From positions 384,001 through 448,000 of the forward strand of contig OZ245742.1 of the NCBI GenBank assembly GCA_965227295.1: a stretch of 64,000 bases of DNA, read 5' to 3'. Of this stretch, positions 1 through 64,000 are shown piece by piece (the stretch's first letter is position 1; each line of letters begins with the position of its first letter). The notes below the pieces were generated by a model that was not told where the DNA came from, did not search any database, and was given only the letters and a program-made list of their open reading frames with translations. The stretch is from Leptonemataceae bacterium. GTDB taxonomy: Bacteria; Spirochaetota; Leptospiria; Leptospirales; Leptonemataceae. Made by a program: the position numbers and the translations under genes.

Positions 1-1680
1 GGTTTCCAGAGAATCACCGAGTAAACGACGGATCTTCTCCGCACGCTTTGCTTCGTCGGGCAGGTCGAGCCGGCTCAGACGATCGTGCAGGACGTCGACA
101 AGATAAGATATGCCGGTGATTTGCTGACCCAGGCTGTCGTGTAAATCTCGGCCGATGCGCCGACGCTCGGTGTCACCAGCGCGAATGAGGTCGTGCTGGA
201 GTTCTCCGAGATCCTGTTCCGCCTGACTGCGCGCGGTCATGTCGAGCAGCAGCCCGTCCCAAATGATGGCACCGGTTTCTTGCGGATCCGTTCCGGGGGT
301 CGACTGTCCCTGGAGATAACGAATGCTGCCGTCACTCAGAACCACCCGCCCCTCCCAGACCCACGGCTGCATCGTGCGCGCGGATTCGATGAGGCTCTGT
401 TCGAACGCAGACCGGTCGTCCGGATGTACAACGTCCGTGATGAGCGCGGCGTTTTCCATGATGTCTTCGGGAGCGAGGCCGCAGATGCGTCGGCAACCTT
501 CGCTCACGAAGGGAAAAGACATGCTGCCGTCGGCGCTCAACCGAAACTGGAAGATCATGCCGGGGACGTTGTTCGTGAGCGCCTGGAACTGAAGCTCCGC
601 CCGTTTGCGCCAGTCGATATCCTGGAGAGAACCGAAGGCTTTGATGGCGCGGTCGCCGTCGAACTCCACTTCTCCCTGGCCTCGTACCCAGATGCGCCGC
701 CCTTGTTTGGTGATGAGCTGCAATTCCAGGTCCCAGGACTCACCGAACTTCCGCGCCCGATCCAGTATGTTCGCAATGATATCAAGATACTCCGCTGCAT
801 AGAATCTAAGCCCCGATTCCACGTCCGGTGTATACTCTTCGGGAGTGGTCTCGTGAATGCGATACATCTCCGCCGTCCAGTAGACCTCCCCCGTGATGAA
901 GTCCAACTCCCAGCCGCCGATGCGTGCGACGCGACTGGTTTCTTCCATGAGCGTCGTGATCCGGCGCAATCCGGTAATGTCCCGCGCGATGGCGTAGATC
1001 GCCTCCCCGGGACCGGCGGCCCGCGCCCGCCACTGTAAGGTGCGATACGTACCGTCCGCCGTGCGATAGCGGTTTTCGAAATCAAAGGTGCTGCTGCCTT
1101 GCGCCAGGTTCGCAAATTCGGCGTGGGTGGCCGTGCGATCGGCGGGGTGTACGAACTCCATGAACGGACGCGCAAGCAGGTCCTTGCTGCTATAACCGAG
1201 CGTTTTTTCGAACGCCGTGCTCACCACACGCAAGTAACCCGACGGGTCGGCGATGCACATGATGTCGCTGGATAGCTCGAAGAACTTTTGCAGATTGTGA
1301 GAAAGGACGTCCGGCTGATGCGGCGAGGGAATGACTTTCAACGAAAGCAGCACACCGCCCGGTAAACGAATCGCTTCCAGAGACTGCCACTGCATGCCCT
1401 CGGGCGCGGGAACCGGATGTTCCACCGTACCAACTTCCCGGGCACCGGCCAGGACTTCCTGGAGACCCTGCGCGTACTCCTGGTATATGCCGTTCACCGC
1501 GCGCAGGTCGTGCCAGAATTCCAGAATACTCTGCCCGGGCTTCGCCCCGGCGACGACCTCTTCGTTTTCCCACGCGGCGTTCACCCGAAGGATACGCCCT
1601 TCCGAATCGAGAAGGGCTCTGGAAACACTCGACTTAAGAAAAGAGGTCTCGAATAAATGTTCCTGGGATGCGAGTTCCAT
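1..1680 (-). CDS. Multi-PAS sensor histidine kinase (NarX/HisKA_3 type); runs off the left window edge
   Basis: Translated by hand from ATG at 1680 (absent from the ORF track because no stop lies in the window). Contains a PAS segment KFFELSSDIMCIADPSGYLRVVSTAFEKTLGYSSKDLLARPFMEFVHPADR and the H-box ERRRIGRDLHDSLGQQITGI near the edge. Confidence 0.85.
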   Translation of the reverse strand, partial: MELASQEHLFETSFLKSSVSRALLDSEGRILRVNAAWENEEVVAGAKPGQSILEFWHDLRAVNGIYQEYAQGLQEVLAGAREVGTVEHPVPAPEGMQWQSLEAIRLPGGVLLSLKVIPSPHQPDVLSHNLQKFFELSSDIMCIADPSGYLRVVSTAFEKTLGYSSKDLLARPFMEFVHPADRTATHAEFANLAQGSSTFDFENRYRTADGTYRTLQWRARAAGPGEAIYAIARDITGLRRITTLMEETSRVARIGGWELDFITGEVYWTAEMYRIHETTPEEYTPDVESGLRFYAAEYLDIIANILDRARKFGESWDLELQLITKQGRRIWVRGQGEVEFDGDRAIKAFGSLQDIDWRKRAELQFQALTNNVPGMIFQFRLSADGSMSFPFVSEGCRRICGLAPEDIMENAALITDVVHPDDRSAFEQSLIESARTMQPWVWEGRVVLSDGSIRYLQGQSTPGTDPQETGAIIWDGLLLDMTARSQAEQDLGELQHDLIRAGDTERRRIGRDLHDSLGQQITGISYLVDVLHDRLSRLDLPDEAKRAEKIRRLLGDSLET

Positions 1681-1777
1681 GCCGGAGTCAAATCTTGCAC
1701 CGGTCGTCGTGAAAATGCAAGGAAACTTCCACGGATATTACCGTTCCATGACAACTCTAACAGAATTCCAGTAATTA

Positions 1778-3214
1778 ATGAAATCCAACTACTTTGTACT
1801 TTTGCGCGCCTTCCTTCCTCGCCGCCTGCTCGGCCCGGGTCTGATATTTCTGGGAGTTTGGGCATTGCTTTTCGGCGTCGCCTGGCTTTTGCCCCGCGCG
1901 GAGTACCAGGGTCGTGAAGTCCAATTCCCGATCCCGTACGATATCGCGATGCAGGGTGCCGATGCGGTCCGTGCCTACACCGACGACCCGGTATTATACT
2001 TCCACACGGCCCGGGCCCTGGAACCGTTCGAAGAATGGGAAGCGGCGCTGCAACTCTACGACGCGGCAATATTCCTGGTGGAGGAAGGTACAACGAATGC
2101 GTCGCAGTCCACGGAAGGACTGAGCCGCACCGAAACTATATTTCAGGCACGTCGCGGTGCTCTACGGTGTCTGCTCGCACTGGAGTGGCACGGCGATTTT
2201 TTGGAACGCATGTCCGGCAACGAACACTGGCGCACGGCGGCGAACCACGAAGCCCGGGCCCTGTTCTATCTTAAGACCGGGCGCTACGCACAAATGATTC
2301 CGGCGTTCCTGCGTTCACAGTTTGCGGATCGATATGCGTTCGTACCTGTGAGCGCCGCGCTCATGACCGGACTGTGCTGGCTCATCTTCGTCGTGCATCT
2401 CGGACGACTGCGGTTCAGCGCGGGCAACCTTGCCTTGAGCGCGGCGGCGGTGCTGCTGGGCATGCTCAGCGTCGCGGGCACCCTGGTGGTGCTCTTCGTT
2501 TCCGAGGAGTGGATCGGCTTCGAAAAATTACCGCCAACGATCATCGGAAACATGCTCCACATGGTTCTCGGCGTGGCGTTACGCGAGGAACTCCTGAAGC
2601 TGTTGTTTTTTCTCCCGCTCGTACCGCTCTTGCTGCGCCAGGATGATCTCAGCGTACTCGTTCTCGCCGCGCTGGTAGGGCTGGGCTTTGCCGTCGAAGA
2701 GAACGTGGGATACTTTACGGCCGGCGGCGGCTTCACCGTCATCGCGCGTTTTCTCACGGCGAACTTCTTTCACATGACGCTCACCGGTTTCGCCGGCCTC
2801 TATCTCGTGCGGGCCGTGCGCACGCTACCCGCCGCGCTACGGGGCCGCAGTCGTGCCATGGCCGCCGAGGCCTGGGGGGAATTCGGAGCACAGTTCGGCC
2901 TGGTGATCCTCCTGCACGGAGCGTACAACTTTTTACTCACGGATCACAACATCGGCGATCCGATGATCGCGATGATCGTGCATGCCTGGCTGGCGTATCG
3001 ATTTCTGGGTCTCGCGAAGGAACTCGGTGCCGGCGGGCGCCGCCGCATTCCCTTATTGAACGTGTTCTTCGGCGTCTGCGCGCTGAGCAGCGGCACTGCC
3101 TATCTCATGCTGGTACCGCTGCTCGGTCCCGTGCAGGCCCTGTTGTCCGTTTTCGAGGGCATGCTGGGCCTTGCCTTCGTGGCGATCGTGTTCGTGGTGC
3201 AAACCCAGGAATGA
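1778..3214 (+). CDS. PrsW-family intramembrane glutamic protease with an N-terminal extracytoplasmic/TPR-like region
   Basis: Motifs EELLK, GLGFAVEEN, FHMTLTG and LHGAYN; multiple transmembrane helices. Confidence 0.85.
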   Translation: MKSNYFVLLRAFLPRRLLGPGLIFLGVWALLFGVAWLLPRAEYQGREVQFPIPYDIAMQGADAVRAYTDDPVLYFHTARALEPFEEWEAALQLYDAAIFLVEEGTTNASQSTEGLSRTETIFQARRGALRCLLALEWHGDFLERMSGNEHWRTAANHEARALFYLKTGRYAQMIPAFLRSQFADRYAFVPVSAALMTGLCWLIFVVHLGRLRFSAGNLALSAAAVLLGMLSVAGTLVVLFVSEEWIGFEKLPPTIIGNMLHMVLGVALREELLKLLFFLPLVPLLLRQDDLSVLVLAALVGLGFAVEENVGYFTAGGGFTVIARFLTANFFHMTLTGFAGLYLVRAVRTLPAALRGRSRAMAAEAWGEFGAQFGLVILLHGAYNFLLTDHNIGDPMIAMIVHAWLAYRFLGLAKELGAGGRRRIPLLNVFFGVCALSSGTAYLMLVPLLGPVQALLSVFEGMLGLAFVAIVFVVQTQE

Positions 3215-3439
3215 GACTTCCACCGGAACCGCGCAGGTGTAGATCGAAAGCAAGAACAGCACGGCAACAAAAACGAGGCCGCCCACGGCCGTGGTGTAAC
3301 GCATAAGCCACCAATAACGAGTGGGCCGGCCGTCGTCCGGAAGCTCGGCCGGCTCGCGATTCTTTGCAGCCTGGCGGCTATCCCGTAGAGGCAGCCAGCG
3401 CAACAGGCCGCCGTCGTGTTCGTCGTCCCGTCGGCGCAT
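3053..3439 (-). CDS. Possible small membrane protein (overlaps the 3' end of the PrsW gene)
   Basis: One clear TM segment (AVGGLVFVAVLFLLSIY) and co-directional with the upstream lipoprotein gene. The ~160-bp convergent overlap makes the 3' extent doubtful. Confidence 0.35.
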   Translation of the reverse strand: MRRRDDEHDGGLLRWLPLRDSRQAAKNREPAELPDDGRPTRYWWLMRYTTAVGGLVFVAVLFLLSIYTCAVPVEVSFLGLHHEHDRHEGKAQHALENGQQGLHGTEQRYQHEIGSAAAQRADAEEHVQ

Positions 3440-3458
3440 TGTTGCTGCGATCTGAAAA

Positions 3459-3845
3459 TTAATTCGCCGGTAGTTGCTGCTTGATTTGAGCCTGAACGAA
3501 GTCCATGATTTCGTTCGCGGGAAAGTTTTGATCGGTGAAGGTTATTCCGGCCTGCACAACGATCTGCTTCGTACCGCCTACTTCCAGGCCCGTGGACTTG
3601 ATGTACAGCGTATCCAACTGCTTCTCGTCAACACCGGGGAATTCGTTGAGAATGTTCGCACGCAACAGAACGGGGTCGATGCCTTCGACGACCTTCGCGG
3701 CCAGGGCAGTGTTTTCTTCCGTGTTGTCGTACTGGTCGACGGTGACGTTGCGTTGGGACTTGTAGGTGACCGGTGAACAGGCGATGGCAAAGAACAGGGT
3801 CGCCGTCAGTAAGGCCAGGGTAATACGAAAAGGGTAAGGCTTCAT
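3459..3845 (-). CDS. Hypothetical lipoprotein
   Basis: Signal peptide with lipobox FAIAC. Confidence 0.75.
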   Translation of the reverse strand: MKPYPFRITLALLTATLFFAIACSPVTYKSQRNVTVDQYDNTEENTALAAKVVEGIDPVLLRANILNEFPGVDEKQLDTLYIKSTGLEVGGTKQIVVQAGITFTDQNFPANEIMDFVQAQIKQQLPAN

Positions 3846-3885
3846 AGCCGCAGTCTTGAGCGCGGCATGCTCCGGGCAACCGATT

Positions 3886-4998
3886 TTAGCGCCCCGTGCT
3901 CGATCCCGCCGTCTTCAACGCCAGCATGCCGCAGGCCCCGTCGATGTCTTTGCCCGGCGAACCGCGGTTGAACACGGTGAGCCCGGCGTCCAGCAGACGC
4001 GAACGGAACTCCACCACCTCGTTCTCCGAGGGGCGACGCCAGCCCATGAGCGTGGTGTTCAGCGGGATCAGATTGATCTTACAACGCACGGAGCGGCCGA
4101 TCTTGATCAGCTTCGCCAGATGATCGTCGCTCATGTTAACGCCGGGAATCATGACGTATTCGAAGGTGATGCGCCGATCCAGGGATTTCGTAAACTTACG
4201 CGCAACGGATATTAGCTTCTCCAGCGGGTGCTTTTTGTCGACGTCCATGATCTCCGCGCGCTGCTTCGGGTCCGGATGATTCAGGGAGATGGCCAGATTA
4301 AACGGCTCGCGATCCTGAATGAAACGTTCGATGGACGGGACGACCCCCGCCGTGGAGATCGTAATGTGTCGCGCGCCGATGTTCAGCCCCTCGGGATGGT
4401 GGAGCAAACGCGCCGCCTTAATGACGTTGTCGTAATTATGAAAAGGCTCGCCCATGCCCATGAAAACGACGTTCGTGTTCATCTCCCCGCGCCGGCGAAT
4501 GAGTTCGTAGACCTGCTCGACGATCATCCAGGGCGGCAGGTTTCCCAGGAAGGGCAACGTGCCCGTGGCGCAGAACGAACAGTTGAGCGTACAACCGGAC
4601 TGCGACGAGATGCAGACGGTTTTGCGTGCTTTCTTTTCGGAATCCGGCGCGCCGGCCTTGCCCGGCGGCGGGATGATCCACACCGCCTCCACCAGGCGGG
4701 CGTCGTTTTCTTCGGCGTCCCGGCGGCGGTCCCTGCCCGTATCGAAAACGATCTTCTCGGTGCCGTACTCGTCCCGCGACGAATGACGCACCGGCAGCTC
4801 CGGTAGCGCGTTCAGCTCCGTAAGTTTTACGCGCAGGTCCTTTGAGAACTCGGTGAAATCGTCGAGACTGGTCGCCAGGTGTTTGTTCACCCGGCGAAAG
4901 GCCTGCTTCGCGCGGAACTTCGGCTCGCCGAGTTCACCGAACAACGTTTCGAGTTCGGAAAGAGACTTGCCTTTTAGATTGTAAACGTCGCCGGCCAT
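3886..4998 (-). CDS. rlmN: 23S rRNA (adenine-2503-C2)-methyltransferase RlmN
   Basis: Radical SAM motif CISSQSGCTLNCSFCATG, FMGMGEP and C-terminal DIDGACGML. Confidence 0.95.
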   Translation of the reverse strand: MAGDVYNLKGKSLSELETLFGELGEPKFRAKQAFRRVNKHLATSLDDFTEFSKDLRVKLTELNALPELPVRHSSRDEYGTEKIVFDTGRDRRRDAEENDARLVEAVWIIPPPGKAGAPDSEKKARKTVCISSQSGCTLNCSFCATGTLPFLGNLPPWMIVEQVYELIRRRGEMNTNVVFMGMGEPFHNYDNVIKAARLLHHPEGLNIGARHITISTAGVVPSIERFIQDREPFNLAISLNHPDPKQRAEIMDVDKKHPLEKLISVARKFTKSLDRRITFEYVMIPGVNMSDDHLAKLIKIGRSVRCKINLIPLNTTLMGWRRPSENEVVEFRSRLLDAGLTVFNRGSPGKDIDGACGMLALKTAGSSTGR

Positions 4999-5061
4999 TG
5001 TTAATATTCAAAGAATTTCAGTTAAACAAAAACGCCCCGGATCATGAGGCAGTATTTTTTT

Positions 5062-5170
5062 GGGCGTTCCCCTCGCTGCGCTCGGGTCGCGCTCCTCCGG
5101 GCTCCGCTTCGCTGCGGTCTCGCCTATCGGCGAGACTGGCGCTGCGCGCCACCCTGCGGATCGCTAACGC
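5062..5170 (+). ncRNA. Flavo-1-like structured repeat, copy A
   Basis: GGGCGTTCCCC-hairpin-GGGTCGCGCT...GGGCTCCG...ACCCTGCGGATCGCTAACGC. Same skeleton as five other intergenic copies; resembles the Flavo-1 RNA motif as recalled from memory. Confidence 0.6.
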
Positions 5171-5180
5171 ATAAGAATTG

Positions 5181-6296
5181 CTAAATCACGACCTGCGCCG
5201 GATCATCATTTGCTACCACTTCGCCGATCACCATCGGTTCACCGACGGCGTTGTCCGTGAAACACGGCGCCAGTTCCGGGACCGCGCGCAGCGTCGCAAA
5301 TCCCGCGCGTACTTTTGCGAGAATCGCATCCGCCTGTTCTCTCGCGACCGCCATTACCAGGCCGATGCCCATATTATACACGGAAAACATTTCACGATCA
5401 TCGATTTTTCCGCGGTCCTGAATGGTTGCGAACACCGGCGGCGGGGTCCATGCTTTGCGATCGATGCGCGCCAGTAAGCCGTCCGGCAGAATGCGCGGCA
5501 GGTTTTCGAAGAAACCTCCGCCGGTCACGTGAGCCAGGGCGCGCAGCCCGTGTTCCGCGGCGGCGCCGGAAAACGCATCGAGCACGTCCCGTATGCCGCG
5601 TTCATAAATAATCGTCGGCCGCAGTAGAATCTCATGCAACAGAAAGTCCCGGTCACGCGCGGCTTCCGGCAGGTGCAGACCATCTTTTAAGAACAACCGT
5701 CGCACAAGAGACATGCCGTTCGAATGCACCCCCGAGGACGGAACGCCGATCAACACGTCGCCGGCCTGTACGCGCTCCGGATCCAGCAAGCGCGCACGCT
5801 CCACAACGCCGGTGGTGAAACCGCCGAGATCGTAATCGTCCGGCGCCATGGTATCGGGATGCTCGGCAGTCTCACCGCCGGTCAATGCGCAACCCGCCGC
5901 GCGGCAACCGGCCGCGATGCCCTCGACGATGGCAGCCATGCGCGCCTGATCCAGCTTGCCGCAGGCAATGTAGTCCATGAAGAAGAGCGGTCGTGCGCCG
6001 GTGGCCAGGAGATCGTTCACACACATGGCCGTGAGATCGATGCCCACCGTCTCGTGACGATCGTAAAGTTTTGCCAGGTGCAACTTAGTGCCGACGCCGT
6101 CGGTGGACGAGACCAGCACCGGCTGCTCATAGTCTTTCAGCGCGGACGCGTCGAACAAACCGCCGAAGCCCGCGCGGTCCAACAACACCTCCGGACCATG
6201 CGTGCTTTTCACGGCCCCGGCGATGCGTTTGACGAAGTCACGACCGGCGTGCGTATCCACCCCGGCGTCACGGTAGGTCGTTGGTTTATCGGGCAT
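5181..6296 (-). CDS. purM: Phosphoribosylformylglycinamidine cyclo-ligase
   Basis: YRDAGVD, STDGVGTKL, GGETAEHP, SSGVHSNG, HVTGGG, YNMGIG. Start trimmed to MPDKPTTY at 6296. Confidence 0.95.
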   Translation of the reverse strand: MPDKPTTYRDAGVDTHAGRDFVKRIAGAVKSTHGPEVLLDRAGFGGLFDASALKDYEQPVLVSSTDGVGTKLHLAKLYDRHETVGIDLTAMCVNDLLATGARPLFFMDYIACGKLDQARMAAIVEGIAAGCRAAGCALTGGETAEHPDTMAPDDYDLGGFTTGVVERARLLDPERVQAGDVLIGVPSSGVHSNGMSLVRRLFLKDGLHLPEAARDRDFLLHEILLRPTIIYERGIRDVLDAFSGAAAEHGLRALAHVTGGGFFENLPRILPDGLLARIDRKAWTPPPVFATIQDRGKIDDREMFSVYNMGIGLVMAVAREQADAILAKVRAGFATLRAVPELAPCFTDNAVGEPMVIGEVVANDDPAQVVI

Positions 6297-6317
6297 GACT
6301 GGAAACAATCGCGAAGC

Positions 6318-6427
6318 TTTCACCGCGGAGACGCAGAGCACGCGGAAGCTTGTTTAAAGACTTCGCACCACGAACGCTTACCGTCAACCGCACACCCTCG
6401 CAGCCCCTCAGCGTCTCTGCGGTGAAA
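6318..6427. repeat. Long-armed inverted repeat element (REP/MITE-like)
   Basis: Left arm tttcaccgcggagacgcagag (6318-6338) matches the reverse complement of right arm ctcagcgtctctgcggtgaaa (6407-6427) at 19/21. Confidence 0.7.
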
Positions 6428-6462
6428 AACGCTTCGATCGCCTCGGGGCAGCACTGTGCGCC

Positions 6463-7506
6463 TTATTCTTCCGCGCGGATGGTCGAGGTCGGAGCCGTCA
6501 CATCGACTTTGATGAGATACGTCTTCACTGTTTCGTTGCCCAGCGGATCGACGATGCGGAACGTGAGATTGTGCTCGCCGTCCTGGGGGAGCTTGACCGT
6601 GTCGCCCGGCTTCAGCTCGGCGTAGTTACCGTCGTCGATTTTGTAGTAGAGGCGGTCCTCTTCGTTGAAGCGGGGCACGCGCATGCCGTCGCGGTTCAGT
6701 AAGATGGGCTCGCCTTCTTTCGCGTGGGCGGAATCCAGCTCACGAATGACCGGGAGGGCCGGCGGCGTGGTATCTACATAATAACTGAACAGCAGCTTGC
6801 GCGTTTCGTTGCCGATGCGGTCGACTGCCTTGTACTCGATGACGCCGCGCCCGCCGTTATCGCCGGTCTGTTGCGCGAGACCGATGCTGCTATTGTACGT
6901 CTGCCACTCCCCGTCGCGACCCGGACGCCAGAGGATTTCTTTGACCCCGACGCCGATGGAGCCGTCGTTGCCGGTCAGCGCCAGGCGCGCTTTCGGGGCG
7001 ACGCCGCCGTCTTTGGTCATGGGCGTGCCGGAAAGCGTGGCCGTTACTTTGGGCGGAGTGCTATCGATAAGGATTTGCCGCGTGGTAACGCTGCTCTTGT
7101 TGCCGGCGCGGTCCACGGTGTAGTACTGAATTTTGTAAAAGCCGTCGCTTTGCAGGCGAACCACCTGATCGGGGATGCGGCGATACTCAGCGTCGTTGAT
7201 GCTCACAAAGAGGTCCTCGAAACCGGAGAGATCGTCCGTCGAGGTGAAACGCAGCACGAGAGACTTGCCGCCCGGCACGGAGTAGACCTCGACGCCGCCG
7301 ATGTTCTTGCCCTGAACGACGTCGCCGCCGCTGCCACCTCCGGAATCGTTGCCGCCGATGCGCAGCGGCTGGAGCGGCTGGTCGGCCTCGGTGTCTTTGA
7401 CCTTGCTCTGGCCGTCCTGAGCCAACAGGCCGCCGGCGAAAATGGCCGCGGCCAGCAGCACGAAGAGTACGGTGCGGTGGTCTTGAATTCGGAAAGATAA
7501 TGACAT
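6463..7506 (-). CDS. Secreted protein with repeated OmpL47-type/Ig-like beta domains
   Basis: Signal peptide. Three repeats ending YYTVDRAGN / YKAVDRIGN / FRIVDPLGN, each followed by a D(S/T/V)T(P/A)P linker. Confidence 0.7.
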   Translation of the reverse strand: MSLSFRIQDHRTVLFVLLAAAIFAGGLLAQDGQSKVKDTEADQPLQPLRIGGNDSGGGSGGDVVQGKNIGGVEVYSVPGGKSLVLRFTSTDDLSGFEDLFVSINDAEYRRIPDQVVRLQSDGFYKIQYYTVDRAGNKSSVTTRQILIDSTPPKVTATLSGTPMTKDGGVAPKARLALTGNDGSIGVGVKEILWRPGRDGEWQTYNSSIGLAQQTGDNGGRGVIEYKAVDRIGNETRKLLFSYYVDTTPPALPVIRELDSAHAKEGEPILLNRDGMRVPRFNEEDRLYYKIDDGNYAELKPGDTVKLPQDGEHNLTFRIVDPLGNETVKTYLIKVDVTAPTSTIRAEE

Positions 7507-7579
7507 AGATATCCTCAAAACTTGCGGGAAATCGCGTGTGAGAACACATTCACGCACGCTCAGCGGGTACGCAAGCAAT

Positions 7580-7795
7580 TCAGGAAATCTCCCGAGTTTC
7601 TGTGCGGGGGGCCCCGATTTGGAATCCGTAGGAGGCCTGGTCTTGCATTTCGAGGCCCTCGGCCAGTACGGTGTCTTCGAGGCGGGCGAGTTTCTTCCGG
7701 CATTTCTTGCAGCGGGCGATGTGCGTGCGATCGTCCCGGGACACTTCTCGCCCCAGGCTGTAGTTCATGATCACTGCTGGGTCCGGACAGGCCAT
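7580..7795 (-). CDS. Small zf-HC2/ZAS-like zinc-finger protein
   Basis: N-terminal Cys (MACPD) plus HxxxCxxC (HIARCKKC). Confidence 0.6.
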   Translation of the reverse strand: MACPDPAVIMNYSLGREVSRDDRTHIARCKKCRKKLARLEDTVLAEGLEMQDQASYGFQIGAPRTETREIS

Positions 7796-7893
7796 GTATG
7801 CTCAGTATCGGCGGGACATAAGAACCGCCAGGGGCTTTTTTTGACGCGGATGCGGGCGGTGGGGTTCGCGGGAAGTTGAGGATTGGACTCTTC

Positions 7894-8013
7894 GCGCCAG
7901 GGATGTGCAGGGTCGCGCGCAGCGCGAGTCCGGAGCGAAGCGGAGGACCGAAGCGAAAGCGGAGCCCGTAGCAGCCCGGTCGCCGCCGCTTCCGACGCGG
8001 CGGCGAGGCGCCC
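7894..8013 (-). ncRNA. Flavo-1-like structured repeat, copy B
   Basis: The minus strand reads GGGCGCCTCGCCGCC...GGCGGCGACCGGGCTGCTACGGGCTCCG...ACCCTGCACATCCCTGGCGC. Confidence 0.6.
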
Positions 8014-8040
8014 AAAAGACAATTGCATGATCTTTTCTTT

Positions 8041-8165
8041 GGGCGTCTCCTGGCGGCCAGGCCCAGGCGGCCAGGACCGCGCATTCCGCGACTCCGCCTT
8101 CGGCTTCGGTCCTCCGGCTTCGCCTCCGGACTGCCGCTACGCGGCATCGCTCCAATCGCTGACGC
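8041..8165 (+). ncRNA. Flavo-1-like structured repeat, copy C
   Basis: GGGCGTCTCCTGGC...GCCAGGACCGCGCATTCCGCGACTCCG...ATCGCTCCAATCGCTGACGC. Confidence 0.6.
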
Positions 8166-8183
8166 GAAGAATTGGAATTTCCC

Positions 8184-8450
8184 TCACCCGAACCGCTTCG
8201 CCGCGCGTGCCTTTGCCTTTGCGGCTTCTTCCTCGCGATTCTTCGGCGCGGCCTGGGTAACGAGGCCGGCCAGAAGTTTCCGCGCGGCCTCCGTGACTTC
8301 GTCCACGGCCTGCTCGAAGACGGCCTCATTCGCCTGTGATGGCGTGTTGAATCCGCTCAACTTGCGTACGAACTGCAACGCCGACGCGCGGATCTCTTCG
8401 TCCGTGGCGGGCGGTTCGAAGTTAAAGAGCAGTTTGATGTTCCGGCACAT
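8184..8450 (-). CDS. DUF2277 family protein
   Basis: Characteristic N-terminus MCRNIKLLFNFEPPATDEEIRASALQFVRKLSG. Confidence 0.85.
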   Translation of the reverse strand: MCRNIKLLFNFEPPATDEEIRASALQFVRKLSGFNTPSQANEAVFEQAVDEVTEAARKLLAGLVTQAAPKNREEEAAKAKARAAKRFG

Positions 8451-8451
8451 G

Positions 8452-8808
8452 CTACTTCTCCGACCACACCGCGAACTCGTTGCCGCCGGGTTCCGCAAAA
8501 TGAAAGCGGCGCCCGCCCGGAAACGAAAAGATCGCCTTCACGATCTTCGCCCCGGCGCCTTCGACTTTCGTGAGCGTGGCCTCCAGATCGTTACTATAGA
8601 AGACAACCAACGCGCTGCCTTTCCGCGTGTCCGCGGCCAGCTCGGCTTTAAAAAAACCGCCGTCCAGCCCGGACTCCGCGGCAAAGAACGCCGTGTACTC
8701 CGGGCCGTAGTCCGTGAACTTCCAGCCGAAAACGTTTTCGAAAAACGCCTTCGTCGCGGCGAGGTCCCGGGCGGGGAACTCTACGTAGTTGATGGCCTCG
8801 TGTTTCAT
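8452..8808 (-). CDS. VOC/glyoxalase-family protein
   Basis: INYVEFPARDL...FGWKFTDYGPEY...FPGGRRFHFAEPGGNEFAVWS. Confidence 0.9.
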   Translation of the reverse strand: MKHEAINYVEFPARDLAATKAFFENVFGWKFTDYGPEYTAFFAAESGLDGGFFKAELAADTRKGSALVVFYSNDLEATLTKVEGAGAKIVKAIFSFPGGRRFHFAEPGGNEFAVWSEK

Positions 8809-8809
8809 C

Positions 8810-10445
8810 TTAATCTACACTCTCCGGAAGTTTGCCGCTGCGCGCGATCTCCGAGTACAACCGCGCCGAATCCCGCACCCGGCGTGCCTGGGTCACGAAA
8901 TCCACCTCCACGAGACCGAAGCGCGCCGTGTAACCTTCGGCCCATTCGAAGTTATCCAGAAACGACCAGTGATAATAACCTTCCACGTTGACGCCCTCGT
9001 TCATGGCCCGGCGGACGGCGTTCAGGTGATCGACGATGTACCGGCCGCGAAAGGTGTCCGCCGCGTCCGCCGTGCCGTTTTCCGTAATGCGAATCGGCAG
9101 ACCGTAGCGGCTGTGCAGATCTTTCAGAATGCGATACAGGCCCTCCGGATAAATTTCCCAGCCGAGATCGTTCTTCGGCCCGCGCGGATTCGTTTCCACT
9201 TCGATGAACAGAGTCTGCGGTTTCCAGAGCTTGAACGACACCAGATCGCGCGTATAGTAGTTGAGTCCGAAGAAATCCCAGGCTCGGCCTTCGTGCAGTT
9301 GTTCGCCGGAACCGAGGGGCGGCAGCAGACGCCCGCTGTGAATGCAATCCGACACCAGGCGGTTCATGCGATAGTCCGCGGAGTTCGCACGGTCCACGTC
9401 CAGTCGGCGCGCGGCGTTTTTCGGATCGCTGATGCGCATATGCTTGGCGATGCTGACTTTCGGCGACTTCCAGTTACGGCGCGCGTGGGTTTCGTGGATC
9501 AGATCATACAAATAAAAATGCGCCATCACGAGCGATCGTTGCACGCGTATGGACGCCGCGTAGCCGGAAAGACCCGACTTCGCCGGCGGCCACTCGCCGT
9601 ACAGATAACTCAGGAACGCGTAGACGTTCGGCTCGTTGATGGTGATGTACTCGTCTACGATGTCGCCAAGCCCTTCGACAATGAAGCGCGCGTAGGCGTA
9701 GAACTCCGCCAGGTTCTCTTCGCGCTCGAAGCCGCCCTTTGCGAGCCACCACTGCGGCAACGTAAAGTGATGCAGCGTGAGCAGCGGGCGAATGCCCTTG
9801 CGCCGTAGCGACGCGATCATCTCTCGCACGTGATCCAGCGCCGCCGTGTCGAAGGGGGCGCCCTCTTCCGGCTGGAAACGCGACCAATCCACGCCGAAAC
9901 GATACGCGTTCAAACCCAGTTCGCGCATGATGCGATAGTCGTCTTCGTAACGATTCCAGTGGTCGCAGGCCGGATCGCAGGAGGAACCGTCGAGGATGCG
10001 GCCAGGCTGCGTGCAGAAGTGATACCAGTCCGACGCGCGATCGCCGCCGTCGATCTGCGTGGCCGAGGTGGCCGTGCCCCATAGAAAATCGATGGGGAAA
10101 CGCTTCGTCGTCGACGGGGCAGGCGAAGTTCGCGGCGCCGGACGGACGGGGACTCGCGCCGCGGGGGGAGCGCGGCGCCGGACGGACGGGGACTCGCGCC
10201 GCGGGGGGAGCGGTGCCGGCCGGTGATTCGGGTGCCGCGGGCGCCGCACTTTTTTTCGAACGTTTCGCCGGCGTTTTCTTCGAAGAAGTAGACGCGCGCT
10301 TTTTGGACGCCGTCTTTTTTGCGCTTTTCTTCGCGGTTTTCACTGACTTTGCCGCGCCGGTCTTTTTCGCTGTTTTCGCCGCGGACTTTTTCGCGGATTT
10401 CGTGGAAGATTTTTTGGCTGATTTTTTGGCCGCTTTCTTTGCCAT
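8810..10445 (-). pseudogene. GH1 beta-glucosidase with a Lys/Ala-rich histone-like N-terminal tail, frameshifted by a 40-bp tandem duplication
   Basis: GH1 motifs FLWGTATSATQIDG, TINEP (acid/base), ITENG (nucleophile) and DNFEWAEG are intact. The MAKKAAKK... frame from ATG 10445 is out of frame with GH1; deleting one 40-bp copy joins them into a 531-aa ORF. Confidence 0.8.
10131..10212. repeat. Perfect 40-bp direct tandem repeat (2 copies)
   Basis: cgcggcgccggacggacggggactcgcgccgcggggggag at 10131-10170 and again at 10171-10210. Confidence 0.95.
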
Positions 10446-10476
10446 GGAGTACTGCTTTTTTCGAGCACCGCCAGAA

Positions 10477-11205
10477 ATGCAATCGCTTCGACATTTTGTA
10501 TCGCGTCTTCCCGCTCCCGCCCTCGCCGCCGGCCTGGCATTCTTCCTCGGCCTGAGCGGATTCGCCTCCCTGCCGGGCGAACCCTACGTGGTTCGCAAGA
10601 TTCCGCCGGACCGCGCCGCGTGCGAGAGACTCTACGAGCACCAGCTCAAACTCCTCCGCGAGGATCCGGACAATCCGTTCTACGCCTCGGTGAACCTGAA
10701 CATCGAAGCCCTGCAAAACGAGGCCAGCCGCGAGGCGGAAGTCAAGCATTGCATCGAACGCACGAGCATCGACAGCTATAACTGTCAGTTCAACGCGAAG
10801 TCCTTCGCGGAGTTGGTCCAGTGTCGCGGCAAGTTTCCGGACCGGCAAAACAACGAGGAGTCGAAACAGCCGGAAACGGACCAACCCACGGGCGTCGAGG
10901 TGGATCGCACGCCCGAAAAACAGAACGGCGGTGCTGAGACCATGCCCACGGGACGCTTCACTGTCAACGCAACGAACTGCGACCGCGCCTACGATCACAT
11001 GTACCGCGTCATCACGGCCAGCGCGAAGTTCAACGAACGCAAAGACCGCGAACGATTGCTGAAGTACTGGGAATCCGGCGAAGCGAAAAACAGCTTCCGG
11101 CAACGCTGCCTTTCCGACTTTCAGCCTTCCGATCTCGGCTGCCTCATCGCCACGAAAGATCCGGATGTATTGCAGGGATGCCTGCTGGTAATTCCACCCC
11201 GCTAA
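10477..11205 (+). CDS. Secreted protein with two four-cysteine helical repeats
   Basis: Start MQSLRHF followed by a hydrophobic signal. Repeats CERLYEH..C..C..C and CDRAYDH..C..C..C. Confidence 0.7.
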   Translation: MQSLRHFVSRLPAPALAAGLAFFLGLSGFASLPGEPYVVRKIPPDRAACERLYEHQLKLLREDPDNPFYASVNLNIEALQNEASREAEVKHCIERTSIDSYNCQFNAKSFAELVQCRGKFPDRQNNEESKQPETDQPTGVEVDRTPEKQNGGAETMPTGRFTVNATNCDRAYDHMYRVITASAKFNERKDRERLLKYWESGEAKNSFRQRCLSDFQPSDLGCLIATKDPDVLQGCLLVIPPR

Positions 11206-11346
11206 AATTACATTTCGTAACACTTGTATTGTCGCCGGAGATGTTTCGTCTTCGGTGGCGCTGCGTCGCGCTCTTCTTTCAGAAAAAACGTCGCCGGTTC
11301 TGCGGAGGCCTCAGACCCTCGCACTGTTTTAGTCCCGGAGAGACGC

Positions 11347-12690
11347 ATGGAAAAACGCACACTCAACACAGCCCGGATGATTGCCTACGCCGCCGGCGGC
11401 GTCGCGATGAATCTTACCGATCTAATCATCTCTCAGTGGTTGCTGTTTCGTTATCTTCCCGAAAAGAGCGGGGACCCGTTGATTCAGGGCCTCGTATTCG
11501 GCGGCGTTACGTTAACCGCATCCGTGACGTTCAGTCTCTTCTTTTCTCTGGGACGCATCACCGACGCCATCACGGACCCCCTTGTCGGTTACTGGAGCGA
11601 TCACCTCGTTTCGAAACGCGGCCGGCGCATCCCGTTCATTCTCTACGGCGTCGGCCCGTTCGCCCTGGTGTTCTTCTTGATGTGGACGCCCCCCACCGAC
11701 GGCCCGAGCACCATCAACGCCATTTTCGTCTTTGTGCTGATCCAGGCCTACTTCGTTCTATATACGATTGTGATTGCTCCGTATCTCGCGTTGATTCCGG
11801 AGATTGTCTCCGAACCGAAACAACGCGTGAACCTCACGACGCTCCAGGCGGTCTTCGTTCTCGTAAGCACGCTCATGTTCGGCGCGAGCGGTTTGATCAT
11901 CAGCGTTTTCGGCTGGACCGTCATGGCCGCTTCGGTGGCCATTCTGGCGGCCGTGGCCCTGGTTCCGACTTTGCTGTTCATTCGCGAACCGGAGGCCCAC
12001 CGCCCCGTGGAACGCGAGCCGCTGCAGATCTTTCGCTGGATCGGCATGACCCTCAAGAATCCGGCGTTTTTGCCGGTGGCGCTGTCGACGTCGTCGTACT
12101 GGTTCGCCCTGAATACGCTGATCATGCTCGTGCCGTTCTGGGTGAAGGGTTATCTCGGCCTGGAAGAAGATGCGGCGACGATCGTGATGCTTCCGTTCCT
12201 CGGGACGAACCTGATCTTCTTCTTCGTTTTCAACTACGCCGCGAAACGTTTCGGCAAGTATCCCGCGTTCCTGGCCGTGTTTCTGGGCACGGCCGCGCTG
12301 GCCCCGCTCTTCTGGGTGGTCGGCGAGGGCATTCTGCCGGGCTCACCGCTCATGCAGACAGCAGTGGTCATGGGCCTGATCGGCATCCCCGCCGCCGGTT
12401 ACATGATGTTGCCCTTCGCCATCCTGGCCGACGTCATCGACTTCGACGAAACCCTCACCGGCAAGCGGCGCGAGGCGATCTTCTTCGGCACTCAGGCCAT
12501 CTTTCAAAAATCGGCCATTGCCCTGTCTATTGCGGTCTTCGGCGTTGTCGCCTACCTCGGCGGAGACGGGACTTCCGTAACCGCGTACGGACTAAAGTTA
12601 GAGGCGGGCATCGCCGGCGCCATGTGTCTGCTCGGGGCGGTACTGTTCTTGAGGTATCCGCTGCGGGAGAACGGCGCCGGGGAGGCCTAA
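11347..12690 (+). CDS. MFS transporter, GPH/MelB (glycoside-cation symporter) type, copy 1
   Basis: GRITDAITDPLVGYWSD..GRRIPF, PYLALIPE, ADVIDFDE..GKRREAIFFG; about 12 TM helices. Confidence 0.9.
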   Translation: MEKRTLNTARMIAYAAGGVAMNLTDLIISQWLLFRYLPEKSGDPLIQGLVFGGVTLTASVTFSLFFSLGRITDAITDPLVGYWSDHLVSKRGRRIPFILYGVGPFALVFFLMWTPPTDGPSTINAIFVFVLIQAYFVLYTIVIAPYLALIPEIVSEPKQRVNLTTLQAVFVLVSTLMFGASGLIISVFGWTVMAASVAILAAVALVPTLLFIREPEAHRPVEREPLQIFRWIGMTLKNPAFLPVALSTSSYWFALNTLIMLVPFWVKGYLGLEEDAATIVMLPFLGTNLIFFFVFNYAAKRFGKYPAFLAVFLGTAALAPLFWVVGEGILPGSPLMQTAVVMGLIGIPAAGYMMLPFAILADVIDFDETLTGKRREAIFFGTQAIFQKSAIALSIAVFGVVAYLGGDGTSVTAYGLKLEAGIAGAMCLLGAVLFLRYPLRENGAGEA

Positions 12691-12775
12691 AAAAACCGGA
12701 ACGCCGTCTTAAAAATGATCGCACATTCACCGGAGGAAACGGAGGCTCGCTGAAAAAGTATTTCAGAGTGTCTCC

Positions 12776-14140
12776 ATGTCATCGCAGCTCACCTTCCCCC
12801 GCATGATCGCCTACGCCTCGGGCGGCGTGGCCATGAATCTCACGAACCTGGTCATTTCCCAGTGGCTGCTCATACGCTACGTCCCGGAGAAAGGCGGCGA
12901 TCCGCTCATCTCCGGCTTAGTATTCGGGGGGATGATCTTAACGGCGGCGGTGACGTTCGGCCTCTTCTTCGCGCTCGGTCGCATTACCGATGCCATCACC
13001 GATCCTCTGGTCGCTTACTGGAGCGATCATCTCGTTTCGAAACGGGGCCGGCGCATCCCCTTCGTGCTCTGGGGCACGCCGCCCTTTGCCATCGTCTTTT
13101 TCCTGATGTGGACGCCGCCCACGGCAGAGCCGTCGCTCACGAACGCGCTCTTCGTCTTTGTCCTCATCCAGGCATACTTCATTCTGTATACCATCGTCGT
13201 CGCGCCGTACCTGGCGCTCATTCCGGAGATCGTTGCCGACCCGAAGCGCCGCGTGAACCTGACGACGCTGCAGGCGATCTTTGTGATGATCGGCACGCTG
13301 CTCTTCGGTGCGAGCGGCGCCGTCATCGAAAACTTCGGCTGGACCGCCATGGCCGCGGGGGTGGCGATACTGAGCACGCTGACGTTGCTGCCCACGGTTC
13401 TGTTCATTCGCGAGCCGGAGTACACGCCGCCGCCGGAGGATCAACGGGAGCCGCTGCAAGTATGGCGCTGGATCAAACTTACGCTTGAGAACCCGGCCTT
13501 TCTTCCGGTGGCGCTGTCCACGTCGTGCTACTGGTTCGCTCTGAACACGATCATCGTTCTGATTCCGTACTGGGTCGAAGGCCATCTCGGCCTGGGCAAA
13601 GACTCGGCCACGGTGGTGATGCTTCCGTTCCTGGGCATCAACCTGGTATTCTTTTTCGTTTTCAACGTTCTCGCAAAACGACTCGGCAAGTACGCGGCGT
13701 TCATGGTCGTATTGATCGGCACGGGAGTGTGCGCGCCGCTGTTCTGGCTGGTGGGCGCGGGAGTGTTGCCGGGCTCTCCGCTCGTGCAAACGGCGCTGGC
13801 CATGGGCCTGATCGGCATTCCGTCGGCGGGTTTTATGATGCTCCCCTTCGCGATTCTTTCGGACGTGGCGGACTACGACGAAACCTTGACCGGCCGACGC
13901 CGCGAGGCGATCTTCTTCGGCACCCAGGCCATCTTTCAAAAATCGGCGATTGCGCTGAGCATTCCGGTGTTCGGCGCCCTGGCTTATTACGGCGGCGACG
14001 GAAGCGCCGTAACCGAAGGCGGCCTGAAGTTAGCGGCAAGCCTGGCCGGCGCGGCAAGTCTTTTGGGCGCGGTTACGTTCCGGAGGTATCCGTTGCGGGA
14101 GAGCGACGGCGGTGTGGTGGTGCGGGATTACGATAAATAG
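12776..14140 (+). CDS. MFS transporter, GPH/MelB type, copy 2 (close paralog)
   Basis: Same motifs as copy 1, with long identical stretches. Confidence 0.9.
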   Translation: MSSQLTFPRMIAYASGGVAMNLTNLVISQWLLIRYVPEKGGDPLISGLVFGGMILTAAVTFGLFFALGRITDAITDPLVAYWSDHLVSKRGRRIPFVLWGTPPFAIVFFLMWTPPTAEPSLTNALFVFVLIQAYFILYTIVVAPYLALIPEIVADPKRRVNLTTLQAIFVMIGTLLFGASGAVIENFGWTAMAAGVAILSTLTLLPTVLFIREPEYTPPPEDQREPLQVWRWIKLTLENPAFLPVALSTSCYWFALNTIIVLIPYWVEGHLGLGKDSATVVMLPFLGINLVFFFVFNVLAKRLGKYAAFMVVLIGTGVCAPLFWLVGAGVLPGSPLVQTALAMGLIGIPSAGFMMLPFAILSDVADYDETLTGRRREAIFFGTQAIFQKSAIALSIPVFGALAYYGGDGSAVTEGGLKLAASLAGAASLLGAVTFRRYPLRESDGGVVVRDYDK

Positions 14141-14142
14141 CA

Positions 14143-14682
14143 TCAGTTAGCGAGGGCCGCGACCGTGCTGAATTCACAACACAAGAACGCCCTCGTACTG
14201 TTGCAGAGAAAAGACGTCGGTCCGGTCGTGGTATTGAAAGCCGAGCCCGCGAGCACTGCACTGACGCTGGTCCAGCCGTTGCACTCCACCAGGCCGTTCG
14301 TCTGAGCTCCGACGTTGCCGGAAGAACCAAATCCTCCGATCCAGTACTCCCCGGAAGGGATCTTACCGAACTGCGCGTTCAGAACAACCTCGTTTGCCGT
14401 ACAAAGATGGGCCGTACTGCTGCCGGCACAGGCCGTCTGGCAAAGGCTGCGAACCGTCTCATAGCCGCCGGCACCACCGGAGAAACTGGCCGTCGATCCG
14501 CAAACGACTCCCGCCGTCAGGGACTGGGTGGCGGTCGATGTCGTGCTCTGAGCGACATAGCTCAGGAGACTCAAAGATGTCGCCAGAGGAACGGCCGGGT
14601 CCCGGTCAGTCTCCAGGTTGCAGCCGACGTTCAGCGTCAGGGCCACGGCGATTAAAAATGTCCAGCGGATGCTTGCTCTCAT
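14143..14682 (-). CDS. Cys-rich lipoprotein (DUF1554-like small domain)
   Basis: Lipobox LNVGC; Cys-rich domain ending CNSTRAFLCC. Confidence 0.65.
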   Translation of the reverse strand: MRASIRWTFLIAVALTLNVGCNLETDRDPAVPLATSLSLLSYVAQSTTSTATQSLTAGVVCGSTASFSGGAGGYETVRSLCQTACAGSSTAHLCTANEVVLNAQFGKIPSGEYWIGGFGSSGNVGAQTNGLVECNGWTSVSAVLAGSAFNTTTGPTSFLCNSTRAFLCCEFSTVAALAN

Positions 14683-14690
14683 AAAACCTC

Positions 14691-15590
14691 TTAGAAACCG
14701 AATCTAAATTCCAATAGATGCCTGCTCTCACTGACGAAAGGGTCGAAATCCGTCCGGAGTGTGGTACGCCAGGCATCGTCCCCGTCCCCCGCGGCAGTGT
14801 CGCTCATCGATCCCCCACCCACCAATCCGGCATCAATGATGTTCCAGACGTAGATGATACCCAGCAGGTACGATACGTTCTGCCTGTTTCGGCTGGCATT
14901 CAACCGGCGTACAAATTGATCTTCCTGTTCGACGAAAGCGAAGGCAGTCAGCGCGGGGGAAACTGCGAATGGTGCAAGAAGGCTCAATCGATGGACTGCC
15001 TCACGATAATCCCGGTCGGCCGAACGCACCTGCCGATCCGTGACGTAGAGGAGAGCAACGCTCAACAAAAAGCCGCCGCCGAATACGCCGGCGCGGGTGC
15101 CCGATTCTTTGTAGTACTGGCCCCAGCCCGGCACAAGCGCACTACGCCATGCCGGACCGAACTGAAACGATCCCGGGTCGTAGACCCATTCCGTTCTGTT
15201 GGCTTCCGTCTCTCTGCCGGCCTGACGGGCTGAATCCCGGGCGACCCTTCGCTCGCGCAATTCTTGCTGCTCGGCGAGGGTCATAATGCGCGCCAGGGTT
15301 TCGTCGATACGATCGGCCGACGCGGTCAACGTCTTCACGGCTTCCAGGCGCTCTTCATTCGTCGCGTACTCGTAAAGGACTTCACGAACGCCGGATCGGG
15401 GCAGCTTGCGAACACCGGATCGTGTACGGATGCTGATGGAAAGCCCGTCTTCGCTGATGATCTGTCCGTCGTAGACAACATCATCCTTCATCAGGATGAC
15501 GTCTGCCCTCAGGCCTGTCCTCGGCGACACTGCGGCCAGGACCATCGCCGTCACCACGAGAGTCGCGGGCCCCGTGAATCCGACCTTCAT
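14691..15590 (-). CDS. LA_0442/LA_0875-type N-terminal domain plus DUF5683-like protein
   Basis: ADVILMKDDVVYDGQII N-domain; AWRSALVPGWGQYY and YVWNIIDA motifs. Confidence 0.7.
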   Translation of the reverse strand: MKVGFTGPATLVVTAMVLAAVSPRTGLRADVILMKDDVVYDGQIISEDGLSISIRTRSGVRKLPRSGVREVLYEYATNEERLEAVKTLTASADRIDETLARIMTLAEQQELRERRVARDSARQAGRETEANRTEWVYDPGSFQFGPAWRSALVPGWGQYYKESGTRAGVFGGGFLLSVALLYVTDRQVRSADRDYREAVHRLSLLAPFAVSPALTAFAFVEQEDQFVRRLNASRNRQNVSYLLGIIYVWNIIDAGLVGGGSMSDTAAGDGDDAWRTTLRTDFDPFVSESRHLLEFRFGF

Positions 15591-16564
15591 TCTTCCAGTA
15601 CCTTTGTTCTGAGAATGTCTCGCTTATCGAGAGTGATTCGCCGACCGCTTCTCGTCTCAATCGTCAACGTCGCCCCGTCCCCCTGAATGACACGGCCGAC
15701 TTCCCGGCTCCCGTCCCGGAGTTCGAAGCTCTGCCAGATCATCAGCGTCGCGCTGTCCGACAATCGCCGGGCTTCCGGGCTGCCGGCCGGAACCAGTTTC
15801 CGTCCCCGCAGAGCAGCGGCGTCGAAGGCGACCTGAGCCGGCGCGGAAAAAGAAGCACGCCTCGTTCGACCGTCCGGCAATCGATGCAGAAAATCGACGG
15901 AGCCTTCATGCAGGGTGAAGCTGCCGTAGCCGGGCCGGTAGTCCACGCTGAAGTTCGTCCCCGTGACACGCAGGTCCCCCAGGGTATGGATAAGTCGAAT
16001 ATCCACGGGAGCATGGAAGTGCAGATCCGCCAGGAAATACGGAGTCACAATGTCTACGGCCCCCGGCGATCGGTCGGACCCAACAATCACGCCGATACCG
16101 CGATGCATTTGAATCGAGCCGGCCGCCCCTTCCATAAGGGTCGGCCCGAAGATCGTCTCGTAGCCCCGGACCGGGCGGAGAGGCAGCACCGGACTCACGG
16201 TGGTCAGCACACGATCGTCCTGGATGAGTGCCGGAAGCCCCAGCCAGAGCGTGACGCTGACGAGAGCGGCAGCCGCAAGGCCCAGCAAAGGGCCACGAAG
16301 AAAAACACGCGAAGCCGGCAAACCCGTCGCGCTCCGTTCCCGGCGCCCGGCCAGGACACTCAAGGCCTCACCTGGAGGAAAGATCCCCAGGCGTTGATGA
16401 AAGCGAAACTCACGCCAGGCGACCTCCATGAGGCGCTCGACTTCGTCGTCGCTGTTCGCGCGCCCGGCACCGGCGGGAGAAACCTCCAGGTGCTGCAGAA
16501 GTCGAATGCGCTCCCGGCGGGACAGGTTCCGCAGCCTGCGTATATCCTCCGATTCGATTTTCAT
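15587..16564 (-). CDS. FecR-like anti-sigma membrane protein
   Basis: Single TM, FecR-like LRVTGTNFSV..LHEGSV; overlaps the sigma gene by 4 bp. Confidence 0.7.
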   Translation of the reverse strand: MKIESEDIRRLRNLSRRERIRLLQHLEVSPAGAGRANSDDEVERLMEVAWREFRFHQRLGIFPPGEALSVLAGRRERSATGLPASRVFLRGPLLGLAAAALVSVTLWLGLPALIQDDRVLTTVSPVLPLRPVRGYETIFGPTLMEGAAGSIQMHRGIGVIVGSDRSPGAVDIVTPYFLADLHFHAPVDIRLIHTLGDLRVTGTNFSVDYRPGYGSFTLHEGSVDFLHRLPDGRTRRASFSAPAQVAFDAAALRGRKLVPAGSPEARRLSDSATLMIWQSFELRDGSREVGRVIQGDGATLTIETRSGRRITLDKRDILRTKVLEE

Positions 16565-17106
16565 TCACCGAAATCCTCGAGATAATTCGAAAACACTTCT
16601 TCGATTTTCGTCAGGGCGCGCTTCATGCGGGTATGCGCATTCGTAACCGATATATCGAGCATTTCGGAGATCGTTTTGTAGTCGTATCCTTGAATGCGTA
16701 GCTTCACGACGATCGCGTAATGTTCGGGGAGTTTTTGCAGCAGGCGATAGAATTCCGCGCGCCGCTCCTCAACCAGGAGCAGCGTCTCGGGATCGGGACG
16801 CGCGTCGCGTGGATCCACCGCGTCTACGTCGGCCTGTCGAAAGATTCCCTGTTGCGCATAGCGGCGCTTCTCATAGCCGCTCTTGTTTCTGAGTATGTCG
16901 TAAAGCCACGAGCGAGGACGACCTCGATCAATGTACTCGTCGAATCGCTCCCACGCGATTTCGAAGCATCGGTCCAGAATGTCTCGCAGATGATCGAAGG
17001 GAAAGCGCAGAGATCTCAGGAAGTTGTACGCGGAATCGTAAGAGTCCTCGTAAAAGCGAGAGAACTCATGCAACCGCTCTTTGTTTGAATGTGATCCCTC
17101 CTTCAT
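16561..17106 (-). CDS. ECF RNA polymerase sigma factor
   Basis: Region 2 RSWLYDILRN; region 4 LPEHYAIVVKLRIQGYDYKTISEML...TRMKRA. Confidence 0.85.
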   Translation of the reverse strand: MKEGSHSNKERLHEFSRFYEDSYDSAYNFLRSLRFPFDHLRDILDRCFEIAWERFDEYIDRGRPRSWLYDILRNKSGYEKRRYAQQGIFRQADVDAVDPRDARPDPETLLLVEERRAEFYRLLQKLPEHYAIVVKLRIQGYDYKTISEMLDISVTNAHTRMKRALTKIEEVFSNYLEDFGE

Positions 17107-17285
17107 TCAAACTGAGCTTTATTCGTCCGAATCATTTCGGGTCAAGAACTTTCGCAAGCCGGTATCCCCGGGCATTTTTTCCGGGCCGGATTTTTTTTCT
17201 GCGAAGCGCCAGATTTCTCCTCACCCGACCATATATGTCTACCAGAGGCCGCTGCGTGCGGCAACTAAGATTTCAGGAGAATCAT

Positions 17286-17663
17286 ATGAAAACTAAACTA
17301 TTCGCCGTTTTGGTCGTAGTCGCCGGACTTACCGGAGCACTGCATGCCGGCAACACCGACGTGTCTTTCTGGCAGGCGGGAAAGACCGGCATTGCTCTCA
17401 CACACCTGGGCTCCGGCAGTCAAACGTGTTCCATTTTCTATTACGACACGCTCGGATCCCTCGTCGGTACGGACTCGGTTACCCTGAGCGCACCGCGGGC
17501 GTCTCTCTGGCGTACCCCGGCGAACGCTTCGCCTTCGGTAACCTCCGGCTGGGGCAGCGCACGCATCGAGTGTCCCTCCGCCGCGATTGCCCACAGCTAC
17601 TACTACGACGGCAGCGGGCAACACGGAGAGGCTATCGTCATCAACGGCGGGAATCCGTTCTGA
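17286..17663 (+). CDS. Small secreted beta-rich protein
   Basis: AGGAG Shine-Dalgarno before ATG 17286; signal peptide MKTKLFAVLVVVAGLTGALHA; two Cys. Confidence 0.7.
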   Translation: MKTKLFAVLVVVAGLTGALHAGNTDVSFWQAGKTGIALTHLGSGSQTCSIFYYDTLGSLVGTDSVTLSAPRASLWRTPANASPSVTSGWGSARIECPSAAIAHSYYYDGSGQHGEAIVINGGNPF

Positions 17664-17685
17664 TTCCGCACGGCAAGGTGTCCGT

Positions 17686-17886
17686 ATGAATGCTTGCAAA
17701 CAAATCGTGCTCATCCTTGCCCTGGCGGCAGCCGCGACAATGGCGTGCGCCAATCACGGCCAGGGTGACCGGGCGCCGACGGCTCCGACTTCGGAGACTT
17801 TTGATTCGCCGATTGCCGAAGGGTTGGCCCGCCATCTGTCGATCACTCCGGCATCGCAGTGCCGGCCAAACGAGAGCTGTTTATAA
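17686..17886 (+). CDS. Small putative lipoprotein (66 aa)
   Basis: Hydrophobic signal ending TMAC; C-terminal CRPNESC. Confidence 0.5.
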   Translation: MNACKQIVLILALAAAATMACANHGQGDRAPTAPTSETFDSPIAEGLARHLSITPASQCRPNESCL

Positions 17887-17985
17887 GCGATAGACACACC
17901 TGCGGCGCCCCGGGGCACGAAAGTGTTCCTGGGCGTTTATCGTTCCTGGACGGCGCGGCAGTCGGACGCATACGCGAGTCCATCT

Positions 17986-19920
<1,935 letters not shown>

Positions 19921-19970
19921 TTAAGTTACGGGAAGCGGAAGCAGTACATCGCGGACACAATGCAGCAGAC

Positions 19971-20087
19971 TCGCTTCCCTTCACCGGTAGTACCGGCCAG
20001 GTTCGAGGGCTCCTCCGTGCGTCCGCGCTGCAAGATGATGCGCATGATAACGAAGTCTCAGGCCGTTGCCGCGGCCACACCCAGCGA
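19971..20087 (-). promoter_or_regulatory. TPP riboswitch (atypical P4/P5 arm) upstream of thiC
   Basis: Minus strand reads UCGCU GGGUG..CUGAGA..GCCC UCGAACCUG G CCGG UACUA CCGG UGAAGGGA AGCGA. P1 is UCGCU/AGCGA; it lies 90 nt upstream of thiC. Confidence 0.8.
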
Positions 20088-20133
20088 TGCGATCATTCTG
20101 CGCACGCCAGGCGCAAACGTAAACACAAAAATC

Positions 20134-21102
20134 TTACTGTTCCACGCAGAGCACCGAGCGCGTGTTGCTGCAATTCGGTGAACCGCCGCCGCCGCTGAGG
20201 GCGTTCGCATCCACGGCCGTGGCATCCCCCCGTTCACCCTGGTTCGCCGCGCCGCCGGTGCCGGTGCTGGTCCAGGAGGAACAGTGCAACGTGCTGATGG
20301 TCCAGTCGGCGTTCAGGCCGGTCCAGTAGGTTCCAGTGGTGCCGAAGGAATTGCTTAACGTGCCGAAAACAAAGATGCCGTTCGCATCCGTGGTCAGAAT
20401 CGCCGTCGACGTCCCCGCGCGCACGTAGCTGGTGTTCGCCGCGAAAGCCCAATCGTTCGCGCCGCCGGACGGCGAGCAGTTGGCGTTCGTGCACGCGATG
20501 CGCAAACCGCTCTGAACCAGCATGGCCTTGTAAGTTCCGGAGCCGGGCCAGTTCGCATCGCCGGCATTGTTGCAGGCCGTGTCCGCCGCGGTCAGCCCGC
20601 CGCCGCCGATATTGCCCTGGAAGGTGGAGTTTGTAATCCAGATGCGCTTTGCCGCGGAACAGGTCACGGTTACGCTAACATTGGAGCCGGCAATTGTACC
20701 GCTGCCGCTCGCTACGGCGCAGGTACGATCTCCCGGCTGCGTCGACACGGTGACGTTGTACGTGTCTCCGTCCACGATGGCCGTGGCAAAGGCGGTCGTC
20801 CCGTCCGCCGTGAGATTCAGATCGTCGCCGCCGTTGTTTTGTAGAGTGAGCGTACCGGCGGTGCCGGTGAGCCCGGTGACCGTGACGCTGACGACAAACG
20901 ATTGCGTGGCCGGCGTATCCGTATCACCGTCCTCCGCCGGAATGTCCGGCAGCGACGGACCCGGCTGTAGCAGGAGCGGCAATAGATAGCCGGCATAGCC
21001 CTGGGTCGCGTCGTAGTTCGCGCACTGCAGCAGCAAAGCGGCGGCCCACAGCAGGACGGCCGGGGAAGATGTCAAACGCCACCGGGACATCGGCAGCCGC
21101 AT
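20134..21102 (-). CDS. DUF1554 (endostatin-like, Len-type) surface lipoprotein with an Ig-like stalk
   Basis: Lipobox LLQC; stalk VTVTGL..LQNNGGDDL..YNVTVSTQP; DUF1554-type GLTAADTAC..YKAML..YWTGLNADWT..C..VLCVEQ. Confidence 0.8.
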   Translation of the reverse strand: MRLPMSRWRLTSSPAVLLWAAALLLQCANYDATQGYAGYLLPLLLQPGPSLPDIPAEDGDTDTPATQSFVVSVTVTGLTGTAGTLTLQNNGGDDLNLTADGTTAFATAIVDGDTYNVTVSTQPGDRTCAVASGSGTIAGSNVSVTVTCSAAKRIWITNSTFQGNIGGGGLTAADTACNNAGDANWPGSGTYKAMLVQSGLRIACTNANCSPSGGANDWAFAANTSYVRAGTSTAILTTDANGIFVFGTLSNSFGTTGTYWTGLNADWTISTLHCSSWTSTGTGGAANQGERGDATAVDANALSGGGGSPNCSNTRSVLCVEQ

Positions 21103-21177
21103 AGACTACCATTCACTGGAAGGTTGTCCAGTGGAATTCGCAGGCCCTGGCGCCACAACGTAATCTAACAAGAACCA

Positions 21178-23394
21178 TCAACCGACGGAAATCGTAATCC
21201 GGGCACGACTGGAGCGGCCCGGGACGCTGTCGAACGAAAGAGAGCCGCCGGCCACGGCCAACAGCGCTCCGTGGAGCGAGAGCCCCTGCCCGGCCCCGCC
21301 GTTCCGCGCATCCGCGCCCGCGCCCGTTTCCCGGCCGTCGCCTTTGTCCGCCGCAAGGCCCGGGCCGTTGTCTTCGATGATCAGCTCCAGGGCCGGCGCG
21401 CGGTCCGTGTGCTCGATCAACGACATGGTAAAACGCAGTTCCGGTTCGCGGTTTCCGCGCCGGCCGTGGCGCGCCGCATTGCGAATCATCTCGCGCGCCG
21501 CGTAAAAGACCGTCTCCAATGCGAGGGCCGGCAGACGTTGCGCCGCACGATCCGCTTCCGTATTGCTCTTCCACAGCAAACGATCGAAACCGCCCTCCCG
21601 TTCGGCAGCATGACGCAGCGCGTGCGATAACCCCAGGCGCTCCAGATCGGGATGCACCGCGGCCGGGATCTCGCGTAACAATTGCGAAAGCCGCGCGTGA
21701 ATTTCCGTGAGACCGGCGAGTACGTTTTCCCCGCCGCTGATGTGCGAAAGTTCCAGGATGGACGCATGGATGGCCGGCAGAATGTCATCGTGTACAACTC
21801 GACGCGCGCGATCGTCACCCAGTTTGCCTTCGAGGATGCGACTGCGCTGGAGCGATACCACGATGCGCGACAATCGCGCCGCGGCCAGGGTATCCACCAG
21901 GCGCTCGGCGGCCGCCTGCGCAATCTCCACTTCTTCCTGGGTATAGAGGCCGCCGCCGTGTTGTTCGCCCAGCAGCAGGACGCCGGCCGCGCTCGCCGGC
22001 TGCGCCGACCACAGCGGCACGGCCAGGATCGCGCCGCCGTAACGCGCGGGGTCCACGGACAACAGCCGCGGGTTCGCGAACGACCGGCTGTTCAGCAGTT
22101 CCCCGGAACCACCGACCTCCCCGGCGATGCGGGCAAAGCGTAACTCCAGTTCATGCAAACTTTCGGCCGCAGGAAGTTTACGATCGGCCGCCGCCGGCGG
22201 ATATACGAGCGGCGCGTCGATAAACAGGCGCGCCTCGCCCAGGGGAAAAAGATAAGCCAGCTTGCAATGCAGAATGTCCCGACAGAGTTCCGGAAAGGGA
22301 TGCGGCAACGCCTCGTCACTCTGGCCGGTGCCGCGGCGTCCTTCTTGAATCACGCTACCGTAGAGATTCTGCGAACTGAGAAACGGCCGGAGGATTTCTA
22401 AGTGCCGGTTACGTTCGCGGTTCTGGGAGCGTCCCATCAGCACGAAGACGAGGACCGCGAGGCAGGCCGTACTCATGATTGTGAATCCGCCGGTGCCCAT
22501 CCACCAACGAACGCACGCAAAGAACAAACCCGCGGCCAGCGCGAAAAAGATGACCAGGTGCCACTGGCGAAAGAGGCCGCGCCGCGGCAGCGCGCCGGAG
22601 AAGAGTTCGTAGTAGATCGTGGCGCGACCGGTAAAGAGAATCGCCACGGTCACGAGCAAGGCGACCGGCGTGTCCAGATCCATCAGGAAACGAACCTCAC
22701 CTACGAAATCGTTGTGGCCGTTGTAACGATTGTACAGAAACCAGCTCAAAAAGCCGGCCACCACCAGGCTCACCAGGAACAGGGCCGTCCCGGCTCCCAG
22801 AATGGACGAGCGAGCCCGCTCCCGGGCCGTATCTTTCAGGTTGCCGCTGCGCCGACGCCGACCGAGGAGGATCCCTAAGGCACAACCGGTGGAAGTTAGC
22901 AGGTAGAGCCCGAAGAAAATCAGAAAGATCGTGTAGGCGAACGGGGCGCCGTAAAACGGGACGTTGCCGCCCACTATGGTTGCGAGATCCGGGATGGACC
23001 CCGCGAACCACAGTACGCCGGGGGTGGACAAAAACAACAACACGACAACATAAACCGACGGGCTGCGTTTCAGAAGGCCTTTGTGCTCGTCGAAGTATCC
23101 CGCGAAGTAAAGGACCACGGCGAACCAGCACAGCGGCAGAACGTAGAGTGTGGCGAGAGTCGGGTACCAGAGATACACCAGGACGAAGACCACCACGCGA
23201 CCGCCGCCGAGCTGAATGGTATAGGCGCCGTGAAAGGCCGCGGCGGCGAGCAGACTGAGCGACGCGAAGTAAACACTGGCCCGCCGGCGCTCGGGTTGCA
23301 GGAGGACCGTGGCTCCCAGCCAGAGCAGGAGCAACGTGTTCACCAGCGTCACCATGGGACGCAGGAAGAGGGTTACGGCATCGAACTCCGGCAT
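21178..23394 (-). CDS. Multi-TM sensor histidine kinase (GAF-like, HisKA_3-like, HATPase)
   Basis: About 9 TM helices; H-box RRVVHDDILP; REMIRNAARHG, EDNGPG, GQGLSL. Confidence 0.85.
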   Translation of the reverse strand: MPEFDAVTLFLRPMVTLVNTLLLLWLGATVLLQPERRRASVYFASLSLLAAAAFHGAYTIQLGGGRVVVFVLVYLWYPTLATLYVLPLCWFAVVLYFAGYFDEHKGLLKRSPSVYVVVLLFLSTPGVLWFAGSIPDLATIVGGNVPFYGAPFAYTIFLIFFGLYLLTSTGCALGILLGRRRRSGNLKDTARERARSSILGAGTALFLVSLVVAGFLSWFLYNRYNGHNDFVGEVRFLMDLDTPVALLVTVAILFTGRATIYYELFSGALPRRGLFRQWHLVIFFALAAGLFFACVRWWMGTGGFTIMSTACLAVLVFVLMGRSQNRERNRHLEILRPFLSSQNLYGSVIQEGRRGTGQSDEALPHPFPELCRDILHCKLAYLFPLGEARLFIDAPLVYPPAAADRKLPAAESLHELELRFARIAGEVGGSGELLNSRSFANPRLLSVDPARYGGAILAVPLWSAQPASAAGVLLLGEQHGGGLYTQEEVEIAQAAAERLVDTLAAARLSRIVVSLQRSRILEGKLGDDRARRVVHDDILPAIHASILELSHISGGENVLAGLTEIHARLSQLLREIPAAVHPDLERLGLSHALRHAAEREGGFDRLLWKSNTEADRAAQRLPALALETVFYAAREMIRNAARHGRRGNREPELRFTMSLIEHTDRAPALELIIEDNGPGLAADKGDGRETGAGADARNGGAGQGLSLHGALLAVAGGSLSFDSVPGRSSRARITISVG

Positions 23395-23428
23395 CAGCCC
23401 CTAACTGCGTCTGTAGTGAAATTAAGGC

Positions 23429-24253
23429 TTACTTCCACTCGACCCATTCTCCGTTCGCGTCTTCGACGTGGGCCTGGCCGTCGTCGTCCCACTGAATCAT
23501 GCGGCCTTCGCGAACGATCAAAACGGCGCGTACGCGGGCGACCTTTTCGTCGTCGGCGTTTTCGTTGAGGCCCCAGGTGGCGTAGATCTGCCCGTTGATG
23601 CGTGCGACGCTGCGTTTGTCGCGAAAGCCCAGGCGGTCGGCGATTTGCCGGTTGCTGAGCCCCGCGGCAAGCATGATTGCCGTGCGCCGTTCGTTGGGTT
23701 CCAGCAGGTCCAGGGGCGAGCGCGCGTCGCGATCACCGACTTCCATGACGCGACTCTCAATGTCCGGATCGATGAAGGACTTGCCGGCCGCCGCATCTTT
23801 CAGGAGCGGGGCGATCATGGACGGCAACAGATAGTTCGACTTCCGCACGTAGGCGTAATGACTGAGGATGCCCGAGTTCCGAAACTGCCGGTAATACTCA
23901 TCGTCGTCCTGAATCGAATAAAAGACCACGGGCATGCGCGGGAACTCCCGACGAATGGCCACCGCCGCTTCGATGCCGTTCTGCTCGCCGGCCAATTGTA
24001 CATCCATGAGGATCGCCGCCGGCGGCGTTTCGCTGGCAATGCAGAAGTCCAGCGCCTCTTCGCCGCTTTCGCTTTCGTGCAGGACTTTGAGTTCGCCGGT
24101 TTCTTCCAGGCCCTGGATCAGAGCGGGGCGCAACCGAACGTTGTCTTCGACGACGAGGATGGACAGGGGCGGCGTGCTCACGGTGCGTTGGGTCTCGCTC
24201 TTTGCGCTGGAAGATTTAGAGGATGATTTGCGTTTGGCTTCGGCGACGGGCAT
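23429..24253 (-). CDS. Response regulator with a LuxR-like HTH
   Basis: ILVVEDN, ILMDVQL receiver; LAAGLSNRQIADRLG HTH. Confidence 0.88.
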   Translation of the reverse strand: MPVAEAKRKSSSKSSSAKSETQRTVSTPPLSILVVEDNVRLRPALIQGLEETGELKVLHESESGEEALDFCIASETPPAAILMDVQLAGEQNGIEAAVAIRREFPRMPVVFYSIQDDDEYYRQFRNSGILSHYAYVRKSNYLLPSMIAPLLKDAAAGKSFIDPDIESRVMEVGDRDARSPLDLLEPNERRTAIMLAAGLSNRQIADRLGFRDKRSVARINGQIYATWGLNENADDEKVARVRAVLIVREGRMIQWDDDGQAHVEDANGEWVEWK

Positions 24254-24378
24254 CTTTGGTTCTCCGGGGGAACGCGGTCAAGTGCGTTCGTTTTGCATGA
24301 TCTTACGCGATGCGAGGCGGTCGATGCGACGTCTTGATGCACGACCGGGAAGCACCCGGGTGCGCGAACATTTTCACA

Positions 24379-24783
24379 TCATGCGCCGTCGCGCAGCACG
24401 AACGCCAGCGCAACAACGTGCACATGCCGTACCGGCTGCGCATCGGTTGCGGTTTGCACGGCCACGTACGCCGCAGCGATGAGCGCGAACGTGCCGAGCT
24501 GCAACAACTCCCCGGCACTCCGCGCACGCAGGTAGGCCATCGTCGAACGCAGCATCTCGGCAGTCGTTACGGGTTCCTGCAACGACGCCGCGCCGCCGCT
24601 CACGTAGGCCCGCGCGTAGTGCGTCCATAACATCTGCGCGTTCGGCGCGTGCAAAAAGAATCCGAGCGGCCAGCGGAGCGAGCGTTCGTGCAATCGATAG
24701 ATGCGCTCGGCCCGGCGAATCGTGCGGCTTTCGCGGTCCAGACCGGCCAGCGAGCGACGCAGTGTGCGGTAACTGATCTTCAT
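24379..24783 (-). CDS. Hypothetical protein
   Basis: ATG-started 134-aa ORF filling the gap, co-directional with its neighbours; no recognised motif. Confidence 0.45.
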   Translation of the reverse strand: MKISYRTLRRSLAGLDRESRTIRRAERIYRLHERSLRWPLGFFLHAPNAQMLWTHYARAYVSGGAASLQEPVTTAEMLRSTMAYLRARSAGELLQLGTFALIAAAYVAVQTATDAQPVRHVHVVALAFVLRDGA

Positions 24784-24853
24784 AGAATGTTAGTCGCACG
24801 AAACGGTGGAAATGTCCACGATGCGGGGAGCCGGCGGCGAGCACACGGGTGGT

Positions 24854-25152
24854 TCAGGGAGGCATAAGTGTATCCGGTGGAAACTTGCGTTTTCCGTGAA
24901 TCACACCGAGAACGGAAAGACGCGCGTCCTCGCGTTGGTAGACGACACGGTACGAATACAGAATGATCTCCCGAACATCACCACGGCCCACTCCGGGACG
25001 ACTCGTCCAATCTCGGGGAACCGGACGAGGGCATCGACGCGATCTTTAATCTCCTGAACAACACGCCGGGCATAGTATCGGGAATCCCGGGCAATAAAGG
25101 CACGAATTTCAGAAAGATCTTTTCGAGCCTGGCCGGACCAGATTACTTCCAC
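24854..25152 (-). pseudogene. RelE/ParE-family toxin with a 1-nt deletion frameshift near 24990
   Basis: MEVIWSGQARKDLSEI...FPEIGRVVPE continues in a shifted frame as GRGDVREIILYSYRVVYQ...VLGVIHGKRK to TGA at 24854. The span is 299 nt, one short of 100 codons. Confidence 0.85.
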
Positions 25153-25322
25153 GCATCCAGCTCTTTCTGAAGGTCGTCCGAAGAAATGTAATCCCCATTT
25201 TGTATATCCCGCATTCCCGCTTCGATTTTATCGAGGACATACAATCGGTACATCATATCCTCGACGGAGGCGTCCTCCGGCAGATTTGCCAGGGCTTCGA
25301 GGGCTTTTGCCTTCATGGACAT
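25143..25322 (-). CDS. Cognate antitoxin (59 aa)
   Basis: Translated by hand: MSMKAKALEALANLPEDASVEDMMYRLYVLDKIEAGMRDIQNGDYISSDDLQKELDAWK. Overlaps the toxin GTG start. Confidence 0.85.
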   Translation of the reverse strand: MSMKAKALEALANLPEDASVEDMMYRLYVLDKIEAGMRDIQNGDYISSDDLQKELDAWK

Positions 25323-25389
25323 GTCGGGAATCTATCAGCTCGCATGATGGATGGCAACGAAAATCCTGGATGTATCTCAGCTCTTTGCT

Positions 25390-25486
25390 GGGCGCCTCGC
25401 CGCCTGCGGCGGCGACCGGGCTTTCCAGGGCTCCGCCTTCGGCTCCGGACTTGCGGCTGCGCCGCAACCCTTCCAATCCCTGGCGC
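25390..25486 (+). ncRNA. Flavo-1-like structured repeat, copy D
   Basis: GGGCGCCTCGCCGCC..GGCGACCGGGCTTTCCAGGGCTCCG...ACCCTTCCAATCCCTGGCGC. Confidence 0.65.
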
Positions 25487-25510
25487 AAGAAGTAAGATGC
25501 AGCCGCCGGC

Positions 25511-27640
25511 CTAAGACTTCTCTTCCAAATACTTCAACACGGCGCCGTAGAGCACATGATTCCGCCGCGCGGCCGACTTCTGGGTTTCGTTGATCTTCGA
25601 ACTTGTAAGCACCGGAATGAGTTCGTCGATCTTCGCGTTGAGTTCCTTCTTAAGCCGTGCGCCGTGTTGCTGAATGTAATTGCGGCTGCCGTACACGGCG
25701 CCGTCGCTAACGGGAATGCGCACAATGTCCGCGTAGCCGGCTCCGCCGCCGTCGGCCCCGTCCAGGATCTTGCCGATGTAAAAAGAACTGCCCAGGTTCT
25801 CGCTCTTTTCCAGAACGCCGCGGCCCGGAAAAGCGAAGCGCCCCCAGGACTCTTCGAGAAAACTCACCATGTTGGCCATGGTCTTTTTTTCGTCGACACC
25901 GCCCTTGATGTTCTCCTGAGCCCGGGCCTTGATTTCCTGCTTCGCATCCCGGCGACGATCTTCCATGCCGGCATCCCGACGGCGGCGCAGGGCTTCGGCT
26001 TGCTTTTCCCGGCGGTGCTGTTTGATGGCCGCAACCTCGTCGACGCCCACCTCGCTGCCGGTAAGAAACATTAACATACGCCGCCACCATGTTAAGTGCT
26101 GCGAGTAGGCCTTACGCAGAGTTTCTTTTAGTTCAAAGAGCGGCTTCGGGCCGATGAACTCACGCAACTTATCCTCGGGCGTACGATCCAGGCCCAGGAT
26201 ATCTTCCAGAAGTTCCAGCAGGTATTTGTCGCCGGACTTTTCGAACAGGTCCACCGCGGAATCGATGGCGTTTTGCACGGCGACCTCGTTTCGCGGCAGG
26301 GCGTAGACCACATCGAATTCCGTGAGCGGGGTATTGCGGCCCGGCTCCACCACATCCATGGAAGGCACCGAACCGATCAGCAGTCCCGAGACCTTCCTGC
26401 CGGCCATGATCTCGCGGATGTACTGTTCTTTAAAACGTTGCTTGCCGCCGCGTTTGTAGATCTCAACCAGGTTCGCCGTATTCTTGATGCCGTCGACGAT
26501 CGTCTTCAGTGCTTCGTGTTCTTTCTTTTGCTGCGCGGCTTCCCGGGCGGCGCGCACCATCTCCGAAAGCTTCACCGCCTCGATGATGAACTCGGGCATG
26601 GGCGCCGGCATCTCTTTGCCGCTCTGGAGTTTTTTCAAAAGATCTTTCGCCAGCGGCTCGCATTCCTCGAGGAACTTATCGACTTCTTTGCGCGTGTAGT
26701 AGGCGTTCTGAAAGAGATCGAGATCGTTGACTTTCTTGAACGCGTCGCTGATCAAAAACAAACACAGGTTCAGGTAGCGCGCGCGCAGACGATCCCCGTC
26801 GTTGAAGTAGACGAGATCCGGAAAACTGCGCAACGCCGCCGTGCTGGAATTGCGGATGTCCTGGCAGGAGATGACACGCAGGGCTCCTCCCGCCTGCAAC
26901 TCCTTGATCAACGGCAGGTACAGCCAGCGCCGCAACTGGCGGTTCGCGGCGTGCACGTGTTCAATGCGACGCTCGTCACCACCGGAGGGCGGTCGCAGAA
27001 AAATGCTGCGCGCCAGAAGATCGGCGCGTTCCTGGCGAATGGCGGCGGCCACGGAATCCAGGGACTTCGTTTCTTTGAACGTTTCCTGCACATCGGCCCA
27101 GTTCGTGAACACGAGCTTTTGTTGCATGGCGTTCTTCAGGCCCAGACTGGATTTCATGAGCGCCGTCTTGTAGCCGCGCATCACCGTGTTTTCTTTCGGT
27201 GACGAGGGCACCACGTACCGCGTGCGCACTTTGATCTCCGGGCCGCCGCCCTGCTTCGCTTCGAATACGAGTTCCCGCGTGAGATGAATAAAGGGCGACG
27301 GCTGGCCGACCAGGATCAAGAGCAAGTCCCGAAAGGAATCCTGGTCGGGCATGGGTTTGCGGTTCGCGGCCCGACGCCGGTTCTCGGTCATGGCGCGGTA
27401 AATGTCCGTGGCGGTGGGAAATTCCAGCGTGCCCTTGTCGTACGCCAGTTGGACGAGTTCGTGGATGACGTCGTAGATCGCGCCGAGATCGTCTTTGTGT
27501 TCGACGAAGTCTTCCGTCTGCCCCTCGGTGGCCTGCACGCCGAAGATGCGTTCGGCGAGATCCTTGCTGACGTAGTCCGGCTCGCCGGCGCGATCGGCGG
27601 CTTCGGTTCCGGATTCTGATTCGCGCGTATCCGGCGGCAT
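25511..27640 (-). CDS. Large hypothetical cytoplasmic protein with coiled-coil regions (709 aa)
   Basis: Long ORF with host-like codon usage; no recognised motif. Confidence 0.75.
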   Translation of the reverse strand: MPPDTRESESGTEAADRAGEPDYVSKDLAERIFGVQATEGQTEDFVEHKDDLGAIYDVIHELVQLAYDKGTLEFPTATDIYRAMTENRRRAANRKPMPDQDSFRDLLLILVGQPSPFIHLTRELVFEAKQGGGPEIKVRTRYVVPSSPKENTVMRGYKTALMKSSLGLKNAMQQKLVFTNWADVQETFKETKSLDSVAAAIRQERADLLARSIFLRPPSGGDERRIEHVHAANRQLRRWLYLPLIKELQAGGALRVISCQDIRNSSTAALRSFPDLVYFNDGDRLRARYLNLCLFLISDAFKKVNDLDLFQNAYYTRKEVDKFLEECEPLAKDLLKKLQSGKEMPAPMPEFIIEAVKLSEMVRAAREAAQQKKEHEALKTIVDGIKNTANLVEIYKRGGKQRFKEQYIREIMAGRKVSGLLIGSVPSMDVVEPGRNTPLTEFDVVYALPRNEVAVQNAIDSAVDLFEKSGDKYLLELLEDILGLDRTPEDKLREFIGPKPLFELKETLRKAYSQHLTWWRRMLMFLTGSEVGVDEVAAIKQHRREKQAEALRRRRDAGMEDRRRDAKQEIKARAQENIKGGVDEKKTMANMVSFLEESWGRFAFPGRGVLEKSENLGSSFYIGKILDGADGGGAGYADIVRIPVSDGAVYGSRNYIQQHGARLKKELNAKIDELIPVLTSSKINETQKSAARRNHVLYGAVLKYLEEKS

Positions 27641-27730
27641 TACGGGGAAATTATTTTTGCGCTCGTCCAGGCGTAAACGAGGAACTTTCCAGTTGATGTC
27701 GCGTATGCGTTAGAATATCGTTAGGCTGTC

Positions 27731-28990
27731 TCAGGTTTCTCGGACCTTGAGCACAACCGCGGTGAGATCGTCTTTCAGCGGCTCACCCTCGGCCCAATCA
27801 TCGCCGATGCGCAGAATGTCCGAGAGCAGCATGGAACACGGACGCGACGGATCCAGCATGGTGAGGCGTTCTTCCAGGCGATCGTAGTCCAGCATGCGTT
27901 TGTCGGGACTCATGATTTCGGGCAGGCCGTCGCTCATGAGGATGATGTTGTCGCCGGGCAACGCGGAGAACTGTGTTTCGTCGTAGGTGATGTCGTCGAA
28001 ATCGATCAGGCCCAGGGGCGGCCCGCAGAGCTGAAACTGATCCAGCCGGCCGTCGGCGCGGAGCACGTAGACCGGCGGCATGGAACCGCCGGAAACCCGC
28101 ACCCGCACCCCGCTATCCTCGGGGCGAATGGCCAGGAGATTCAAGGCCATGTTGCTTTCTTCTTTGAGCCCGGTCTCGACCATGATGCGATTGAGCCGGC
28201 CGCAGAGCCCGGCGAGGTTTTTGTAATCGAACCAGGCCAGCAGCAACGCTTTGGTCATGGCCACCATGCTGCCGGCGCCCACGCCGTGACCGGTGGCGTC
28301 GCCGATGGCGGCGACCAGGGCGCCGTCCGGACGATGAAAGAAATCGTAGTAGTCCCCGCCGACTTCGCTGGCCGTCCACTGCGCCGCGTCAATCTCAAGG
28401 AAGTTGCACGCCGGCGACTCGGACGGCAGGAGCATGCTCTGAATCTGCCGCGCGCGTTCGATCTCGCCGGTCTTGCGATCGTTGTCCCGGGCGACCCGAT
28501 CGTGATAGGCCTGCTCCAGGGAGCGCAGCCGACTCTTCTCGATGCAGGCATCGATGCGCGCACGCAAAAGGATCGGATCGAAGGGTTTCAGCAGATAGTC
28601 TTCGGCGCCCTGCTGGATGCACTGCGCGGCGGACTGCATGTCCTCGGTTCCGGTGATCATGATGACCGGCAAATCGCGGGTGTCCGGACTCTGCTTCACC
28701 CGCGCAAGTAACACCAGTCCGTCCATCTCCGGCAGGACGAGGTCGAGCAACAACAGATCAAAGCGACGTTCTCCCAGCAGACGCAACGCGTCGACGGCGC
28801 TCTCCGTCGCGACGACGTGATGCCCGGCTTCACGCAGTAGATCGGAAAGCACCCGACGATTCAAACGGCTGTCGTCTACAACGAGGACAGTCGCCGACTT
28901 CTTCTCCGCCGGACGCTCCAGGACGGAACGGCGCTGCGTATACGCCGCGAGCGAGGAACGCGGAATGGGTCCTGGAAGCTGGATTTCCAT
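27731..28990 (-). CDS. Response regulator receiver fused to a PP2C/SpoIIE phosphatase
   Basis: VLVVDDS..LLDLVLPEMDG..KPF; VGGDYYD, GDATGHG, MSDGL, DDLT. Confidence 0.92.
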   Translation of the reverse strand: MEIQLPGPIPRSSLAAYTQRRSVLERPAEKKSATVLVVDDSRLNRRVLSDLLREAGHHVVATESAVDALRLLGERRFDLLLLDLVLPEMDGLVLLARVKQSPDTRDLPVIMITGTEDMQSAAQCIQQGAEDYLLKPFDPILLRARIDACIEKSRLRSLEQAYHDRVARDNDRKTGEIERARQIQSMLLPSESPACNFLEIDAAQWTASEVGGDYYDFFHRPDGALVAAIGDATGHGVGAGSMVAMTKALLLAWFDYKNLAGLCGRLNRIMVETGLKEESNMALNLLAIRPEDSGVRVRVSGGSMPPVYVLRADGRLDQFQLCGPPLGLIDFDDITYDETQFSALPGDNIILMSDGLPEIMSPDKRMLDYDRLEERLTMLDPSRPCSMLLSDILRIGDDWAEGEPLKDDLTAVVLKVRET

Positions 28991-29247
28991 GATCGGGTTC
29001 GAGTATACCGGTAACTACAGACTCACGAACGTAAATCTACATACAGATAGACGACGAAATATTCAGAAAGATCGACAAAAGATCAAGGAAAGAATTGTGA
29101 AATCGGGTCCGGAAAGGATTAGAATTTCGCGAGCAAAAGGTCTAGTTTTTGTTAAAGAATTCCTACTTTTTTCGCCCCGACCCGCGACAATTTCAGGCGA
29201 AAGTTTGGTTGCGGGATACGTCGACCCGACAGTATGTTGAGTTCAGT

Positions 29248-29745
29248 ATGGCACGACCAACTCCGGAACTCATCACGGCCCTGCGCACCACGGCGGATCG
29301 TCTGGAACACGGCGATCGTTATCAATGGTCGCACATGGGAAGCTGCAACTGCGGCCACCTGGCCCAAACCATCACACCGTACTCCGGCGCGGAGATCCAT
29401 GCATCGGCGCTGCAACGTTCCGGAGACTGGAGTGAGCAGTCCATGTTCGAATACTGTCCGGGCAGCGGCCTCACCATCGACCGGGTCATCGACGCCATGG
29501 TGGAAATCGGCCTGAACACCGGGGACATTCCGTATCTGGAAAAGCTGGAGGATCCGCGCGTGCTGCGGCGCCTACCGCCGGGCGAACGTCATCTCCGACG
29601 CAATCGCCGCGAGGACGTTGTCCGGTACATGCGCGCCTGGGCCGATCTGCTCGCTGAAGAAATACGCGAACGCAATCCTCAGGCGCCGCTTGTCCGTCGG
29701 GTGGAACCCTTGACGACCGCGGCCGTTCCTGCCGGTCTCGCGTAA
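29248..29745 (+). CDS. Hypothetical protein with a CxCGH motif
   Basis: Start MARPTPELI; motifs YQWSHMGSCNCGHLAQ and YCPGSG. Confidence 0.75.
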   Translation: MARPTPELITALRTTADRLEHGDRYQWSHMGSCNCGHLAQTITPYSGAEIHASALQRSGDWSEQSMFEYCPGSGLTIDRVIDAMVEIGLNTGDIPYLEKLEDPRVLRRLPPGERHLRRNRREDVVRYMRAWADLLAEEIRERNPQAPLVRRVEPLTTAAVPAGLA

Positions 29746-29746
29746 C

Positions 29747-30562
29747 GTGCGCACCACATTGCATCTCATCTTCCGGTCGGCCATTCTCGCGTTGCTCTTC
29801 GCCCTGACGACGACGTGTGAACCGTCGGCCACCAACGCCGCCGGCTCCGTCGTCGCCTACGAGTACGAAGTCGTCGCAACATACCCCCACGATACGCAGG
29901 CCTTCACGCAGGGTTTCGTCTACACCCGGAACGGCGATCGGGACGCGTACTACGAAAGCACGGGCCTGCGCGGTCGCTCGTCGCTGCGCCTGGTCGACCT
30001 GAAGTCCGGCCGCGTGCTGCGGAGCCGGCAACTCGATGCGCGCTACTTCGGCGAAGGCCTGGCGTTGCATGACGGCCGGCTCATTCAGTTAACCTGGCAG
30101 TTAAAGACCGGTTTCATCTACGACGCCGCCACGTTTGAGAAGCTCAGCGAGTTCCGGTACACCACCGAGGGCTGGGGCCTCACGTACGATGCGGATCGCG
30201 AGCGTCTGATCCTGAGCGACGGCAGTGATCGGCTCTACTTCTACGATCCGAAGACTCTGCGCCCCACGGACTGGGTGGCCGTACGCGACGAGGGCCGGCC
30301 GGTGGAGCGACTCAACGAACTGGAGTACATCGACGGCAAGGTCTACGCGAACGTATGGCAGACGGATCGCATTGTCATCATCGATCCCGCGGACGGGAAC
30401 GTGACCGGCCGTGTCGATCTACACGGCCTGCTGGACGCCAAAGACCTGGTGAACGGGCCGGACGTCCTGAACGGCATTGCCCATGACGCGAAAACGGGAC
30501 GCCTCTTCGTTACGGGCAAGCTGTGGCCGAAGGTCTTTGAGATTCGCCTGCGCAAAAAATAA
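29747..30562 (+). CDS. Glutaminyl-peptide cyclotransferase (type I, beta-propeller)
   Basis: YPHDTQAFTQG, YESTG, FGEGL, QLTW, EGWGL, LNELE, VLNGIA, TGKLWP. Confidence 0.92.
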   Translation: MRTTLHLIFRSAILALLFALTTTCEPSATNAAGSVVAYEYEVVATYPHDTQAFTQGFVYTRNGDRDAYYESTGLRGRSSLRLVDLKSGRVLRSRQLDARYFGEGLALHDGRLIQLTWQLKTGFIYDAATFEKLSEFRYTTEGWGLTYDADRERLILSDGSDRLYFYDPKTLRPTDWVAVRDEGRPVERLNELEYIDGKVYANVWQTDRIVIIDPADGNVTGRVDLHGLLDAKDLVNGPDVLNGIAHDAKTGRLFVTGKLWPKVFEIRLRKK

Positions 30563-30570
30563 TCCCACTC

Positions 30571-31143
30571 ATGGAATTCGATATCGAAGCACTGGTCCGG
30601 GAGCATTCGGATGCCCTGTACCGTTTCGCTCTCTCCCGCCTGCGCGACGAAGAAGCGGCCGAGGACCTCGTTCAGGAAACCTTTCTCGCGGCCATGAAGA
30701 GCCTCGCGAATTTCCGCGGTGAATCTCAGGTTCGAACGTATCTTACCGGCATCTTAAAAAACAAGATCCTCGATCATTACAAAAAACGAAAACGCGAAGA
30801 GTCGTACGCCGCCGTCGAAGACTTCGAGGACGGTGAGCGCCGCGGCCGGATGATGTTTCAGGCCGACGGCCACTGGCATGGCGACGCAATCCCCCGGGAC
30901 TGGTCCGGACGCGATCCCGCGGCGGCGGCGGAGCGCGCGGCCTTTCTCGAAATCCTGGAACAATGCCTCGAACGACTGAGCCCGCGCATGGCCCGGATCT
31001 TCGCGTTACGGGAACTGGACCATCTCAGCAATCAGGAAATCTGTAAGCTCCTGGACTTAACGGAGACCAACGTCGGTGTGATCCTGCATCGCGCGCGACT
31101 ACAGTTGCAGCACTGCATCGGCCGGTCCTGGATCCAGGAGTAA
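30571..31143 (+). CDS. ECF RNA polymerase sigma factor
   Basis: AEDLVQETFLAA, TYLTGILKNKILD, EICKLL..NVGVILHRAR. Confidence 0.92.
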   Translation: MEFDIEALVREHSDALYRFALSRLRDEEAAEDLVQETFLAAMKSLANFRGESQVRTYLTGILKNKILDHYKKRKREESYAAVEDFEDGERRGRMMFQADGHWHGDAIPRDWSGRDPAAAAERAAFLEILEQCLERLSPRMARIFALRELDHLSNQEICKLLDLTETNVGVILHRARLQLQHCIGRSWIQE

Positions 31144-31217
31144 CCAGGTTCGCATCGGAGTTTCTTCTGCGTTCGTTTTTACAAAAGATCAAACTGCGCT
31201 TCTTCGGCATAATCATC

Positions 31218-31505
31218 GTGCTGACCGGCCCCATGTGCGACCGCGTAGCGAAGAACGCGTCCGAGGAAATGGACGGCAAGCACCTGCCGTACTTCCAGGG
31301 CCTGGGTCAGCGCATGCATCTGGCCTGTTGCGATTGGTGCGCCGACTACGTCGCGAACCTGCACGCGATGCGGCGCGGCATACAGGGCCACGACGCCCAC
31401 GTGCAGGAAAACGACGCACGGAAAATTCTGGGCGGCCTCTCCGAGGAATCGAAGCAGCGCATCATTGCACGGCTGCGGGATGAGGAGCGACCGGGGCAAT
31501 CGTAA
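31218..31505 (+). CDS. zf-HC2 anti-sigma factor (start uncertain)
   Basis: C..HLACCDWC ZAS motif directly after the ECF sigma gene. Confidence 0.75.
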   Translation: MLTGPMCDRVAKNASEEMDGKHLPYFQGLGQRMHLACCDWCADYVANLHAMRRGIQGHDAHVQENDARKILGGLSEESKQRIIARLRDEERPGQS

Positions 31506-31536
31506 GCGCCGGTGTCTTCGCCGCCGGCGACGCCGT

Positions 31537-31722
31537 TCACTGCAACAACGCCACGACCTTTTTCGCCACGGCCTTCGTTGAGTACGGATTCTGCCCGGTA
31601 ACCAGACGTTCCAAGACCACGGCATACGGAACGAACGGAAACGTCTTGCGGTAGTTCGCCCCGCGTTTTTTGAGTTCGTCTTCCAGCAGAAACGGTACCA
31701 CCTTTGTAAGACCGACGGTATA
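31537..31722 (-). pseudogene. C-terminal remnant of a DJ-1/PfpI (Hsp31-like) protein
   Basis: Translated by hand: VGLTKVVPFLLEDELKKRGANY...LVTGQNPYSTKAVAKKVVALLQ*. An in-frame stop lies immediately upstream and the catalytic N-terminal part is absent. Confidence 0.75.
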
Positions 31723-31743
31723 TTAACTTTACCTCCATGAATG

Positions 31744-32049
31744 TTACGAACGCTCCCCGCGTAGTGCGAAGAGCGTCCAGAGTCCGGCGGCGGTTTCGGT
31801 TCCGGCAAAGAGCAGGATCATCGGCGGGAAGTGGCCCAGTCCTACAAGGACCGCAAAGAAAAAGAACTGCCCGATGCGCACCGGTACGGTCCACTCGAAG
31901 AACGGCCGAAAGCCGGCGAAGCCCAGACGCGTATAGTAGTAGCCCAGGACCAGCACGGCCAGGCCGACGACGCGCACCCAGACCTCGCTGTACTCCGGGA
32001 ATCCGAAGAGACCGAGCAGCAGATTCGGCACGAAGATCAGCGCCAACAT
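31744..32049 (-). CDS. Small membrane protein, probably N-terminally truncated
   Basis: 3-4 TM segments; begins abruptly mid-helix (MLALIFVPNLLL); its ATG overlaps the MerR ATG. Confidence 0.6.
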   Translation of the reverse strand: MLALIFVPNLLLGLFGFPEYSEVWVRVVGLAVLVLGYYYTRLGFAGFRPFFEWTVPVRIGQFFFFAVLVGLGHFPPMILLFAGTETAAGLWTLFALRGERS

Positions 32050-32389
32050 GCTGATTTCAGAGCTTTCCCGTCGCACGGGCATTTCCCGCCACACGATCCG
32101 CTACTACGAAAAGTTCGGTCTCATTGAACCCCACGGCCGCCAGGAGAACAACTACCGCTACTACAGCGAAGACGACCTCGCGACGATCGCCTTCATCGAT
32201 CGTGTGAAGCGCCTGGGGTTTTCGCTGCGCGAAATCCGCGAGTTCCTGGACGTTTTTGCCCGGGACGTCGGCAGCGGCCGGGCCGAGCCGGCGAAGATCA
32301 TTCGCGCCCATCTCGAACAGAACCGCGACCGTAGCTCACTGCCGCAACTGATTGCGTTACTGGATGAAGATGTGCCGGTGGGTTCGTAA
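32048..32389 (+). CDS. MerR-family transcriptional regulator (short C-terminus)
   Basis: ISELSRRTGISRHTIRYYEKFGLI..NNYRYY..LGFSLREIR. Confidence 0.85.
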   Translation: MLISELSRRTGISRHTIRYYEKFGLIEPHGRQENNYRYYSEDDLATIAFIDRVKRLGFSLREIREFLDVFARDVGSGRAEPAKIIRAHLEQNRDRSSLPQLIALLDEDVPVGS

Positions 32390-32469
32390 GATCCAGTACG
32401 CCCCCGGAAATTCAAACATTCACTGAACGAAACTTTACGCTTTTATTCGGGGCGATCGCGACCACACGA

Positions 32470-34743
32470 TCACAACATGCCCTGTGCTTCCAGATACGCC
32501 CGCAGGTCGGCGCCGGCCCGCGAGTCCTGTTTGTAGAACACGGCCGGCTTTCCCAACGGCGCCGGGGTCTCGCGCCATTCGCCGCCTGAAGCAATGACCT
32601 CGCCGGACCAGAGATGCACCCACTGCCCTTCCGGAAGATACGCGCGCACGTTCTGGCGATCGGGGTCGAGCACCGGAGCCACCAGGAAGTCCGGACCGAA
32701 CAAAAACGCCTCGTGCGAAATCCGGCGGACGTTCGGGTCGTTCGGATAATGCATCCAGAGATGGCGCACCACGGGCATGCCGCTAACGTTCGCTTCTTTC
32801 ACCAGGCCTTTGCGATACGGGGCCAGGGCCGCAAAGATCCGCGCGAAACGATCAAAGAACTGCAACATCTCCGGCGAATCGTAGATCTGCACGTTGTTTT
32901 CCGGTTGATTGCCCTCGTGCGTACGAAAGACGACGTTGAACGCCGAGAGTTCGGTCCAGCGCTTCAGCAACTCCTCCGAACGATGATAATCCGCAATCGC
33001 GTGCGTGATGGTCGTATAACCGCCGATGTCCGTATGATTCAGGCTGTAGCCGGACAGGCCGCTGGACAATAGACCGGTCACCGCGGTCTTGATGCCGTCG
33101 TAGCGATCCCAACTCACCAGTTGATCGCCGAGCCAGAACAACGTCGTCAGGCCGGGGCTCTTCGTATAGCCGCTCCGCGAGAAGAAGACGACCTCATTGC
33201 CCAGGCCCACCTCGTTGATGGCCTCGCGATTCAGTTGCTGCCAGACCTCGGGATACTTGTTGTGATACGTGGACGGGCTCTCGCCGCTGAACAGTACCGC
33301 GTCGTAGGGCAGGGCCTCGCCGAAGTCCGCCATCCAGCCGCGCGCCCCCGTGGTTACCAGTTCGCTTTTGATGACGTCTTTGATCCACTTACGCGCGCCG
33401 GGATTCGTTAAGTCGATGATGGCCGCGGAAAACGAGGTGTTCGGAATGAGATAGATTTCGCCTGCGGGATTCTTCACGAGATAGCCGGCGTCTTTCGCCT
33501 CGACGAAGAGATTGCGGCGGGCGTTGGGCTTTTCGCTAACGTCTACTAAGAATGGGTTAATGTAGATCATCAACTCGATGCCGTCTTTTTGCAAGTCGCG
33601 CCGCAGCTCGGCCCAGCCCGGATAACGATCGCGGTCCAGTTCCCAGTTCCACCAGAGCTGCTTGCCGAACGTCGTCTTGCGCTGGCCCTCCCAGTCCTGA
33701 AGCCAGTAGGCCGCGAGGGGCGTACCCAGTTCCTGAAGTTGCGCGTGCACGCGCCGGACTTTCTCGGTGCCGCCCTGCATGCCGATGATGGCGCCGTCGT
33801 GAATCCAGTCCGGCAGCTCCCGCATGCGTCCGGCGTACTCGGTGTACTCGCTCACGAGCTCCGCCGGGCTTTCACCGTACAGAATGCGGCCGGTCATTTT
33901 CGATGAAAACGCTTCGACGATCACACTGTCCGCCGCGCGCAAGTCGAAGCTGGTGTACTCGTAGTTTTCGAGAAAGAACGAGTTCATCTCGCTCGTAACG
34001 TAGTGCGGCACCCCGGCGTACGAGGTATACCAGGTGCCGCCCGCACCCGCCGAAAGATTCGCGCCGGTGGTGATGGGTTCAGCCCCGCGGCCGATGCCCT
34101 GCTCCGAAACGAAGATGGGTAGCTTGCGACCTTTGGTATCGAAGTAGGTGAACTGCTCACCGAAACCGTAGAAACCCTCCTCCGCCTGCGAGGCGTAGAT
34201 GACATACGTGCGGTTGTAGTCCGGATTCGCCATCGTAAGTTCAAAGCGTAGATGGCCCTCGCTCGTCTCGCTAAAGGTTAGTTCGTACGGTGTTTGTCCG
34301 CCGCCGCAGCCCAGCTTGCCTGCAATTACGACTCTCACGCCGTCGGAGTCTACGGTATCCAGCCTCTGTTCGTCGCAGCGTTCGAGGATGTGATCGTCCA
34401 CCGTGAACATCCCGCGCTCCTCGTGGATGTCCTCTTCGCCCCGGGCGGCAACGACGAAGGCCCGGCCGGGAACTGTTTGCCACAGCACCTTTTCCGGATT
34501 GTCCGAGCGGCGAATCTTCAGCACGGCCTCGTCCAGGGATGTGCCGCTCCAGGCGAGTTCGAACGAACCGGCTTTCTGTACGGCCGGCGCAAACGTCCAA
34601 TCACCGGGAACGAGATGGCCGTGGGGCACGGTCTCGCAAGCGACGAAGAAGAGACCGGCGGTTACGACAAAGAACTGAAATGACGCGGTGCGCAATGCAC
34701 TGCAAAAAAATGATGCGCGGGCGAACAAAAACGAGTGAGACAT
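32470..34743 (-). CDS. GH31 alpha-glucosidase, YihQ-like clade, probably a lipoprotein
   Basis: YGFGEQF, WLQDW, GWMADFGE (nucleophile), WLGDQ (acid/base), HTDIGGY, FRTHEG; possible lipobox FVAC. Confidence 0.88.
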   Translation of the reverse strand: MSHSFLFARASFFCSALRTASFQFFVVTAGLFFVACETVPHGHLVPGDWTFAPAVQKAGSFELAWSGTSLDEAVLKIRRSDNPEKVLWQTVPGRAFVVAARGEEDIHEERGMFTVDDHILERCDEQRLDTVDSDGVRVVIAGKLGCGGGQTPYELTFSETSEGHLRFELTMANPDYNRTYVIYASQAEEGFYGFGEQFTYFDTKGRKLPIFVSEQGIGRGAEPITTGANLSAGAGGTWYTSYAGVPHYVTSEMNSFFLENYEYTSFDLRAADSVIVEAFSSKMTGRILYGESPAELVSEYTEYAGRMRELPDWIHDGAIIGMQGGTEKVRRVHAQLQELGTPLAAYWLQDWEGQRKTTFGKQLWWNWELDRDRYPGWAELRRDLQKDGIELMIYINPFLVDVSEKPNARRNLFVEAKDAGYLVKNPAGEIYLIPNTSFSAAIIDLTNPGARKWIKDVIKSELVTTGARGWMADFGEALPYDAVLFSGESPSTYHNKYPEVWQQLNREAINEVGLGNEVVFFSRSGYTKSPGLTTLFWLGDQLVSWDRYDGIKTAVTGLLSSGLSGYSLNHTDIGGYTTITHAIADYHRSEELLKRWTELSAFNVVFRTHEGNQPENNVQIYDSPEMLQFFDRFARIFAALAPYRKGLVKEANVSGMPVVRHLWMHYPNDPNVRRISHEAFLFGPDFLVAPVLDPDRQNVRAYLPEGQWVHLWSGEVIASGGEWRETPAPLGKPAVFYKQDSRAGADLRAYLEAQGML

Positions 34744-34933
34744 GAACGCTTCCTTACTGAGTCTTTGAATTTCGGAAACATACTCGCAATCCCCACACGG
34801 TGGTTCGCAAGTAGTTTTTCTATGACCGGCGCGACTCCAACCGACGTCGCGCTTTTTAGCGACACCGGAGACGCCCGACCGGGACGTCCGGGCCGCGCTT
34901 TTGACAGCGAGCGACGTTGGCCGTGGGGACGCC

Positions 34934-35827
34934 TTAAAACGCGAGCATCGCTTCCGCGATGGCCTCGGGTTCGTCCTGTTGAAAGAAGTGGTTCGCCTCG
35001 GGAAAGAGAACGAGTTTGTAGTTCTTAAGTTTCGTTTCCCAGACTTTACGGATGTGCTCCGGAAACACGGGATCCGACTCGCCCCAGAACAGGATCGCCG
35101 GCTTTTCCAGCAACGGGCCGAGCTTTGCTTCGAGTTGTGCCAGCCATTCGCGTTCCTGGTAGATCGAGCGCGGGAAAACCCAGGTGCCGATACGCGACGC
35201 CTCGGTTTCGAAGGGCGCCAGGTATGCGGCCTTCGCCTCGTTCGCCAGTTCCGGGGCGTTGCGTTTGTAACCGAACGTCAACTGGCCCATGCTCATCTTC
35301 ACGAAACTGTTTTTCGTAAGCGTGCGTTCGCGCATGTCGTCGCCGCCCATGCGATCCGAAAACGCCTTCATGTTCTGCCCGGCTTCCGTGCCGAGGTCCG
35401 GTGCCCAGGCCCAGGTGTTGCCGATGAACACGTTTTCGATTCGCTCCGCGCGATCCGCCGCCATGTTGAGGCCGATGGGACCGCCCCAGTCCTGCACGAA
35501 AATCGAAAACGTACCGGGCACCAGTTGGTCCACGACCTGGCCGAGGATCTTCGAATGCGACTGCGGTTTGTGATCGTACTTTTCGACCGGCGGTTTCTCG
35601 GACAAACCGAAGCCGGGATAATCGACGGCGATGCAGCGAAACTTTTCCCGCAACCGGCGCATCATGGGGACATACAAAAGCGACCAGCTCGGATTGCCGT
35701 GACACAGAATCACCACGGGACCGTCCCGCGGCCCTTCATCGAGGTAGTGGACGTTCATGCCGTCGATCTGCATCCAGTGCGATTCGAAGGGATAAAGATC
35801 TTTGCTGATTTCAAACGGCCGCTGCAT
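34934..35827 (-). CDS. Alpha/beta hydrolase, haloalkane dehalogenase-like
   Basis: HGNPSWS, DYPGFGLS, QDWGG, ANHFFQQD. Start trimmed to MQRPFEI. Confidence 0.88.
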   Translation of the reverse strand: MQRPFEISKDLYPFESHWMQIDGMNVHYLDEGPRDGPVVILCHGNPSWSLLYVPMMRRLREKFRCIAVDYPGFGLSEKPPVEKYDHKPQSHSKILGQVVDQLVPGTFSIFVQDWGGPIGLNMAADRAERIENVFIGNTWAWAPDLGTEAGQNMKAFSDRMGGDDMRERTLTKNSFVKMSMGQLTFGYKRNAPELANEAKAAYLAPFETEASRIGTWVFPRSIYQEREWLAQLEAKLGPLLEKPAILFWGESDPVFPEHIRKVWETKLKNYKLVLFPEANHFFQQDEPEAIAEAMLAF

Positions 35828-35871
35828 GGGGCTGAGCAGGCGCGATTTGCGAATGGAATGCAAGAAGAAAA

Positions 35872-35997
35872 ACTCCGAGGACCGAGGTTCCGAGTTTACG
35901 AGGAAAAGAAAAAGCAATCCAACACTCATAACAACCCGACATCCACTCCACGATATCCCTCCAAATCTTCCCTTCTCGGAGCCTCGGTCCTCGGAGT
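35872..35997. repeat. Long-armed inverted repeat element (REP/MITE-like)
   Basis: actccgaggaccgaggttccgag (35872-35894) versus the reverse complement of ctcggagcctcggtcctcggagt (35975-35997), 22/23 match. Confidence 0.75.
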
Positions 35998-36006
35998 AAA
36001 ACCTTC

Positions 36007-37002
36007 CTACCGCTCATGACCGAAGATCACCTCCACCTCCGGAAACTCCTCCGCGAACGCCTTGAGTTGTTCAAAACTGCGCCGGGTTTCGCCGCGGTCG
36101 TTGACCCAGCCCGGTTCGATGTTGTGTTCGAAGCCCAGGCGCGTGTGGCTGGCGTCGCCGGTCAGTAAGATGGGACCGCGCGGCGCCATGATTACATAGC
36201 TGAGGTGCGCGTTCGAATGCCCCGGCGTGGAAACGGCCCAGAACGAACCGTCGCCGAAGACATCGACCGCACGGCCGAGCGGCGGCATCATCGGGGCCGC
36301 GGCCAGGTCGAGTTCTTCGAGGACGTCGATGCCCGCCAGGTGCTGGCTGTAGTACAGCATAAAGTAGTTCACGTAAGTTTCGTCTTTGCCCACGAACCAG
36401 CGGACGTCCTGATACTCCGGCTGCGCCGAGATCGCCGGCACGCCGGAAGAATGATCGCCGTGCAGGTGCGTGAAGAATACGCCCTTTAACTGATTGTCAT
36501 CGGAAGTTACCCGCTCCAGTTGCGAGAGGATGTCCTGCCCCGGCTCCTGGCGCGATGTAAGAATGTAACCGTCCGCAAGCATGCCGCGAACCCCGCCGCC
36601 CTGCTCTCCTTTCTGAAACGAGGTATCGAGACCGGTGTCGATCAAGAAACAACCTTCACGTTTGTGACAGAACCAGAAGGCGTAGACGTCCACGAAGACC
36701 TCCGCGCTGCGATCCTCCGGCGAAAGCTCCGCGTACTCCGGCCGCTCCGTATTCAGCATGCCCTCGCGCGGGACTTTTACCTGGCCGGTGTGCAGCGGCT
36801 GGAACCCGGTAATGTCTCCTCGCCGGGCAAACACGTCTTTCCAGGAACGATTTTCGGAATCGGCGTTGTTCAACTTCGCGGGCCGGACGCGCGCGGAGTT
36901 TCCGGGCAGATCGGCCGGGCGACGATCGGGTTCGTCGATGCTGATGCAATGCACGGCAACGGCGGTGGTCATACAAAAAACGATACGGCTTGCGTGTTTC
37001 AT
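36007..37002 (-). CDS. MBL-fold metallo-hydrolase (AHL-lactonase-like), lipoprotein
   Basis: LIDTG, THLHGDH, TPGHS, LTGDA, FGHE; lipobox AVHC. Confidence 0.85.
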   Translation of the reverse strand: MKHASRIVFCMTTAVAVHCISIDEPDRRPADLPGNSARVRPAKLNNADSENRSWKDVFARRGDITGFQPLHTGQVKVPREGMLNTERPEYAELSPEDRSAEVFVDVYAFWFCHKREGCFLIDTGLDTSFQKGEQGGGVRGMLADGYILTSRQEPGQDILSQLERVTSDDNQLKGVFFTHLHGDHSSGVPAISAQPEYQDVRWFVGKDETYVNYFMLYYSQHLAGIDVLEELDLAAAPMMPPLGRAVDVFGDGSFWAVSTPGHSNAHLSYVIMAPRGPILLTGDASHTRLGFEHNIEPGWVNDRGETRRSFEQLKAFAEEFPEVEVIFGHER

Positions 37003-37106
37003 GCGCAGCAGAGTAACCGATGTACAAACGCAGCACAAGGACGGCCGTCACTTCGAGCTGTGACTTTTGTTACGCCTGAGCGACCGGGAAGGTTTTGTAA
37101 GAGTTC

Positions 37107-37784
37107 CTACAAAAGGTCCCTGAGGCCATCGGGATCGTTGAGCCAGATCATGCCGGGCGAATCCGGCTGGGTGGAAATGAGGCCGGCCTCGCGCAGATCG
37201 CGAAGCGAGCGCGCCACGACCTCCCGGGACGTGGCAATCGAATCGGCCAGTTCTTGCTGGCTCACCCGAACCACCGCCGGCCCCGTCGGCTCCCGGCCGA
37301 ACTTGAGCAGGTGACGAATGATGCGACGGCGCACCGGTTCAAAGGCCGCGGACGCCAGCTCATCCAGCACGCCGTAGACCCGCCGCGCGCACTCCCCCGC
37401 AATGCACCAGGCCAACTGCGGCTCCGTTTGCGCCAGGCGGCGCACGGCGTCCCCCGGGACCATCCAGCCCCGCGCATCCTCCAGGACTTCGACGCCCAGG
37501 TCCACCGGCCCGCCGACGACGGCTACGAGCCCCATAATGTCCCCCGGCCCCACGTAACGCACGGCCATGCGCCGGCCGGACTCCGGCTCCTCGCGATACA
37601 TCCGCGCTACGCCGGTCAGGACGAGGACCAGGTTCGAAGATTCCCCGCGGTAGACCGTGGTGCCGGCCGGGAAGTCCATCATCATACCCGGCGCGAACAG
37701 ACGGCGACGCAGATCGTCGGGCAGGTCGCCGAAGAACGTGGCGACCGAGGCGGATTCGACTTCCGGTGAAAGCGCATCGGACAC
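37107..37784 (-). CDS. Crp/Fnr-family transcriptional regulator
   Basis: cNMP-binding fold and HTH SQQELADSIATSREVVARSL. Confidence 0.88.
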   Translation of the reverse strand: MSDALSPEVESASVATFFGDLPDDLRRRLFAPGMMMDFPAGTTVYRGESSNLVLVLTGVARMYREEPESGRRMAVRYVGPGDIMGLVAVVGGPVDLGVEVLEDARGWMVPGDAVRRLAQTEPQLAWCIAGECARRVYGVLDELASAAFEPVRRRIIRHLLKFGREPTGPAVVRVSQQELADSIATSREVVARSLRDLREAGLISTQPDSPGMIWLNDPDGLRDLL

Positions 37785-37909
37785 CGCGTGAGAATGGGAT
37801 AGAGCCGCGCTTCGTCAAGGCGGTTCGGGAAAGCAGGTTCCTCGCGGCACGAATCAAACAGCGTTAAATTTACTGGACGATCTGTCCCCTGCACGCGACG
37901 CGGTTCCTT

Positions 37910-38968
37910 ATGCCAGCACCTGCCGCCCCGGTCTTGCCCGGCTCCGTCGAACCGTCCCTCAGCAAGATGCGCGGCTACATCCCCGCGCACTGCTTTCGCC
38001 CGCATACCGGCAAGGCCCTGTTCTACCTGCTCACCGCGATTCTGGAAGTCGGCGCGGCCTCGGTGTTCGCGTACATCGTCTGGCTGAACGAGTGGTATGC
38101 ACTGTGGCCCGCGGCCTGGTTCGTCGGCGGCGTCGCCTTCACCTCGTGGTTCGTGGTGGGACACGACTGCGGGCACTACGCCTTCCTGAAAAATCGCCGC
38201 GCCATGGTCGCCGTCGGTCACGTGCTCATGGCGCCGTTGTTCTATCCGTTCTACGCCTGGAAGTACTCCCACGACGCGCATCACAAGAACACGAATCGCC
38301 TCGAACGCACGGACGACGTCTACTTCGACAACGCCTGGATTCCCCATACGGTGGCGGAGCATGAGAGAATGCGCACGGAGTCGCCCTGGGTCCGCCGACT
38401 GTATCGTCTGGCGCGGCGGTTGCCGGCCTTCGGGTCCTTGCTGCATTTGCCGGGCTATTTGTTCCAGGCGGGAATGTTTCGCAAGGATCACCGGCGTAAA
38501 GTGTTGTTCTCGTACGCCTTCGTAGCTGTCGTTTGTATGATGTTAGTGCCGGCGATCTATTTCGCGACGAACTCCTGGTTCGCGGTGCTGCACTTCTGGA
38601 TTCTGCCGGCGCTCCTGTTTCAAATCTGGATGTCCACGTATACGTTCTTGCATCACACCGCCGAAGACATTCCGTTTTATGCCCCGGACGAATGGACCCC
38701 GTTCAAGGGCCAGGCCCTGTCCACCGTGAACGTACGTTTCCCGGCCTGGCTTTCGTTCCTGCACTTCCACATCGACGTACACATCCCGCATCACGTCGCG
38801 CCGAACCTGCCGGCGTATCATCTCAAGCAGGCGAACGCGGCGTTGCAGGCTTCGCCGTACGGCGCGATCATGAAAGAGATGCAGTTTTCCTGGGGCTACC
38901 TGTTCCGACAAATTCGAGCCTGCCGGTTGTGGGACGAGGAGCACCGGAGGTACGTGGGACTGAACTGA
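37910..38968 (+). CDS. Membrane fatty acid desaturase (delta-12-like)
   Basis: Histidine boxes HDCGH, HDAHH and HIPHH. Confidence 0.9.
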   Translation: MPAPAAPVLPGSVEPSLSKMRGYIPAHCFRPHTGKALFYLLTAILEVGAASVFAYIVWLNEWYALWPAAWFVGGVAFTSWFVVGHDCGHYAFLKNRRAMVAVGHVLMAPLFYPFYAWKYSHDAHHKNTNRLERTDDVYFDNAWIPHTVAEHERMRTESPWVRRLYRLARRLPAFGSLLHLPGYLFQAGMFRKDHRRKVLFSYAFVAVVCMMLVPAIYFATNSWFAVLHFWILPALLFQIWMSTYTFLHHTAEDIPFYAPDEWTPFKGQALSTVNVRFPAWLSFLHFHIDVHIPHHVAPNLPAYHLKQANAALQASPYGAIMKEMQFSWGYLFRQIRACRLWDEEHRRYVGLN

Positions 38969-38975
38969 AAAATCT

Positions 38976-41900
38976 TCAGCGCGAATCGCCGCGCAGAAAA
39001 CTCGCCGTCATCAATCGATAACCGTAGTCACCGCTCATTCCGGTTTCCCGGCGTAGATTAAAGATCGCCGCCAGAAACCGGCGGTAGATCTCCGAACCGG
39101 GCAACGTGCGACTGTAATAATCGCGGACGAAGTAAGCGTGGCCGACGGCGTCGGGACTGCGCAGGGTCATCACGCCCGGGCCCTGCAGGTGTTCACCGAG
39201 GCTGTAGAGCAGATAGTTGAAGTTCTCCACCTCGGTCGCCGGATCCAGGATCAAACGGTTGCCGGAGAAAAACCAGGCGCCCGTTGCCGTCTTTGAAACA
39301 CCGCTCAAATCCACCGGGCGATCCGGAAACACGGGCATCAGGAGATGGCGCGGGTCCGCCGGCAGGTCCGAGGCACTGCCGAGGGACAGGCGCTCCATGT
39401 TTGTCAGGCGCCGGAAGAAGAGCGCGCGTTCCTCGCTGCCGTAGAGCTGCGCCGCGCGGCTCCCGCTCGGCTCCGCGCCGATGGACCGTACGCCGAAGCC
39501 TTCAAAGAACTCCGAACCGCTCAGTACCGGCGCCCGCTCGTTTGCCAGCATGGCCCGGGGGTTCAATACTTGAAACAGACGATCACCACGCTCCGGAGCC
39601 AGGGGAGCCAGGGCGTGCACCCCGGGCAACCAGTAGTAGGTGGTGCCGGTCTGGCCCAAACCGAAGAGCGAACGATAGATGCGCGAGAGTTCCTCGCGCA
39701 GATCGTCCGCGGCGCGGCCGGTGCGACGACGAATCAGAAAATCATTCAAGCGCCCGCGCAGGTACCGCCCGCTCGTCTTCAACACGACGCCCTGCAACGC
39801 CCGCTCCCGATACGTAATGCGCACCGCGGACTCGGCGGTATCCACGAACACGACGAACTCCTGGTTGGCCGGCAGCTTCGCAAAGAGTTCCCGGGCCATC
39901 GGTCGCAGCAGAGCGACGTTCGCCGGAGTGCGTCCCAGACGCCGCGCGCTCAGATCGTTGCGGTACTCCTGCTCGAAAAACGCCAGGTCCGCCAGCATAC
40001 GCCAGTCTTCGTCGCCCAGGGCGCGATCCTTCAGGATTGCCGTGGCGGTGAGCACTTCGCGGGGCGGTGACACCGGGCCGGCACTCGCCGCCCCGCTCGC
40101 CGCGCGGACAACCGCATTGAAGGCCTCGATTTCGTCGGAGGAGAACGTGATGGGCAGCTCCGAGTAGAGCCGGTTGACGACGCCCAGATTGTTTGTGTTT
40201 AATGTCTTTTGAAAATCGATTAAGAGCGCGCGGCGCCAACTCTCTTCCGCGGACCGGCGCGCGGAGGCGGGTTTGTCTTTGTGACGTTCCTTCCAGTCCG
40301 CCTGATTGTTGCGGATCTCGGTGAAGAGATCGGCGGCGGAGAGTGCCGTGGCCGTACGCGCCGCACGCAGATCCCGTTCGCGTTCCCGAAGACTCATCGG
40401 CAGTAGATCGATATAGGTCTGAAAGAACCGCCGCGCTGTAATGAAGTCGCCGGCGGTTAAGAACTCGTCCGCGGCGCCCAGGGCCATGTGCGCGGCGCGG
40501 CTGGTGGAATTCTTGCGTTCCACGTCGATGAGATTCTCCAGCAAACGCGCCACCTGGAGTTCGGGATCGCTGTCCGCCGTATCCAGAAGGATGCGGTAGA
40601 TCATGGAACGTTCGAGGAGATCGGCGCGGGTGTACGCGCTGGCCCCGGCCTGGAGCGTTACGTTGGCCACGTCCTGGACGTTGACGTAGTCCTGGCGCCG
40701 ATAGTTCGACCATTGCTCGAACAGCCGGCGGCGAAACTTCTGCATCGCCAGGTCCTGGTCCGGACGATTGCTCATGCTCAGCGCTTGCACGCCGTCGTTA
40801 TAGGCCTGCCAGTCGCCCTGAAACGAAAGATGCAGCAGGTCCGCCGCCGCCGGTTCTTGTTCTTCGAAGGAATTCACGCCGCGCCCGGTCGGAACGGATT
40901 TGCGGCGCGGATCCAGCAAGTGTTCATCGGCCTGCACGGCATAGGCCAGGGCGTCGAAGTTCTCGCGTTCACCGCGGTTCCGCGACCGCGCGCCCTCGGC
41001 CACGCGGCGGGCCTCGTCATGGCGCCCGTGCTTTAGAAGATCTTCAGCGAAACTTAAGGGATCGTCACCGATGACGATCTGGCGGTAGACGCTGTTGAAG
41101 TCCCGTTCGAAGTTTCGGTTCTCCGCGGCGGCGGAGGCGTAGGCCGCGTCGCCGATGCGCGAGCGAAACGTAAGCAGCGCGTTCTTGCGCAGGATGGCAG
41201 CCCGGCGTTCGGGAAAACGACCGACGTACTCTTCGAGATAACGACGCGCCTCGTCCGTGGCTCCCGCAATCAGGAGTGTTTCTACGGCAGTATCGTAGAC
41301 CCGGGCCAGCCGATCGGCATCGCCCTGGTGACGTTCAATCAGAGTGCGCACGACCTCACGGCCCTGTTTGCGCTCATCGGGAAGGCGCAGGAGGACGCGC
41401 GCGCGATCCAGTTGGTTCGTAAAGGCGAGTTCTTTCTTTTGAGGATGACCGTCGATGTAAGCGGAAGCAAGCCGGTAATACTCGAACGCGCGATCGAAGC
41501 GGCCTTCTTCTTCCGCAACACGACCGTTTTCCCGCGCGCGGTTGTAACGTTCCAGCAACTCCGCCGTATGTCGCCGACGATCATGACCGCTGGAACCGAA
41601 GACGCGCAGATTTACTCCGGTGTAACGTTCTCGCCCGCGGGCTTTCATAATGCCGTGCACCGCCGCCCGGGTCGTATCCTCTTCGCGGGCTTCCGCGGCA
41701 TCTTCCAGCTCGTCTTCGCTGAGTTCGGTGTCCGGGGCCAGGGCAATGTCGGCCAGGTGTTCCAGCTCTTCGTCGCCTGCCTCGCCGTACACGAAGGCCA
41801 CCGTGCCGGCGCCCGAGGCGCGCAGAATTTCATACAGTCCGGCCTTGCGCCGGTACGCCTCGGGTCCGCGCCCGCGACCGGTACTCACCACGGCAATCGA

Positions 41901-44900
41901 GGTATAACGCCCGCGACTGATCCATGCAGCCGGATCGAAGAGCAGGTCCTCGGTGGCCGGAAATAACGTACGCTCCGCCGGCATGCGCAGGCCGACGATG
42001 TCCGCGTTCTGGTTGCGCACGCGGTCGCTGTTGAAGACCACGCCGCTCTGCACGTTAAAGAACCGCAGGTCGTCCGGTGCTTCGCGGCTGCGCGTAAGAA
42101 AACCGGCGAAGCGATCGCTGAGGCGCGCCGCGAAAGTAGGCCGCGGTAACTCTTTGTCAATAGAAGCTACGATCTCATTGAAGTCCAGGTGGTACAACTC
42201 AGGCCCGCTGATGATGAAAAGATCCGCCACGGGGCCGGCCGCGGCCGCGCAACGACTCACGAGATCCCGGGCGGCGTTCGCCGGTAACGCGTCCGTGGCT
42301 TTCAGAAAACGGTTGCCGCGGTTCGTGAAACACCAGGCGTCCATTTCCTCCGGGCGACTCGGCCGTACGAAGAAACGCATCAGCACTCCGCCGACACCCA
42401 GGTCGGGACGCAGCGGCTCTTCTTTGCCGGTGATGCGCAGGAAAGGACGCAGCAACGGACGGCGACGTTCCAGGCGTGCCAGGGCCTCGTCGTGCTCCTG
42501 ACGCAGCTCGGTTTTGCGCGCGACGATCTTTTCGAAAGCCCGCCGCTCAATGCGCAATCTTGACTCACTGCGATCGAGCTGGCCCAGACGCAAGCGCGCC
42601 GTGCGTACCGTACGGTAGTCCTGTTCAAACTCCGCATCCTCGAACTGGAGAGGGTTGCGATAAAACTGATCGTTTAAGTAAAACTCCCAGCGCCACTCCA
42701 GCATACGCAGGGCGCGGTTTTCATCGCCCACCTGCACGTAAAAATCCGCGGCGGCCGTGAAGAAAGGATCGGCGTGACGCCGCATGGACGAGTACATGTG
42801 GCGGTTTTCATAAAGTAAAGTGACGGCGTTATCGAATTCTCCCGCGGCCAGGTTGCGATCCGCGGCCCGGCCGTGGGCGGCATGAAGCTCGGCGTAGGTC
42901 TCGGCGAGCAGCGTGCGACCCAACCATTCCTCGCGGATGAGATTGAACTCGTAGGCATCCTCGACGACCTCGATGAGCGCATCGCGAGCGTGATGAAGTT
43001 TACCGGCGTCACGAAAGGCCCGGGCACGGTTCAGTTGAATGCGAATGGTACGTAGCGGGCGCTGGGGATCGCGGATCTTCGGCAACACGGAAAGCGCTTC
43101 GTCGTAGAGTTCCCGGGCGCGTTCGAAATCCTGCAGCGCGGCCCGGCGGTTCGCGGCCGCATCATCCTGCATACGCAAACGACCGCGATAGTAGTGCAAG
43201 GATCCGCCGATGGTCAAAATATCGAGGCGTTGTAGATTGAGGCGCTCATCCAGGGCCGGGCCGTCGCGCTCCTCGTCGTACTCGTAGTCCGGCACCTCGG
43301 AGCGGCGCTGCTGAATGAACTGCTCTTTGAGTTCGTCGCGATACTCCTCGCGAAAGTCTTCCAGTTCACTCAGCGCCTCTTCGATTTCCGCGAGAGAACG
43401 GTTGCGACGATCCTCACGCAGTTCACGTTCTTCTTCCGCATCGAAGCTGTCCGGGTTCTCGACACGCTCACCGGCCTCGAAGTCTGCAAAGAGAGCCTTG
43501 AAGTAGTTGTAGTAATTGCGGCGGAGACTCTGGAGAAAATCGTACTCGCGCGAGACGTCCGCCGCTTCCCGAAAGACGTCGGCGGAGCGGCGAAACTCTT
43601 CGGCACGATACAGGTTCAACGCTTCCTGGTTCAGCGTGGCCGTGTAGCCGAGGCGGCCCAGGCGCACGTCCATATCTTTCGCGAGAAAGGCCTGGCGACG
43701 CTGGCGCAAAAGATAGGCCGCGCCTTCCAGGTCCCCGCGCAGGATGCGGTTCTCCAACTGAATTCCTAAGCTTAAATGATATTGCCTTAACGGAGAGAAG
43801 CCATAGGGATTGCGCCCGTCACCGATGATGGAAAAATCCTCGCCGTACGGTAAAATGCAACCCAGGGCCTTGCCCCCGAGACTCTGGGGTTGGAATCGAT
43901 CGTCGTAGCGGACGAGGCCGTCGTCCCGGGCGTAGCGCGCGGCTTCCCGGGCGCGGACATCGGACTCATAAAAGTCGCGGCGACCCTGATAGGCCAGGGC
44001 CAGGAAGTTCATGAGGCTCGCGCGGTCGATGCCGCCTTCTTCCGATTCGCCGACCCCGTTATCGTAGAGCCGCAGGATCGCATCCTGATAAAATAAAACG
44101 GCTTCGTCGTGTTTGCCGTCTTCCCAGTATGCCAGGCCGATCAGCGCGGCGATGAGGGCCATCTTCGCCCGAACTTCCTCGCTGCGCCGAACAATGCGTT
44201 TGATCTCCTCACGTTGTAGGCGGCGTTCGGTGCTGTCGAGATCCCGGGCGCTGCGCAACAAAAAATTCAGCGTCGAAAACTTCTCGTGCAGCGGCTTGCG
44301 TTCGTACTCGTCGTAGATTTCGTAGGCTCGTTCCAGGCGGAGCACGGCATCGGCCAGCTTGCCGTCGTAAAAAAGCGCTCGTCCTAAGTTAAACTCAAAC
44401 AGGGCGCGGCGTACATAGTCGTCGAAGAAGGCTTCCCCGGCGGCGGCGTTCTGCCCGCCGCTGCTGCCCATGGCCTCCTCGGCTTTGCGATAGTGTTCCA
44501 CGGCACGCTGAAAGTTCAGCAATTGAAAGTAGTTGTTCGCTAAGTTTAGATTCAGAGAAGCTACGGCGCGGGGGGCGCCGGCGTCCGCCTCGACCTTCTG
44601 CAATGCCTGGCGGTACAGCTCGACGTTGGATTCGTAGAGGTTCTCCGGAAAGAATACCTGGTACAGATCCGCGTAAAAGCGTCCGTCGGTTTGCGTGGTC
44701 TGCTGTGTGCGTGTAAGCGTAAGATAGATGTTTTCCAGCAGCGACGGGACCGTCTTCACTTCTTTGGAGCGGCGTTCGTCGATGTACTGGTGCAGCCAGC
44801 CCAGGAGCAGGTAGGCGTCCACGTTCAGCGGGTCCACGTTCAGGATGTACTGCAGCAGATACTCCGCGTTTTTCATGTCGCGCAGGATCTCTTCTTTCTT

Positions 44901-47900
44901 TTCGATGAGCAGGGAGCGCGGGAGCTCGACTCCGCCTGGCTGTAATTGCGCAAGCCCCGACAGGGTCCCGCTTTGCGCCGCCGCGCGGTTCTGGATGCGA
45001 TCGTAGTAACGCTCCCGCTCGACGTTCTTGCGAATGAGGATGTAGGCGTAACCGTAGATCGAAGAGAGATCGCCGATGCGCGCCGCGGGTTCGAGAGAGG
45101 TGCGATAACCGAAGATGAGGCGATCGAAGGACTCGGAGGCGTACGGATCGCTCTGGGCGAACAGGTCCTGGACGTCGGCGCCTTCCAGCAGGACGATCTC
45201 CCGCTCCCGGGCTTCCAACTGGCGTTGATTCTGCTCCGCGGCAATGTCGATCTTGAGGCGCTGGTAATGAACCGCGCGTTCTTCGTAGAGATCGCCCAGG
45301 ACGTCCAGCTTCTTAATATTAAAAAACATAATATTAAGCACCGCGGCGTTCGCGTAGCTGGCGGTATAGAGCAGATCCGCGGCGGCCCGGGCGCTGCGAA
45401 TGGGAAACTTACGATAGTTGCGGTTCTGGATCAGTTGCTCGTTGTTGATGCAAAATTCAATGTAACGTTCTTTGTACCCCGGCCCCAGTGGAGTAAACAG
45501 CGAACCCGTGCGGGACGAGGGCTGGCAGAATTCGTAGAGCACGTCCATTTCCGCGCCGCCGATGTCGATGGGCGTGTTGCTGATCTGGGTAATGGCGGTA
45601 CCGATCGTCTCGCCCAGGATCAGGCTTTCATTGGCCTTGACCGCCGCGGAAATGCTGCGCGCCGTTCTTAAGTACAGGTTAATGTAACCTTCGGACTCGT
45701 TGATAATCTCCACGAAGTCCTCGGTATTGATCGTAACACCGGCTTCTTTGGAGTAGGCGCCGCCGTAGGCAAGTTTCGCCTCGTAGGCCTGAGAGTACTC
45801 GCCGCGCCGTTCATAGACGTAAGAAGAAATCCGCCAGGCCCGCACGTAGACGGAACGCCAGCCGTCCTGGGGTCCGCCGGCTCCGTCCAACGGCGGCGGG
45901 ATGCGCGGAACCTCCGCGAGCAGTGACTGGCATTCGTTGAGCGCGGGCTGGTACTGGCGATCTTCAAACAGGGCCCGCGCCTTTACGGTGCGCAGAGTCG
46001 CCCGCACGAAAACGTCGGAGTTCGGCGACTTCTGCAATGCGAAGAAAGCCAATTCCAGGGCCTCCGCGGGAGAACGCTGCGTATAAAAGAAATCGAATAA
46101 ATCCGAATGCACTTCTTCCTGCAGGCGCGCCCGATCCTTGTGACAGCGCTCGGCCTCGTGGGCGGGTTCCGTCGGGCACGGCGTATTGCGCAACGCCTGC
46201 ATGAGAATTTCGTAGGTGTGCGGCAAGAACGGCAGTTGCTGAAGTTCATCGACGTTGCGCGCCTCGCGCAGACGTTGATAGTTTTCGATCAGCTCCAGGC
46301 GCGCCTGTTCGCGCAGCGTTTCGAAACGACGATAGTAGTTCGGAAAGTTTTCGTTTAAGAACGTAACGGCCACCAGGGCCTCGACGAAACGCTCCCGCGA
46401 ATGATAGTACTCCGCCAGGCGGTCGTACGCCGCCGCCGTCACAATCTTGCGTTGCGCGTCGTTGAACCCGCCTTCGCCCTGGCGCGTGTTTTCAATGAAG
46501 GCGGTGATCTGCGGGGCCTGATCCCGGCCTTCTTGCTTGAGCTTGTAGAGTTGGTACAACAGGGCGGTGTAGGGATTCGCCCGCCCGCGCTCTTCGATCT
46601 TCGCGCGGGTTTCTTCGGCCAGGCGATCCTCGTTGCGCAGCCGGTGAAACTCCAGACGATCCAGTAAGATGCGCCCTTCGTAAATTAAGAACTCGCCGCT
46701 TTCGCCGAAGTACTGCTCCACGGCGTCCAGGGCTAACAGGTAACGATTCGGGCTTTCGGTGCGATAGTTCTCGGTCAGATGATACTGCCGGTCGATGTCC
46801 GGTTCCAGCGGGATCACGCCGCGGGGTCGCATGAAGTACACGTTCACGCTGTTGTACAATCTTGCGCCGTAGAGCAACATGCCGCCGCCGTGATCCGAAT
46901 GCGTGGTGGAGAGAATCGTCGTATCGTCCCCGAGGATCTTGCGTTCGTGCGCACCCTGCACGTCCAGGTCCCGGGCAAAGACCGCGGCCGCATCGCCGTC
47001 GTCCAGGCGCCCGTTACGATTGCTGTCCCGACGCACGGAGGCGTAGTACAGGGTGCGACCCGGTAACACATTGCCGCGCGGATCCCGGCGCCGGGTCAGC
47101 GCCGGATCCGAGTACAGATATCTTTGACCGGTCGTGCCCGTGGGCAGTTCCAGTTCGAAGGTTTCCATATCGTCCAGGCGGGTGAGGTAGATCGCACTCT
47201 CGCCGGCACGATTGACGACGTAGACGATTTCTTTTGAATCGGAACCGAAGCCCGGTTGAATGCCGCCGCTGCGCGTGATCTGCCGGAGAGCAACGGGCAC
47301 ATCGGCATCCATCTCCATGATCCAGACGTTGTAGAGGTTCGGCGAACAGCGATCCGTAACGAAAGCCAGAGCGGTGCCGTTGTGATTCCAGACCGGATCG
47401 GTTTCGGCGGCCTGGCCGTGACATTGGGGCGGCAGGCTTGCCGCGGCCAGTTCCTGGATCGCGGGACTCAGGTTGCGGCTCTCTTCCCAGACGTCCTCCG
47501 GCGGCAGACCGTTCAACGTATCCAGCATGATCTCTTCGGGATCGATCGTTACGATGCGCAGGTCCCCGCGCGTATCGACGTCCTCGGAGACGAAGACGAG
47601 ACGATCGCCTTCGGCGGTAATGGCAGGTTTGTATTGTTCCGCCGGATGTTTGACCAGAGGCACACTGACGGTGCTGTCGAGATCACGCAGCCAGACGTCC
47701 CCCGAGCCCAGGACGTTCGAGGTATAAACCATGTGACCGCTGAGCGCGACGGAAGATTGCAGATTGGTGCCGCGTTGAATGGTGAGCGGAAAGTAGCCGC
47801 CGGGATTGTCGCGGTAGTAACGCTCGGAGAGTTGGCCGTAATCGAAGGCCGGCGGATCCAGGGCCGGAGCCGAAGCACAGGCCGGTAACAGCACCGCCCC

Positions 47901-47939
47901 GAGGACGACGAGGCAGACATACCGCCGCAACGCAAGCAT
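38976..47939 (-). CDS. Giant lipoprotein (~2990 aa): TolB/PD40 propeller, long TPR solenoid, two degenerate CHAT-like domains
   Basis: Lipobox LLPAC; PD40-like repeats (KPAITAEGDRLVFVS, DPVWNHNGTALAFVT); many TPR helices; TAATG stop/start overlap with the upstream gene. Confidence 0.8.
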   Translation of the reverse strand: MLALRRYVCLVVLGAVLLPACASAPALDPPAFDYGQLSERYYRDNPGGYFPLTIQRGTNLQSSVALSGHMVYTSNVLGSGDVWLRDLDSTVSVPLVKHPAEQYKPAITAEGDRLVFVSEDVDTRGDLRIVTIDPEEIMLDTLNGLPPEDVWEESRNLSPAIQELAAASLPPQCHGQAAETDPVWNHNGTALAFVTDRCSPNLYNVWIMEMDADVPVALRQITRSGGIQPGFGSDSKEIVYVVNRAGESAIYLTRLDDMETFELELPTGTTGQRYLYSDPALTRRRDPRGNVLPGRTLYYASVRRDSNRNGRLDDGDAAAVFARDLDVQGAHERKILGDDTTILSTTHSDHGGGMLLYGARLYNSVNVYFMRPRGVIPLEPDIDRQYHLTENYRTESPNRYLLALDAVEQYFGESGEFLIYEGRILLDRLEFHRLRNEDRLAEETRAKIEERGRANPYTALLYQLYKLKQEGRDQAPQITAFIENTRQGEGGFNDAQRKIVTAAAYDRLAEYYHSRERFVEALVAVTFLNENFPNYYRRFETLREQARLELIENYQRLREARNVDELQQLPFLPHTYEILMQALRNTPCPTEPAHEAERCHKDRARLQEEVHSDLFDFFYTQRSPAEALELAFFALQKSPNSDVFVRATLRTVKARALFEDRQYQPALNECQSLLAEVPRIPPPLDGAGGPQDGWRSVYVRAWRISSYVYERRGEYSQAYEAKLAYGGAYSKEAGVTINTEDFVEIINESEGYINLYLRTARSISAAVKANESLILGETIGTAITQISNTPIDIGGAEMDVLYEFCQPSSRTGSLFTPLGPGYKERYIEFCINNEQLIQNRNYRKFPIRSARAAADLLYTASYANAAVLNIMFFNIKKLDVLGDLYEERAVHYQRLKIDIAAEQNQRQLEAREREIVLLEGADVQDLFAQSDPYASESFDRLIFGYRTSLEPAARIGDLSSIYGYAYILIRKNVERERYYDRIQNRAAAQSGTLSGLAQLQPGGVELPRSLLIEKKEEILRDMKNAEYLLQYILNVDPLNVDAYLLLGWLHQYIDERRSKEVKTVPSLLENIYLTLTRTQQTTQTDGRFYADLYQVFFPENLYESNVELYRQALQKVEADAGAPRAVASLNLNLANNYFQLLNFQRAVEHYRKAEEAMGSSGGQNAAAGEAFFDDYVRRALFEFNLGRALFYDGKLADAVLRLERAYEIYDEYERKPLHEKFSTLNFLLRSARDLDSTERRLQREEIKRIVRRSEEVRAKMALIAALIGLAYWEDGKHDEAVLFYQDAILRLYDNGVGESEEGGIDRASLMNFLALAYQGRRDFYESDVRAREAARYARDDGLVRYDDRFQPQSLGGKALGCILPYGEDFSIIGDGRNPYGFSPLRQYHLSLGIQLENRILRGDLEGAAYLLRQRRQAFLAKDMDVRLGRLGYTATLNQEALNLYRAEEFRRSADVFREAADVSREYDFLQSLRRNYYNYFKALFADFEAGERVENPDSFDAEEERELREDRRNRSLAEIEEALSELEDFREEYRDELKEQFIQQRRSEVPDYEYDEERDGPALDERLNLQRLDILTIGGSLHYYRGRLRMQDDAAANRRAALQDFERARELYDEALSVLPKIRDPQRPLRTIRIQLNRARAFRDAGKLHHARDALIEVVEDAYEFNLIREEWLGRTLLAETYAELHAAHGRAADRNLAAGEFDNAVTLLYENRHMYSSMRRHADPFFTAAADFYVQVGDENRALRMLEWRWEFYLNDQFYRNPLQFEDAEFEQDYRTVRTARLRLGQLDRSESRLRIERRAFEKIVARKTELRQEHDEALARLERRRPLLRPFLRITGKEEPLRPDLGVGGVLMRFFVRPSRPEEMDAWCFTNRGNRFLKATDALPANAARDLVSRCAAAAGPVADLFIISGPELYHLDFNEIVASIDKELPRPTFAARLSDRFAGFLTRSREAPDDLRFFNVQSGVVFNSDRVRNQNADIVGLRMPAERTLFPATEDLLFDPAAWISRGRYTSIAVVSTGRGRGPEAYRRKAGLYEILRASGAGTVAFVYGEAGDEELEHLADIALAPDTELSEDELEDAAEAREEDTTRAAVHGIMKARGRERYTGVNLRVFGSSGHDRRRHTAELLERYNRARENGRVAEEEGRFDRAFEYYRLASAYIDGHPQKKELAFTNQLDRARVLLRLPDERKQGREVVRTLIERHQGDADRLARVYDTAVETLLIAGATDEARRYLEEYVGRFPERRAAILRKNALLTFRSRIGDAAYASAAAENRNFERDFNSVYRQIVIGDDPLSFAEDLLKHGRHDEARRVAEGARSRNRGERENFDALAYAVQADEHLLDPRRKSVPTGRGVNSFEEQEPAAADLLHLSFQGDWQAYNDGVQALSMSNRPDQDLAMQKFRRRLFEQWSNYRRQDYVNVQDVANVTLQAGASAYTRADLLERSMIYRILLDTADSDPELQVARLLENLIDVERKNSTSRAAHMALGAADEFLTAGDFITARRFFQTYIDLLPMSLRERERDLRAARTATALSAADLFTEIRNNQADWKERHKDKPASARRSAEESWRRALLIDFQKTLNTNNLGVVNRLYSELPITFSSDEIEAFNAVVRAASGAASAGPVSPPREVLTATAILKDRALGDEDWRMLADLAFFEQEYRNDLSARRLGRTPANVALLRPMARELFAKLPANQEFVVFVDTAESAVRITYRERALQGVVLKTSGRYLRGRLNDFLIRRRTGRAADDLREELSRIYRSLFGLGQTGTTYYWLPGVHALAPLAPERGDRLFQVLNPRAMLANERAPVLSGSEFFEGFGVRSIGAEPSGSRAAQLYGSEERALFFRRLTNMERLSLGSASDLPADPRHLLMPVFPDRPVDLSGVSKTATGAWFFSGNRLILDPATEVENFNYLLYSLGEHLQGPGVMTLRSPDAVGHAYFVRDYYSRTLPGSEIYRRFLAAIFNLRRETGMSGDYGYRLMTASFLRGDSR

Positions 47940-48595
47940 TATGAACCGGTGCGCTTCCATTCTTTGCGTTCGGTATAGATCCATTCGCCGCTGCGATTAC
48001 GCGCGGCCTCGTACCAGCGCAGCAGAAACTCTTTGCGCAGCCGTTCCCGTTCTTCGTTCGAAGCTCCAGACCGCGCCCGCTCGTACTCGTAAATCCAGCG
48101 GCGCGCGCGATTGACCTCGTCGGCCACGGCGGCGGCGTTTTCGATTTCGTCGGAAGTTCCCGAGCGGCGGCGCAACGAAGACGGAACCGGGCGCAGCAAA
48201 CCGTCGAAACCTTCGCCCAGTAACTCATCCCGGCGGTACTTTAAGATCACGGGGTAGTAGAACTCCAGGACGTCCGCCTCGATGTTGTAGCGTCGGTCTT
48301 CCCGGCGCTCCGTCATCACGCCGTCTCCGGGACGGGCGCTGCCGACTTCACCGGACACGCTCTGCGCGCTGGCGATGAGCCAGCCGTCCTCTTCGATCTC
48401 ACCCTCGGTGCCGATCAACTGGCGCTCCGCCGCGGTTCGTTCCGGTGTCAGCGTAATCGGCGGCACGTCCACCGAAATGCAGGCTCCGCGCCGCAACAAC
48501 TGCATGGCCGGGTCCCGCACCGGTTCCAACAGCACGCACTGGCTCAGCGTCGTTGCGATCAGCGCGGCGAATGTTGTTCTTACTATAATCTTCAA
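47939..48595 (-). CDS. DUF1318 (YdbL-like) lipoprotein
   Basis: TTG start, lipobox TLSQC; LLGEGFDGLL..VADEVNRARRWIYE..SGEWIY..EWKR match the YdbL pattern. The ORF-track N-terminal extension is a translated repeat. Confidence 0.75.
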   Translation of the reverse strand: MKIIVRTTFAALIATTLSQCVLLEPVRDPAMQLLRRGACISVDVPPITLTPERTAAERQLIGTEGEIEEDGWLIASAQSVSGEVGSARPGDGVMTERREDRRYNIEADVLEFYYPVILKYRRDELLGEGFDGLLRPVPSSLRRRSGTSDEIENAAAVADEVNRARRWIYEYERARSGASNEERERLRKEFLLRWYEAARNRSGEWIYTERKEWKRTGS

Positions 48596-48667
48596 GAATC
48601 CTTTGGCGCGCCTCTGGTTCAAACACGGCGCCGAATCTAAGTATAAAAAAATTAAAGTTACTGTTTT

Positions 48668-48775
48668 GGGCGTGCCCCTCCGCGCTTCGCGCTCCGGGTC
48701 GGGCTTTCCAGGGCTCCGCTTCGCTTCGGTCCTTCGGACTGGCGGCTGCGCCGCCACCCTTCCAATCCCTCACGC
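48668..48775 (+). ncRNA. Flavo-1-like structured repeat, copy E
   Basis: GGGCGTGCCCCTCC..GGGTCGGGCTTTCCAGGGCTCCG...ACCCTTCCAATCCCTCACGC. Confidence 0.65.
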
Positions 48776-48824
48776 AAGGACACGATCACATGCATACGCC
48801 TGCCGGCTCTCCTGCCTTCTTCCC

Positions 48825-48848
48825 CTCGGCACCTCGGTGCCTCGGTGT
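48825..48848. repeat. Solo arm of the long-inverted-repeat family
   Basis: ctcggcacctcggtgcctcggtgt resembles the right arm at 35975-35997; no partner arm was found. Confidence 0.5.
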
Positions 48849-48857
48849 ACATCTTTC

Positions 48858-51800
48858 TTACTCCACCGCCTCGACTTCACTGCCTTCCCGGAACTCACTG
48901 CGCGCGCGTTCCAGAAACTGCGCAATGGGCATGCGTTCCTGTTTGATCTCCTCTCCCCCCGGTTTCACCAGGATGCCGATGGCCCCGCCGCGGCGCACCC
49001 GCACGTACGAATACACGAGGCCGCCCTTCAACTCCACGCGAATGCTCGGAATCGCCAGCGTATTGTTCACGAGCAACGCCGCCACCTGGGTCGGCAACAG
49101 AATGCGCGTCACGAATCCGCTGAAGTCCTGTTCAATCTGATGAATCGACAACAACGCGTCCGTCGAGTAGAGATAATCCTCCAGGCTGCGCGTCGTCCAG
49201 CGTAAATCACCGGAGATTTCTCCCTTATACCGGTTCCGCCCGGGCAGGTACGGCTCGAGGTCCAGACGTTGCACCTGCAGGTTCAGTCCGGCTTCCATGT
49301 TCTTCTGCTCCAGGTCCGCCAGGTTAAAAAACAGACCACGGCCGTCCACGGTGCCGCCGGGTTCCCAGCGCGGCGCGCCGCCCTGTTCCGGCACGATTCG
49401 TTTGTGCGTGAGCATGCGCAGCCACTCAATCAACAGAATATTATTGCGATAGTCCACCCGCGCCGCGAGGCCCGGCTCGCCTTCGGCGGCCGGCGTGCCC
49501 GCGTAGTAGAAACGATAGACCGGCTCATGACCGAAGAACTCGCCGCGCGGGCTGTGCGAAGAGGAAAGCCCGCGTACGGTAAGATTCGGCTCGCTGGTCC
49601 GCCCGTAAGTGTTCTGGTAGGATCGGCCGGCGTTGTCGCTCAGGCGCAGGAGTTCCTTCGGATCAAGATCGTGTTCGAACGGCAGATCCAGGTTCAGATC
49701 TTTCACCGATAGACGATAGCAATCCGGACCGGGATTCGCGACGGCGCACGGGCCGTCGTTGTACACCAGGCTCAGCCCCTCCACGTCGATGCTGCCCTTC
49801 GCGGCGTTCTTTGCCACGTTCATGGCCAGCTTCAATGAACCCTGCATGCTGACGTTCTCGTGGACCCGGAACATGGAATCCCGCACCACGCGCAAATCCA
49901 CATCGGCCAGGGGAGTCCACTTCGCGTCCTCGCCCTCCCCGCTCTTCGTTAAAGTAAAATCCGCGTCCGCAAAGAGGGCGCCGCGCAGACCGCGCAGCCG
50001 CGCCGGTTGAATGCGAATCTCACGCTCGCCGAGAAAGACGTCCGCCTCGGCGTCCAGATCCTGAAGGCGCAGATAGGGGATGGCCAGGTTCGTACCCCGA
50101 CGCACTTTAATAGAAGTAAATCCGTCACCGAAACGCAGTTCGAACGGACTCTTCAGCGATACGCCTTTCGAAAGATACGTTTTGTACGGCGCCATAGTAT
50201 ACTGCAAACTACCGGGAAAGACGGCGTGCAGGTTCTCGTAGTCCACGTCCAGGGACTTCACGTTCACGTCGTACACGTGGTCGTCACCGAAACGAATGTT
50301 GCCGTCGGCGAAGAGATTGGCCAGGCGTTCGCCGGCCTGATTGCGCCCGTCCAGCTTTAGATCGCGCACGTCGATGGTAAGATCGTCCTCGAACAGCAAG
50401 GCCCCGTCGGCGTCGAGGGTGAGCCGATGCAGACCGGAGCGCGAGCGACCGATGAAGTAGCGGCCGTTGTTCAAACGTACCACGCCGTCGAAACCCAGGC
50501 GCCGAAAGTTTTCCGGGCTGCGCAGTTTGATGTCCGCGTCCACCCGGCCGCGGAGAATCTCCGGCACCAGGGTATCCAGGTCCAGGCCGGTGAGTTTGAG
50601 GTTCGCCGTCACGCCCTCCGCCGGAGCGAGGGCCGCGTCGCCCCTGAGGCGCGTCGCCCCGTACAACACTCGCAGTTCCGGCATGAGCAGTCGATAGAAG
50701 ATGCCGTAGACCAGGTCCTTGTCCGGCACGTAATCCGCCGGCGGATCGACGAACGGCAGCACCTGGTACAAATCCACGAGCGCCGCTAAGTCTACTTTAA
50801 AATCTCTTAGCGTCTCAATGCCCGAACCCGGAGCGATGATGACGCGCTGTGCTTCGATGTCGCCTTTCAAACTCAGGCGCTCCAGGCTGCCGAAGAGCTG
50901 CAACTCCTGAATCGTCGCCTCGCCTTCGATGAACGGTTTCGCCGCCCCCGTGATCGCGGCGATGAGACGGCCTACCGGTTCCAGATTAATGCTCGACCTC
51001 GCCACATCCAGGCGCAGACTGCGCGCGGACCCGGCGTCCGGAGAGGCGGCGTTGTTGACCTCGGCGGTAACGGTCAGCCAGCGATCGTTTGCGTGCTGCA
51101 CCTGAAATATAGGAATCAGCAAACGATCACTGGCCGCGTCGTAGGCGGTGTCGTAGTAGATCGAGAGCGGGACGCGCCGTGCCGCGGATCCGCCGCGGCG
51201 CAGACTTACTTCGGAGGTATCGGCGACGAGACGCGAGGCGAACTCGGTGACGCCTTCGCCGGTTTCGCGAAAGAGAAAGTAGGTGAGCCGCAGCCGCCCG
51301 TCGATGGACCGGTCCGCGCCCTTTAACTTGAGGTTCACGGGCTGGTAAGGATTCAGGGCGATGAGCAGCGTATCGAAGACGTCGAGTACATCCAGGGACA
51401 ACGGAATTTCCCGGAACGAACGCGTAATCGCCGCCACGCGCAGGTTAACGTTGTCGACGTTCAGGCGAAACTCGTCGCCGCTCTCTGCATCGACAGTGTG
51501 CATCGTCAGCGCAAAACGTTCGATGTAGACGTTCGCATAGACCTGAAAACGAAAGAACAGATTCACCGCCTCGGGGAGCGGCGTATCGTCTTCGTCCGGC
51601 GGCGGCTCGCTGCCTTCACCGGACGAAAATGCCGCCCAGTTCCAGCGCCCGTCCATCTTCGTTAAGTAGAGATGCGGCGCCTGGAGATGCAGCGTCCGCA
51701 GCCCCACGCGACCGATGAGCACGGACGGCAAAAACCAGGCCAGGCGCAGGCGTTCCGCGGTGACCAGCGGCCGGCCGCTCACGGAGTCCGAGAGTTTAAT

Positions 51801-52073
51801 GTCCCGGATGTCGAAGCCGTAGACCAGGCTCGCGCGTTCGACGTTGAGTTCGATCTTCGCGTCGGAGTTGCCTTCGACGAGCGTCCGCACGAGATACTCC
51901 ACGTTCGAAGGCTGCATCAGTATGTAGTACACAAGACTGAGCAGGAAAAGCGGCACGCTCAGCCGGAAGAGCCACTTCCCGGGACCCGAGCGCGAAAACC
52001 GCGAGAAGCGGCCCGGGCTCCCGGACGGAGCGCCGGAGGACTGTGGATCTTCGCCGGACCTGGCCATAGGCAT
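48858..52073 (-). CDS. AsmA/YdbH-like intermembrane bridge protein (1071 aa)
   Basis: N-terminal TM anchor, AsmA-like N-domain (LRTLHLQAPHLYLTKMDGRWNW), long amphipathic beta-strand repeats; lies upstream of a YdbL-like gene. Confidence 0.7.
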   Translation of the reverse strand: MPMARSGEDPQSSGAPSGSPGRFSRFSRSGPGKWLFRLSVPLFLLSLVYYILMQPSNVEYLVRTLVEGNSDAKIELNVERASLVYGFDIRDIKLSDSVSGRPLVTAERLRLAWFLPSVLIGRVGLRTLHLQAPHLYLTKMDGRWNWAAFSSGEGSEPPPDEDDTPLPEAVNLFFRFQVYANVYIERFALTMHTVDAESGDEFRLNVDNVNLRVAAITRSFREIPLSLDVLDVFDTLLIALNPYQPVNLKLKGADRSIDGRLRLTYFLFRETGEGVTEFASRLVADTSEVSLRRGGSAARRVPLSIYYDTAYDAASDRLLIPIFQVQHANDRWLTVTAEVNNAASPDAGSARSLRLDVARSSINLEPVGRLIAAITGAAKPFIEGEATIQELQLFGSLERLSLKGDIEAQRVIIAPGSGIETLRDFKVDLAALVDLYQVLPFVDPPADYVPDKDLVYGIFYRLLMPELRVLYGATRLRGDAALAPAEGVTANLKLTGLDLDTLVPEILRGRVDADIKLRSPENFRRLGFDGVVRLNNGRYFIGRSRSGLHRLTLDADGALLFEDDLTIDVRDLKLDGRNQAGERLANLFADGNIRFGDDHVYDVNVKSLDVDYENLHAVFPGSLQYTMAPYKTYLSKGVSLKSPFELRFGDGFTSIKVRRGTNLAIPYLRLQDLDAEADVFLGEREIRIQPARLRGLRGALFADADFTLTKSGEGEDAKWTPLADVDLRVVRDSMFRVHENVSMQGSLKLAMNVAKNAAKGSIDVEGLSLVYNDGPCAVANPGPDCYRLSVKDLNLDLPFEHDLDPKELLRLSDNAGRSYQNTYGRTSEPNLTVRGLSSSHSPRGEFFGHEPVYRFYYAGTPAAEGEPGLAARVDYRNNILLIEWLRMLTHKRIVPEQGGAPRWEPGGTVDGRGLFFNLADLEQKNMEAGLNLQVQRLDLEPYLPGRNRYKGEISGDLRWTTRSLEDYLYSTDALLSIHQIEQDFSGFVTRILLPTQVAALLVNNTLAIPSIRVELKGGLVYSYVRVRRGGAIGILVKPGGEEIKQERMPIAQFLERARSEFREGSEVEAVE

Positions 52074-52176
52074 TCAGAGCGTACGGCATTGCGTCACGGC
52101 CAGGAAAATTTCACCACCGATTTTGGGCCTTCGGGATGAATTTTCCGCTGCCGGACTTCGATGATAAACTACAGGC

Positions 52177-52560
52177 ATGCCCGGCAATCAGATACGTATC
52201 ATGGTCGTCGACGACGATCCCGAAATTCCCCGACTCATCCAGGCCCTCATCCCGGCCGATCGTTTCAAGATCAGCACGGCCTTCCATACCCAGGATGCGC
52301 TCACGAAGTTTCGGGACGAACATCCGCAACTCATCTTCCTGGACATCCACATGCCCGGCGCCTCGGGTTTCGTGGCCCTGCGCCGCCTGCGCAGCCTCGC
52401 CGCCGATACGTCCCGGGACGTGAAGATCATCATGCTCACCGCGCAGAAAACGAAAGAGGACGTCACGACGGCCCTGGCCTACGGCGCGGATGATTATCTC
52501 GTGAAGCCGTTTACGAAAGAGACGCTGATAGCGAAGATCGATCGGCACTTTCCGGGGTAG
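52177..52560 (+). CDS. Single-domain response regulator (CheY-like)
   Basis: IMVVDDD, FLDIHMPG, IIMLTA, DYLVKPF. Confidence 0.92.
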   Translation: MPGNQIRIMVVDDDPEIPRLIQALIPADRFKISTAFHTQDALTKFRDEHPQLIFLDIHMPGASGFVALRRLRSLAADTSRDVKIIMLTAQKTKEDVTTALAYGADDYLVKPFTKETLIAKIDRHFPG

Positions 52561-52599
52561 GGGCCTGCATTGCCTCAAGAGATCGCATCGCTGAAATCA

Positions 52600-53085
52600 C
52601 TACCTTCTTCTGCGCTTTTTAGGTTCAGCCAGACCCGTTATGCCATTTCGATTGAAGGCGTTCTTGATATGGAATTTTTGTTCGAAAGAGTAGTAGGATG
52701 ATTTCAGTACCAATTCGTAGCAACGCTTTAGCAGATCCGCCGAGAACGAACCTTTTACTTCAATTTGTTTTGAGTCAATTCTCCGTTCGACTTCTTGCTC
52801 AGGTTCGATCTTGGGAGGCGCACCAAAATCCAGAAGGCATTGCTGGTCAAATCCATAGTCGGCAAAGCCCGGTAGTCGCAGAATGGGATTGCCAGACCTC
52901 AATGCTCCCTCCTCGTAGTATTGGAACTGAGTAGTTGCTTTCACCAATATCAGGTAAGTCGGTTCTTCAATCAGCCCTGTATCACCCAGAACCACGAACC
53001 AAAAAGGTTTGATCGGAGATTGAGGATCATCCGGATTCTCGTATGAGTTCCATTTGAGAACCTGACCGGTTTTGCTAAAAGGCAT
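52600..53085 (-). CDS. Putative toxin partner of the Panacea antitoxin (possibly PemK/MazF-like fold)
   Basis: 9 bp downstream of the Panacea gene; AT-rich; GQVL..KPFWFVVLG..LILVKATTQ recalls the PemK-like beta barrel. Confidence 0.6.
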   Translation of the reverse strand: MPFSKTGQVLKWNSYENPDDPQSPIKPFWFVVLGDTGLIEEPTYLILVKATTQFQYYEEGALRSGNPILRLPGFADYGFDQQCLLDFGAPPKIEPEQEVERRIDSKQIEVKGSFSADLLKRCYELVLKSSYYSFEQKFHIKNAFNRNGITGLAEPKKRRRR

Positions 53086-53094
53086 AAACTTCTT

Positions 53095-53661
53095 TTAGAG
53101 CATAGCGGCGAGGAACTGCTCCCGGGCGACCGGATCTGATAGTGCTTCCATTTCATCCAGCAGATTCATTCTTTCGGAGGGACTAGCAGGATCGCGCCTG
53201 TCACGCCACGCTTTCTTCCATGCCAGAATCTCGTGCGTGGCTTCAATGAGCTTTTGATTGTTTTTGTAATTTGTCGCATACCTGTCGACAAGACTGTAAA
53301 TCTTGTCGATCTCATGGTCGCTCAATAAATCCAGATCGTACTCTGTATCCAGGGGAATAAACTTAATCTTTTCTGATCTGCTACCTTCCTCTATTTCAAT
53401 ACGAACTTTTTCGGATTCATAAGTTCCGCCGGATAGTTGTGAATTTAAATCAATGGGAACTGGCCCTTTTTCGAGGGCTCTGTATTCCAAATTCAACGGA
53501 GGGATGCCGGTTTCATGGAGTATTTCAAATTCGAATAGATCTATGTATTTGAAGAGAGACGTCTTGTATAGAGTCTGTCCTGACACGTTCTTGTGCTCAA
53601 CAGCAAGAAAATGTATAACGGAATCTAGTTTTCTCTTTTGCAGTCCGTTCATGTCATCCAA
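53095..53661 (-). CDS. Panacea (DUF4065/SocA-like) antitoxin
   Basis: KTSLFKYIDLFEFEILHETGIP..YRALEKGPVP and LIEATHE..AWKKAW. Confidence 0.8.
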   Translation of the reverse strand: MDDMNGLQKRKLDSVIHFLAVEHKNVSGQTLYKTSLFKYIDLFEFEILHETGIPPLNLEYRALEKGPVPIDLNSQLSGGTYESEKVRIEIEEGSRSEKIKFIPLDTEYDLDLLSDHEIDKIYSLVDRYATNYKNNQKLIEATHEILAWKKAWRDRRDPASPSERMNLLDEMEALSDPVAREQFLAAML

Positions 53662-53858
53662 TCCCCCGTAAAATCATGGAGGCGCAGGCATATAAATGTA
53701 TAGTGCATATAGCGCCGTGTCAAGCCAGAAGTTTCCAAAAAATGAGCGCATCGCAAGAACGCACATGCGGGATTTCTCTATCCTGACACCTATCTGCCAT
53801 TTTTTCAGCCTCACGACTCCAGAGGCCCGCGAAACCCGCCCCCGGCACGCCTCCTCAC

Positions 53859-53874
53859 TGGCACGTCACTTGCA
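53859..53874 (+). promoter_or_regulatory. Sigma-54 (-24/-12) promoter upstream of hsp20
   Basis: TGGCACG-TCAC-TTGCA matches the TGGCACG-N4-TTGCW consensus exactly, about 80 bp before the ATG. Confidence 0.7.
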
Positions 53875-53956
53875 ATCCTGCAGATACAGAGCGGCGCAAG
53901 ACGCCGGCTCCACATGAAATCTAACAACTGAGTTTCTAAAACAGGAGGAACAACCA

Positions 53957-54385
53957 ATGAAAGCACTGAGCAAAAACGGACACTACCCGAGCCTCTTTGA
54001 CAGCTTCTTCGGCGACCTGGATCGCGCCTTCCGCGCTCCGGCAACGGCGGCGCAGTACAGCCCGGCCGTCGAAGTCCGCAAAGGCGACGACGCCTATACC
54101 GTACGCGCGGTACTGCCGAACGTGAAAAAGGAAGATCTGAACGTTTCCGTGGAAGACGGTTATCTGAAGATCTCCGGCAAGTCGCAGTGGAAGAACGAAG
54201 AGAACTCGAAGGACGTCTACTCCGAGATCGTGCGCTACGAAAGCTTCGAGCGTTCACTGCGGGTGGACCAGGCCAGCTTCGACATCGATCGCATCGACGC
54301 GAAACTGGAAAACGGCGTACTCGAAGTAACGCTCCCGGTTCGGGAAGCCGTGAAGCCGAAACAGATCGAAGTCAAAGTCAACTAA
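53957..54385 (+). CDS. Hsp20/alpha-crystallin small heat-shock protein
   Basis: PAVEV..LPNVKKEDLNV..FERSL..AKLENGVLEVTLP; strong AGGAGG Shine-Dalgarno. Confidence 0.95.
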   Translation: MKALSKNGHYPSLFDSFFGDLDRAFRAPATAAQYSPAVEVRKGDDAYTVRAVLPNVKKEDLNVSVEDGYLKISGKSQWKNEENSKDVYSEIVRYESFERSLRVDQASFDIDRIDAKLENGVLEVTLPVREAVKPKQIEVKVN

Positions 54386-54408
54386 GTTGACGAATTCGTT
54401 TGGATGAT

Positions 54409-54440
54409 GCGGCTCCGCAGAAATGCGGGGCCGTTTTCAT
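54409..54440 (+). terminator. Rho-independent terminator after hsp20
   Basis: Stem gcggctccgca-GAAA-tgcggggccgt followed by tttcat. Confidence 0.7.
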
Positions 54441-54606
54441 GTACGCCTGCATTCTAGTTTCCGTTGCGTAAACCTTTGCAACGAAGCGCCGTCCTCCGTG
54501 CAGCTTCTACAGATTCGCGTCCGATTTTCATGTTAGCGCCGGGAGTCCGGCGGGCTCCGGTTTACGAATGCCGCTCGCTTTGCTTCGATGCGGAAGGAGA
54601 GCAATC

Positions 54607-57600
54607 ATGGCCGTAGATATTTCCCGCGATAACTTTCGTCCGGAGAAACAATACCGTTCCGTACTCATGCAGCAGGGGCGCATCCTCACGGATGCCGACT
54701 GGAACGAACAGGCTTCCATCGAAGCTTATCTGCGTCATGCCATCGGCCGGGACTTCGCCGGGGCCACCGGCGCCCCCCGACACCAGGCCGGCTTCGCTCT
54801 GACCTCAAACGGCAGCAGCCTCAACGCCGGCGCCGGACGTTTCTATATAAACGGCATGCTGGTGGAAAACCCCGCGGTCTTCGACCTGAGCAATCAGCCG
54901 TACCTGCCCGGCGTGAGCCTGCCGACGGTCGACGGGAGCTATCTCGCGTACCTCGACGTTATGCTACGACCGGTGACCGTCGTGGAAGATGCGGCCGTCC
55001 GTGACCCGGCCCTGGGCGGCATCAATACGGCGGCACGCCTGCAACTCGTATCGCAGATCAAACTACTGCCCCTGGCCGCGGGAACCTATGCGGCCTCCGA
55101 CGAACCCCAGGAGTGGAGCGATTTCGTAAACCGGGTTCGCGGTAAGATGCGCGCGCGCACTACCGCCGAAGGCGTCTCCACCGATCCCTGCCAGATCGGC
55201 GCGCGCGGCGGCTACAGCGGCCCGGACAATCATCTGTATCGCGTCGAGATTCACAACGGCGGCGCGCCGGGAACGGCCACGTATAAGTGGTCCCGGGACA
55301 ACGCCGGCCTTGTCACGGAATGGATCTCGCAGAACACGGACACCCTGGGCCTGCGCTTCAGCGGCCGCGACGAAGTCCAGAGCTTCCGCCCGGGACAGTG
55401 GATCGAGATCGACGACGAAGGCCTGGAACTCGAAGGCAGTCCCGGTACCCTGGCCCGCATCATCGCCGTGGGCGATAGCTCCGTAACCATCGATCCGGAT
55501 ACCTTAGTGCACTTCGACGGCGCTGGCGGACCCAACGCCCCGGGCGGCCGGGCACTGGACATTTCCGAATTCGATCGCGGCGTGCGGCGTGTTCGTCGCT
55601 GGGATATGGTTACGGCCGGCGGCCTGCGCACGACGCCGTCGGACGGCAGTTTCGTCGAAATCGAAAACGGCATTACCGTCGCCTTCGACGACGTCGCGGA
55701 CGGCACGCTCTATGAAAGCCGCGAGTACTGGCTGATTCCGGCGCGCGTCGGCAATCGTAACATTGAATGGCCCATGAACGCCGCCGGAACCGAGGCCGCC
55801 GCGCTCACTGCGTTGCCGGTGCACGAGTATGCCCGCCTCGCCTTCGTCGAACTCGCGTCTTCGAACTGGACCGTCGTCGCCGACGCGCGGCGCATCTTTC
55901 CGTCCCTGGGCGATGCGAACCTGCATTACGCCGGCGGCGACGGCCAATCACTCTTTCCGGGGCTGGAGCTGGCCGAGCCCCTGGCCGTGCGCATTTCCGC
56001 CGGCCCGGAACCGATTCCCGACGCCGTGGTTCGTTTTAGCGTAACCGGCGGCGACGGCAACTTAACGGACGCCACCGGAAGCGGCGCGAGCGGCAACAGC
56101 GTCGACCTGCGCAGCGACGGAGCCGGCCTCGCCGCGGTCCGCTGGACTACCGGCGCAGACCGCGACTCACAAACAGTCAGTGCTCAACTATTAGACGAGA
56201 ACGGCCAGCCGCTCCCGGCCGCTCTGGTCCGCTTCCGCGCGCACAAGAACCAGGCCGCGGCCGTGGAGTATACGGCGCCCGCGGACCCGGCCGATCCGCT
56301 CTACGGCAGCGAGACCACCCAGGCGGCGGTGGATGCCCTGAACGCGGCCAAGGTCAACCGCGCCGGCGACGTGATCAGCGGCGACCTGGAAGTCGAGGGC
56401 ACCCTGACGGTCCGCGGGGATATGATCGTCAAAGAAACCGAGAGCATCCCCGGCGACGTGATGCTGGGCGACCAGGACGAGGACACGATCACGATTCACG
56501 GCGAGGTCCGTTCCGCGCACAGCTCGGGCTCGCTCTTCGTGAGCGACGGTTTGTACGTGCGCGCCTCGGACGCGGCCGACGTACCACTGCGAGTGGACGC
56601 CGTGGTCCAGGGCCTGGCGGGACGTTCGTATCGCCGGCCGCTCACCGTCGACAACTCCGCCAACGCATCGCCCTTAACTGATTTTCAAGTATTGTTAACA
56701 ATGGACACCGCGGCGCTCATTTCCGGCGGTAAGATGCAGAGCGACGGCGATGACCTGCTGTTTCTCGACGAGGACGAGCTTACCTCGCTCCCGTACTGGA
56801 TCGAATCCGGCATAAACACCGCGAACACGCGCGTGTGGGTGCGCGTGCCCGTGCTGCCGGCAAACGGAACGCGGACGATCTACGTACTCTACGGAAACGA
56901 AAACGCCACCGCGCGTTCCTCGAAGGCGAATACGTTTCTCGGTGAGATCAGCGGCGTGGAAGTCGCTTACGCCATGGACGAGGGCACGGGTACCATCGTC
57001 GGAGATACGTCCGGCAACGGCCGGGATGCCGCGCTCGTCGGCGGCGGCTGGACCACCGGACGCGCCGGTGCGGGAACCGCGATCGCGTTGAACGGCGGCA
57101 CGGACGCGGTGGACCTGGCGAACATCACGAGCAACAACGATCTCTGGCGCAACCCCGGCCTAACGATCGCGGCCTGGTTTCGCGCGGACACGCTGCCGTC
57201 CGGGACCGCCGCGGCGATCTTCGACAATCTCAACGGCACGCCGGGGCCGGATCGTATCTTCGGTCACAGCATCGCGGTGGGGGATTCGAACATCTTATTC
57301 AGCGTCACCCGGGCCAGTCAGGCGTTTGGGACACCGATCATGACGGTAACTCCCGGCCAGTGGTACTTTGTGGCGCTGACCGCTGAAGACACGCCCGCGG
57401 GCATCAACTTCCACGGTTACGTCAACGGAACTTCGACCATGAACCCGACCGCCTCGGGCAGCCTGAGCGATTATCCGGCGACACAAACGCCGACATACTT
57501 CGCGCTGCTCGGCAATTCGAATCTGGACCACGCGCCCTTCGACGGCGCCCTGGACGACGTGCGCATCTACAACCGCGCACTTTCGCCCACGGAGATTGCC

Positions 57601-59877
57601 GATCTCTACAACTTCAAGAGCCTCACGACTCCGGCGAACGCCGGCAACGAACTGCTGCGTCGCTTCGCTTTGAACGAACCGGCGACGACGTTCGGCGGCC
57701 CGGAAGAGGCCCTGGCCGGCGGCGAAGAATCCGTGCTGTTCATCGAGAATGGTTCCGGCAACGTGGGCCTGGGCACGACGACTCCCGGCGAACGGCTTAC
57801 GGTCAACGGCATCATTGAAACCACCGAGGGCGGCATCAAGTTCCCCGACGGCACGATCCAGACCACGGCCGGAGGGGGCGGCGGCTTAGCCGGTGGTGGT
57901 ACGAAGTTACCGCTCGGCACGATTCTCGCGTGGCATAAGAACTTCGACGGCAGTACGCCGGACCTGCCCGACGGCTGGATCGAGTGCAACGGCCAGACCA
58001 TCGACGATCCGGAGTCGCCGTTCTTCGGTCAGGACACGCCGGACCTGAACAGCTCGCTGCCCGGCTTCAGCAACGGCGGGCGTTTTTTGCGCGGCGGTCC
58101 GACCAGCGGCAATTTTCAGGGCGATCAGATGCAGGGTCACATCCACCGCGTCTATCCGCACGCCGGCACGCACGAGGATCCGGCGTATGGAATCAACAAC
58201 ACCGGGGCCAACGGCGGCGACGTGGCCACGCAGGTCAGCAGTCACCTCACCTCGCGTCCCACCGACGACATGACCGGTAACGGTCCGCCGCGCTACGGCA
58301 ACGAAACGCGGCCGGCGAACATGTCGGTCGTCTGGATCATGCGCATCAAAGACACCGGCGACGGCGGTTCGTTGTGGGACAGCGCGACCGGCGGCATCAG
58401 CTACGAGGGCGGCAACGTCGGCATCGGCACGGACGAACCCCAGGCGAAGCTGCACGTTTCGGGCACGGCCGGCGTGGACGGCATCCTCTTTCCCGACGGC
58501 ACGTTACAAACAACAGCGGGCGGTCCGGGCGCGGGCCTGCCGCTCGGGACCATCCTCGCGTGGCACAAGTCCCTCGGCAGCACGCCGCCGCTGCCCGACG
58601 GCTGGGTAGAATGCAACGGGCAGACATTAAGCGATGCGGCCTCACCGTACGACGGACTCGTGATTCCGGACCTGAACAATCCCAAAGAAACCTGGAACGA
58701 CAAGGGCGCGTTCTTGCGCGGTCACACGACGTCGGGTGAATTCGAGGATGATCAATTACAGGGACATCATCACCGCCTTCAGGTCTGGGGCAACGGTCTC
58801 GAGGGTCGCGTGGAACCCGGCGGCAGTGATGACGCAGCATTTATCGATACCAGCGACGCCGCCGTGATCGACCCGAGCGACGACGGCACCAACGGCACGC
58901 CGCGCACGGGCTCCGAAACGAAACCCGTGAACATGTCGGTCGTCTGGATCATGAAGGTCCGCAATAGCGCGTTGTCGCTACCGGCGGGGGGCTACGCGAT
59001 CATCGAAGACAAACAGCCGCCGGATACCCTTTCCGGCGCCGGCGTCGTCGGCAGTTGGAACCGGCGCACGCTGAATACGCTCAGTACTAACATATCCGGA
59101 TTAACACTCAGCAGCAATGAATTTACACTTCCGGCCGGAACGTACCTGATCCGGTGCCGGGCGCCTGCCCATCGAGTCGGATATCATCAGATCCGCCTCT
59201 TCAACGTCACCGACTCCACGCCGGCCATCGCCGGCGCCTCTATGGCAACCGCCGACTACGACGACGATTCCGGAGATGCGGTACTCACCGGCGCGTTGCA
59301 TGTGGACACGCCGAGGGCATATGCTATTGAACACTGGATCTCTGCCAGCACCGGCACTTCCGCCCTGGGCATCGGCGGCGCGGCAGGATCCGAAGAAGTC
59401 TACACGCAGGTGGAAATCATCCAGCTCGCGCAGCCGACGCCCGAGGGCACGGACCTCATCGGCTCCGTCCACGCCTTCGCGACGGAGACTCCGCCTACGG
59501 GCTGGATCAAGTGTGATGGGACGGCAATCTCACGGAACCAGTACGCGCGATTGTTTCAGCGCATCGGGGATCGTTTCGGTACCGGCGACGGAACGACGAC
59601 GTTCAACGTGCCGGACCTGCGCGGCGAGTTCATCCGCGGCTGGGACGACGGCCGCGGTGTGGATTCCGGACGCACGCTCGGCTCGGCGCAGGGCGATTTG
59701 TTTGAATCGCACACACATACAATCAGCAACGTGAATACCTTTCAGGGTGGCCAGGTCGGCGTCGGAAACGGCGGTTCGATTCAGGTCGGCGGCAATCTCA
59801 CGGCCGTCTCGAATGCTACCGGCGGCGCCGAAACCCGCCCGCGAAACGTGGCAATGATGTACTGTATTAAGTACTGA
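54607..59877 (+). CDS. DUF6519-type (eCIS-associated) tail-fibre-like protein: DUF6519, Ig-like, DUF2341, LamG, and three collar modules
   Basis: N-terminus MAVDISRD..YRSVLMQQGRILTDADWNEQ, GYSGPDNHLYRVEIH, KWSRDNA; DUF2341-like LPYWIE..VWVRVP; LamG FDGALDDVRIYNRALS; collar GWIKCDG..FNVPDLRGEFIRGWD. Confidence 0.8.
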   Translation: MAVDISRDNFRPEKQYRSVLMQQGRILTDADWNEQASIEAYLRHAIGRDFAGATGAPRHQAGFALTSNGSSLNAGAGRFYINGMLVENPAVFDLSNQPYLPGVSLPTVDGSYLAYLDVMLRPVTVVEDAAVRDPALGGINTAARLQLVSQIKLLPLAAGTYAASDEPQEWSDFVNRVRGKMRARTTAEGVSTDPCQIGARGGYSGPDNHLYRVEIHNGGAPGTATYKWSRDNAGLVTEWISQNTDTLGLRFSGRDEVQSFRPGQWIEIDDEGLELEGSPGTLARIIAVGDSSVTIDPDTLVHFDGAGGPNAPGGRALDISEFDRGVRRVRRWDMVTAGGLRTTPSDGSFVEIENGITVAFDDVADGTLYESREYWLIPARVGNRNIEWPMNAAGTEAAALTALPVHEYARLAFVELASSNWTVVADARRIFPSLGDANLHYAGGDGQSLFPGLELAEPLAVRISAGPEPIPDAVVRFSVTGGDGNLTDATGSGASGNSVDLRSDGAGLAAVRWTTGADRDSQTVSAQLLDENGQPLPAALVRFRAHKNQAAAVEYTAPADPADPLYGSETTQAAVDALNAAKVNRAGDVISGDLEVEGTLTVRGDMIVKETESIPGDVMLGDQDEDTITIHGEVRSAHSSGSLFVSDGLYVRASDAADVPLRVDAVVQGLAGRSYRRPLTVDNSANASPLTDFQVLLTMDTAALISGGKMQSDGDDLLFLDEDELTSLPYWIESGINTANTRVWVRVPVLPANGTRTIYVLYGNENATARSSKANTFLGEISGVEVAYAMDEGTGTIVGDTSGNGRDAALVGGGWTTGRAGAGTAIALNGGTDAVDLANITSNNDLWRNPGLTIAAWFRADTLPSGTAAAIFDNLNGTPGPDRIFGHSIAVGDSNILFSVTRASQAFGTPIMTVTPGQWYFVALTAEDTPAGINFHGYVNGTSTMNPTASGSLSDYPATQTPTYFALLGNSNLDHAPFDGALDDVRIYNRALSPTEIADLYNFKSLTTPANAGNELLRRFALNEPATTFGGPEEALAGGEESVLFIENGSGNVGLGTTTPGERLTVNGIIETTEGGIKFPDGTIQTTAGGGGGLAGGGTKLPLGTILAWHKNFDGSTPDLPDGWIECNGQTIDDPESPFFGQDTPDLNSSLPGFSNGGRFLRGGPTSGNFQGDQMQGHIHRVYPHAGTHEDPAYGINNTGANGGDVATQVSSHLTSRPTDDMTGNGPPRYGNETRPANMSVVWIMRIKDTGDGGSLWDSATGGISYEGGNVGIGTDEPQAKLHVSGTAGVDGILFPDGTLQTTAGGPGAGLPLGTILAWHKSLGSTPPLPDGWVECNGQTLSDAASPYDGLVIPDLNNPKETWNDKGAFLRGHTTSGEFEDDQLQGHHHRLQVWGNGLEGRVEPGGSDDAAFIDTSDAAVIDPSDDGTNGTPRTGSETKPVNMSVVWIMKVRNSALSLPAGGYAIIEDKQPPDTLSGAGVVGSWNRRTLNTLSTNISGLTLSSNEFTLPAGTYLIRCRAPAHRVGYHQIRLFNVTDSTPAIAGASMATADYDDDSGDAVLTGALHVDTPRAYAIEHWISASTGTSALGIGGAAGSEEVYTQVEIIQLAQPTPEGTDLIGSVHAFATETPPTGWIKCDGTAISRNQYARLFQRIGDRFGTGDGTTTFNVPDLRGEFIRGWDDGRGVDSGRTLGSAQGDLFESHTHTISNVNTFQGGQVGVGNGGSIQVGGNLTAVSNATGGAETRPRNVAMMYCIKY
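57757..58960 (+). repeat. Two tandem ~200-codon intragenic collar modules
   Basis: GNVG.GT..FPDGT.QTTAG..LPLGTILAWHK..LPDGW.ECNGQT..NMSVVWIM occurs twice; a 25-nt identical block lies at 58317-58341 and 58929-58953. Confidence 0.85.
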
Positions 59878-59930
59878 ACCGTTCACAATATATACTTGCG
59901 CTCGCGTCGGGCTGCGGTGTTGTTTCCCGG

Positions 59931-60857
59931 ATGTCCGCTGAACTGTTGCCGCGCCGTCTGCTGATCGCCGTCCCGCTGGGGATCGATGCCGCCGGAGACG
60001 AGGCGGCGGCGCAATTCCTCACGCGCACGGCGGACTTTGCGACCGCGCTGAAGGCGGAGGTCCTGCTCTTGCACGTCATCGACGTCGAGGACGACGACGT
60101 CGATGACGCCACGCGCTCGTTGTACGACGATCTGGCCGCGAACGCCCGGGAACGTCTGGATGCTCTGCTGCCGATCTTACGCGAACGCAAGCTCGGTACC
60201 GAACTGCGCATCGCCGCGGGCCGGCCGTGGCAAAAGATTCTCGATGCCGCGGACGACTGGAAGCCCGACGCCGTCGTCGTCGGACCGCCGGCCCCGGAGC
60301 CGGACGGCGTGCTGCGTCGCACGCTGCACCGGCCGACAGCGGGCCGGCTCATCCGCGAAGCGGATCGTCCCGTATGGGCCCTCCCCGAAAGCGAATCGAG
60401 CGGCTTCGGCATCCGGCGCATCCTGGTGCCGGTGGACTTCAGCGAAGTAAGTACGGATCAGGTAAAGTTAGCAGATGAGCTGCACGCGGTCTTCGGATGC
60501 GAGCGGTACCTGCTGCACTGTTTTCGTTACCGGCTCATGGATGCCTTGCGGCGCTTTCCGGATCGCGGCGGGCCGGCGGATCGTTTCGAAGACGAGATGA
60601 TCGCAAAGGCGAAGGCGAAGGCCGAGGCTTTACTCGGCGAGGCCTACGACAACTGGACGGTGTTATTGCACACGGACCCGGTAAAACGCGCGGTGCCCAT
60701 GGAAATCGAGAACTACGGCATCGACCTGCTGTTGCTCGCGGGAGTATCGAAGCCGCGCGGCCTTCGCGGTGCCCTGCTGGGCAGCACGGCCGAGAAGATC
60801 CTTGCGTATACGAACATCAATGCGTGCGTACTCAAACCGACGGCGACCGGAAGTTAG
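59931..60857 (+). CDS. Tandem-domain universal stress protein
   Basis: LLLHVID, ILVPVDFS, LLGSTAEKIL. Confidence 0.85.
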   Translation: MSAELLPRRLLIAVPLGIDAAGDEAAAQFLTRTADFATALKAEVLLLHVIDVEDDDVDDATRSLYDDLAANARERLDALLPILRERKLGTELRIAAGRPWQKILDAADDWKPDAVVVGPPAPEPDGVLRRTLHRPTAGRLIREADRPVWALPESESSGFGIRRILVPVDFSEVSTDQVKLADELHAVFGCERYLLHCFRYRLMDALRRFPDRGGPADRFEDEMIAKAKAKAEALLGEAYDNWTVLLHTDPVKRAVPMEIENYGIDLLLLAGVSKPRGLRGALLGSTAEKILAYTNINACVLKPTATGS

Positions 60858-60869
60858 CGGGCCGGCGTC

Positions 60870-61130
60870 TCAGGGCTTGTAGTAATCTTTGTCCGGTTTG
60901 CGCTTTGCCGGGCGCCAGAGCCACAGGAGCGCCGTCGACGCCGCAGTCACCGTGATCGCCAGGCCGAGCATGGTATAAAACTCGTCCGCGCGGAACTCCT
61001 CACAGGCAACGCGCTCTCCGTAGCGGGTGCCGAGCTCAATGCAGCCGAGCGACACGGCCTCGTAGATGTGATAGCCGCCCCAGGCCAGCGCCGCGATCAG
61101 CAACAGATACAGAAAGGCGCGAAGGATCAT
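60870..61130 (-). CDS. Small two-TM membrane protein
   Basis: Two hydrophobic helices flanking a Cys-pair loop. Confidence 0.6.
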   Translation of the reverse strand: MILRAFLYLLLIAALAWGGYHIYEAVSLGCIELGTRYGERVACEEFRADEFYTMLGLAITVTAASTALLWLWRPAKRKPDKDYYKP

Positions 61131-61172
61131 ACATACAGTATAATCCTTCGCGACACAATTTCCAGGCGCCGG

Positions 61173-61649
61173 CTACTTCACAGCAAAGGTTACATCCTGG
61201 GTGAACGTCTTGCCCGCCGCGCTGATATCCGCGGTGACGGTGTAGTCCCCGGCCGCCGCCGAATCGAAGCCGCCCACGTAGTGATGCATGCCGCCGCCGC
61301 TCATCACCTCGCTGCCGTCGCTGATCGTTTCGCCGGCCGCGTTCTTGATCACAAGCTTCACGTCCGCGTCCGTAATGACGCCGCCGCGATCGGCGGTGTC
61401 CATAATTGTCAACGTAACGATGTGCTCCGCGTGGCCGTGCTCCATTTCGCTGATGTTCATCATCTTCATCATCTTCATGTGTTCGGCGTGGCTGGAGAGG
61501 TCGTATACGACCTGGATATTTTCGTGGGTGCGCACCTTCGATGTCGGCGTATCGAAAGATGCGTCGTCGGCACCGGTGTCCGGACCGCCGCAGTGTACCG
61601 CCAGCAGCGTGATACTTAAAATAATCTTCGTTATCAGGAATACCCTCAT
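61173..61649 (-). CDS. Met/His-rich lipoprotein (YtkA-like Ig fold), possible metal binder
   Basis: GGAG Shine-Dalgarno; lipobox LAVHC; HAEHMKMMKMMNISEMEHGHAEH and MSGGGMHHY. Confidence 0.75.
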   Translation of the reverse strand: MRVFLITKIILSITLLAVHCGGPDTGADDASFDTPTSKVRTHENIQVVYDLSSHAEHMKMMKMMNISEMEHGHAEHIVTLTIMDTADRGGVITDADVKLVIKNAAGETISDGSEVMSGGGMHHYVGGFDSAAAGDYTVTADISAAGKTFTQDVTFAVK

Positions 61650-61683
61650 GTTTGTTTCTCCTTTACTGTGCCTGCGCAGACGT

Positions 61684-63489
61684 TCAACGAACGGAGCGGC
61701 CGGCCCGAACTTTCGTTTTGCGCGCGGATTTTTTATTACCGGGCGATGCCTGACGGCGCGCGCCGGTTTCTTTTTTAGACGCGGCGGAACGCCGGGTCGC
61801 CGGGAACAACGTCTTCGTAAATCCGGCCTTCTTTTCGAAACGAAAGGCCTTCGCGGTGCTGCCCGGTTTCGGCGGAATCATCGCCATGGCCCGCTCGCTC
61901 AGTGCGGTGATGGACAGACTCGGGTTTACGCCCAGGTTTTCCGTGAGCATGGAGCCGTCGCAGACCCGCAGGTTTTTGTAACCGAAGACTTTGTTTTCGA
62001 GATCGATGACACCCTCCCCCGCGTGCTCGCCCACGATGCAGCCGCCCATGATGTGTCCCGTTACCGGCGCGTCGAGCAAAGTATCGTTGTACGAGGAACG
62101 CGGGATGCCGCCGATCTTCTCCGCGACGCGGCGCGTGGTTTCGTTTGCCACGGGGATGTACGTCGGCGTCGGTGCGCCGGTGGAGAGCGCGGACGTCAGC
62201 GTCTTCCAGAACGGCCAGGCCGGTCGCCAGGCGCGTTTAAGTTTGATGCTGTTGTCGACGGTTTGCATCACCAGAAGAATGATGCTGTTGCTCGCGAACT
62301 TGCCGGCGCCGTGGGACATGAGCCATGTGTACGGATGCTTAAATATCATCCCAAAGTACTTTAAGAAACGCGGCACTCCGTCGCCGCCGTCCACCATGGG
62401 CGCCGCAAGTGCTCCCATGAAGTTCGAGCCCTTCGGATAACGCACCGGTTCGATGTGAGTGTCTTCGTCCGGATGGATGGACGAGGTGATGGCCACGCCG
62501 CGAGAATAGTCGGTGTCGGTTTTGTAGTTCGATGCCAGGAGAACCGTCTCGCTGTTGGTGCGCACCCTGTCCCCCAGCACCGGGGACAGGCGCGGCATGC
62601 GACCGTTTTCGCGCATCTTCAGAAGCAGCCCCACGGTTCCCATCACCGCCGCGGACAACACGACGGAACGTGCGCGAAACCTGCGCCGCGGAAAACCGAA
62701 CCAGCCCGTAGGCGTGCGGGTTTTCAGTTCGTAACCGTATTCGCCGTCGGCGTTCGCATCACGTTCGCCGGCGGCGTTCAGGGGAATCATGTCGATGACT
62801 TTCGTTTCGGGAATGATCTCTGCGCCGAGCTGTTCGGCGAAGTAGAGATAGTTTTTATCGAGGGTGTTCTTGGAATTGTAGCGACAGCCGACCATGCACG
62901 CGCCGCAGAACGTACAGCCGATGCGTTCGGGGCCTTCGCCGCCGAAGTACGGATCGGGATGTTTCTCGCCGGGTTTGCCGAAGTAGACACCCACCGGCGT
63001 CGGCCGAAACGTGTGGCCCTTGCCCATTTCATCGGCGACTTCTTTTAAGACGTGATCGCTTTCGAAGAGACGCGGGTTCTCCGTTACACCGAGCATCTTG
63101 AGCGCAATCTTGTAAAACGGCAGCAACGCCTTCGGGCCGCCCATCTTTCGGAACGCGCCCTTGTTCAGAACCTGCTCGCCGGGAACGTAGAGCGTATTCG
63201 CGTATACCAGACTGCCGCCGCCGACGCCGGCCCCGCTTACGAGAAAAAAATCGCGCAGCAAATTCATGCGCTGAATGCCGTACAGGCCCAGCCACGGCAT
63301 CCACAGATACTTGCGCAGGTTCCAGTTGGTCTTTGCGTAGTCTTCGTTGCGCCAGCGTTTACCGGATTCGATGACCGCCACCGAGTAACCCTTCTGCGTC
63401 AACCGCATGGCCGATACGCTGCCGCCGAAGCCGCTGCCGATCACAATGTAGTCGTAGTCATACTTAATGGAAGATTCCGGTGCGGCCAT
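61684..63489 (-). CDS. GMC oxidoreductase, cholesterol-oxidase-like
   Basis: [45 protein letters not shown]. Confidence 0.88.
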
Positions 63490-63599
63490 GACTGATGTTC
63501 GAATCGGCGCGTGCCGGTGGCAATGAAAAAGTTTGCGCGTACTGGTGACGATTGGGGATCAAACTGATGATCAGGAAAAAGAGAAAGTAAAAATCATAT

Positions 63600-63656
63600 G
63601 GGCGTCTGCCCGGCCGCGCCGCGGTTGCGGCCGGGTACCGCGCTGCTACAGGCTCC
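63600..63656 (+). repeat. Flavo-1-like repeat, 5' half only (copy F)
   Basis: GGGCGTCTGCCCGGCCGC..GCGGCCGGGTACCGCGCTGCTACAGGCTCC, then the sequence diverges. Confidence 0.55.
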
Positions 63657-63707
63657 TAAAGTTTCTAAACTGGTTGACAGGTTCCTGAGAGGTTTCTTCG
63701 TTTCCCG

Positions 63708-64000
63708 ATGAAACAGTTTCTTATCTCCACAGCAACCCTGGCGGCAACCCTGCTGCTCACTTTCGCCTGCTCCACACAACCTGCGGCGAAGAAAACTCCG
63801 TCCGTCACGCTGGCGCCTTTTCCCGAAGAAAAGATGCGCAGCCCGAAACGACTGAACCTGGCCGTTCTCAAGCGACTGACGACGGAAAAACCGCCGTCTT
63901 ACAACGATCCACTCGTCGCCCGCGCCTTCTCTCCCGGCGAAGTATATGTCATCCCGAAAAGCTGCGCTCTGGAAGTACATTCCCCGATGCTGCAAATGCG
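63708..64000 (+). CDS. Lipoprotein, runs off the right window edge
   Basis: MKQFLISTATLAATLLLTFAC lipobox; open to the end of the window. Confidence 0.7.
   Translation, partial: MKQFLISTATLAATLLLTFACSTQPAAKKTPSVTLAPFPEEKMRSPKRLNLAVLKRLTTEKPPSYNDPLVARAFSPGEVYVIPKSCALEVHSPMLQM

Follow-up and report, generated by a model that had tools for sequence, protein, structure and literature searches.

Whether the Leptospirales possess a variant of the lipid bridges that cross the envelope of E. coli is the question raised by three adjacent genes in a 64,000-nucleotide stretch of DNA from a Leptonemataceae bacterium, called the window here. The route of phospholipids to the outer membrane is a long-standing question to which AsmA-like bridges are the current E. 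coli answer, and the outer-membrane ends and the helpers of such bridges are known in few proteobacterial systems only. In E. coli, the genes ydbH-ynbE-ydbL provide an AsmA-like bridge, the outer-membrane lipoprotein that goes with it and the modulator YdbL, according to the account in PMC11126948. The original prediction for the window was a YdbH/YdbL-like bridge joined by a giant lipoprotein. Full-text literature searches on AsmA-like proteins and TamB in Leptospira, on LIC11026-LIC11028, DUF748 and DUF1318, and on AsmA-like proteins with CHAT domains returned no paper describing such a system. By the analysis given below, the trio is real and conserved and is judged to be a so far uncharacterised variation on the theme of AsmA-like envelope bridges, and genome context suggests that the three proteins work together.

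The three open reading frames are co-directional, as predicted, and are all present on the minus strand of the window (Table 1), in a genome with a G+C content of approximately 60%. Chance ORFs are ruled out by the many homologues of each gene and by the repetition of the gene order in 19 other genomes. The longest ORF of gene 2 runs from GTG 48757 (272 aa) to the TAA stop at 47941-47939, and TTG 48595 is favoured as the start by the homologues, by a signal peptide with lipobox (..ATTLSQC) and by the AAAGGA located 3 nt upstream. The residue numbers of gene 2 used here are one higher than those counted from this TTG because the reference, 47939-48598, begins one codon early. For gene 3 the listed ORF starts at ATG 47984 (3002 aa), and the start at ATG 47939 (2987 aa) agrees with the signal peptide, the lipobox (LLPAC) and database entry P0059, which is identical to the giant. 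This ATG overlaps the gene 2 stop, which bears out the predicted TAATG coupling of the giant to the middle gene. Gene 1 is set apart by a 262-nt spacer, so that translational coupling applies to genes 2 and 3 only and genes 1 and 2 may be expressed separately. No terminator-like site was listed within this spacer, and a promoter and terminator scan of 38700-52400 was uninformative: it counted 5 promoter-like sites where 3.3 were expected, and 18 terminator-like sites where 13.7 were.

Table 1. Positions of the three genes and their features in the window
Feature	Position	Strand	Basis
Gene 1, AsmA-like, LIC_11026 family, predicted inner-membrane-anchored, 1071 aa	48858..52073	-	NCBIfam, AlphaFold2, Foldseek
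Gene 1, predicted single membrane-anchor helix, residues 31-52	51918..51983	-	Model, hydrophobic stretch in translation
Spacer between genes 1 and 2, 262 nt, AT-rich stretch and AAAGGA ribosome-binding site	48596..48857	-	Sequence
Gene 2, lipoprotein with YdbL/DUF1318 C-terminal domain, 218 aa from TTG	47939..48595	-	Homologues, lipobox
Gene 2, N-terminal conserved domain, fold not recognised, residues 22-112 (+1 numbering)	48263..48535	-	Invariant columns
Gene 2, YdbL/DUF1318 domain, residues 113-219 (+1 numbering)	47942..48262	-	hhalign, PDB, Pfam
TAATG, gene 2 stop overlapping gene 3 start	47937..47941	-	Sequence
Gene 3, giant lipoprotein, 2987 aa	38976..47939	-	Database entry P0059, homologues, candidate lipobox
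Gene 3, TolB-like beta-propeller, approximately residues 50-400, borders approximate	46740..47792	-	Profile against PDB
Gene 3, long TPR/alpha-helical region, approximately residues 401-1848, borders approximate	42396..46739	-	Pfam, PDB TPR proteins
Gene 3, first alpha/beta domain, residues 1849-2119, lower-confidence model	41583..42395	-	AlphaFold2
Gene 3, second alpha-helical solenoid, residues 2120-2688	39876..41582	-	All-helical in model
Gene 3, C-terminal CHAT-like alpha/beta domain, residues 2689-2987	38979..39875	-	Model, Foldseek, Atlas

The original prediction stood or fell with the synteny of the three genes elsewhere, and this was followed in 19 related loci, all from Leptospirales, or 20 when the window is counted in. 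The pattern for the genome scan was taken from gene 2, so loci without gene 2 could not be found. The trio was syntenic in 19/19 loci, with the gene-1 family upstream in all 18 having upstream sequence and the giant downstream in 19/19; the synteny was seen within the Leptospirales only and not across phyla. The nearest relatives retrieved are Leptospirales metagenome-assembled genomes, none of them named Leptospira. In 12/20 loci the first candidate start of the giant overlaps the gene 2 stop, and in the other 8 it lies 0-13 nt past that stop. The spacer in front of gene 2 in the window is the longest among the 19 loci compared, and in 16/18 loci no more than 96 nt separate the gene-1 stop from the Cys codon of gene 2. 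Among the neighbours, an MFS transporter gene is next upstream in 12/19 loci, preceded in 5 by a DUF374 gene, and a convergent sigma-54 activator gene is found just downstream of the giant in 7/19. When the window was searched, neither these three nor the short-chain dehydrogenase neighbour of other loci was found in it.

The product of gene 1 was claimed to be a membrane-anchored, beta-rich protein with an AsmA-like fold, and the results agree with this. It scored 411 bits against the NCBIfam model NF047499 of the LIC_11026 family (cut-off 325), and its AlphaFold2 model (pLDDT 90.2) shows a helix spanning residues 31-52 and, after it, about 55 beta strands over about 1000 mostly-beta residues. 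The model has the single N-terminal membrane anchor and large predicted periplasmic domain of the AsmA-like superfamily, and the elongated beta-sheet rod of bridge-like lipid-transfer proteins, a likeness shared with TamB, AsmA and DUF748 proteins and with eukaryotic bridge-like proteins such as LPD-3/BLTP1. The top Foldseek match in the PDB was LPD-3 (9cap_A, probability 0.97, E 9.6e-6, with a TM-score of only 0.13), followed by LptD (0.66-0.69) and ApoB100 (0.38-0.60); the remaining matches were mostly unrelated beta-rich proteins with probabilities below 0.3, and Foldseek TM-scores were low (0.13). TamB was not among the 50 Foldseek matches listed, and the profile of the gene-1 family against the PDB retrieved TamB alone, at E 0.15. 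The window's own copy scored 20.9 bits against Pfam DUF748 (PF05359), below the cut-off of 50. Of its relatives, 32/46 matched DUF748 or AsmA (PF05170) at E <=0.01 and 14 matched nothing, and 4/46 exceeded the AsmA cut-off and 1/46 that of DUF748. These matches all fall within the first 200-260 residues or so, and the family showed no Pfam similarity past the first 200 or so. An HHpred comparison given in PMC4494059 relates DUF748 to TamB and AsmA. Unlike the TamB/AsmA/DUF748 group, the gene-1 family is narrow, with 165 representatives among 1.84 billion, and has no Omp85 partner gene nearby. Membership of the YdbH family was considered and rejected, as no PF11739 match was found, E. coli YdbH itself matching at 3e-291 in the control, and hhalign of the family profile against E. 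coli YdbH gave a probability of 0.3%. Taken together, family, N-terminal similarity in relatives and modelled fold support gene 1 as a probable AsmA-like protein.

Gene 2 was described as a DUF1318-like lipoprotein, and the lipobox and a YdbL domain were both found, with the DUF1318 match confined to the C-terminal half of the product. The lipobox Cys is nearly invariant in the alignment of homologues, of which 51 were retrieved, some annotated as YdbL family or DUF1318. The window's own copy scored 21.1 bits against Pfam DUF1318 (PF07027, cut-off 27), and DUF1318 was found in 41/49 members of the family at E <=1, the best at 1.7e-9. By hhalign the C-terminal domain matched E. coli YdbL along its full length (YdbL residues 23-107) with a probability of 94% and E 1e-7, and the PDB entry of YdbL, 28oj_A, was matched at E 0.007. 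G128, E129, G133, N163, R166 and W206 of gene 2 are invariant or nearly so and align with G34, E35, G39, N58, R61 and Y96 of YdbL; E129, N163 and R166, opposite E35, N58 and R61, are at least 90% conserved, and YdbL Y40 is not retained, being aligned to Leu. As reported in the preprint 10.64898/2026.03.16.712125, YdbL needs E35 and N58 for function and R61 belongs to its interface with YnbE. Unlike YdbL, a small soluble periplasmic protein of about 90 mature residues, the gene 2 product has its YdbL domain lipid-anchored with an additional conserved domain of 90 residues ahead of it, doubling the length. The invariant columns of this N-terminal domain span P46-W73 and the motif VDxPPITLTPERTAAERQLIGE is the densest run of them in the alignment; no PDB match and no usable Atlas match was found for the domain. 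A complex prediction for gene 1 residues 700-1071 with the mature gene 2 protein returned a score of 0.00, 'no answer', neither for nor against binding.

The lipid anchor and the YdbL domain of gene 2 would be combined if the protein were a functional fusion of YnbE and YdbL, in which the N-terminal domain extends the AsmA-like groove to the outer membrane by beta-strand addition and the YdbL domain controls this step. We regard this as quite improbable. In its favour, gene 2 is lipidated like YnbE, its densest invariant columns lie in the N-terminal domain, and the ORF list shows no YnbE-like small ORF in the spacer at 48596..48857 or elsewhere in the operon, most loci being too tight for one. 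An alignment by hhalign, itself non-significant, also places PITLT of the motif on the YnbE beta-strand PITIN. Against it, the YnbE family PF13617 (Lipoprotein_19) was matched by 0/49 gene-2 family members at E <=1, E. coli YnbE matching at 3e-16 in the control, and hhalign of the N-terminal domain against YnbE gave E 0.1 and a probability of 0.6%; a separate hhalign of gene 2 against YnbE aligned the signal peptide alone. The motif also has prolines and a stretch, ERTAAERQL, that appears helix-like by eye, unlike the YnbE strand. By hhalign the N-terminal domain also gave no significant match to YdbL (E 0.37) or to the protein's own C-terminal half (E 0.12). Internal duplication and kinship to YnbE are both unsupported. 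The predicted merging of the YnbE and YdbL roles in the middle protein has no sequence support, and nothing was found that speaks directly against a YnbE role of the protein.

The giant was predicted to be a lipoprotein made of a TolB-like propeller and TPRs, and all of this was recovered. A candidate lipobox Cys after a hydrophobic stretch follows a candidate start in 20/20 sequences, 19 orthologues and the window, and homologues range from 1923 to 3078 aa and carry the precomputed Pfam accessions PF26549 and PF26550. Like TolB of Tol-Pal, the giant has a PD40-type beta-propeller, matched by profile to PDB TolB chains at E 4e-12, and PD40 repeats occur in its homologues down to E 4e-28. Unlike TolB it is lipidated, the propeller makes up only about 12% of the protein and no tol or pal genes are adjacent. 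It was rejected as a TolB equivalog, with scores far under the cut-offs of the NCBIfam equivalog models (28.5 bits against 343 and 19.9 against 405) and the similarity limited to the propeller. Pfam TPR matches were found at residues 1131-1153, 1266-1288 and 1600-1659, PDB TPR proteins were matched as well, and residues 950-1480 form a strongly conserved block. Counted along the modelled segment, residues 60-330 make up the first alpha/beta domain, with block pLDDT values of 46-89, mostly below 75, and residues 331-899 the second solenoid; the C-terminal alpha/beta domain was modelled at pLDDT of about 85-95.

It is this C-terminal part that the original prediction missed. The last 1200 residues, solenoid included, matched Csx29, separase and DdvA with a Foldseek probability of 1.00, and the Atlas neighbours of the C-terminus are CHAT clusters (score 0.95, 180 shared features). 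Judged by its modelled fold, the giant is more than a propeller with TPRs and has a C-terminal TPR-CHAT/separase-like module. As in the TPR-CHAT proteins Csx29 and DdvA and in separase, helical repeats are followed by a caspase-like alpha/beta domain in the same order. The giant differs from these in its lipid anchor and its place outside the cytoplasm, in its fusion to a TolB-like propeller and in being 3-4 times longer, and it has no CRISPR or sigma-factor context. Pfam CHAT (PF12770) was matched by 0/13 giant C-terminal segments at E <=10, and no Cys column in residues 2689-2987 reaches 70% conservation. His2775 is kept in 18/22 and His2934 in 17/22 sequences, both counted as alignment columns.

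These likenesses bear on the possibility that one transcript serves two functions, genes 1 and 2 forming an AsmA-like/YdbL-like lipid module and the giant working in the periplasm on its own, as a TPR-CHAT regulator or as a TPR-CHAT protease whose active site is unusual, with no contact to the bridge. This is considered unlikely. The matches to the Craspase protease Csx29, the anti-sigma factor DdvA and separase, which come from different settings, speak for it, together with the two retained His columns and the convergent sigma-54 activator gene downstream. Speaking against it are the CHAT-like domain devoid of a conserved Cys column, the absence of Pfam CHAT matches and the coupling of the giant's start to the gene 2 stop and to no other gene in 20/20 loci, down to 20-28% identity. 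PADLOC defence models also matched none of the three proteins (0/3), and a defence-system reading was dropped on that account.

Lipoproteins with TPRs or beta-propellers, such as BamB and BamD, typically serve as scaffolds to which proteins bind, and the CHAT/separase fold binds extended peptides. Both facts would suit a system that handles proteins rather than lipids. Such a system would resemble TAM or aid the export of lipoproteins, with the AsmA-like protein and the TPR/propeller scaffold acting as chaperones for outer-membrane or surface proteins on their way through the periplasm. Also in favour of it, the assembly of outer-membrane proteins was the first role tied to TamB-type proteins, and the gene of spirochaete TamB lies beside that of BamA, as described in PMC4494059. 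Against it, no Omp85/BamA-type gene was found among the gene families conserved in the 19 loci, the MFS and DUF374 genes upstream are a context not suggestive of protein assembly, and the only characterised YdbL-containing system is, in the account of PMC11126948, a lipid bridge. Protein handling seems a rather remote prospect.

The operon shares with the E. coli YdbH-YnbE-YdbL system an inner-membrane AsmA-like protein at its start, a DUF1318/YdbL domain and a lipoprotein. It differs in that gene 1 falls outside the YdbH family, no YnbE match was found, and the coupled 2987-aa lipoprotein is without enterobacterial counterpart at the ydbH locus. The reading that we put first, with about even confidence, is that this Leptospirales-conserved three-gene operon most likely builds a periplasm-crossing bridge for envelope lipids. 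The product of gene 1 would be anchored with one helix in the inner membrane, and the approximately 1000 residues in the periplasm would form an AsmA-like repeating beta-groove, a lipid conduit as suggested by its fold and family. Gene 2 may work at the bridge's far end as a tethered factor for docking or chaperoning, its YdbL-type domain keeping residues aligned to those that YdbL needs, one of them at the partner-helix interface. Gene 3 would be made in step with gene 2 by means of the overlapping stop and start codons, and could act as a non-catalytic scaffold or regulator holding or positioning the bridge in the envelope, with a TolB-like propeller, some 1400 residues of TPR and a putative TPR-CHAT module having lost the usual protease cysteine. 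The gene structures, the assignments to families and folds, the lipoboxes and the conserved synteny with its stop/start coupling are what the analysis shows; mutual binding of the three proteins, the membrane location of each lipoprotein and lipid as the cargo are what we infer beyond these.

A more far-reaching form of the bridge reading is put forward tentatively and with some doubt: the lipid-anchored YdbL-domain protein may replace YnbE at the outer-membrane end, with the giant as a third, indispensable subunit spanning or organising the periplasm. If true, the giant could tie lipid flow to the cell wall or gate it by a protease-like peptide-binding cleft, the trio would represent a trans-envelope machine of a new class, and in the giant a CHAT-fold protein would for the first time have a structural part in envelope biogenesis.

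The operon presents a natural variant of the AsmA-like bridge in a distant phylum, with a membrane-tethered YdbL helper and a huge added scaffold, from which testable predictions on the docking and control of such bridges follow. Since the LIC_11026 family takes its name from a gene of Leptospira interrogans, the result may bear on envelope biogenesis in leptospires, to whose biology the outer membrane is central.

The three genes lie in the same direction on the minus strand of the window (G+C about 60%), as seen in both the ORF listing and the raw sequence, and encode in order an AsmA-like protein of the LIC_11026 family (gene 1), a lipoprotein with a YdbL/DUF1318 domain (gene 2) and a giant lipoprotein (gene 3). 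The preferred start of gene 2 is TTG 48595 with AAAGGA three bases upstream, and it is favoured by aligning 48 homologues, by the presence of a signal peptide and by a lipobox Cys that hardly varies; residue numbers of gene 2 run one higher, the reference 47939-48598 beginning one codon before this TTG. For gene 3, the alternative start at ATG 47939 gives a standard signal peptide and lipobox (LLPAC) and corresponds to the identical 2987-aa database entry P0059. This ATG overlaps the gene 2 stop as TAATG, exactly the coupling claimed in the original prediction. Genes 1 and 2 are separated by a 262-nt spacer (48596-48857), in which an internal promoter is possible. Since the upstream neighbour, a response-regulator gene, is divergent and the downstream neighbour, a desaturase gene, is convergent, the unit consists of three genes. 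The desaturase gene ends only 7 bp from the giant's stop, a pairing not seen in the other loci compared.

Conservation of the trio was investigated in 185,579 species genomes, scanned once with the gene 2 pattern ITLTPx[RK]TAA; this gave 19 related loci, none of them from Leptospira proper, and, the pattern being derived from gene 2, loci without gene 2 are undetectable. Labels were Leptospirales, Leptospiraceae or Leptonemataceae for 17 loci, Spirochaetaceae for two, Spirochaetales for one and only "bacterium" for one, and this pattern scan found nothing outside Leptospirales. A member of the gene 1 family is located directly upstream of gene 2 on the same strand in all 18 loci with upstream sequence (L005 begins inside gene 2 and was left out), and the giant directly downstream in 19 of 19, interrupted by contig ends in six. 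In one locus (L014:4631-12874) three ORFs take the place of the giant, and in another (L009:6917-9974) two ORFs take that of the AsmA-like gene; these breaks may be genuine or may stem from faulty assembly. With the window included, an overlap between the gene 2 stop and the first candidate start of the giant (ATGA, TAATG or TGATG) is present in 12 of 20 loci, and in the remaining eight this start is found 0-13 nt past the stop. Between the gene 1 stop and the gene 2 Cys codon, 16 of 18 loci have 8-96 nt and the other two 139-163 nt, some of the cysteines picked perhaps being off by a few residues; at 319 nt the window is far above these 18 relatives (8-163 nt).

Gene 1 is assigned to the LIC_11026 family by NCBIfam (411 bits, cut-off 325), and Pfam gave a sub-threshold N-terminal DUF748 match (20.9 bits vs cut-off 50) and nothing else. 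Among 46 relatives scanned, DUF748 was matched in 31, AsmA in 13 and either in 32 (E<=0.01), always within the first ~260 residues; AsmA was above cut-off in four and DUF748 in one, and 14 lacked any match to the two. DUF748 is related by HHpred to TamB's DUF490, AsmA and DUF3971, according to the accessible text of PMC4494059. The family is narrow, with 165 representatives at E<=0.001 in an exhaustive search of 1.84 billion. The AlphaFold2 model (100 sequences; mean pLDDT 90.2, pTM 0.70) places about 55 beta strands after a helix at residues 31-52, and its best Foldseek match in the PDB was the LPD-3 complex 9cap_A (E 9.6e-6, probability 0.97). LPD-3 is the BLTP1 of C. elegans, one of the bridge-like lipid-transfer proteins. 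Next came LptD (probability 0.66-0.69) and ApoB100 (0.38-0.60), then unrelated beta-rich proteins of low probability; TM-scores were low (0.13), as might be expected with long rods, and TamB was absent among the best 50 matches. The family profile gave no alignment with E. coli YdbH (probability 0.3%), and a PF11739 match was not found. It is concluded that gene 1 encodes an AsmA-like protein but not YdbH, so that of the YdbH-like bridge first proposed the AsmA-like part is retained, through the LIC_11026 family and the LPD-3 fold match, and the YdbH part is not.

Gene 2 is related to 51 proteins at E<=0.001 in a word-indexed search; a DUF1318 domain is precomputed for 12, and the names given at source are "YdbL family protein" for two and "DUF1318 domain-containing" for one. 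The window's own copy falls below the Pfam DUF1318 cut-off (21.1 vs 27 bits), and 41 of 49 family members match DUF1318 at E<=1 (best 1.7e-9). By hhalign the family aligns with residues 23-107 of E. coli YdbL (probability 94%, E 1e-7), the aligned part being confined to the C-terminal half, and the solved YdbL chain 28oj_A is matched at E 0.007. Columns G128, E129, G133, N163, R166 and W206, invariant or at least 90% conserved, have G34, E35, G39, N58, R61 and Y96 as their counterparts in YdbL. E35 and N58 are reported necessary for function, and R61 is placed at the interface with the YnbE C-terminal helix, in the accessible text of preprint 10.64898/2026.03.16.712125. The densest run of invariant columns is in the N-terminal half (residues 22-112), with the motif VDxPPITLTPERTAAERQLIGE..GWLIAS; this half gave E 0.37 against YdbL, 0.12 against its own C-terminal half and 0.1 against YnbE, and no match in the PDB or the Atlas. 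The proposal that gene 2 combines YnbE and YdbL found no sequence support on the YnbE side, that family being matched by none of the 49 members, with E. coli YnbE as positive control matching at 3e-16. Nor was a small ynbE-like ORF present in the 262-nt spacer, which includes an AT-rich run.

Full-length matches to the giant comprise 13 proteins of 1923-3078 aa, the window's own included, and a 22-sequence alignment is conserved throughout, most at residues 20-400 and 950-1480. A candidate lipobox, a hydrophobic stretch followed by Cys, follows a candidate start in 19 of 19 orthologues from the related loci, as it does in the window. The family profile matches TolB chains (E ~4e-12, profile positions 172-292) and, in its middle part, TPR proteins; homologues contain PD40 repeats with E down to 4e-28, and for the homologues P0064-P0071 the Pfam accessions PF26549 and PF26550 are precomputed. 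In the language-model Atlas the last 1288 residues matched CHAT-domain clusters only (score 0.95, 180 shared features), and Pfam CHAT was matched by 0 of 13 C-terminal segments. Residues 1790-2987, modelled by AlphaFold2 from 13 sequences (pLDDT 79.9, pTM 0.68), fall into three parts: an alpha/beta domain of low model quality, a helical solenoid and, at the C-terminus, a second alpha/beta domain that is modelled well. Foldseek matched this model at probability 1.00 to human and worm separase, the anti-sigma factor DdvA and Csx29, the TPR-CHAT protease of Craspase. The last domain has no cysteine column at 70% conservation and retains two histidines in 17-18 of 22 sequences; as no cysteine is conserved, the classical cysteine-protease site seems to have been lost, as read from the alignment rather than a structural superposition. 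Elsewhere C173, C198, C805 and C830 are each kept by 20 of 22 sequences and may pair up as two disulphide bonds, which would fit a location outside the cytoplasm.

Directly before gene 1 and on its strand, 12 of 19 loci (L004, L007, L009-L011, L014-L020) have an MFS transporter gene, itself preceded in five of them by a DUF374 gene, and these may be fourth and fifth operon members with a lipid-related role. In seven of 19 (L002, L003, L007, L016, L017, L019, L020) the giant's end faces a convergent gene for a GAF/sigma-54 activator. None of these three neighbours occurs within the window, where positions 52001-54000 upstream of the trio are low in G+C (0.50 vs about 0.61 around). This stretch sits where the related loci often carry the MFS gene. 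The SocA/Panacea-domain ORF in it may form a toxin-antitoxin pair with the adjoining 161-aa ORF. Further away, the 1769-aa protein had no match in PADLOC, and the DUF1554 family, which is typical of Leptospira, would fit the Leptospirales placement of the window.

Features of the trio and its surroundings, in window positions or, for L016, in positions of that related locus
Feature	Position	Strand	Remark
Gene 1	52073 to 48858	minus	1071 aa
Gene 2	stop TAA at 47941-47939	minus	longest ORF from GTG 48757
Gene 3	listed from ATG 47984	minus	3002 aa; alternative ATG 47939
Conserved cysteines C173/C198 of gene 3	about 47346-47423
Conserved cysteines C805/C830 of gene 3	about 45450-45527
Response-regulator gene	52177-52560	plus	single-domain; upstream, divergent from gene 1
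Fatty-acid desaturase gene	37910-38968	plus	downstream, convergent with gene 3
161-aa ORF	52600-53085	minus	no family; adjoins SocA/Panacea ORF
SocA/Panacea-domain ORF	53095-53661	minus	in low-G+C stretch
Hsp20 gene	53957-54385	plus	after SocA/Panacea ORF
1769-aa protein	54568-59877	plus	DUF6519, DUF2341, LamG-like domain, phage tail collar domain
DUF1554 protein	20134-21102	minus
MFS gene (example)	L016:5633-6868
DUF374 gene (example)	L016:4791-5633
Sigma-54 activator gene (example)	L016:18929-20581	minus

No paper on the three-gene system was found in the literature covered, which leaves out subscription journals and supplements, and its parts are already catalogued in databases, through a hypothetical equivalog in NCBIfam, names of the "YdbL family" type and accessions in Pfam. 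In E. coli, according to the accessible text of PMC11126948 and preprint 10.64898/2026.03.16.712125, YdbH has its anchor in the inner membrane, YnbE as a lipoprotein of the outer membrane lengthens the YdbH groove by strand addition, and YdbL binds the YnbE C-terminal helix and controls YnbE multimerisation. Going further than family, fold and gene linkage themselves show, we infer by analogy that gene 1 would be the lipid conduit and gene 2 a membrane-tethered docking or chaperone factor acting through its conserved YdbL pocket. Gene 3, made in step with gene 2, would be a non-catalytic scaffold whose propeller, TPRs and protease-like cleft may bind partners and position the bridge.
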